Part shown: positions 1-24,886 of the stretch, one piece after another
How the letters are laid out: each line of letters starts with the position of its first letter
How positions within the stretch are numbered: position 1 is the stretch's first letter
Origin: a virus
Taxonomy: Duplodnaviria > Caudoviricetes
Virus record (IMG/VR): IMGVR_UViG_3300031454_000246
Span: 1 to 24,886 of that record
DNA length: 24,886 nucleotides
Direction: 5' to 3' (one strand)
Made by a program: the position numbers and the translations under genes
The notes under the pieces: model-generated
Database searches by the model: none
What the model was told of the DNA's origin: nothing
What the model saw: only the letters and a program-made list of their open reading frames with translations

Positions 1-210
1 CTACACGGCGTGGGGTGACTGGGGGAGTGTTTCGACAGCGTGTACCGGGGACGCATCCGGTCCCGCCACGAGCACGTTGAGGGTCTTGCAACGCGGTCGT
101 TCGCACAGCACCTCGATCGTGCCCACGGTGACGGCGTGGCGCAGCAGCAGACGCTTGCAGCGCCGACAGCGCCACTCGCGCAACCCCGGTGTCGGCAAGC
201 TATCGTCCAT
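1..210 (-). CDS. Com-like zinc-ribbon protein (69 aa)
   Basis: REWRCRRCKRLL...IEVLCERPRCKTLN matches the two-knuckle pattern of Mu Com-family Zn ribbons; the start overlaps the tape measure stop. Confidence 0.75.
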   Translation of the reverse strand: MDDSLPTPGLREWRCRRCKRLLLRHAVTVGTIEVLCERPRCKTLNVLVAGPDASPVHAVETLPQSPHAV

Positions 211-3200
211 AGCCGCGCAACCTCGCCTCGCGGCGCTCCTCGCGCTTGAACCCCTCGACCGTGACGGTCGGCTCGGTGGACTGGATCGTGTAGTGATTCT
301 CGTGGTGGATGTGCGTCTCGCCGCCGCGTCCCCCGAGCGCCGCCATCTGATCCGCGTTGAAGACGCCCTCCGGCCCGGACTCGCCGAACGTGTAGCCGCG
401 CCCGGAGCGCACGCCGCGCCCGACGATCGGCTCGGTGATCACCCCGCCGTCGGCCATCCCGACGAAATCGACGTAATCGCGCGGGTTGACCGCGACGCCC
501 TGATCGCGGATCTCGAAGTGGACGTGGTCGCCGGTGCTGTCGCCGGTGCTGCCCTGGATGCCGAGCGGATCGCCGCGCGACAGGAGATCGCGCACGGAGG
601 TCGAGATGCTGGCGAGGTGGCCGTAGATCGACTCGATCCCGCCGCCGTGATCGATCGTCACCGCGTTGCCGTAGCCGCCCGCCGCCTTCGCCGACGCGAC
701 CGTGCCGAGCGCCCCCGCCATGACCGTCGACCTGGGCGGGCCGACCAGATCGATCCCGCTGTGCGCGCCGCTCTTGTAGTGCTGCTCCGAGAAATCGTTC
801 CGCCCGAACTCCTGGGAGACGCTGTACCGTGACAGCGGCGGCGACCAGCCATCCCACACCGGCCCGCGACCACCGGGGCTGTTGGGCGCGCTCGGGGCGG
901 GTGCGGGCGCGGAGACCGGCGCGGCGGTGCCGACCACCACGGCATCGGGGTTGTAGCGACCGCCCAGGGATTCGACCACCTGTTGCATGTGGCTCAGGTA
1001 ATCGGCCACGGTGTATTGGGGGTGGGTCGGGTCGATCCCGGCGTTGTAGTCGCCGGTCAGCCACATGGCGATGACCTCGCGCAGCGTGTGATCGCGATAG
1101 AGGCCGGTCGTCAGGTTGTCGAGCGCGGCGTTGATGCCCGATTCGCGCGAGTCGAAGATCGCGAAGTCGCGCGCCATCCCCTGCGTCGTGCCGGTCTGCC
1201 CCGTCCAATTGTTTCCCGTCAAGCCGGTGAAGTTGTTGTAGCGGGTCAGCCCGTCGTTCGGCGAGCCGTAGGCGCTCTCGTGTTCCAGGATGCCCATGAA
1301 GACGCTGGTGGGGACGCCGTGCGCGTGCGCCGCCGACACGATGGTGGACCCCATGCCGGAGAGCGCCCGCCCGCCGGGGATGCGCGCATCGACCAGTCCG
1401 GGCGACGGATCGCCCCAGCCCGCCCCCGGCGTGCCACGCCCGCCCGGCGCGACTTTCGGCGTGGCGGCCTTGAGCATCTTGTCGATCGACCCCAGCGCCC
1501 AGTCCTTGACCTTCCCGGCCAGTTTGCCGCCGATGTCGCCCAGGGCACCCGGCAGGCTGAGGTCGCCCAGCCCGACCGCGCCTTTCGCCTGATCGTAGAG
1601 CCAGCCCGCGCCCTTTTGCAGCACGCCGACGATCCCGCCGAGCGCGTCCAGCCCGCCCGCGAAACCGGGGAGTTTGGCCGGGCCGGACTGCGGGGGCGCG
1701 ACCGCCCCGGATCGCACCAGCCCCATGCTCTCCGCGTGCGTCATGACCTGCGCGCCCCTGGGCAGGTAGGCGAGTTCCGCGCCCGCGCCGCCCGGCCCCT
1801 CGCCGACCCACGCCATGCCACCGCCCCAGTTCTTCGTGCCGGTGGCGAGGCCGGCGGGGTCGATGGTCGCGCCGGGGATGGCACCTTCGATCTTGGGAGC
1901 GCTCAGTTTATCCGCCACCCAGTTCACCAACAGGCGCACGCCTTCGGCGAACGACCGCACCTTCTCTAACACCGTATTGAGCGCGCCGACCGCGTTCTTG
2001 CCGAAGCCGCCCATTATCCCGCCGATGGCGTCTTTTGCCGCCACGAAGCCGCTCAGGACGGCGTTCTTGACCGTGTCGGAGGCGTCGGTGAAAACCTTGG
2101 GCACGGTGGTGCCGATGAAGCTCGTGACCGAGCGCACGGTATCGGCGAACCACGTTCCCAACGTTCCGTTGCCCGCAGCGTCGAGGAAGCTGGACCAGAT
2201 GCCCATAAACGCCGCCCGGACGGCCTCATACTTCTCGGTGAATTTGCCGGGGATATGGGTGGCGATGAACGTATCCACCGCCGAGACGGCCTGGGTGAAC
2301 CAGTCGAAGAGCACCCCGCCGCTGCCGGGTGTGAGTATCTTGGTGAAGATGCCCATGAAGGCGTCCTTCACCGTGTCTATCGCCCCGGTGAACGTGCCGG
2401 GCAGTGTCACGGAGATGAAGGTTTTCGCCGTGCCGATGATGCCGGAGTCGCCATACCCGATCCAGGCGTCGAACGCCGCCAGTACACTCCCCGCGCCCGC
2501 GAAGATGCCCATGAACTTCTCGCGTACGGCCTGCTGCCCCGCGAAGAATTTCGCGGGGAGGGTGTCGGAGATGAAGGTCCAGGCGTCGGCGATGCGCGCG
2601 GTGAGCCACGACCCCAACGCTTCCTTGACCGACCCCGCACCCTCGAAGATCGTCATGAAGCCGGATTTGACGGCGCTCAACCCGGCGCTGAATTTCGCGG
2701 GGACATCGGTCGCGATGAACTGCCACACATCCGCGATCCGGTCGCGCTCCCACTGGCCGAACGCCGCGAGGACGCTCCCCGCACCCTCGAAGATGCCCAT
2801 GACGGCAGCGACCACCGTCTGTCGGGCGTCGCTGAATTTGCCCGGTATGGTGACGGTGATGAACGTTTTCGCCGCCGCCCCGAGTTCGGAGAACGCCCCA
2901 CCGACCGCCGACGTGATGCGGTCCCAAGTATCGGTGACATTCTTGCTGACCGCTGCCCACCCGTCAGACCACCACTTCTGGATCTCAGCAAGCTTGCCCT
3001 GAATACCTGTGCCGATCTCCGAGAACTTCCCGCCCACATCGTTTTTCATCTGCGTCAGCTTGTCGCGCACGGCGGTGCCCATGTCGGAGAATTGTTGCCC
3101 GGTGTCCACCAGGTATCGCGCTATGCGATCGTGGATGATGGTCCCCATCTCGGAGAATTGCTGCCCGGTATCATTCTTGTACTGCGTCAGCCGATCCCGG

Positions 3201-5716
3201 ATAACGGTTCCCATCTCGGAAAACTTGCCGCCGATCGTCGTGCCGATCTCGGTCAATTTATTCTGGACCGCGATTCCCATTTCAGAGAACTGCTGCCCGG
3301 TATCATTCTTATATTGCGTCACCCGGTCGCGGATCGTCGTGCCGATCTCGGAGAATTTGCCGCCAATCCAGACATGCAGCGCGACGCCCCAACCGTTGAC
3401 CGTGGCGCTGATGCCGTCGAGCGCCTTGCCGATCAGCGGGCCTGCGGTACGAACGAGGCCCACGATGCCATCCCAGGCGATCCGGGCGGCATTCTGGATG
3501 TACGCCCATGCGCCGTCCCAGTCGCCGCTGATCAGCGCCAGCAGGCCGCGCACGAGGTTGCCGATGACGCCGAGATAGGTGTTGATCGTGTTCTGGATCA
3601 GCGCCCATGCCCGGCCCAGCACCGCCACTATCTGATCGCCGTGCGCGACGAGGAACCCCGCGACCGCGCCGAAGATCGCCTGGGCCTGGGTCCAGAGCCA
3701 GGTCGCCGCCGCGATCACCTTGGTGGAGACGGACTCCCAGGCGGCGCTCAGTTGGGGTAGGATGTCCGTCCAGAACGCCGAGAGGCGCGCGCCGAGAGCG
3801 GCCAGGACCGGCTGTAACCAGGCCCACACCGCCGCGACCTTGCCCTGGATGTCGCCCCAGTTATTCGCCCAGGCTACGCCCAGCAGGGTGATGATCGCGA
3901 CTATGGCGGCGATGGCGAGCGTGACCGGCCCGCCGAGCAGCGCCACGATCACCCCGAAAGCGGCGCTGCCCCCCGTGACGACAGCGGATAACGCGCCCCA
4001 GACGGCGATCGCGGTCGTCACCCAGCCGACCACGGTGGCGATGATCGAGAAGGCGGCGAACGCCGCCGCCCCGATCGCCACCACCTTGGCGATCGTCCCC
4101 ATGTGGTCGCGGATGAAGCCCGCGACCTGTTGCACGGCGGGCAGGACCTGGTTAAAGAACACGTCCTTGGCGGTCAGCGCGAAATCGCGCAGGCGCAGGG
4201 CGAAGTCCCCGACCGCGCGCACGGCGGGCTGCACGGTGTCATCCCCGACCCACTTCCCGGTGAGGGCTTGCTGCACGGTCAGGAAACCGTCGCGGACGAG
4301 CTGGAAGTTCCGCAACAGATCGGAGATGAATAGGGCGGCCTTGGCGCTCGTCCCCGGCCCGAATACCGCGTCGAGCGCGGCGAGCAGCGGCCCGAACGCG
4401 GCGTTGAAGTCGCCGGTCTGGAAGGCGGTCAGCAGCCCGCCCGCCGCATCCTTGACGGGGCCGAGCATGGCGACGGCGTCGCGCCCGAAGCCGAGGAGCG
4501 CCTTGCCACCCTCCGTCACCTTCGCCGCGAGGACGGGTCCGTAGGTTTCGAGCAAGGGGATCGCGGCATTGACGGCCCGTGTCCCCCAGTCGATCAGCTT
4601 GCGCCCATACGGGAGGAACACCCGCCCGATCGTGATCCCGGCGGTTTCGAGCGAGCCTTTGAGTTGCTCGATCGACCCGGCGGTGTTGTTCAGCCGTTCC
4701 AACCCGACCGACTCCGCCGTGACGAGGCCCATCTTCGCGGCCATCTCGGCGAACCCCGCGCCGCCCGATTTGGCGAAGACCGTCGCTGCACGCACGGCAT
4801 CCGACCCGAAGATCGTCTCCAACGCCATCTGTCGCTGGGCGTCGGTCAGCCCGGCGGTCGAGTTCTGCAACAGATCGGCGATCTGCGCCATCGATTTGAA
4901 CGAACCATTGGCATTGATGAATTGATTGGTGCCATCCTCGGTGATCAGCCCGAGTTCGCGCATCGCCTTGGTTTGCGCCTTCGTCGTGGGCTGGAGGTTC
5001 GAGAGCATGGTTTTGAGGCTCGTCCCGGCGTCGCTGCCGACCAGCCCCTTGGCACCCATCACGGCGATCGCCTGGGCCACGTCATCGAATGACTGCCCGG
5101 CCCCGTCGGCCACCGCCCCGACCTGGTTGAGCGCGAACTTGAAATCCGTCACGGAGAGCGACGAGGCATTCGCCGCGCCCGCGATCAGGTCGCTGACGTG
5201 GGCCATGTCGGAGCCTTTGAGCGAGAAGACATTCATCGCGGTCGCGGCGATCGCGGCGGCGTCGGGGAGGCTCACCCCGCCCGCTGCGGCGAGGTTCAGG
5301 ACGGCTTGGGCCGCGCCGTCCATGATTTGCGGCACGGTTAGCCCGCCCTTAACAAGTTCCTCGATCCCCGCCGCCGCCTGGGATGCGCTGAATGACGTGT
5401 CCTTCCCCAGCTTCAGCGCGAGGGAGGACAACTGGTCCATTTCCTCGCCGGTCGCGTTGGAGACGGCCTTGACGCCGCTCATGGTCTTCTCGAATGTGGA
5501 GGCCGCCCCGATGCTGCCGGAGAACGCGCCGCCGACGAGTTCGATCCCCTTCTGGACGACCGCGAAGCCGACGCCGAGCAGCGCCCCCTTCAGGACCGTG
5601 CCGAAGCCGCCCGCCGATTTTTCGAGCGTGCCGAGTCGCCGCTCCACCTGATCGGTGGTGCGGAGGAAATTCTCGGCGGACGCTTGGTAGCGAAAACTTA
5701 TCACCGTACTTGTCAT
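200..5716 (-). CDS. Tail tape measure protein (TP901-like N-terminal core) with C-terminal glucosaminidase/lysozyme-like and M23 peptidase domains
   Basis: 1838 aa and Ala/Gly-rich; N-terminal TSFSASQAA...AGTSLKTML core; hydrophobic segments; periodic Trp/Phe repeats; ILEHESAYG...NNFTGL; M23 motifs HSGID, YGHL and HVHFE; lies downstream of the tail chaperones. Confidence 0.95.
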   Translation of the reverse strand: MTSTVISFRYQASAENFLRTTDQVERRLGTLEKSAGGFGTVLKGALLGVGFAVVQKGIELVGGAFSGSIGAASTFEKTMSGVKAVSNATGEEMDQLSSLALKLGKDTSFSASQAAAGIEELVKGGLTVPQIMDGAAQAVLNLAAAGGVSLPDAAAIAATAMNVFSLKGSDMAHVSDLIAGAANASSLSVTDFKFALNQVGAVADGAGQSFDDVAQAIAVMGAKGLVGSDAGTSLKTMLSNLQPTTKAQTKAMRELGLITEDGTNQFINANGSFKSMAQIADLLQNSTAGLTDAQRQMALETIFGSDAVRAATVFAKSGGAGFAEMAAKMGLVTAESVGLERLNNTAGSIEQLKGSLETAGITIGRVFLPYGRKLIDWGTRAVNAAIPLLETYGPVLAAKVTEGGKALLGFGRDAVAMLGPVKDAAGGLLTAFQTGDFNAAFGPLLAALDAVFGPGTSAKAALFISDLLRNFQLVRDGFLTVQQALTGKWVGDDTVQPAVRAVGDFALRLRDFALTAKDVFFNQVLPAVQQVAGFIRDHMGTIAKVVAIGAAAFAAFSIIATVVGWVTTAIAVWGALSAVVTGGSAAFGVIVALLGGPVTLAIAAIVAIITLLGVAWANNWGDIQGKVAAVWAWLQPVLAALGARLSAFWTDILPQLSAAWESVSTKVIAAATWLWTQAQAIFGAVAGFLVAHGDQIVAVLGRAWALIQNTINTYLGVIGNLVRGLLALISGDWDGAWAYIQNAARIAWDGIVGLVRTAGPLIGKALDGISATVNGWGVALHVWIGGKFSEIGTTIRDRVTQYKNDTGQQFSEMGIAVQNKLTEIGTTIGGKFSEMGTVIRDRLTQYKNDTGQQFSEMGTIIHDRIARYLVDTGQQFSDMGTAVRDKLTQMKNDVGGKFSEIGTGIQGKLAEIQKWWSDGWAAVSKNVTDTWDRITSAVGGAFSELGAAAKTFITVTIPGKFSDARQTVVAAVMGIFEGAGSVLAAFGQWERDRIADVWQFIATDVPAKFSAGLSAVKSGFMTIFEGAGSVKEALGSWLTARIADAWTFISDTLPAKFFAGQQAVREKFMGIFAGAGSVLAAFDAWIGYGDSGIIGTAKTFISVTLPGTFTGAIDTVKDAFMGIFTKILTPGSGGVLFDWFTQAVSAVDTFIATHIPGKFTEKYEAVRAAFMGIWSSFLDAAGNGTLGTWFADTVRSVTSFIGTTVPKVFTDASDTVKNAVLSGFVAAKDAIGGIMGGFGKNAVGALNTVLEKVRSFAEGVRLLVNWVADKLSAPKIEGAIPGATIDPAGLATGTKNWGGGMAWVGEGPGGAGAELAYLPRGAQVMTHAESMGLVRSGAVAPPQSGPAKLPGFAGGLDALGGIVGVLQKGAGWLYDQAKGAVGLGDLSLPGALGDIGGKLAGKVKDWALGSIDKMLKAATPKVAPGGRGTPGAGWGDPSPGLVDARIPGGRALSGMGSTIVSAAHAHGVPTSVFMGILEHESAYGSPNDGLTRYNNFTGLTGNNWTGQTGTTQGMARDFAIFDSRESGINAALDNLTTGLYRDHTLREVIAMWLTGDYNAGIDPTHPQYTVADYLSHMQQVVESLGGRYNPDAVVVGTAAPVSAPAPAPSAPNSPGGRGPVWDGWSPPLSRYSVSQEFGRNDFSEQHYKSGAHSGIDLVGPPRSTVMAGALGTVASAKAAGGYGNAVTIDHGGGIESIYGHLASISTSVRDLLSRGDPLGIQGSTGDSTGDHVHFEIRDQGVAVNPRDYVDFVGMADGGVITEPIVGRGVRSGRGYTFGESGPEGVFNADQMAALGGRGGETHIHHENHYTIQSTEPTVTVEGFKREERREARLRGYGR
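2090..2870 (-). repeat. About 48-aa tandem protein repeats in the tape measure (about 6 copies)
   Basis: Recurring (T/Q)FIxxx(I/V/L)P(G/A)KF...FMxIFxGAGSV; the first two units are 48 aa apart; boundaries approximate. Confidence 0.8.
3005..3365 (-). repeat. 22-aa (11-mer based) repeats in the tape measure
   Basis: GGKFSE(I/M)G and TQYKNDTGQQFSEMG recur; DNA repeats such as gtgccgatctc and tgctgcccggtatcattct. Confidence 0.85.
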
Positions 5717-5740
5717 TTTAGCCTGTCCCCATGCGGAAAG

Positions 5741-5750
5741 TGGTATACTT
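5741..5750 (+). promoter_or_regulatory. Extended -10 promoter (TGnTATACT) for the HNH cassette
   Basis: TGGTATACTT; the same 10-mer precedes tnpB at 7446-7455. Confidence 0.65.
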
Positions 5751-5755
5751 AGATC

Positions 5756-5850
5756 GGGATAGGCACGGAGTAATTACCCGTGCCGAACGGCGGGCGACCC
5801 TGACCCGCCTTCCCACACCACTCAGGGATACACAGCAGGGAGTGTGGTTT
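5756..5850 (+). ncRNA. Structured 5' leader RNA (three-way junction plus pseudoknot) upstream of the HNH gene
   Basis: GGGA 5756-59/TCCC 5811-14; GGCACGG 5762-68/CCGTGCC 5778-84; GGCGGG 5789-94/CCCGCC 5804-09; loop CCCTGA 5798-5803 complementary to TCAGGG 5822-27. Confidence 0.6.
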
Positions 5851-5852
5851 TC

Positions 5853-6533
5853 ATGGACGGACAACGGGCAGAAACCAAGACGTGCAAGAGATGCCACGCG
5901 CAAAAGAGCGTGGGTGATTACTTCTCCTTTGTCGATAAGAGCAACGGACGGCGATACTATTTCTCGCGCTGCAAGCCGTGTCAGATCATCTGGCAACGAG
6001 AACGTCGACAAGCGGAGCGTATCGTTCGTCGCGCGGTGGCCCAATATGGCGCTGGGCAGCAAGTGGCGATAGCGTGCGCGGGTTGTGCTACTCGCTTCTT
6101 CGTAGCCTTTGGGCACGATCAGCGGAAGTATTGCAGCAACGCGTGCTACTATCGCCGCAAGATAGGGCATATCGCTATGTCCTGTGTCGTTTGCGGCACG
6201 CAGTTTACCGTGCAGCCTTCTCACCACCACTTGCGCACCTGCTCGCCGGAATGCGCGAGCACCAATCGCTCGGAGGGTCAGCGAAAGAATCCCACCACCC
6301 CCCGGACGCGCTGCAAGTACCAGGCGTGGCGGAAGGTTCGACAGCAAGTCATCGACCGCGACGGCAACGCTTGCGTGACCTGTGGTACGAGTAAGCAGTT
6401 GTCGGTCCACCACATCACCCCCTGGCGTGTCAGTCACGATGACTCGCTGACGAACCTTGTCACGCTCTGTCGCTCCTGCCACATGAAGCTGGAATGGCGC
6501 GACTACCGGGGACGTATCTGTACCGACTCATGA
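5853..6533 (+). CDS. HNH endonuclease with three N-terminal Cys4 Zn-finger modules (free-standing homing endonuclease-like)
   Basis: CKRC..CKPC, CAGC..YCSNAC and CVVC..TCSPEC, then RDGNACVTCG...VHHI...NLVTLCRSCH; GGGAG SD upstream of the ATG at 5853; opposite strand to the tail operon. Confidence 0.9.
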   Translation: MDGQRAETKTCKRCHAQKSVGDYFSFVDKSNGRRYYFSRCKPCQIIWQRERRQAERIVRRAVAQYGAGQQVAIACAGCATRFFVAFGHDQRKYCSNACYYRRKIGHIAMSCVVCGTQFTVQPSHHHLRTCSPECASTNRSEGQRKNPTTPRTRCKYQAWRKVRQQVIDRDGNACVTCGTSKQLSVHHITPWRVSHDDSLTNLVTLCRSCHMKLEWRDYRGRICTDS

Positions 6534-6555
6534 TCGTCGCCACCGGGCCTCGATC

Positions 6556-6933
6556 CTAGTTGCGCGAGGCGATCAGCGCGTCGCGCGTCTGTCCCATGCG
6601 CGCCATCAGTCGGGCGGCGTTGTCGGCTTGCTCCTCCGCCGTCGGCTCGTCAGCGATCTCGCCGTCCCACATGGCGTCGAAGTCGAGCAGGAAATCGTTC
6701 GTCGTGAACGGCTGCGGGCGCTGTTTCGGGTCGCGGTTCACGTTGGCGATCACGGACGCGATGTGCGCCGCTTGGAGGTCGCCGCGCGCCTCCCCGAACG
6801 GCTCGCGCGCCGCGAACACCTGCCAGGCGACGAATTCCCGCGCGCTCATCCGCGCGCCGAGTTCATCCACGGTCATGCCCAGAACGAGCGCTAGTCGGTG
6901 GAGGAATCGCCGTTCTGGGCGTCGCCGAAATCC
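6556..6933 (-). CDS. Tail assembly chaperone T segment (translated as a G-T fusion by -1 frameshift)
   Basis: RRFLHRLALVLGMTVDEL..RMSAREF..W..F...EPFG..R.D resembles lambda gpT/DUF4035-type segments; lies in the -1 frame relative to G and overlaps its 3' end. Confidence 0.8.
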   Translation of the reverse strand, partial: GFRRRPERRFLHRLALVLGMTVDELGARMSAREFVAWQVFAAREPFGEARGDLQAAHIASVIANVNRDPKQRPQPFTTNDFLLDFDAMWDGEIADEPTAEEQADNAARLMARMGQTRDALIASRN

Positions 6934-7361
6934 TCGGCGACTTCCTCTTCCTCCGCATCCGTGATCCCGGAGAGGCGCGCGGCCACGTCGAAGACCAACT
7001 TCAGCGCCGCGCCGTTCTTGTTCTTCAGTGCCTCCACGTCGCTGGCGTCGAAGAGCCGCCGCGCGCCGGGTTCCGGGCTCTCGACCGCGCAGCGCGCCAC
7101 CACGCGCGACTGGAAGAGGTCGGTGTCTACGCGGACCTTGTTGCCCTGGCCCCGGCGCATCGACTTGTAGAAGTTGTCGAGTTCGCCGGCCGTCATGCCC
7201 CGGACGTAGAGCGAGCCGCCCCACGCGGGTACGTTGACCAGCTCCACCTGATCGTCCTTGGCGCTGAGGATCGCGTCGCGCGACAGCAGCACCATGATCG
7301 GCGCGTGCTGCGCCTGCGGCTCCCGGCGATCGTCCCCCTGCTGCTGCGTGTGTCCCTCCAC
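6891..7361 (-). CDS. Tail assembly chaperone G
   Basis: LLSRDAIL...VNVPAWGGSLYVRGMTAGE.D...LSG with an acidic tail; lies between tail tube and tape measure. Confidence 0.85.
   Translation of the reverse strand: MEGHTQQQGDDRREPQAQHAPIMVLLSRDAILSAKDDQVELVNVPAWGGSLYVRGMTAGELDNFYKSMRRGQGNKVRVDTDLFQSRVVARCAVESPEPGARRLFDASDVEALKNKNGAALKLVFDVAARLSGITDAEEEEVAEDFGDAQNGDSSTD
6927..6933 (-). other. Candidate -1 slippery site G GAT TTC
   Basis: Near the end of G; a -1 slip reads GGA TTT CGG... into the T frame. Confidence 0.55.
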
Positions 7362-7445
7362 GATGCCGCCCCTCTTTCGTGCCCCCTACGTCCCATGCGG
7401 GGTCACTGCCCCGCTTCCATAGATAATGCGAAAACTCGCCGCATA

Positions 7446-7455
7446 TGGTATACTT
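7446..7455 (+). promoter_or_regulatory. Extended -10 for a leaderless tnpB transcript
   Basis: TGG TATACT, then 6 nt, then the ATG at 7461, with no SD. Confidence 0.65.
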
Positions 7456-7460
7456 GCCGC

Positions 7461-8636
7461 ATGGACAGGACGTTGCGCGTGTGCCTCCAACCCACCCCCG
7501 AACAGGCCACCTTGCTGGCGGAGACGACGCGCCAATTCACGGCGGTCTTCAACGCGGTCTGCGCCCACGGCTACGCGGCGGGCGAGCAGAACGGCGTCCG
7601 GTTGCACCACGCGACCTACTATCCGCAGAAGGCGATATGGCCCGCGCTGGTGAGCGACCACCACATCCAGGCGCGCGTCAAGGCCACCGAGGCGGTCAAG
7701 TCGGCGCTGGCGCTGGCGAAAAAGGGGCGCAAGGTTTCGGCCCCGCGCTCCCGGTCCTGCCCGCCGCGCTATAACGTCCACACGTTCAAGGTCGATTGGG
7801 CGCGCGGCGTGGTCCGCTTGTCCACCACGGGCGGCAAGCAGGATGTCTGGTTCACCGTCCCGGCCTACGCCGCACCCTATGTCGGTGGGAAGGTCTGCAC
7901 CGCCGACCTGATCCACCGCGACGGCAAGTGGTATCTGCACATCGTGGTAGACCTGCCCGCGCCGGAAGTCGCGCCGACTGCGGAGGTGGTCGGCGTTGAT
8001 CTGGGCCTCGCCCAACCCGCCGTGACGAGTCAGGCCCGCTTCCTGGGGAAGAAGGCGTGGCGCAACACCGAGGCGCGGTACTTCAAGCAGCGCCGCGCCC
8101 TGCAAGCCAGGGGCAGCAAGAGTGCGCGACGGCACCTGCGACGCGTCAAGGGGAAGCAACTCCGCTTCCGGCGCGACTGCGATCACGTCCTGAGCAAGCG
8201 CATCGTGCAGAGCGTCGGACCCGGCGCAACGATTGTCGTGGAGAATCTGACCAACATTCGCGCCCGCATCAAGCCGCGCCAGGGGAAGCAGGCGCGGCGC
8301 ATCCACGGCTGGTCCTTCGCCCAGTTGCGCGGATTTATCGAGTACAAGGCAGAGTCGCGGGGTTGTACGGTGGCCGGGGTTGACCCCAGGCACACCTCCC
8401 AGGCATGTAGCCGGTGTGGGCACATTGCCCGCAACAACCGCCGCTCCCGGTCGCTGTTCTGTTGTCGGCAGTGCGGCTACACCGCTCATGCTGACCACAA
8501 CGCCTCCGTCAATATCGCTGCCAAGTACCGTGCTAGCATCGGCTGGCCTCTTGCTAGCGGGCGGTCTGTCAACCCGCCTATCGTCTCGGATTCCGGCACC
8601 TCGCCGGAAGTGCCAGGGACAAGCTCCCGGCTTTAG
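7461..8636 (+). CDS. tnpB: RNA-guided endonuclease TnpB (391 aa)
   Basis: N-terminal L.PTPEQ; RuvC motifs GVDLG, VVENL and HADHNA; Zn finger TSQACSRCG...FCCRQCG. Confidence 0.95.
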   Translation: MDRTLRVCLQPTPEQATLLAETTRQFTAVFNAVCAHGYAAGEQNGVRLHHATYYPQKAIWPALVSDHHIQARVKATEAVKSALALAKKGRKVSAPRSRSCPPRYNVHTFKVDWARGVVRLSTTGGKQDVWFTVPAYAAPYVGGKVCTADLIHRDGKWYLHIVVDLPAPEVAPTAEVVGVDLGLAQPAVTSQARFLGKKAWRNTEARYFKQRRALQARGSKSARRHLRRVKGKQLRFRRDCDHVLSKRIVQSVGPGATIVVENLTNIRARIKPRQGKQARRIHGWSFAQLRGFIEYKAESRGCTVAGVDPRHTSQACSRCGHIARNNRRSRSLFCCRQCGYTAHADHNASVNIAAKYRASIGWPLASGRSVNPPIVSDSGTSPEVPGTSSRL

Positions 8637-8671
8637 CCGGGGGTAGTTGACGCGGGCCGTCGCCACGCCCC
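8500..8671 (+). ncRNA. TnpB omegaRNA/reRNA scaffold plus flank-derived guide (starting 8652)
   Basis: Overlaps the 3' end of tnpB; hairpins GCTAGCA/TGCTAGC, TTCCGGC/GCCGGAA and the right-end hairpin; GTCAAC 8568-73 complementary to terminal GTTGAC 8646-51; 5' end approximate. Confidence 0.7.
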
Positions 8672-8688
8672 GGCGACGACGGCCCGCG
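8651..8688. terminator. GC-rich stem-loop downstream of the tail tube gene
   Basis: CGCGGGCCGTCG...CGACGGCCCGCG 12-bp inverted repeat; no U tract. Confidence 0.45.
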
Positions 8689-8710
8689 CCATGCTCTGAT
8701 AGCTGTTGTG

Positions 8711-9367
8711 CTAACTGCGGATAGTATCGCCACTGACCTTAATTGTTACTGAGGCTGACATCCGGTCATTCATCGGCGTCGTGACCGGATACGTGGTCAC
8801 CAGTCCCGCGAACGCGTCAACCACGGTCGGGGTGAGCGGGTAGATGATGCGGAAATTGCGGAGCTGCTTGTCGCGGAACGCCTTGAAGAGTCCGGTGAGG
8901 TTGTCCTGGGTGGCGTCCGTGGGGAGCCAGTTGAAGCTGATCGACATGTCGCCCGGGTCGGTCAGTCCGCTCGCGAACTGCATGTTGCCGTTCGGGGAGA
9001 GGTAGTGCGTCGTCTCGAAGGTCGAGGTGGTCGGGGCGGGCGGGGTGATGTCGCTCACCTCGGCGATGGTGGCGAAGTTCTCGCCGCCCTGCGCCGTGTC
9101 GCCCGCGATGAGCGCCGCCGCCAGCGGCTTCACGATCAGACTCGCCGCGCCGACGATCGCCGCCGCCGTCAGCTCGGCGCTCTTGCCGACGCCGAAGATC
9201 AGGATCGTGCCGGACGCCAGCGCCACGGTGGTCGCGGTGACGGGCACGGTGGTCGCGCCGATTGCCGCGCCGCCCGTGCCGACCACGACCGGGGCGCTGG
9301 TCGCCCCGTCGCCCATCTGGAATCGTGTCCCGAAGCCGCTCCGGGCTCGTGCCATACTCGCGCTCAT
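8711..9367 (-). CDS. Major tail tube protein with an internal Ala/Val/Thr-rich insertion
   Basis: GFGT.F..GDG...E.F..IAEV.DITPP...ETTH..SP......GL.DPG.....NW.P; C-terminal SVTIKVSG. Confidence 0.85.
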   Translation of the reverse strand: MSASMARARSGFGTRFQMGDGATSAPVVVGTGGAAIGATTVPVTATTVALASGTILIFGVGKSAELTAAAIVGAASLIVKPLAAALIAGDTAQGGENFATIAEVSDITPPAPTTSTFETTHYLSPNGNMQFASGLTDPGDMSISFNWLPTDATQDNLTGLFKAFRDKQLRNFRIIYPLTPTVVDAFAGLVTTYPVTTPMNDRMSASVTIKVSGDTIRS

Positions 9368-9434
9368 CTGCTCGCTCCTGCTCTGCGCCGTGATGGCGCG
9401 GTATCATTCGTCCTGGGACGCGCTACGGTGCCGC

Positions 9435-9791
9435 TCAGACCGTCTGGCGCGGCAGGGGGGTCGGATCGGGCACGCCGCCCGTGCGGATGTAGGCGCGCAT
9501 CGCGTCCTCGTCCAGGGTGTCGAAACGCCCGTCGTTGGCGCTGTAGTGCGGACGCCCGGACCACATGCCCACGGTGTAGCCGACGCGCGTCTCGTCCGGC
9601 GCGGCGGCCTCGCGCAAAGCGTCGATCTGCTGATCGAGGACCGCAGCCTGCGCGACCTCGGCGCTCGCCTGCTGGGCCTCGGCGCGCTCCTGGTGCGCCT
9701 CCACGACCGCGACCTGGGCGGCCTCCAACTGGTTCTCCGCCTTGCTCACGTCCTGCTCGGCGGCGTCTACGGGGTTCTTCCGGTTCGGCAT
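9435..9791 (-). CDS. Hypothetical coiled-coil protein
   Basis: AAGGAGGG SD; fills the operon gap between tail terminator and tail tube. Confidence 0.7.
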   Translation of the reverse strand: MPNRKNPVDAAEQDVSKAENQLEAAQVAVVEAHQERAEAQQASAEVAQAAVLDQQIDALREAAAPDETRVGYTVGMWSGRPHYSANDGRFDTLDEDAMRAYIRTGGVPDPTPLPRQTV

Positions 9792-9807
9792 CGGGTTCCC
9801 TCCTTGG

Positions 9808-10212
9808 CTATACGGGCAACAGGCTCGGTGCCTTCGCCGCCTCGAAACTGATCGCGATCCTTGACCGCTGGCTCTCGTCCTCGCCGAGCGGGACGGGCGG
9901 GCCGAGCGGGGTGATCCGGTGGTAGTGGGTGCCGTTGACGACGCGCTCCCTGACCGCCCCTAACGTCCGCGCGCACCGCTCGATGCGGAGGCGCGCGGCG
10001 GCGTAGTCGGGATCGCGGCACTCGATCTGACAACGCGGCCATTCCTCGGTGGGGTCGGTGCCGCCGTACAGATAGTCGGGGGCGCTGCCGCCGTACTCGC
10101 GGATCGCCAGGGCGGCGTCGGGGGAGTCCGGTAGCCGCGCCAGGAAGATCGTCTCCCCGATCGTGCCGAGTCCCGCCTCGACCAGCAGCGCGGCCACGTC
10201 ATCGAGGACCAC
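9808..10212 (-). CDS. Tail terminator / 'minor capsid protein' family
   Basis: IFLARLPDSPD.AL.I.EYGG...P..QI..R..DY...P..LG.DE..R; position after the gp10-like gene. Confidence 0.75.
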   Translation of the reverse strand: MVLDDVAALLVEAGLGTIGETIFLARLPDSPDAALAIREYGGSAPDYLYGGTDPTEEWPRCQIECRDPDYAAARLRIERCARTLGAVRERVVNGTHYHRITPLGPPVPLGEDESQRSRIAISFEAAKAPSLLPV

Positions 10213-10214
10213 GA

Positions 10215-10613
10215 TCAGCCCCCGATCTCGCGCGCCACGCGCGCCCCGACCCGCTCGCCCAGCCCCTTGGCACCCTCGACAAAAGGGACCTCGGCGAACT
10301 TGGCCTGGCGTCCGGGCATGTGCCGCACGCTCAGGTCTTCGTGTACTTTTTCCGCGTAGTCCGCCGTGGCCGCATCGCCATAGCTGATCGCGACCGAGAC
10401 GCTGTTACCGCTGACCTCCGGATTGTGGAGTTCGCCGCTCTTCTGGAGGGCGGTGGTATCCACAGGGACCAGGTCCTGCGAGCGATCGAAGACCGGCGCG
10501 GCCTCGGCGTGCAGCGCCCGACCGATCGCGGGGAGGAGTTGGGCGCGCGTGGCCCGCAGTCCGCGCAGCGCCTCGGTGAGTCCGGTGATCTGGATGGTGT
10601 TCCCGGTCGCCAT
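10215..10613 (-). CDS. HK97 gp10-like neck/tail completion protein
   Basis: ITGL..., SQDLVPVDT..L..S, YA..VHE and QAKF.E.P motifs. Confidence 0.8.
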   Translation of the reverse strand: MATGNTIQITGLTEALRGLRATRAQLLPAIGRALHAEAAPVFDRSQDLVPVDTTALQKSGELHNPEVSGNSVSVAISYGDAATADYAEKVHEDLSVRHMPGRQAKFAEVPFVEGAKGLGERVGARVAREIGG

Positions 10614-10625
10614 CGCGCGCCTCCG

Positions 10626-10853
10626 CTACTTCGCTTCAGCGAAGTCGATGTAGTACTCCTTGCCCAGTTCGAGTTTTCCAACCGCATCCGGGTTGCTGAT
10701 CGTCATCTTCAACTCGCCATTCGGACTCGCCTTCCAGAAAGCGTGATTCTCGCTCTCGGGATCGGGCGAGTAGACCGGATTCATCGTGATCGTCTCGCCC
10801 TCGAACTGGTAATTGCGGAGGATGCTGGTAACGGTGAATTTCGCGCGCAGCAT
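10626..10853 (-). CDS. Small hypothetical phage protein (75 aa)
   Basis: RAKF.V...EN..FWKASP.G...I.NP...G.EYYIDF; AAGGAG SD; lower GC than its neighbours. Confidence 0.8.
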   Translation of the reverse strand: MLRAKFTVTSILRNYQFEGETITMNPVYSPDPESENHAFWKASPNGELKMTISNPDAVGKLELGKEYYIDFAEAK

Positions 10854-10862
10854 GTTCGCTCC

Positions 10863-11237
10863 TTACAGATACAAGATTGTTTCGTGCGTGCCGCTTGCGC
10901 CCGGCACGGTGGCGATGGCGACGATGCCGGGGGAAGTGCCATCGGGGAGGGTCAGCCTGTCCTCCGTGCCGATCGTCGGCCCGCCCGCGAGCGTTACCAT
11001 CGTCGTGCTGGCCCGCTGATCGCCGCTCGCCGTCCTGACCAGTTGGTTCTTCCCCTCGACCCGCGCTGGATAGGTCGCCGGTGCCCCGTAGGTCGGTTTG
11101 CCGTAGCTGTCGCGGATGATGCTGCCATCGGTGCGGCGCGCGACGGGGCGAATCGTCACGGTCTGCCCCAGCCGCGCGGTCAACTCGGCTTCCCGCGCGG
11201 CGATTGCCGGGGCGAGCCAGTTGCTCAGTACGGGCAT
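10863..11237 (-). CDS. Head closure/stopper-like protein
   Basis: TVTI...DSYG.P.Y....YPARVE...DRLTLPDG; GAGG SD; position after the adaptor. Confidence 0.7.
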   Translation of the reverse strand: MPVLSNWLAPAIAAREAELTARLGQTVTIRPVARRTDGSIIRDSYGKPTYGAPATYPARVEGKNQLVRTASGDQRASTTMVTLAGGPTIGTEDRLTLPDGTSPGIVAIATVPGASGTHETILYL

Positions 11238-11584
11238 GTCAACCTCGACACATCCGCCGGTGACAATCGCGCCGGTTCGCCAGCCACCATCCCGAGCATC
11301 GCCACCTGCTGTGCGCCGCCCGCCAGCTCCGCCGCGACCAGCCCGTAGAGCGACTTCAGGTGATCGAAAACCTGTTGCTTGTCCTCGCGGTGCTGCCCGG
11401 TCGTGTAGGCGTTCAGGCGTGCGGCCTGCGTCAGCAGTTGCCACAGCCCGCGCAGGAGCGCACCCTGGTAGTCGCCATCCTCACGCGCCAGCAGATTGGT
11501 CAGCTCAGGATCCGGGAATGCGGGCGGCGTGCCGACATCGCCCAGGTCCTGCCGCAGGTCGGCGATCGAGAGGGTGTAGGCCAC
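11225..11584 (-). CDS. Head-tail adaptor/connector protein
   Basis: LR..LGD.....F.D.EL..LL N-terminal motif; position after the capsid gene. Confidence 0.7.
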   Translation of the reverse strand: MAYTLSIADLRQDLGDVGTPPAFPDPELTNLLAREDGDYQGALLRGLWQLLTQAARLNAYTTGQHREDKQQVFDHLKSLYGLVAAELAGGAQQVAMLGMVAGEPARLSPADVSRLTCPY

Positions 11585-11594
11585 CGCGCGCCCC

Positions 11595-11954
11595 CTACTC
11601 GACCACGATCAGGCGGCCGCAGATGCAGGGGATCGTGACCCCCGGCCCGAGCCGATCGGCGGGCCATACCGCGTTGCAGCCCGCGCAGGTGACGGTCTTC
11701 GGCGCGTCGCGCTTCCCGGCGAGCGCCACGGTCAACTGGGCGGGCTCCGTGCTACCCGGCGTCATCACGCCCGGCGCGGTGGCGTTGGTGACGGCTGCCG
11801 GGTCCGCCAGACCCGGATCGACCGTCACTCCGCCCGCGCCCTGCGCTTGCGCGGCGAGCGCGTCGGCGAGTCGTGCCGACTCGGCCTCCTGCGCCACTTT
11901 CGCCGCCGCCTCGGCCTTCTGCGCGGCCAGTTCCGCCGCTGTCTTCGCTGCCAT
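11595..11954 (-). CDS. Hypothetical Ala-rich protein with a C-terminal Zn-ribbon
   Basis: GGAGG SD; CAGC...CICG at the C-terminus. Confidence 0.7.
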   Translation of the reverse strand: MAAKTAAELAAQKAEAAAKVAQEAESARLADALAAQAQGAGGVTVDPGLADPAAVTNATAPGVMTPGSTEPAQLTVALAGKRDAPKTVTCAGCNAVWPADRLGPGVTIPCICGRLIVVE

Positions 11955-12007
11955 GTCCGCCTCCGTGGTTATCGTCTACCTGTCATCGCGCCCATGTGCG
12001 CCCAGTA

Positions 12008-13039
12008 TTAGGACGCCGGGAGGGTGATCCGCTCCGCCGTGGCCGCGACGTCGGCGAGGAACCCGTGCAGCCCGCGCCCGACGATCTGCTGCGCGATCAG
12101 GCGACTCAGGTCGGCGTCGCCCTGCGCGAACGCGAGATCCATCTTCTCTAGGTGGATCAGGCCGGTCCCGGCTCGCACGCCGTAGCAGGTCTTCGCCGCG
12201 ACGCCCGGATAGCTGAAGCTCTTGGTCACGTTGCCATAATTGAGTTGGGTGGACCAGCCGTCGTACTCGATGATCGTGAAATCGTCGACGCTCGCGAGCG
12301 GATTGAGGTTCGCCCCCGTCCGGTAGGCCAGCGCGTCGCGGATGTCGGCGGTGTCCTGGCTGTTGCAGAGCAGATAGTTCCAGGCGCGCGACTTCGGCAC
12401 GCTCGCCGCGTCCACGGCCATCTTGGCGTGCCGCTGCGCCGCCCGCAGCGTGTTGCGGATCCGCTCCTGGTAGGTCACCCCGGCGGTGGCGTCGGCGGCG
12501 GTGATGTTGGCCGCGCCGTAGGCGAACGTCAGCAGCGGGCCGAGTCCCTTGTGGTTGAGCATGGCATTCCACGCCCGGCCGAACTCGAGGTTCGCATCCT
12601 CGATCTGACTGAGGTAGTTGAAGTCGATCATCCGCTGGGTGTATTGGATCCCCGCGGCGGCTTCCTTGATCGGGATATTCCCCTTCGCCCCTTTGGCCAG
12701 GGTGCCGAAGTGGATCTCGCCGCCCTCCTGATGATCGAAGAACATGATCCCCCACTTCGGGTTCGCGATGTTCGTCGGCACCAGCTCGGGGAAGTTGGGG
12801 TCGCGGCGGATCGTGTAGAGCGGGTCGAAGAGGGTGGGGTTGTCAGCCCGGCCCTCGCTGACATCGATCTCGACCTTGTTGGCGACGAAGTCCGCGGCGG
12901 TGATGTCGCTCGACGTGACGAGCTCCTGCACCGTCGAGACCGGCCACTCGGCGTGCTCGATCGGTCGTCGCGTCCCCGCCAGCACGGCCGCGCGCCGCTC
13001 CGCCAGGAGCACGTCGCGGGAGATGACCCGGATTGGCAT
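12008..13039 (-). CDS. Major capsid protein (343 aa)
   Basis: Size and position after protease and decoration genes; EGGEIHFG; AGGAAGG SD before MPIRVIS. Confidence 0.8.
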   Translation of the reverse strand: MPIRVISRDVLLAERRAAVLAGTRRPIEHAEWPVSTVQELVTSSDITAADFVANKVEIDVSEGRADNPTLFDPLYTIRRDPNFPELVPTNIANPKWGIMFFDHQEGGEIHFGTLAKGAKGNIPIKEAAAGIQYTQRMIDFNYLSQIEDANLEFGRAWNAMLNHKGLGPLLTFAYGAANITAADATAGVTYQERIRNTLRAAQRHAKMAVDAASVPKSRAWNYLLCNSQDTADIRDALAYRTGANLNPLASVDDFTIIEYDGWSTQLNYGNVTKSFSYPGVAAKTCYGVRAGTGLIHLEKMDLAFAQGDADLSRLIAQQIVGRGLHGFLADVAATAERITLPAS

Positions 13040-13088
13040 GCGTCTGTCCTTCCTGCGCTCGTGCGCTCCCGTGGTGCGGCGTCGCCGC

Positions 13089-13424
13089 CTAGCTGATGTT
13101 GAGGATCCGCGCGCCGACGATCCCGGCGGCATCGCGGATTTTCTCGACTTTGGCGAACGCCCGGTTCCCCGCCGTCGCATCCGCCGGGCCGACCAGCGCG
13201 CCCGCCGTGGTGATCTGGATCACGTCGCCGCGCGCCGCGCCGACCCCCGCCGGGGTGGCGAAGTAGTGCAAGTAGGTCGGATCGACCTCCAGTGCCACCA
13301 GCGCGCCGGTCGCCGCGTCCGTGACGTAGACCCCGTTCCACCCGTCGATCCGCGCCGGGGTGCCGCGCACCACCGCCGCGGGGGCGGTCACGTCGATCGC
13401 CTTGCCGTCCGAGTATCGTGCCAT
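13089..13424 (-). CDS. Head decoration / capsid cement protein (DUF2190-like)
   Basis: SDGKAIDVTAPA.V..G...G..V.L.V; 111 aa; between scaffold and capsid genes. Confidence 0.7.
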   Translation of the reverse strand: MARYSDGKAIDVTAPAAVVRGTPARIDGWNGVYVTDAATGALVALEVDPTYLHYFATPAGVGAARGDVIQITTAGALVGPADATAGNRAFAKVEKIRDAAGIVGARILNIS

Positions 13425-13463
13425 CGCGCGTCCCTCCGTGTTGCGCCCGTGCTGTCGCCGGGC

Positions 13464-14012
13464 CTAGTACTCGCGCGGCGTTCGCGCGAACTTGCTCTCG
13501 CCCGTGCCGTGGCGGGCGGTCAGGGGGTCGGCGCTGCGGGTCACCATCGTCGGCTTCCCGCCGGTCGGCGCGGCCTTGACCAGGGTGGCGACCATCTCGG
13601 TCACCGTCTCGTCGCCGAGCGTCGCGGTCAGCGCGCGGTCGGCCTCGGCGATCGTCCGCTCGCGCATCTCCGCGACGACCAGGCGGCGCACCGTGGCGCG
13701 GGCCTTCGTCGCGGATGCGGCCGGCGCGTCCTTGGCGACCCGCTCGGCGAGCTGCGCGTCGAGGTGGCTGTCCACCGCCTGGCGGGCGGCCGTCTCGGCA
13801 GCCTCGCGTTGCGCGGTGGCCATCTCGGTCACGGTGGTGACGACCTTCGCGACCGGGGCATCCTCAGCCAGTCCCAGCGCCTCGCGCACCGGGGCGAGCT
13901 GGGCGTCGACCGCGGTGCGGCGCTCGCTCTCGATGTGCTCGCGCACCGCCTGGGGGAGCTGGGCCATCTCGGAGACGGTCAGGGTCTGGATGATCTCGCT
14001 GCGGTTGGTCAT
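13464..14012 (-). CDS. Nested in-frame scaffold protein (182 aa)
   Basis: Strong internal SD GAGGGAGG (14017-14024) just before the ATG at 14012 (MTNRSE). Confidence 0.55.
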   Translation of the reverse strand: MTNRSEIIQTLTVSEMAQLPQAVREHIESERRTAVDAQLAPVREALGLAEDAPVAKVVTTVTEMATAQREAAETAARQAVDSHLDAQLAERVAKDAPAASATKARATVRRLVVAEMRERTIAEADRALTATLGDETVTEMVATLVKAAPTGGKPTMVTRSADPLTARHGTGESKFARTPREY

Positions 14013-14774
14013 GCTGCCTCCCTCGCTGTAACGTTCGGACGAACTCTGTACGGCGACGACGAGCGGTTCGTGCCCCGCCTGCGCCGGATCATCGGCGGTG
14101 CGACCATTCGCCGTGACGGTGATGCTGACGGACGCGCCCGGCTCGGCGGACTGCATCTCGCGGCGCAACTGCCCGGCGATCGTCTGGGCGAGCTTGTCGG
14201 TCTGGGCGGCGGTCATCTCCGCCGAGAGGGCGAAGCCGCCCCCGAACTCCATGCCCGCGCGGCTGGCGGGGGCGAAGTCGATGCTCTCCAGGTTGCCGCC
14301 GGTCTGCACGCGCATCGCGCCGGTCGCCGCGTCGTGGATCTGCTGATAGCGCCCGTAGATCGACGTCGCCACCTTATGCCCGGAGGCCTTCGCGCGGCGC
14401 AGGAAGTCGCGGGTGTCGCGGGCGTAGGGCGGGATATAACCCTTGCCGTAGGCGGTGTCACCCTCCACGGTCGCGCCGAGCCAGAGGACCTCGGGGCGAT
14501 CGTAGCGGGTGGCGCGCTCGCCCTCGGTGATGTGGCCGAGGATGCCGCCCGGTCGGTCGCGGTTCACCTGCGCGGCGATCTCGGCGACCACGGCCGCGTC
14601 GTAGTAGCGCCCGTTCCGGCTCTTGCCAACCTTCGCAATCGGCAGGGTGACGAAGAGCGGGTTGTCGTCGCCGTCGGTCAGCGCGGCCTGGTCGATGCCC
14701 GGCGCGAATGGCACGGCGGGCAGATTCGGCGCGGCGAGTTCGGCGATGATGTAGTCGCGCAACGCATCCGGCAT
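13464..14774 (-). CDS. Prohead protease-scaffold protein (436 aa)
   Basis: SRNGRYY, LGH, TSIYG and ESIDFAP..RAG resemble phage prohead protease folds; helical C-terminal half. Confidence 0.75.
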   Translation of the reverse strand: MPDALRDYIIAELAAPNLPAVPFAPGIDQAALTDGDDNPLFVTLPIAKVGKSRNGRYYDAAVVAEIAAQVNRDRPGGILGHITEGERATRYDRPEVLWLGATVEGDTAYGKGYIPPYARDTRDFLRRAKASGHKVATSIYGRYQQIHDAATGAMRVQTGGNLESIDFAPASRAGMEFGGGFALSAEMTAAQTDKLAQTIAGQLRREMQSAEPGASVSITVTANGRTADDPAQAGHEPLVVAVQSSSERYSEGGSMTNRSEIIQTLTVSEMAQLPQAVREHIESERRTAVDAQLAPVREALGLAEDAPVAKVVTTVTEMATAQREAAETAARQAVDSHLDAQLAERVAKDAPAASATKARATVRRLVVAEMRERTIAEADRALTATLGDETVTEMVATLVKAAPTGGKPTMVTRSADPLTARHGTGESKFARTPREY

Positions 14775-14793
14775 ACCCGCTCCCGACTCCCGA

Positions 14794-14846
14794 CAAACGC
14801 AAAGAGGCCCACGGTGGGGAGTCGTATGACTCCGCCATCGTGGGCC
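14794..14846 (-). terminator. Leader hairpin with T-rich tail (attenuator-like) before the capsid operon
   Basis: GGCCCACGATGGCGGAGTC-ATAC-GACTCCCCACCGTGGGCC followed by TCTTTGCGTTTG. Confidence 0.65.
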
Positions 14847-14876
14847 GTGCAAGCCCGTTCTTTGATTATGGCAACA

Positions 14877-14905
14877 ATACTAACGTTCCAGTGGCACGCT
14901 GTCAA
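14877..14905 (-). promoter_or_regulatory. Sigma70/SigA-type promoter for the capsid operon
   Basis: TTGACA-N17-TAGTAT; the -10 overlaps the Zn-ribbon gene stop codon. Confidence 0.7.
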
Positions 14906-15101
14906 GCACGACGGTTTTGCGCCCGCACTTGTCGCACTGTACCCGCACAGGCAGGTAGGCATCGACGCCACGCCCCTTGTGGCGCAGGTGAAGGCAACCG
15001 TTCGCCACGACGCCGAGCTGCACCCCGCACCGGCAAACGATCTTGCGTGCTTCGGGACCGGGCGCGGGCGGCGGCAGCGGCGATGCGATCACGGCAACCA
15101 T
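14880..15101 (-). CDS. Com-like zinc-ribbon protein (73 aa)
   Basis: IVCRCG..LG...VQCDKCGR; GAGGAAGGGG SD. Confidence 0.7.
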   Translation of the reverse strand: MVAVIASPLPPPAPGPEARKIVCRCGVQLGVVANGCLHLRHKGRGVDAYLPVRVQCDKCGRKTVVLDSVPLER

Positions 15102-15198
15102 CACCCCTTCCTCGCACACAGTACAGCAGTTTTCATTGAGACTGACCCGAATTCTGCTTGAGGCAGGGTAATACGCTGCGAAGTAGATGGGCCAATGT

Positions 15199-15501
15199 TT
15201 ATGAAATTCGCTGTAACCGCACATCGCCGAGCCGATCGAGCGTGAAGTCCGCCGAGCCGTCCTTGCGCCGATAGGGGCGCGCCTCGGCGGTGAATGCGAT
15301 CCGCGCCCCCAGGTGCATCCTGACACACGCCAGGTCCTCGCCGAACGGCACCCACAGATGGGCATCAACCCACGCGCCGCCCGTCCACGTCACGTCGCGC
15401 AGCAGCAGTGTCAGCTGCCCACACTCGTCATCGCCGAGGCGCGCGGCCACAGCGCGGAATTGGTGACGGTGGCCGACGAGCGGGGCGAGCAGATCGCGCA
15501 T
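15199..15501 (-). CDS. Hypothetical protein (possible OB-fold)
   Basis: GGAGG SD; T.LL.DV...HLW...G..I.F.A....Y pattern. Confidence 0.65.
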   Translation of the reverse strand: MRDLLAPLVGHRHQFRAVAARLGDDECGQLTLLLRDVTWTGGAWVDAHLWVPFGEDLACVRMHLGARIAFTAEARPYRRKDGSADFTLDRLGDVRLQRIS

Positions 15502-15505
15502 CGGC

Positions 15506-15916
15506 TCATGCCTCCGGTGGCAGCGGTAAGAATGGCGCGACAACGCAGGCCAGCGCATCGACCGTCAGCTCGACCTCATAGGTGAACCGATCATCGATCA
15601 ACTGCCACTGGTTGGTGTTGTAATGCAAGATGAGGGCTTGGTGTTGCACGTCAATACCGCGCAGGTAGAGATGCGCCAATTCGTGGACCAAATGCAAACG
15701 CTGGCGCGATGGTGGGGATTCAAGGAAATAGTCGGAAAGCCGGACGAGCGCACGCCAATCGTGCTGGTTGTAGCGCACCTGCGCGCTTGCATCTTCGTTA
15801 TCGGGCAGAACATCCTCGACCGTGATCACCCAGTGCTGTAATCGGAGCGCGGGCAATAACGCCGGCAGGTACGCCCGCATCCGCTCTAGCCCCGCCTTGC
15901 GCTGCTCGGTGTCCAT
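15506..15916 (-). CDS. Zincin-like metallopeptidase (HExxH)
   Basis: LVHELAHL with a downstream E (EVE); 136 aa. Confidence 0.7.
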   Translation of the reverse strand: MDTEQRKAGLERMRAYLPALLPALRLQHWVITVEDVLPDNEDASAQVRYNQHDWRALVRLSDYFLESPPSRQRLHLVHELAHLYLRGIDVQHQALILHYNTNQWQLIDDRFTYEVELTVDALACVVAPFLPLPPEA

Positions 15917-15917
15917 G

Positions 15918-16166
15918 CTAGGCCCCCTGTTCTTTATAGCGGGCGATCTTCTCTTGCCAGTCGGGGAAACCCATCCACTGCAACACCAGCTCATTGAGGG
16001 CGACATCGCAGGCAAGGCACAGCGGTCGGTACAAATTTTGATCGGAGCAAATCTGCCACTGATGCTCGGCTGGTACGCCGCAACGAAAGCATGGCAGACG
16101 GCGAATACCAACTACCGTATAGGGCTTTCGTCGCCCATGCTTTCGTGTATCGTCCACGCCGCTCAC
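15918..16166 (-). CDS. Hypothetical Cys-rich (CxxC x2) protein
   Basis: PCFRCG...LCLACD; coupled to neighbouring genes; start at 16166 or 16157. Confidence 0.7.
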   Translation of the reverse strand: MSGVDDTRKHGRRKPYTVVGIRRLPCFRCGVPAEHQWQICSDQNLYRPLCLACDVALNELVLQWMGFPDWQEKIARYKEQGA

Positions 16167-16252
16167 ACCCCTCGCCGCGCACGCCAGTTCCGCAGCCACA
16201 GCCGCGCGCCGATTCGCGCCATGCGATAGCGGAAGCGCAGTCGCTCGGTCAT
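16163..16252 (-). CDS. Putative 29-aa basic peptide
   Basis: GAGGGG SD; MTERLRFRYRMARIGARLWLRNWRARRGV; GTGA overlap with the next gene. Confidence 0.4.
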   Translation of the reverse strand: MTERLRFRYRMARIGARLWLRNWRARRGV

Positions 16253-16260
16253 CTCGCCCC

Positions 16261-17079
16261 TCACAATCCGGTCAGCGCCGCGATCAATCCCGGCCCATCC
16301 ACGCCGCCCGGTTCCGGCGTCCCGTTGTTCGGCACGCGGCGCAGGTGGCAATTGCAGCCGACGTGGCCGGGGAACGAGGGCACCCGATCGGGTGCGTATG
16401 GCCCGCCCCGCGCGTTCTGGTCGCACACGTCGTGCTCGGCATGGCGAGACGATTTCTCCCACACCACGAGATCGCCCGCGCCGCGTGCCCTGGCGATCGT
16501 GGCGCTCCCATGGGCCAGGTTGACCTCATGCGCCGCGAGCCGCCGCGCCGACGAGAACGCCTGATCGCCGCGCACCGTGCGCCCCGCCGTGTCGGGCCGG
16601 ATGAAGCCCTTCAGTTCCCGTGCCAGCGCGTCCGGCCTCGTCCCGCGCGCCAGGCCCGCATCGAGCACGGCGGTCAGCCGCGCCCGCGCGTCCTCGCCCG
16701 CGAGCCAGATGCGGTCGGAGAGGGCGTGCCCGTGCGGGTCGCGCCAGGCGCGCGTCGAGGCGGACGCCGCGCCGGGCACGCCGCCGTCCGGGGCGGCAAC
16801 CTGCACCGCCGCGCGCGTCGAGGCGGCGAGGAGATGGGGGATCGTGCCCGCTGTGGCGTACCGCCGCTCGGCGTCCGCCGCGCTATCCCCGAAGAGGTGC
16901 GCGATGGTCGCATCCAGCCAGGTCACCAGCGCAGCACGCCCGGACGCGGTGATCGCGCCGCGCCGCCCCGCGCGCACGATGCGCTTCGCCAGGCCGTCCG
17001 CCACATCGACGAGCAGGGCCGCGAGCGCGACCGCGACCGCCTCCTGGAGCGCATCCCGCTGCGCGCGCTCATCGTCCAC
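16261..17079 (-). CDS. Minor head/morphogenesis protein (MuF / SPP1 gp7-like)
   Basis: LSDRIW, ARRLA.HE...AH, D.CD and P.H..C.C motifs; follows the portal. Confidence 0.85.
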   Translation of the reverse strand: MDDERAQRDALQEAVAVALAALLVDVADGLAKRIVRAGRRGAITASGRAALVTWLDATIAHLFGDSAADAERRYATAGTIPHLLAASTRAAVQVAAPDGGVPGAASASTRAWRDPHGHALSDRIWLAGEDARARLTAVLDAGLARGTRPDALARELKGFIRPDTAGRTVRGDQAFSSARRLAAHEVNLAHGSATIARARGAGDLVVWEKSSRHAEHDVCDQNARGGPYAPDRVPSFPGHVGCNCHLRRVPNNGTPEPGGVDGPGLIAALTGL

Positions 17080-18624
17080 TCAGGCCCCCTGTCCTAACTG
17101 CGCCCGCAGCGCCGCCGCCGGATCGACCGCCCCGGGTGGTGTGCCACCGACCGCGCCCGCCAGCGCACCATCCGCGCGTTGCTGATCGGTGCGCGCCTGC
17201 GCGACCTCCTGATCCACGTCGCCGACCGGCTCGCCGATCGCCGCGTTGCCGATCGCCAGCGTGGCGCGGTCGGAGAGCAAGCCCTCGTCGCGCAGGAACT
17301 GCACCCAGTCCCGCGTCAGCTGCCCCTCGCGGTCGGTGATGTCCGGCCAGGTGACGATCGTCGGCGCGTCGCCGACGATCTGCGAATCGCTCAGGCGGCG
17401 CTTGCGGAGCCAGATATCGGCCAGCTCGTGGAATCCGCCCGTCGCGACACTCCCCAGCAGCGGATCGGCGGGCGTGCCCTCGAACTGCCCCTGCTTCCCC
17501 TCGATGAATTTGAGGAACGGGGGCATCTGCTCGGAGACGCTGGCGTTGCTGCTGGCGACCGCCGTGCCCCAGATGAACTCGGGGATGCTCGAATGCTGCG
17601 CCAGCACCCAGAAGAGGATATTGAGGAGCGTCTGCGTGTCGGCCGCGAACGCCGCCGGGGAGGCCAGGCGGAACGACGCGCCCTCGCCGAGCACCTGCAC
17701 CTACTCCGGTGCCCAGTCCACGACCTTGCGGATCTGCCCGGTCGTCGGGTCCTCGACATCGCGCCCGAAGAGCGCCACAAACTGCTTCACATCCTTGATC
17801 CCCTCGAAGACCGGGGTGGGGCGGCCCATCAGCTTGTTCCCGGTGATCGCCCAGTTCAGCAGATCGTCGTAGCGGCGCAGCAAGGTCATCAGCGCGTAGA
17901 CCTCGGGCAGGCCGTAGACGTCGCCCGGCCCGCGTTCATTGGCCCAGTGGACCACGTCAATCCGCCCGATCGGGTTCGGCTCGTCGCTGATCAGCTGCCA
18001 GGCGGAGGGGATGTCGCGCGTCTTGGCGGAGCGCCGCTCCACGATACGCTGGGTGGCGGTGCGGGTGTCGCGGTAGAACCACTCGACCGCGACGCCGTTG
18101 GCGGCGCGCTCGACACGCCGCGCGTGGATCCGCACGGCCGCCGTGCCCCGCCCGTAGGGATCGAGTACCACCTCGACATCGGTCGGGGGGATGTGGACGA
18201 GCGCACCATCGTCATCGATGGCGATGTAGTGATCCCCGAGCTTCAGGCACTCGATCGCCCCCTGTAGGAAGTCGCGCTGATGGGCGGCCGTCCAGCGCGC
18301 GAGGAGCTGATTGGTATAGCTCGGCTCCTCGGTGACCGTGCCGTCCTCGGCCGTGGTGCGCGTGGGGGGCTCATCGATCCGGATCGCGACGCCGCGCCCG
18401 AGCGTGAAGTTGGCGATGTGCCGGACGATGCTCTTGACGAAGAGCCCGCCCATCTCGTAGCGGGGGAGGCGGCCGTGATAGAGGCGCTCATATGCCTCGT
18501 AGGGCAGGCGGCCGTAATCCGCCGCGACCGGCTGGATTGCGCTGGCGCGGCCCACCCCGTAGATCGTCTGCGACTCCGGTTTACCGCCAAGCATTTCGGC
18601 GACCTGCTGCTGTTCCGCGCTCAC
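17080..18624 (-). pseudogene. Portal protein interrupted by an in-frame TAG at 17701-17703
   Basis: Two abutting same-frame ORFs (307 + 206 aa) read ...DWAPE*VQVLGEG...; portal-like motifs GDHYI, VVHWANE....YG.PE and IPEFIWG; follows terL. Confidence 0.75.
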
Positions 18625-18625
18625 A

Positions 18626-20095
18626 TTACCCCCTGTACGCTTGCGGCGTCGTCGCGCCGAACGCGAATTGCTGGCTATCGCGCGGCTCGCGCAGATCCTG
18701 CCAGCTCCAGTAGCTCGCGTCGGTCAAGTCGAATGGCTTGGTGCGCGGGAACCGCCGCAGCGCGCGCTCCAGGGTTTCGTGCGTCCCCAGCACGTGCACG
18801 ATCTCGCCGCGCTCGTAATCGGGGAGCATCTGCGCGGCGCGATGCGCCTTCGGCCCGTGGCCTTGCCCGGCCTTCGCCGAGACAAACTGCGGGGCCTGAT
18901 CGCCGAGCAACCCCTCGGCGCGCAGCGAATCAACGGCGCGGGCGTAGACGCTATACCAGGTGTCGCCGCCCTGATCGGTCTCGACGCCAACCGTCAGGCT
19001 GCCCACCTCAACGGCCAGCAGAATAGCCCGGCGCAACACATCCTCGGGGCTCGTGCGTCCTTCCCACGAGCGCAGGCGGTAGATCGTGCCGTCCTCGGCC
19101 AGCCCATCGGCCTGGATACCATGCGAGTCGGACTGGTCGGTGTTGGTCACGGCGGGGTCGCACCAGACGGTTGAGCGGACGAGAATCGGCACCTCGTCGG
19201 CGCGGCAGTGGCGGAAGTCGAGATGGTCGAACATCCCGCCCGGCGCGTCCTGCACGTCATGCTGCGCCTCGGAGAGGAAGGCGGTCAGGCCCCATGCGTT
19301 GATCTGCTTCTCGCACGTCTCGACCGGTTGCCCCGCCCATGTCGCCGCACCGCCCACGATGACGTAGCGCGTGCGCCCGTCATCCTTCGTCACCTGATTC
19401 GTGGCGAGGTTGGTGATCGCCGGGTGCGGGCCGGAGACGATGCGCTCGGTGAGGAAGTCGGCGCGGCCGTCCGAGAGCTGGGCGAAGACACCATCGGGCA
19501 GGATCATGTTCTGCACCGCGAGCACCGCGAGGTCACCGGAACCTGCCGGCAGGAGCGCCCTGGTGATCGTCTTGATCTTCCGTGCGGTGGTCGCGGCGCT
19601 ATCGAGCCCGCCATCGATGTCGTCGAGCACCAGGATGTCGGGGCGCGCGTCTTCCAGCTTGACGCCGCGCGTGGCCGTGTCGAGGCCGATCGCATCGACC
19701 GTGAAGCCAGACGCCGTGCGGACGCGGTTGCGTCGCCAGCCTTTCGATGCGCCATGCTTTCCGACGAGACGATCGGCCATCGCGGGATAGACACCGGCCA
19801 GGGTGTCCGATTCGAGCAGCGCGGCGATCGTACCGACATGATCGTCTGCTTGCTCCTGCGTCTCGCAGACGTAGAGCGCGTACCTGCGCGACTCGCGCGC
19901 ACCGAGCATCACCGTGGCCAGCTCGGCGGTCGTGGATTTGGCCCCACCGCGCGGCCAAATGGCGACGAAGGGACGGGGGCGTTCGCCGGCCGTAATCGCC
20001 CAGGCCCAGGCCCACAGCGCGTGATGGCGGGCGGCGAAAGGTGCGGCGACATAGGACGGAAACAGCGCGCGAACCCACGCCTCATAATCCGTCTC
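18626..20095 (-). CDS. terL: Terminase large subunit (start uncertain)
   Basis: Walker A PRGGAKST, Walker B LVLDDID, RG motif, nuclease DPA and D..DA; frame open up to 20317. Confidence 0.9.
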   Translation of the reverse strand, partial: ETDYEAWVRALFPSYVAAPFAARHHALWAWAWAITAGERPRPFVAIWPRGGAKSTTAELATVMLGARESRRYALYVCETQEQADDHVGTIAALLESDTLAGVYPAMADRLVGKHGASKGWRRNRVRTASGFTVDAIGLDTATRGVKLEDARPDILVLDDIDGGLDSAATTARKIKTITRALLPAGSGDLAVLAVQNMILPDGVFAQLSDGRADFLTERIVSGPHPAITNLATNQVTKDDGRTRYVIVGGAATWAGQPVETCEKQINAWGLTAFLSEAQHDVQDAPGGMFDHLDFRHCRADEVPILVRSTVWCDPAVTNTDQSDSHGIQADGLAEDGTIYRLRSWEGRTSPEDVLRRAILLAVEVGSLTVGVETDQGGDTWYSVYARAVDSLRAEGLLGDQAPQFVSAKAGQGHGPKAHRAAQMLPDYERGEIVHVLGTHETLERALRRFPRTKPFDLTDASYWSWQDLREPRDSQQFAFGATTPQAYRG

Positions 20096-20507
20096 GATCG
20101 CCGCCGCGCGGGGCGACTTCGATGCTCCCTTCGAGGCGGTTGTCGTCTGGGGCTGGATCGGTTGGTCGGAAAGCAGCGAGAAGTCGGGTTGCCTTGTCAG
20201 CGGTGACCCCAAAGAAAACGGCAAGGTCGGCGGCGTTTTGCCGCGCGAGCCACTCGCTGTTGCGAGCAAACCGAAGTTGGGCGACCATCGTGTTGATGCT
20301 TTCCTCGACAAGACCATACACCAGCTCCCCGAGGTCCGTTTTTTGGGGTGGCACGGTGGGGGTGATAACTACCCCGCCGCTATCCCGCCAGCGCCTGATC
20401 GTCGTGCGGTCAACGCCGTACTTGCGCGCCGTAGCCCCGATGGACTCGCCCATCGCGAGGTCCGCGATCGCCGCCGCCTTCGTCTCGTCGCTGTGCGCCG
20501 TCGCCAC
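20082..20507 (-). CDS. terS: Terminase small subunit (HTH)
   Basis: HS.E.K...GESIGATARKYGV.R.TIRRW helix-turn-helix; directly upstream of terL. Confidence 0.75.
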   Translation of the reverse strand: MATAHSDETKAAAIADLAMGESIGATARKYGVDRTTIRRWRDSGGVVITPTVPPQKTDLGELVYGLVEESINTMVAQLRFARNSEWLARQNAADLAVFFGVTADKATRLLAAFRPTDPAPDDNRLEGSIEVAPRGGDRDGL

Positions 20508-20520
20508 TCACTGCCCGCCC

Positions 20521-20577
20521 CAAATAGCACAAGGCCGTCAGGATGCTCCCCACTTGCGGAGAACATTCCGGACGGCC
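20521..20577 (-). terminator. Leader hairpin with T-rich tail (attenuator-like) before the packaging operon
   Basis: GGCCGTC...GACGGCC long stem followed by TTGTGCTATTTG. Confidence 0.6.
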
Positions 20578-20606
20578 CAGGCACATCCCGTGAAGTTGAA
20601 TTATGG

Positions 20607-20846
20607 TCACGATTGTAGCGTACCGTGCGGCGGAGGCACAACCCCGCGCCCCGGCACCACGAACCACGGGGTGTCGAGACCGCACGCGCAGCGCAGCCAG
20701 ACGATCGCCCCGGTGACGATGAGGAAGGTCGCGTCGGAATCCGGGGTGAGGGTGACCGGGCCGCGCCGGTCGCGGGCGATGATGCCGAGCGTGCGCCCGC
20801 AGGTGCACAAAAAGGCGCGCGATGGAGTGTCGCTGTCGGCGTTCAT
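20607..20846 (-). CDS. Com-like zinc-ribbon protein (79 aa)
   Basis: FLCTCGRTLG...LRCACG; GAGGAGG SD. Confidence 0.7.
   Translation of the reverse strand: MNADSDTPSRAFLCTCGRTLGIIARDRRGPVTLTPDSDATFLIVTGAIVWLRCACGLDTPWFVVPGRGVVPPPHGTLQS
20612..20641 (-). promoter_or_regulatory. Candidate promoter for the packaging operon
   Basis: TTGTGC-N18-TACAAT inside the 3' end of the Zn-ribbon gene; 6 nt then CATAAT, the same geometry as at 14877. Confidence 0.55.
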
Positions 20847-20989
20847 AAGTTTACATCCTCCTCGCTGTGCACGAATGCCCCCTGCCCCGACCGTGCGGGC
20901 CAATGGCAACCGTGGACACACCGGCGCGGCCAATGTCAGGAAACGTCCGATGTTGACGATAGGCCGCGCGGGGGGCGGGCGGTCAGCGG

Positions 20990-21481
20990 TCAGCGGTCCT
21001 GATGCTGTGCGCGCATGACGCGCCCACGATACCCGCTACGTCGATGGATCGGCTCGGCGATCGGCTTGGTCGGCCCGCGCAATGACACCAACGCCACCAT
21101 CCGCTGTCGCAAAACCCGCAACAGGTCGCGGCGCATCTCCTCGCGATCATGACATGAGCGACAGAGGGTCAGGAGGTTCCCACGCTCGTTGGTACCGCCA
21201 GCGGTCAGCGCGAGCACATGGTGGATCGTCAAGCGCTCCCACGTGCCGCAACATTGGCAGCGATAGCCGTCGCGCTCGAAAATGGCGGTACGCTCCGCGC
21301 GCCGGAACCGCTTGCGGCTATGCTGGCCCCGCCCGCTACCGTGTCCGGGATTGCCCGCGCGTTCGTTACTCAGCCACTTTGTCATCGCCCTCATCGCGTG
21401 GTCCAGTCCGCCCGTATCTTGCGCCAGGAGGTCACGCGCCGCCCGCATATGGGCGGTCCACCCCGGCTGCTTCTTGCCCAT
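20990..21481 (-). CDS. HNH endonuclease
   Basis: IFERDGYRCQCCG...LTIHHV....GGTN...NLLTLCRSCH. Confidence 0.9.
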   Translation of the reverse strand: MGKKQPGWTAHMRAARDLLAQDTGGLDHAMRAMTKWLSNERAGNPGHGSGRGQHSRKRFRRAERTAIFERDGYRCQCCGTWERLTIHHVLALTAGGTNERGNLLTLCRSCHDREEMRRDLLRVLRQRMVALVSLRGPTKPIAEPIHRRSGYRGRVMRAQHQDR

Positions 21482-22012
21482 CTACGCCCCCGCTCCCGGC
21501 CCCGCCCCTGCCGTCCCCGCTGCGGGTCGCGCCGCCCCCGGTGGATCCGGCGCGGCGTGCTGGCGGGCGGCGAGTACCGCCAGGATCGCCGTGTCGAGGT
21601 CGTCGCGCCGTTCGCAGCACGCGGCCATATCCTCCGGCTCGAACTCGTCCACGCAGCGGCACAGCGCGTCCCAGGCGTAGCGCAGCCCGTCAGCCGCCGC
21701 CACGACCGCCCGGAGCGCGACGAGTTCGCGCGCCGCCTCAATCGGGGCGTGAATGACCCACTCGGTCAGCGCCTCTAATTCGTGATCGTAGTCGCACGCC
21801 GAGAGGAGTCCCGGTATCCGATCGTGTATGCTCCGTTTCGCCCCGCCCGCCGCCGTGTCGTCAATGACGCTGCCCGCCAGGAACGTGGGCAGCGTGGCCC
21901 AACTGTGCGCGCCTTGATGGCCCCGAGCATAGCCGCATGCCAAGGGCTCACCCTGCGCCCCCGAATAGCTGATCACCGCGCATAGGGTCAACGCGCTCGC
22001 CGTCATGCTCAT
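21482..22012 (-). CDS. Hypothetical protein
   Basis: GAGGAGG SD; ATGA overlap with the upstream gene; C...GH.G.H motif. Confidence 0.65.
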   Translation of the reverse strand: MSMTASALTLCAVISYSGAQGEPLACGYARGHQGAHSWATLPTFLAGSVIDDTAAGGAKRSIHDRIPGLLSACDYDHELEALTEWVIHAPIEAARELVALRAVVAAADGLRYAWDALCRCVDEFEPEDMAACCERRDDLDTAILAVLAARQHAAPDPPGAARPAAGTAGAGPGAGA

Positions 22013-22260
22013 CGGTCCTCCTCTGTGGTCGTGGCGCGGATAACCGCACGACAACGTTTACAGCCTGTCCAATCGCGCGGCTCGCCATCCTGCACGTTGA
22101 AATGCCAATATCCTGCGGTCGAGATGCCGCACGCCGTCCGAGCGTCCTTGCCGACATGGACGCCTTCCAAGTGCAGGACCACCCCAGGGTTACGGCGATC
22201 CTGCTCGGCGCTCCAGCAAAAACAGATCGTGTTGGGCGGAATCACTCTTGCTTGTGCCAT
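22009..22260 (-). CDS. Hypothetical Cys/His protein
   Basis: MAQARV...H...TACG...CKRC; translationally coupled. Confidence 0.65.
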   Translation of the reverse strand: MAQARVIPPNTICFCWSAEQDRRNPGVVLHLEGVHVGKDARTACGISTAGYWHFNVQDGEPRDWTGCKRCRAVIRATTTEEDR

Positions 22261-22292
22261 CGTCTCATCCTGCCCCCCTGGCGCGCCGCCGG

Positions 22293-22544
22293 TCAGCGCG
22301 GCGACGCGGCGTCGATCAATGCCTCGCGCCCTACCGTGATCAGGCAATCGGGGCGATGTGACGGCGGGCCATGCCGCTCTTCCGGGCCTTGTGCTTGGCA
22401 ATAAAAGCAGCGCCACTTGTCATTGTCAGCGTCATACCCCCATCCTGCCCACTCGTTCGCCGTCAACCCACGCAGCACGTTCCGCAAGAAGCCCCGCTCG
22501 TCCCGCAGCGCTTCAAGCAGTTTGCCGTAGCCAATGACCATCAT
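22293..22544 (-). CDS. Hypothetical protein
   Basis: GGGGAGGGG SD; CFYC...H..DC motif. Confidence 0.65.
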   Translation of the reverse strand: MMVIGYGKLLEALRDERGFLRNVLRGLTANEWAGWGYDADNDKWRCFYCQAQGPEERHGPPSHRPDCLITVGREALIDAASPR

Positions 22545-22588
22545 CGTCCCCCTCCCCTCTTGGCACGGCGCGCTGCCCCTTGTGGGTA

Positions 22589-22610
22589 CGGCCCGCGCCC
22601 GGTGCGCTAC
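22589..22610 (-). repeat. Stop-codon-associated 22-bp repeat, copy 1
   Basis: cggcccgcgcccggtgcgctac, identical to 23170-23191. Confidence 0.9.
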
Positions 22611-22795
22611 TCAGCGGTCTTACCCTCGGCCAGTGCTGCCTCGATGTCGCGCAGCGCCTGGTGCGCCGCGCGTGCCTGCAAGCGCAATACCTCGCGCAAC
22701 TGTTCGGGGGTCAGTGTGCGCCTCATCGGTTGGGCGACGGTGATCAACACCTCCTGTGCGTGCCGGAGTGCCGCAGACGCCCGCTGCTCATCCAT
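22607..22795 (-). CDS. Hypothetical protein (62 aa)
   Basis: GGAGGT SD; helical. Confidence 0.65.
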   Translation of the reverse strand: MDEQRASAALRHAQEVLITVAQPMRRTLTPEQLREVLRLQARAAHQALRDIEAALAEGKTAE

Positions 22796-22796
22796 G

Positions 22797-23147
22797 TCAG
22801 TTACCTCCCTTCGTCAGCGTCGTCACCGTGCGTCGCCCCGCCGTCCCGGTCCGCGCGATCGCCAGTTCTGGCAGCCAGGCATACCCCTGGCCCTCAATGT
22901 TCTCGCGGTAGCTAGCGGCGATCGCGCGCTCGAAAAACTGATCGTCGGACCGGATCAGCGCGTCGGTGCCCCGCTCATCTACGCCGATCAATGCCAGCAC
23001 CTGCACCAGCCGCGCATAGACGCGGCACACGCCAGCATATTCTGCCCACGCCCGATCCGACTGCTCCCCGACGGGGAGCGCGCTCACCAATGCCTAGAGC
23101 GTCGGCGGGTCGGACAGGTCGATCGGCTTCGCCTTTTTCTTTGCCAT
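22797..23147 (-). pseudogene. Hypothetical gene with an in-frame TAG at codon 18 (23094-23096)
   Basis: GGGAGGGGG SD, then MAKKKAKPIDLSDPPTL*ALVSALP..., continuing in frame into ORF 22797..23090. Confidence 0.6.
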
Positions 23148-23169
23148 CAGCCCCCTCCCCCCCTGCACC

Positions 23170-23191
23170 CGGCCCGCGCCCGGTGCGCTAC
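23170..23191 (-). repeat. Stop-codon-associated 22-bp repeat, copy 2
   Basis: Identical to 22589-22610. Confidence 0.9.
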
Positions 23192-23487
23192 GCATCCGGC
23201 TCATCGTCGCCATGTATCCGCGCCAAGGCATCCTCGGCGAGTTCACCATCGGGCAAAGCGGGCAATATCCCCACGAAGGCGCGTAACGGCATACGTTTCG
23301 CGGGCAGCGTCAACCGCACCGCCGCGAGCAAACCCTGTCCCATGTCGTCCGGCAGCCAGAGCGGATCGACCGCCACCTCCTTTTCGATCAGCGCCAACAA
23401 GCCCGCGCGCTGCTCCTGCGTCAACCAGCGCCCCTCGCTCTCCTCGGCGGTCGCCAATGCCCCGGCGATCAGCTGTGCGTGTGTCAT
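23188..23487 (-). CDS. Hypothetical protein (99 aa)
   Basis: GAGGGAG SD; stop lies inside the repeat. Confidence 0.65.
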   Translation of the reverse strand: MTHAQLIAGALATAEESEGRWLTQEQRAGLLALIEKEVAVDPLWLPDDMGQGLLAAVRLTLPAKRMPLRAFVGILPALPDGELAEDALARIHGDDEPDA

Positions 23488-23503
23488 CGTGTCTCCCTCT
23501 TCC

Positions 23504-23551
23504 CACCCGGCCCGCGCCTTTAGCCCGCTGCAAGTCGGGCCGGTGCGCTAC
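23504..23551 (-). repeat. Stop-codon-associated repeat, copy 3, split by a hairpin insert
   Basis: cacccggcccgcgcc + tttagcccgctgcaagtcgggc + cggtgcgctac. Confidence 0.8.
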
Positions 23552-23961
23552 TCGGCAGTCAATGTCGCCACGATCTCGGGAAAATCGCCCGGTCGCCAGA
23601 TGCGCCAATCGAGTCCCGCCGCGAGTAACTTCTGTCCCCACGCTGCTTGCGCTGGCCGCAGTCGCCCCTTCTCCGTTTTGCACTCGATGAACAGCGCCAC
23701 CGCGCCCCGAATCAGCACGAGATCAGGCCAGCCAGCATCGGAACCCCGGCTATCCAGCGTGTGATAACTGACCCACCGAAACCGTTCCGCCAAGCCCACC
23801 ACCAGCAGTTGGAAGTGCTCTTCGCTGATGCCCGCCTGGGGCGGCGCAGGAGCCACCAGCAACCTCGGCGGCGGCGTGTCGTCGGTGAGCGCGTCCAGGC
23901 GCACTTGCAGCGCCAGCGGGTAAGGGTAGCCCCGCGAACGCTTCGAGGATCGCTGGATCAT
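23548..23961 (-). CDS. VRR-NUC domain nuclease (PD-(D/E)xK; resolvase-like)
   Basis: GWPDLVL.....FIECK...GRL...Q..W. Confidence 0.9.
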   Translation of the reverse strand: MIQRSSKRSRGYPYPLALQVRLDALTDDTPPPRLLVAPAPPQAGISEEHFQLLVVGLAERFRWVSYHTLDSRGSDAGWPDLVLIRGAVALFIECKTEKGRLRPAQAAWGQKLLAAGLDWRIWRPGDFPEIVATLTAE

Positions 23962-24269
23962 TGCCCGGTCCTGATCCGCCGCAACTCGGCCACGAGGTTA
24001 TCGGTCGCCGGGCCAAGCGAAGCATGGGCGATCCCATTCTCGATGTCCTCAGCGCTAAGCCCGGCGCTCGGCCCGATACCGCGCAGCAGCATTGCCGCCC
24101 GCTGTTGGCTTGGCATGGCGACGTAGGAGCGCAGCAGCGTGGCGATCAGGCTCGACATGGCAAAGCAGTCGTCGGCGCTAACGTTATGCTCGGCTAAGAA
24201 GTCGCCGGAGAACGGATCCATCATCTCTTCGTATGCGCCCGCAAAAGCCTCGATCATGCCCTTCTTCAT
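23958..24269 (-). CDS. Hypothetical protein (103 aa)
   Basis: ATGA overlaps at both ends; AGGAAGG SD. Confidence 0.7.
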   Translation of the reverse strand: MKKGMIEAFAGAYEEMMDPFSGDFLAEHNVSADDCFAMSSLIATLLRSYVAMPSQQRAAMLLRGIGPSAGLSAEDIENGIAHASLGPATDNLVAELRRIRTGQ

Positions 24270-24886
24270 ACCATCACTTTCCTTCCTGCTGCTAGTCGCC
24301 CGCGCAGCCGCGTCGCCATCTGCGCGTCACGCGTCTCCGGGTCGGGGATCACCGCGTCGTCGAGCCCCAATGCCCGGAAGAAGGTGTCCTCGTCCGGGCA
24401 GGCCATCGGCGGCTCCGGCGCATTCCGCACCGTCAGCCGGTCCCGTTCCGGCCCCGCCTTGTAGCGGAACGGCCAGAGGTAGCCGTGCGCGTGCATCCAG
24501 CCGTTGGGGAGGCATCCGCCGTCGCGCCGCTGGGTCACCAACAGCTTGCTGAATTCGTAGTCACCCGTCCGAATGGCGACCGTGTTGCCGAAGTTGTCCG
24601 GCGAGTCCGCGATCCACAGTTCGAGTTCGACACCGCCCGCCTGGGGGAGCAGGAAGCGTTTCTGTCTGGGGCCATCGACGCGCCGGTCCTGCTGGGGGAG
24701 CTTCAGGTCGCCGTGCAAGACCAGGCGGGCCAGCAGGGTATCGAGGCGGCTTTTGCTGCTGCCCGGCTCGCCGAAGACCGGCGCAGCGGGCTTGGAGATA
24801 ACGGCCAACTCGATGTCCTTGATCTGCGCCTTCAGCCGCCTGACGCTGCCAACGACCATCAACTGGTGGCAGGCCGGGGCCAGGAG
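24266..24886 (-). CDS. PolX / DNA polymerase beta-like nucleotidyltransferase (5' end outside the window)
   Basis: LAPAC..L.V.GSVRR.K....DIE, RTG..EF and E...F..LGL...P..R; frame open to the window edge. Confidence 0.85.
   Translation of the reverse strand, partial: LLAPACHQLMVVGSVRRLKAQIKDIELAVISKPAAPVFGEPGSSKSRLDTLLARLVLHGDLKLPQQDRRVDGPRQKRFLLPQAGGVELELWIADSPDNFGNTVAIRTGDYEFSKLLVTQRRDGGCLPNGWMHAHGYLWPFRYKAGPERDRLTVRNAPEPPMACPDEDTFFRALGLDDAVIPDPETRDAQMATRLRGRLAAGRKVMV

Follow-up and report, generated by a model that had tools for sequence, protein, structure and literature searches.

A divergent int-alpA leader with a self-complementary loop ahead of an antisense HNH nuclease cassette in a phage tail operon

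The int-alpA motif (RF02996), which we take to come from the 224-motif survey, is a catalogued RNA family without an assigned function and is classed in Rfam as an sRNA. It is not named in the main text of PMC5737381, the supplement of which may already describe some of the features given below, and in the available part of PMC12370729 it is listed in a table only. Free-standing homing endonucleases form the second described group: they are inserted between conserved genes, as is the cassette analysed here, and hairpins that sequester the ribosome-binding site (RBS) restrict those of phage T4 to late times (PMC2988022, in the part available). Structured RNAs that dimerize through short loops form the third, and in a retrovirus a GACG kiss of only 2 bp gives a stable homodimer (PMC7357161, in the part available).

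The stretch analysed (24 886 nt; IMG/VR record IMGVR_UViG_3300031454_000246), called the window below, is a phage contig with its head and tail genes on the minus strand; two runs that cover most of the region carry the label rock metagenome. Between the genes for tail chaperone T and the tape measure lies a cassette, antisense to both, which consists of an extended −10 element, a 97 nt leader and a zinc-finger HNH gene. Its features are as follows.

5714–5716, minus strand: start of the tape-measure gene (PF10145)
5717–6555, plus strand: inserted cassette of 839 nt, between the T stop codon and the tape-measure start
5741–5749, plus strand: extended −10 promoter candidate, TG-G-TATACT, 6 nt upstream of P1 and with no good −35
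5756–5814, plus strand: three-way junction of int-alpA type, from the fold, the Rfam match, the family model and covariation
5756–5759/5811–5814, plus strand: stem P1, of only 4 bp, followed by UA
5762–5768/5778–5784, plus strand: stem P2, of 7 bp, closing loop L2
5769–5777, plus strand: loop L2, with an 8 nt palindrome (5770–5777, centre 5773/5774); predicted leader–leader kissing site
5785–5788, plus strand: GAAC junction between P2 and P3
5789–5794/5804–5809, plus strand: stem P3, closing loop L3
5795–5803, plus strand: loop L3, in which CCCUGA (5798–5803) may form 6 bp with S1 or 5 bp with S2
5822–5827, plus strand: S1, TCAGGG, the first site complementary to L3 (CCCTGA, 5798–5803); putative decoy
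5829–5846, plus strand: hairpin P4 (5829–5833/5842–5846), the loop of which holds S2
5836–5840, plus strand: S2, CAGGG, overlapping the Shine–Dalgarno (SD)-like AGGGAG at 5837–5842
5853–6533, plus strand: free-standing HNH endonuclease gene of 226 amino acids, start codon ATG at 5853, with three Cys4 fingers followed by a C-terminal HNH domain
6556–6558, minus strand: stop codon of the gene for tail chaperone T (PF06223)

All of the leader and gene features that had been named in an earlier sequence-only reading of this DNA were found in place when checked against the sequence; hairpin P4, site S2 and the palindrome in L2 had escaped it.

Empty junctions were sought using T as the query, which gave 12 loci. 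In the three that are closest by T (89, 67 and 67% identity) T runs straight into the tape measure; the distance from the T stop codon to the tape-measure start is 7 nt in L681 and L682 versus 839 nt in the window, and L683 likewise has a short junction and lacks the cassette. Contigs in each of four runs (X1–X4) join across the insertion place (for example, 5707 to 6568), and in one contig the cassette, at about 91% identity, sits on a tape measure whose sequence departs from that of the window from position 5672 on. The cassette is an insertion, as shown by the empty junctions in relatives and by this second tape-measure allele, and the mobile antisense HNH cassette of the earlier reading is thus borne out. 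The two cassettes differ by two changes within the promoter and leader (136 nt) and by at least 32 in the next 349 coding nucleotides (p = 0.0014 for the comparison). One of the leader changes turns a G–C into a G–U pair at the base of P2 and the other affects one loop base outside S2. The extended −10 is identical in both.

At the insertion edge, the 3′ end of T (6556–6570, minus strand) is unlike that of the empty alleles, with a serine and an arginine recoded and one residue added. Tape-measure alleles have been swapped among the close relatives just past the first 20 or so codons (200–5716, minus strand, compared with L681, L682 and L683): L681 matches the window only at 5641–5707, and L683 over most of the tested region. 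The C-terminal domains of the window tape measure are a glucosaminidase and an M23 peptidase. A second antisense gene, for TnpB/IS605 OrfB (PF07282, PF01385; 7401–8650, plus strand), lies between the tail-tube and chaperone genes and is absent from L681; its right end overlaps a weak HEARO match (19.9 bits, 8527–8651). The probable portal gene (17080–18624, minus strand) consists of two consecutive open reading frames (ORFs), 17701–18624 and 17080–17700, that are parted by one stop codon; the stop may be read through, the gene may be split, or the assembly may be wrong here.

The 226-residue ORF matches PF01844 (E = 2.3e-9) and phrog_1271 (E = 1.3e-24). Its eight Cys pairs make up three fingers and the HNH pair, and the HNH motif is intact (HHITP at residue 186) and joined to the finger region, which is predicted to bind DNA. 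The Pfam scan of the ORF gave HNH families only, with no RuvC or RRXRR family, and the Rfam scan gave no match to HEARO (RF02033) at 5741–5852, in agreement with the earlier description of the product as a triple-zinc-finger HNH protein distinct from IscB/HEARO. Among its relatives one protein has 92% identity, and the other 64 matches share mainly the finger and HNH parts; no relatives were found among viral contigs, and annotated phages gave only partial matches of less than 60% identity. The cassette gene is likely to encode a free-standing homing endonuclease that is optional between conserved genes. Another HNH gene in the window (163 amino acids, 20990–21481, minus strand) lies slightly upstream of the probable terminase genes and has no int-alpA leader.

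The earlier reading could not place the leader in a named RNA family. The Rfam scan matched it to int-alpA with a score of 26.1 bits (E = 0.13), which is below the gathering threshold of 35.8 bits. The alignment covers the whole model (positions 1–71) against 5752–5827 and the junction elements UA-G, C-GAA, GCGGG/CCCGC and C-U are present in model order; the score is lowered by the short P1 and the long P2. L326, the P2 of which is nearly the same length as that of the window copy, scores 36.2 bits and is over the threshold. Eighteen of 20 chosen homologs submitted to Rfam pass the int-alpA threshold, and a model built from 49 hand-picked homologs without the window copy scores the window leader at 35.4 bits, with a rough E of 4e-10. 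Because these homologs pass and because this model finds the leader, we assign it, from sequence and predicted fold, to int-alpA as a divergent member in which P1 is short and P2 long. It is thus no new RNA family, and the novelty that had been suggested for it falls with the match to a catalogued one. Its position between T and the tape measure is unlike the integrase/alpA place in the family name. No other copy of the RNA scored above 9.1 bits in the window or in L681–L683 (42 kb), and no ribozyme or xrRNA family in Rfam matched the leader (ribozymes at E up to 5).

Two motif readings of the leader were considered and rejected. A hammerhead-like core (CUGA) was discarded since the CUGA sits in the freely varying L3. 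GGA is the motif of CsrA-type sites, and such sites were discarded since S1 and S2 depart from GGA in many members.

Homologous leaders were collected by pattern scans that, except for the first, left L3 free, and at least 693 sequences were obtained, the window included; pattern matches overall came to about 530 viral, 480 genome and 1000 metagenome stretches, chance matches included. Among the matches listed, 170 distinct junctions passed filters on P1–P3 only, and a set at less than 80% identity comprised 126 members (68 viral, 37 metagenome, 20 genome and the window copy). The members share descent, and p-values therefore overstate their independence. In 49 homologs P1–P3 were paired at 92.6%, compared with 64.9% in shuffles and 39–51% in slid registers, and there were 207 double-sided changes. 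The covariation in homologs that the earlier reading had made decisive is therefore present, in P1–P3 as in the L3 pairings described below. Junction bases are invariant or near-invariant in the family, an invariance that is partly built in, as the search patterns fixed parts of the junction and of P3. In the window copy the fold of the junction (5754–5816) has a z-score of −4.05, compared with only −1.94 for the whole leader (5752–5856). A −10-like hexamer lies 2–13 nt upstream of P1 in 29 of 125 members, versus 8–14 in other 12 nt windows; the extended −10 at 5741–5749 is not listed by a consensus promoter scan, which requires a −35 as well.

The genes downstream were scanned for 54 of the 68 viral members, and 18 of these 54 were of nuclease type: several HNH families including phrog_1271, GIY-YIG/NUMOD3, endonuclease VII and T5orf172. 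The remainder included Rha, replication initiators, ParB-Dam, methylases, tail proteins and genes of no family. Upstream (68 genes scanned of 86 found) there were 15 integrases and several capsid or tail genes. Because the same RNA precedes unrelated nucleases, regulators and tail genes, the int-alpA RNA is, as far as gene neighbourhoods indicate, a portable leader and not the cofactor of one protein; the idea of a dedicated RNA partner of the HNH protein, also raised in the sequence-only reading, fails on the same observation. In L003 and L146 the leader is intact and the first ORF past it has 26 amino acids and looks, by eye, as though the two ends of an AP2/HNH nuclease gene had been joined; these are possibly internally deleted cassettes. 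The viral scan also returned a separate conserved, repeat-like element at nine loci (L021, L025, L073, L079, L084, L104, L107, L117 and L126), which has a GCGGG/CCCGC hairpin and a loop that does not vary but is without S1 and S2.

Loop L3 has two sites to pair with. L3:S1 pairing of at least 5 bp was found in 100 of the 126 members, by 71 different helices, against 8.5% in the swapped-pair control; the 6 bp loop–tail pseudoknot pairing proposed earlier is thus complementary here and maintained in the family. For L3:S2 the figures are 80 of 126 and 12.7%, and in an earlier set of 102 from which the commonest loops were removed, S2 pairing persisted in 31 of 57, versus 13.5%. S1 gave the longer pairing in 69 of the 126 members, an equal one in 46 and a shorter one in 11; the 26 members without a 5 bp S1 include some false matches. 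Where both sites are present the same part of L3 is used by both (90 of 92 members), so that S1 and S2 exclude each other on one loop. Predicted duplex energies in the window copy are −10.4 kcal/mol for L3:S1 and −9.1 kcal/mol for L3:S2.

S2 is the site that touches the start of translation. A match of at least 5 nt to the SD consensus was found in S2 and the next 5 nt in 54 of 92 members and in S1 in 12 of 92; an ATG follows S2 by 4–17 nt in 77 of 92. P4 reaches at least 5 bp in 70 of 92 members compared with 28.5 in spacer shuffles, and the distance from the junction to S1 is narrow (13–18 nt in 82 of 92). The covers of the SD that had been put forward earlier, CACTC with GAGTG and CCACAC with GTGTGG, do exist in the window copy (−3.2 and −5.5 kcal/mol), but in the family they occur at the chance level (46 of 92 versus 44.6 swapped); the conserved covers of the SD are P4 and L3:S2 instead. 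The covarying L3, S1 and S2, together with P4 over the SD, point to a switch in cis on translation, one of the roles that the earlier reading had offered. That the leader exerts translational control of some kind is very probable.

The second loop carries a signal of another type. A palindrome of at least 4 nt in the interior of P2 was found in 45 of 65 distinct elements, compared with 27.3 ± 3.7 after shuffling (2000 shuffles, none of which reached 45), with 14 different core sequences; the same kind of test showed no excess in L3 or in the linker. In the other 20 elements a kiss would be of 2 bp. In 21 of the 23 distinct elements of the 11 nt class, positions 6 and 7 form a self-complementary dinucleotide, with GC in 13 and AT in 7 (table 13, 0, 1, 7; Fisher p = 7e-5), and some elements are identical except at this dinucleotide. 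The window copy has AT within its 8 nt palindrome, where L326, with a similar long arm, carries GC. Some of the 12 nt P2 elements have GACG loops. A partner in cis was sought by Watson–Crick pairing at fixed offsets from eight anchors, and none was found: the best position follows the GC/AT state in 10%. Adjacent bases cannot pair together and no position in cis tracks them, so the simplest reading of the signal would be pairing between two copies of the RNA. The alternative of a DNA site for a dimeric protein was judged unlikely given the 14 different cores. P2 length is not correlated with linker length (rho 0.01), which leaves one simple dimer geometry unsupported. The self-complementary L2 is the new element that this analysis adds to the known anatomy of int-alpA, and in the literature searched we found no bacterial mRNA that gates its own translation by leader–leader pairing.

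A mechanism that would join these parts is as follows. The HNH gene would be transcribed from the extended −10. With L3 on S1, the decoy, the loop that holds the SD would be open and translation on; with L3 on S2, the loop pairing and P4 would jointly cover the SD and initiation would be blocked. Two leaders would pair through their palindromic L2 loops and so shift the balance of L3 between S1 and S2. Such a dimer-thrown translational switch, in either direction, is a serious possibility that we put at somewhat under an even chance. The direction slightly preferred is that a lone leader is off, with L3 on S2 in cis, and that paired leaders are on, with L3 on the S1 of the partner, since pairing at S1 is the stronger in most cases and a dimer wins only by gaining stronger pairing; synthesis of the nuclease would then be limited to times when its message is plentiful, such as lytic genome replication. 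This direction requires L3:S1 to be strained in cis. The narrow distance from the junction to S1 fits a pseudoknot in cis equally well, which would reverse the direction and make the dimer a brake. Against a dimer switch stand the weak 2 bp kisses in a third of the P2 elements and the kinship of the members. Most riboswitch homodimers have been seen in crystals and are thought not to act in vivo (PMC7357161, in the part available), and dimer formation at cellular mRNA levels would need much energy.

Several simpler readings compete with the dimer switch. A purely cis translational switch, in which the junction would be the binding site for a small molecule or for a protein of host or phage and the L2 palindromes would have another cause, is rather unlikely. 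Riboswitches are commonly built with a loop that pairs over the SD, a design that this reading would match, and near-invariant junction bases with two mutually exclusive sites, one of them on the SD, speak for it; part of that invariance came from the search patterns, however, the downstream genes share neither a metabolic theme nor a common protein, and the covariation of adjacent bases in L2 is left unexplained. We consider it improbable that the leader is a static damper, in which L3 partitions between S1 and S2 and, together with P4, sets a low fixed translation without any sensing. The gap of about 1.3 kcal/mol between the two pairings in the window copy would allow this and a low steady output would suit a toxic nuclease, but one hairpin suffices in T4 (PMC2988022, in the part available), and neither the conserved junction nor L2 is accounted for.

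Two further readings give the RNA a role beyond the control of its own message. The two sites per loop and the L2 palindrome would both be accounted for if a short, junction-only form without S1 bound in trans to full-length messages, where it would dock by L2 and cover S2. Phage RNAs such as c4 and IsrK act in trans as antisense-type systems, the 71 different L3 helices resemble specificity groups and Rfam types int-alpA as an sRNA. Such a form is nevertheless quite improbable: a run of four U after P1, as for a terminator there, occurs in only 12 of 93 members and is missing from the window copy, and a terminator after P1 was rejected on this count. Least probable of all is a fold that protects the 5′ end against exonucleases, as in viral xrRNAs, or that serves as the cofactor or guide of the HNH protein. 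The topology of viral xrRNAs resembles a junction with a loop-to-tail pseudoknot, which lies here near the predicted transcript start, and three other members also precede a phrog_1271 gene. The protective 5′ role, which the sequence-only reading had offered, and the cofactor role both leave S2, P4 and L2 unexplained; genes for HNH, GIY-YIG and endonuclease VII nucleases follow the leader, as do non-nuclease genes, and the Rfam scan gave no xrRNA or ribozyme match to it and a HEARO match only elsewhere in the window.

Taken by itself, the locus is a mobile nuclease cassette of an ordinary type; the wider import lies with the large int-alpA family and its unassigned function, which the L2 signal makes directly testable. 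Extending the dimer switch to the family, we suggest only tentatively that int-alpA leaders are self-counting switches, in which the concentration of a message would set how far its own gene is translated, without the help of a protein, a ligand or a separate sRNA. If so, phages, satellites and homing endonucleases would have a means to gauge genome copy number, and the variable L3 would be the address that separates copies. If the L2 covariation does reflect leader–leader gating of the SD, a bacterial mRNA would control its own translation by its own concentration, and a protein-free threshold or feedback element of 100 nt, the address loops of which can be exchanged, would be of use as a synthetic part.

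Among the described systems, IscB/HEARO (OMEGA) likewise sets an HNH protein beside a structured RNA, but the window protein is without RuvC or RRXRR and its RNA is not tied to one protein family. The retroviral GACG and guanidine-II ACGR kissing loops share with L2 short self-complementary loops, down to two base pairs, but act in genome dimerization or within one riboswitch, and no leader–leader switch on bacterial translation is described among the kissing loops in the available part of PMC7357161. With int-alpA (RF02996) the leader has in common the UA-G, C-GAA and C-U junctions, the GCGGG/CCCGC P3, a pyrimidine-rich L3 and a purine-rich tail; the window copy differs in its 4 bp P1, its 23 nt P2, GAACG in place of GAAAA and a score below the cutoff, and it sits in an HNH cassette in a tail operon, whereas the Rfam model stops at S1, without P4 and S2. 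The T4 I-TevI, I-TevII, I-TevIII and segB and the Aeh1 mobE hairpins also place the RBS of a homing endonuclease within RNA structure and also belong to free-standing insertions between conserved genes, but they are single hairpins relieved by a late promoter (PMC2988022, in the part available). The window cassette instead combines a junction with two alternative sites and a palindromic loop; it lies on the strand opposite to the flanking genes and has a promoter candidate of its own.

Follow-up and report, generated by a model that had tools for sequence, protein, structure and literature searches.

In the 24,886-nucleotide stretch of viral DNA analyzed here (the window), a small zinc-ribbon gene (ZnA), a promoter and a hairpin leader form a conserved unit directly before the head genes (site A). 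ZnA likely flips the leader RNA and turns the capsid and head genes on, much as the Com protein of phage Mu does for its target, and site A works like the Mu Com-mom pair but is not a member of the Com family. The mechanism we favor, to which we give a probability of roughly 0.45, is that ZnA would bind a small 5' hairpin (H1) of the nascent leader RNA and, once bound, would keep the base of a long stem from forming, so that expression of the head and tail genes is predicted to await ZnA. Site A has a promoter-like sequence where the ribbon gene ends, a covarying stem, a hairpin that competes with this stem, and a ribbon that co-occurs with the leader in other phages. A second ribbon gene (ZnB) and leader (site B) lie before the terminase gene; site B likely gates the terminase module in an analogous way, through a ribbon of its own, and folding does not bear out a switch there. 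Coordinates are collected in Table 1.

Table 1. Features of sites A and B and of the third ribbon gene in the window.
Feature	Position	Strand	Basis
ZnA, 73-aa zinc ribbon, likely regulator of leader A	14880..15101	-	24 homologs
Sigma70-type promoter A, TTGACA-17-TAGTAT	14877..14905	-	10/12; lies in the final ZnA codons and stop
Second -10-like hexamer, CATAAT preceded by TG	14865..14873	-	Sequence; extended -10 (TG-C-CATAAT) or initial transcribed region
Small hairpin H1, GGGC box and base of long stem; predicted ON fold	14842..14856	-	-8.0 kcal/mol, p 0.027 vs 300 shuffles
Long GGCC-closed stem T, 17 bp; predicted OFF fold	14806..14846	-	Pairing and covariation
U-rich tail, weak U tract	14794..14805	-	4 U in 8
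SD GGGAG of head protease/scaffold gene	14780-14784	-	Sequence
Head protease/scaffold gene, first after leader A	13464..14774	-	phrog_3219 E 7.5e-22; phrog_328 head maturation protease E 1.5e-4
ZnB, 79-aa four-cysteine ribbon, divergent	20607..20846	-	2 homologs; all four cysteines kept in 3 sequences
Weak promoter candidate B, TTGTGC-18-TACAAT, in last ZnB codons	20612..20641	-	By eye; scan calls none
Leader B 5' part, CATAAT and CGGG box	20578..20605	-	No convincing hairpin over stem base
Leader B long GGCC-closed stem (19 bp) and U-rich tail	20521..20577	-	Pairing; z -2.9
Likely terminase small subunit (HTH protein), first gene behind leader B	20082..20507	-	HTH_28 E 4.8e-8; phrog_3218 terS E 0.013; terL follows
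Third ribbon, Com-family protein ending tail module	1..210	-	PF10122 E 5.7e-5 (at cut-off); phrog_6417, phrog_13819 gpCom

The original prediction described one unit, a Com-like Zn-ribbon gene with a promoter at its 3' end followed by a conserved leader, repeated before two virion operons. Both leaders exist as described: the full pattern has exactly two matches in the window, both on the minus strand (14870-14794 for A, 20605-20521 for B), and none in 200 first-order Markov resamples, a control that overstates the likeness of A and B because the pattern was defined on them. The stems do pair over the expected 17-20 bp or so (Table 1), with folding z-scores of -4.8 at A and -2.9 at B against 300 dinucleotide shuffles. 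A promoter at the 3' end of the ribbon gene was recovered at A, where promoter A is the strongest called by the scan (three sites in 5000-24886, against 2.0 by chance), but not at B. A TTGACA -35 lies at the matching place in four other ZnA loci described below (L139, L140, L288 and L293). Likewise, the proposed pairing of the ACGGG box into the 5' arm of the stem holds at A, as H1, but not at B, where the best helix over the stem base reaches -3.2 kcal/mol (p 0.60). On the coding strand, a terminator scan called neither hairpin, with 4 U among the 8 nt that follow each stem, and an Rfam search at A and B that included SAM-type and other riboswitches gave no match up to E 5.

The boxes said to be shared by the two leaders (CATAAT, ACGGG, TGC and TTTG) are not conserved among the orthologs of A, in which CGGG and GGCC are; ACGGG and CATAAT occur in A and B only, among 11 leaders compared. 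The likeness of the flanks outside CATAAT, GGCC and the stem is not significant (p 0.11), and a covariance model of the seven A-type leaders misses site B, with a best overlap of 6.9 bits (E 5.6, filters off). When CATAAT..ACGGG..TGC was used as a search pattern, one of 120 loci examined (about 1300 estimated) had GGCC next and none had the layout, as by chance. The view of A and B as duplicates of a single conserved RNA is not supported. What stands of the predicted late-gene switch is the site A family, a zinc-ribbon gene with a 3'-end promoter and a two-state leader conserved before head genes, with Com as the closest model; the single RNA with ACGGG, TGC and TTTG boxes does not.

The predicted co-occurrence of leader and upstream Zn-ribbon gene was borne out for ZnA: all six other loci with ZnA, from four lineages, carry an A-type leader before head genes, and the RNA pattern by itself led to three of them. 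A protein-first search with the ZnA peptide pattern gave three non-self loci (L139, L140 and L236), each with a leader. In the RNA-first search, 5 of 20 loci had ZnA upstream, including the three new ones (L281, L288 and L293, confirmed); 11 of the other 15 were scored, at 25.6 bits or less versus 59-85 for the training leaders. In metagenomes, 120 peptide-pattern loci of about 200 estimated were examined and two were true (L236, and L207, which is identical to the window), while many others look like HypA rather than ZnA. A second leader pattern, which included the SD, returned 30 loci, of which only L288 and L293 were relevant, both repeats. A genome scan with the neck protein yielded one weak match; as a lead to the host only, one Atlas look-alike cluster is mostly Thermomicrobiota. 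Covariation, also anticipated, is present in the long stem: 7 of 15 pairs have two-sided changes and 91% of cells are paired in the seven A-type leaders, which amount to about five lineages and are the same leaders from which the covariance model was built.

In these leaders, a 5' GGG(C/U) box folds with the base of the long stem into a small hairpin. H1 is found in 7/7 ZnA leaders at -7.4 to -8.1 kcal/mol (p 0.027-0.06 in six), and p lies at 0.02-0.06 in 8 of 10 non-B leaders (300 shuffles). The pairs of H1 are mostly invariant, so there is no real covariation in it; its loops vary from 5 to 8 nt with only the final C invariant, which is odd for a supposed binding site. Enforcing H1 in full-length ZnA leaders costs 9-26 kcal/mol, and a switch must therefore be kinetic or protein-driven. 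The CGGG box is in addition a possible G-U pairing partner for the UUUG of the leader A tail. This tail is kept in L002, although the stem interior and the regulator differ, and a contig from run X3 likewise retains it together with the protease, but with a different stem and ZnA.

The ZnA family is unnamed and has a Pro-rich start followed by CxC...LG...RHxGR...LP...CxxC; among 25 aligned sequences, three cysteines are invariant and the fourth is nearly so. Codon-position differences in the ZnA core (0.33/0.28/0.45, seven sequences) are mildly coding-like. Both ribbons had been called Com-like, and the four cysteines and homologs are there for both, but the PF10122 profile matches neither ZnA nor ZnB at E up to 1. 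PF10122 is also absent from the best 25 of 57 families listed for 25 ZnA-family members, so that at most one member could match. The predicted structure of ZnA is all-beta with six strands (pLDDT 77); Foldseek of this model against the PDB gave no match at E 0.001 and no RNA-binding fold, and a PDB sequence search retrieved generic ribbons only.

Among relatives, the regulator and 5' leader of the head locus change together: G003 has a canonical-looking Com ribbon and a hairpin with a C-AU-GA loop, and G004 has a small helical ORF and a different 5' leader, in both cases before a long stem with a U-rich tail. The ribbon-leader linkage could nevertheless be simple inheritance, because the promoter lies inside the ribbon gene. 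Under an explanation that we consider unlikely, the hairpin is a terminator or 5' stabilizer of the usual kind, linked to the ribbon through that promoter, and the ribbon does another job, as an autorepressor or, like P2 Ogr, as a DNA-binding protein that regulates the embedded promoter. A plain hairpin with a U tract and no ribbon does precede the same protease in L129, L135 and L136 (15 distant phages inspected), ZnA is absent in G004-G008, and no RNA-binding fold was matched by ZnA; moreover, an SD-hiding leader suspected behind the Com ortholog of G001 was rejected, this leader being open (SD opening 0.6 kcal/mol). However, such an explanation accounts for neither the conserved competing hairpin nor the SD-hiding helix in four homologs (below), and it leaves unexplained both the survival of the ZnA-leader pair across an HNH insertion in G009 and the Com-type loop beside the Com gene of G003. 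Against a DNA-binding activator in particular, the -35 at A already matches the consensus and no activator is needed.

If ZnA does act on the leader RNA, its output may differ by lineage. In four of the seven ZnA leaders (L281, L288, L293 and L236), the CGGG box and an anti-SD are predicted to pair with the SD, such that the OFF fold hides the ribosome site, and formation of H1 lowers the SD-opening cost by 6-10 kcal/mol. No inhibitory fold over the translation start is predicted in A, B, L139 or L140, and at A H1 does not open the SD (-0.4 to 0.9 kcal/mol). Without ZnA, the long stem and U-rich tail would stop RNA polymerase at A and L139/L140, whereas the same OFF fold would hide the ribosome site in the other four. 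The homologs thus point to both antitermination and translational activation, in different lineages. For A itself, relief of termination is the likelier output because the alternative fold there does not hide the ribosome site; given the poor U tract (4/8, missed by the terminator scan) and the lack of SD opening by H1, neither output is clean.

That ZnA acts through translation only, also at A, like Com on mom, appears to us quite unlikely. Occlusion of the SD and its relief are clear in the four leaders named above, homologs do not preserve the U tract (1 to 6 U in the 8 nt past the stem), and Com itself is a translational activator (PMC6483171). Against this, the SD lies outside the switch in A, L139 and L140, and in L139/L140 the stem is immediately followed by 5-6 U.

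More doubtful still is a cassette like that of lambda Q, in which the ribbon would bind promoter DNA, load on polymerase paused at CATAAT and allow read-through of the hairpin. The order of regulator gene, promoter, -10-like element, terminator and late genes is that of the Q cassette (PMC9388147, PMC6606751). CATAAT lies 6 nt past the -10 at both A and B, with CATATT slightly further on in L139/L140, and with promoter A as called it would sit at about +1. However, the hexamer has lost its last T in L288, L293 and the terminase leader of G001 and is degenerate or absent in the L281, G003 and G004 leaders, ZnA has 73 aa and no HTH body, and a processive factor would need neither H1 nor SD occlusion; we rank a sigma-pause reading of CATAAT low.

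The packaging module ends with ZnA, and under ZnA control the head genes would follow the packaging genes in time. Leader B, before the terminase gene, has its layout in common with A, but support for it is weak. ZnB stands where G001 and G004 carry ZnC, a ZnA-related ribbon (HHalign: ZnA-ZnC 94%; ZnC-ZnB 80% over 23 columns; ZnA-ZnB 28%). Both relatives have a long stem with a U-rich tail at the place matching leader B, with one or two genes between leader and ribbon. None of 35 ZnB candidates in viral contigs was confirmed, so there is no ortholog of leader B to compare. The third ribbon, which the original prediction did not mention, matches PF10122 and has an ortholog in G001 (69%); the DNA downstream of it is outside the window. 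A wider reading, which we hold to be speculative and improbable, is a relay in which ZnB, ZnA and Com would each end a module, recognize their own hairpin and open the next module, timing virion assembly through antitermination or, in other lineages, through exposure of the ribosome site, with orthogonal and swappable ribbon-leader pairs. Ribbons occupy the same three positions in G001, yet the leader after its Com gene is open.

If our main reading is true, a sister family of Com ribbons of about 70 aa, outside Pfam, gates head-gene operons via a hairpin able to act on either termination or translation, and small "hypothetical" zinc ribbons that end phage modules become candidate late-gene regulators. 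The natural ribbon-loop pairs (ZnA, ZnC and Com types) would also allow an RNA-recognition code to be tested and would offer compact orthogonal switches. To our knowledge, phage Mu Com has a single known target, mom. A literature search, with most subscription journals beyond its reach, found no paper on zinc-ribbon/leader control of virion genes.

Several known systems resemble site A in part. In the BglG/SacY systems, the RAT is a small protein-stabilized hairpin that overlaps the 5' arm of a terminator-like stem, as H1 does; in contrast, site A has no CAT or PRD domain (Pfam), no RAT match (Rfam) and no sugar signal. Lambda Q/pR'/tR' (and AlpA) share with site A a regulator gene, then a late promoter with a -10-like element past the start, a terminator-like hairpin and late genes. 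They differ in that ZnA lacks an HTH, the second hexamer is not conserved and the conserved RNA alternative at A points to action on RNA; no Q-family match was found for ZnA or ZnB in Pfam, PHROG or NCBIfam. The Rfam families GP20-a (RF02991) and GP20-b (RF03003) are likewise structured RNAs that lie immediately before phage head genes, and neither leader matches them. The IMG/VR candidate RNAs of PMC10690425 (10,006 in its supplements) also include structured RNAs upstream of head genes, and the newness of leader A is judged apart from them. The closest comparison is Mu, where Com binds a short hairpin, with a C...GA loop and a bipartite GAGNNCC motif, next to an inhibitory structure (PMC6483171). 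This loop and motif were not found at A or B with up to one mismatch, while the G003 head leader matches; ZnA and ZnB fall outside PF10122 and face virion operons rather than a DNA-modification gene, and at A the promoter is at the end of the ribbon gene and the likely output is termination. In common with Com-mom, site A has a small four-cysteine ribbon gene directly upstream of the leader and a short hairpin abutting an inhibitory stem. ZnA has a weak profile likeness to a three-sequence Com alignment spanning both knuckles (65%, HHalign), a relative (G003) pairs a Com-like ribbon with a C..GA loop at the head locus, and four leaders of ZnA homologs are predicted to hide the SD.

The 24.9-kb window is the entire contig of a tailed phage with a G+C content of 67.5%, and its minus strand reads HNH, ZnB, a terS-like HTH gene, terL, portal (two ORFs) and a head morphogenesis gene, then three small ORFs, ZnA, protease, decoration, capsid and connectors, and finally tail tube, chaperone, tape measure and a Com-family ribbon. 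ZnA and ZnB are small four-cysteine ribbon genes, each upstream of a leader (A and B, respectively). The original prediction located both leaders correctly, and their stems are genuine, with 17 bp at A and 19 bp at B (folding z -4.8 and -2.9). A promoter had also been proposed at the 3' end of each ribbon gene; this holds at A, where a near-consensus TTGACA-17-TAGTAT lies over the ZnA stop codon, whereas the promoter at B is weak. Because of that overlap, CATAAT at A may mark the start region or else be a second -10 of the extended type, and the switch region of leader A stays whole from either candidate start. Rfam yielded nothing matching at site A or site B.

Features of the window discussed in the text
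Feature	Position	Strand	Remarks
Leader A	14870-14794	-	before protease/capsid genes
Leader B	20605-20521	-	before terS
ZnA	14880-15101	-	
ZnB	20607-20846	-	
Com-family ribbon	1-210	-	closes tail module
Split portal	17080-18624	-	stop at ~17701 makes two ORFs; 3' ORF without good start
Tape measure	200-5716	-	glucosaminidase-like and M23 peptidase domains near C terminus, pointing to a host whose peptidoglycan wall is thick
TnpB/IS605-type gene	7305-8666	opposed to late operon	inserted between tail tube and chaperone
Weak HEARO match	8527-8651		inside TnpB/IS605-type region
Weak int-alpA RNA match	5752-5827	+	26 bits vs gathering 35.8, E 0.13; immediately precedes oppositely oriented HNH gene between tail chaperone and tape measure

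The observation itself is confirmed, and the interpretation placed on it is supported in part. Of 11 leaders compared, A and B are the only ones with ACGGG and CATAAT, put forward as conserved boxes; within the ZnA/B set compared (L293 left out), the 5' TGC box is confined to A, B and L288, and the TTTG box is in no ZnA ortholog. The likeness of the A and B flanks is not significant (p 0.11), and the best helix over the stem base at B, where an alternative fold had been drawn, is no better than chance. Nor do A and B behave as one RNA: a covariance model of A-type leaders fails to detect B, and it also misses the other-type leaders of the related genomes G001, G003 and G004. By position, leader B corresponds to the terminase leaders of G001 and G004, and it has CGGG, GGCC and UUUG in common with A at matching offset; B is therefore probably a broadly similar gate, although the specific fold drawn for it is not supported. 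A search of viral contigs for ZnB loci found none.

Among 1.84 billion representatives, 24 homologs of ZnA were found, and the family keeps a Pro-rich start, CxC..LG, RHxGR, LP and CxxC. ZnA has no curated family match; its predicted fold of six beta strands found no match in a PDB fold search, and HHalign gave 65% against a three-sequence Com alignment, spanning both knuckles. ZnB has two homologs and scores 28% against ZnA, and its position in G001 and G004 is occupied by a different ribbon, ZnC, which scores 94% against ZnA and 80% against ZnB over 23 columns. The three look like one loose superfamily, and only the third ribbon of the window, the one closing the tail module, is a true member of the Com family. 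Behind the ortholog of that third ribbon in G001 come TTGACA-16-CATAAT and a small hairpin, then an SD that is open and a gene whose protein looks secreted.

A ZnA peptide pattern gave true matches at two of three viral loci (L139, L140) and at 2 of 120 metagenome loci read (L236, L207); L207 has the same sequence as the window, which leaves L139, L140 and L236 as non-self loci, and all three carry CGGG(C/U)-N5/6-CGGCC, a long stem and GGCC. Searching by leader pattern alone returned 20 loci, five with ZnA upstream, three of them new (L281, L288, L293). From translations and gene order, the gene after the leader reads as an HK97-type prohead protease in these three and as scaffold-like in L139/L140, while that in L236 is cut off. 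Since L139/L140 and L288/L293 are close pairs, the seven leaders represent about five lineages. In G009 (L327 2750-3460), ZnA and the leader are separated by an HNH gene whose end carries a new promoter, and the 5' box of the leader recurs as a short repeat behind the old promoter.

All seven ZnA-type leaders keep CGGG, CGGCC and the closing GGCC. Covariation is seen in the long stem T, where 7 of 15 pairs show two-sided changes and the score is 0.41 (0.14 shuffled, <=0.11 slid); the sequences behind these figures are few and related, and their alignment was fitted to the model. Two alternative partners exist for the GGG(C/U) box. Pairing with the first bases of T gives a small 5' hairpin, H1 (-7.4 to -8.1 kcal/mol; p against chance 0.027-0.06 in six leaders, 0.19 in L236); with T formed, the partner is a (C/U)CCG 12-13 nt past the stem in six homologs; at A this partner has decayed to UUUG, which forms three G-U pairs, and that UUUG is probably the sequence that had been read as the TTTG box. 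That T is an ordinary hairpin, the ribbon being unrelated or DNA-binding, we consider unlikely. In L281, L288, L293 and L236, the outer helix made by the second pairing of the GGG(C/U) box is predicted to reach over the SD, and opening the SD costs 6-10 kcal/mol less with H1, but in A, L139 and L140 the helix does not cover the SD and H1 does not ease its opening; in L139/L140 the stem is followed by 5-6 U. A single fold switch therefore appears to control translation in some lineages, whereas in others its output is probably termination. An action of ZnA on translation only is improbable.

Among relatives, G003 has the same protease and U-rich tail as the window, with a Com-like ribbon instead (PF10122 E 0.005, below cut-off) and a hairpin, GGCC-CAUGA-GGCC, that is a single mismatch away from the Com SELEX motif. 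G004, where ZnA was looked for and is absent, has a third cassette type (L269 10836-11190), a 50-aa helical ORF with a promoter before a scaffold-like gene; the leader behind it has a AACCGAATA-led structured 5' part, a long stem and a U tail, and 5' words like these also seem to stand before the terminators of L129 and L136. Upstream of their terminase modules, the ZnC phages share a third H1 type (-11.1 and -9.6 kcal/mol), which is separated from the ribbon gene by one or two others. Across these phages the type of regulator thus changes along with the type of 5' leader, which would fit cognate protein-RNA pairs and plain linkage too. An HNH gene lies directly behind the G004 terminase leader (L269 4530-5125), and another after the G001 terL (L266 7678-8352). 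Module borders are where the HNH insertions of this phage group are concentrated.

The best reading, to which we give a probability of roughly 45%, is antitermination: ZnA would bind H1 while the nascent leader emerges, which would take away the base pairs adjoining the U tail, and polymerase would thereby enter the head operon. Binding, start site and termination are what we infer here, and some action of the ribbon on leader RNA is somewhat better than an even bet. Against the antitermination reading, the U tract is weak, the H1 loops vary, H1 is costly at equilibrium and the leader behind the G001 Com gene is open. Q-like loading of polymerase is the least probable alternative; in lambda, the pause element lies at +1 to +6. 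BglG/RAT and Ogr are further comparison systems.

The Q cassette is described in PMC9388147 and PMC6606751. PMC10690425 lists RNA candidates located upstream of head and terminase genes of phages, and leader A may be among them. What we describe on sequence grounds is an as yet unnamed family of ribbons, paired with a conserved, predicted two-state head-gene leader, a unit directly open to experiment. Having neither the profile match nor the RNA motif, the ZnA system is not a member of Mu Com-mom, whose Com homologs adjoin other DNA-modification genes too (PMC3299994). Nevertheless, site A resembles it, for Mu Com is a CCCC ribbon whose RNA target is a short hairpin alongside an inhibitory stem (PMC6483171).
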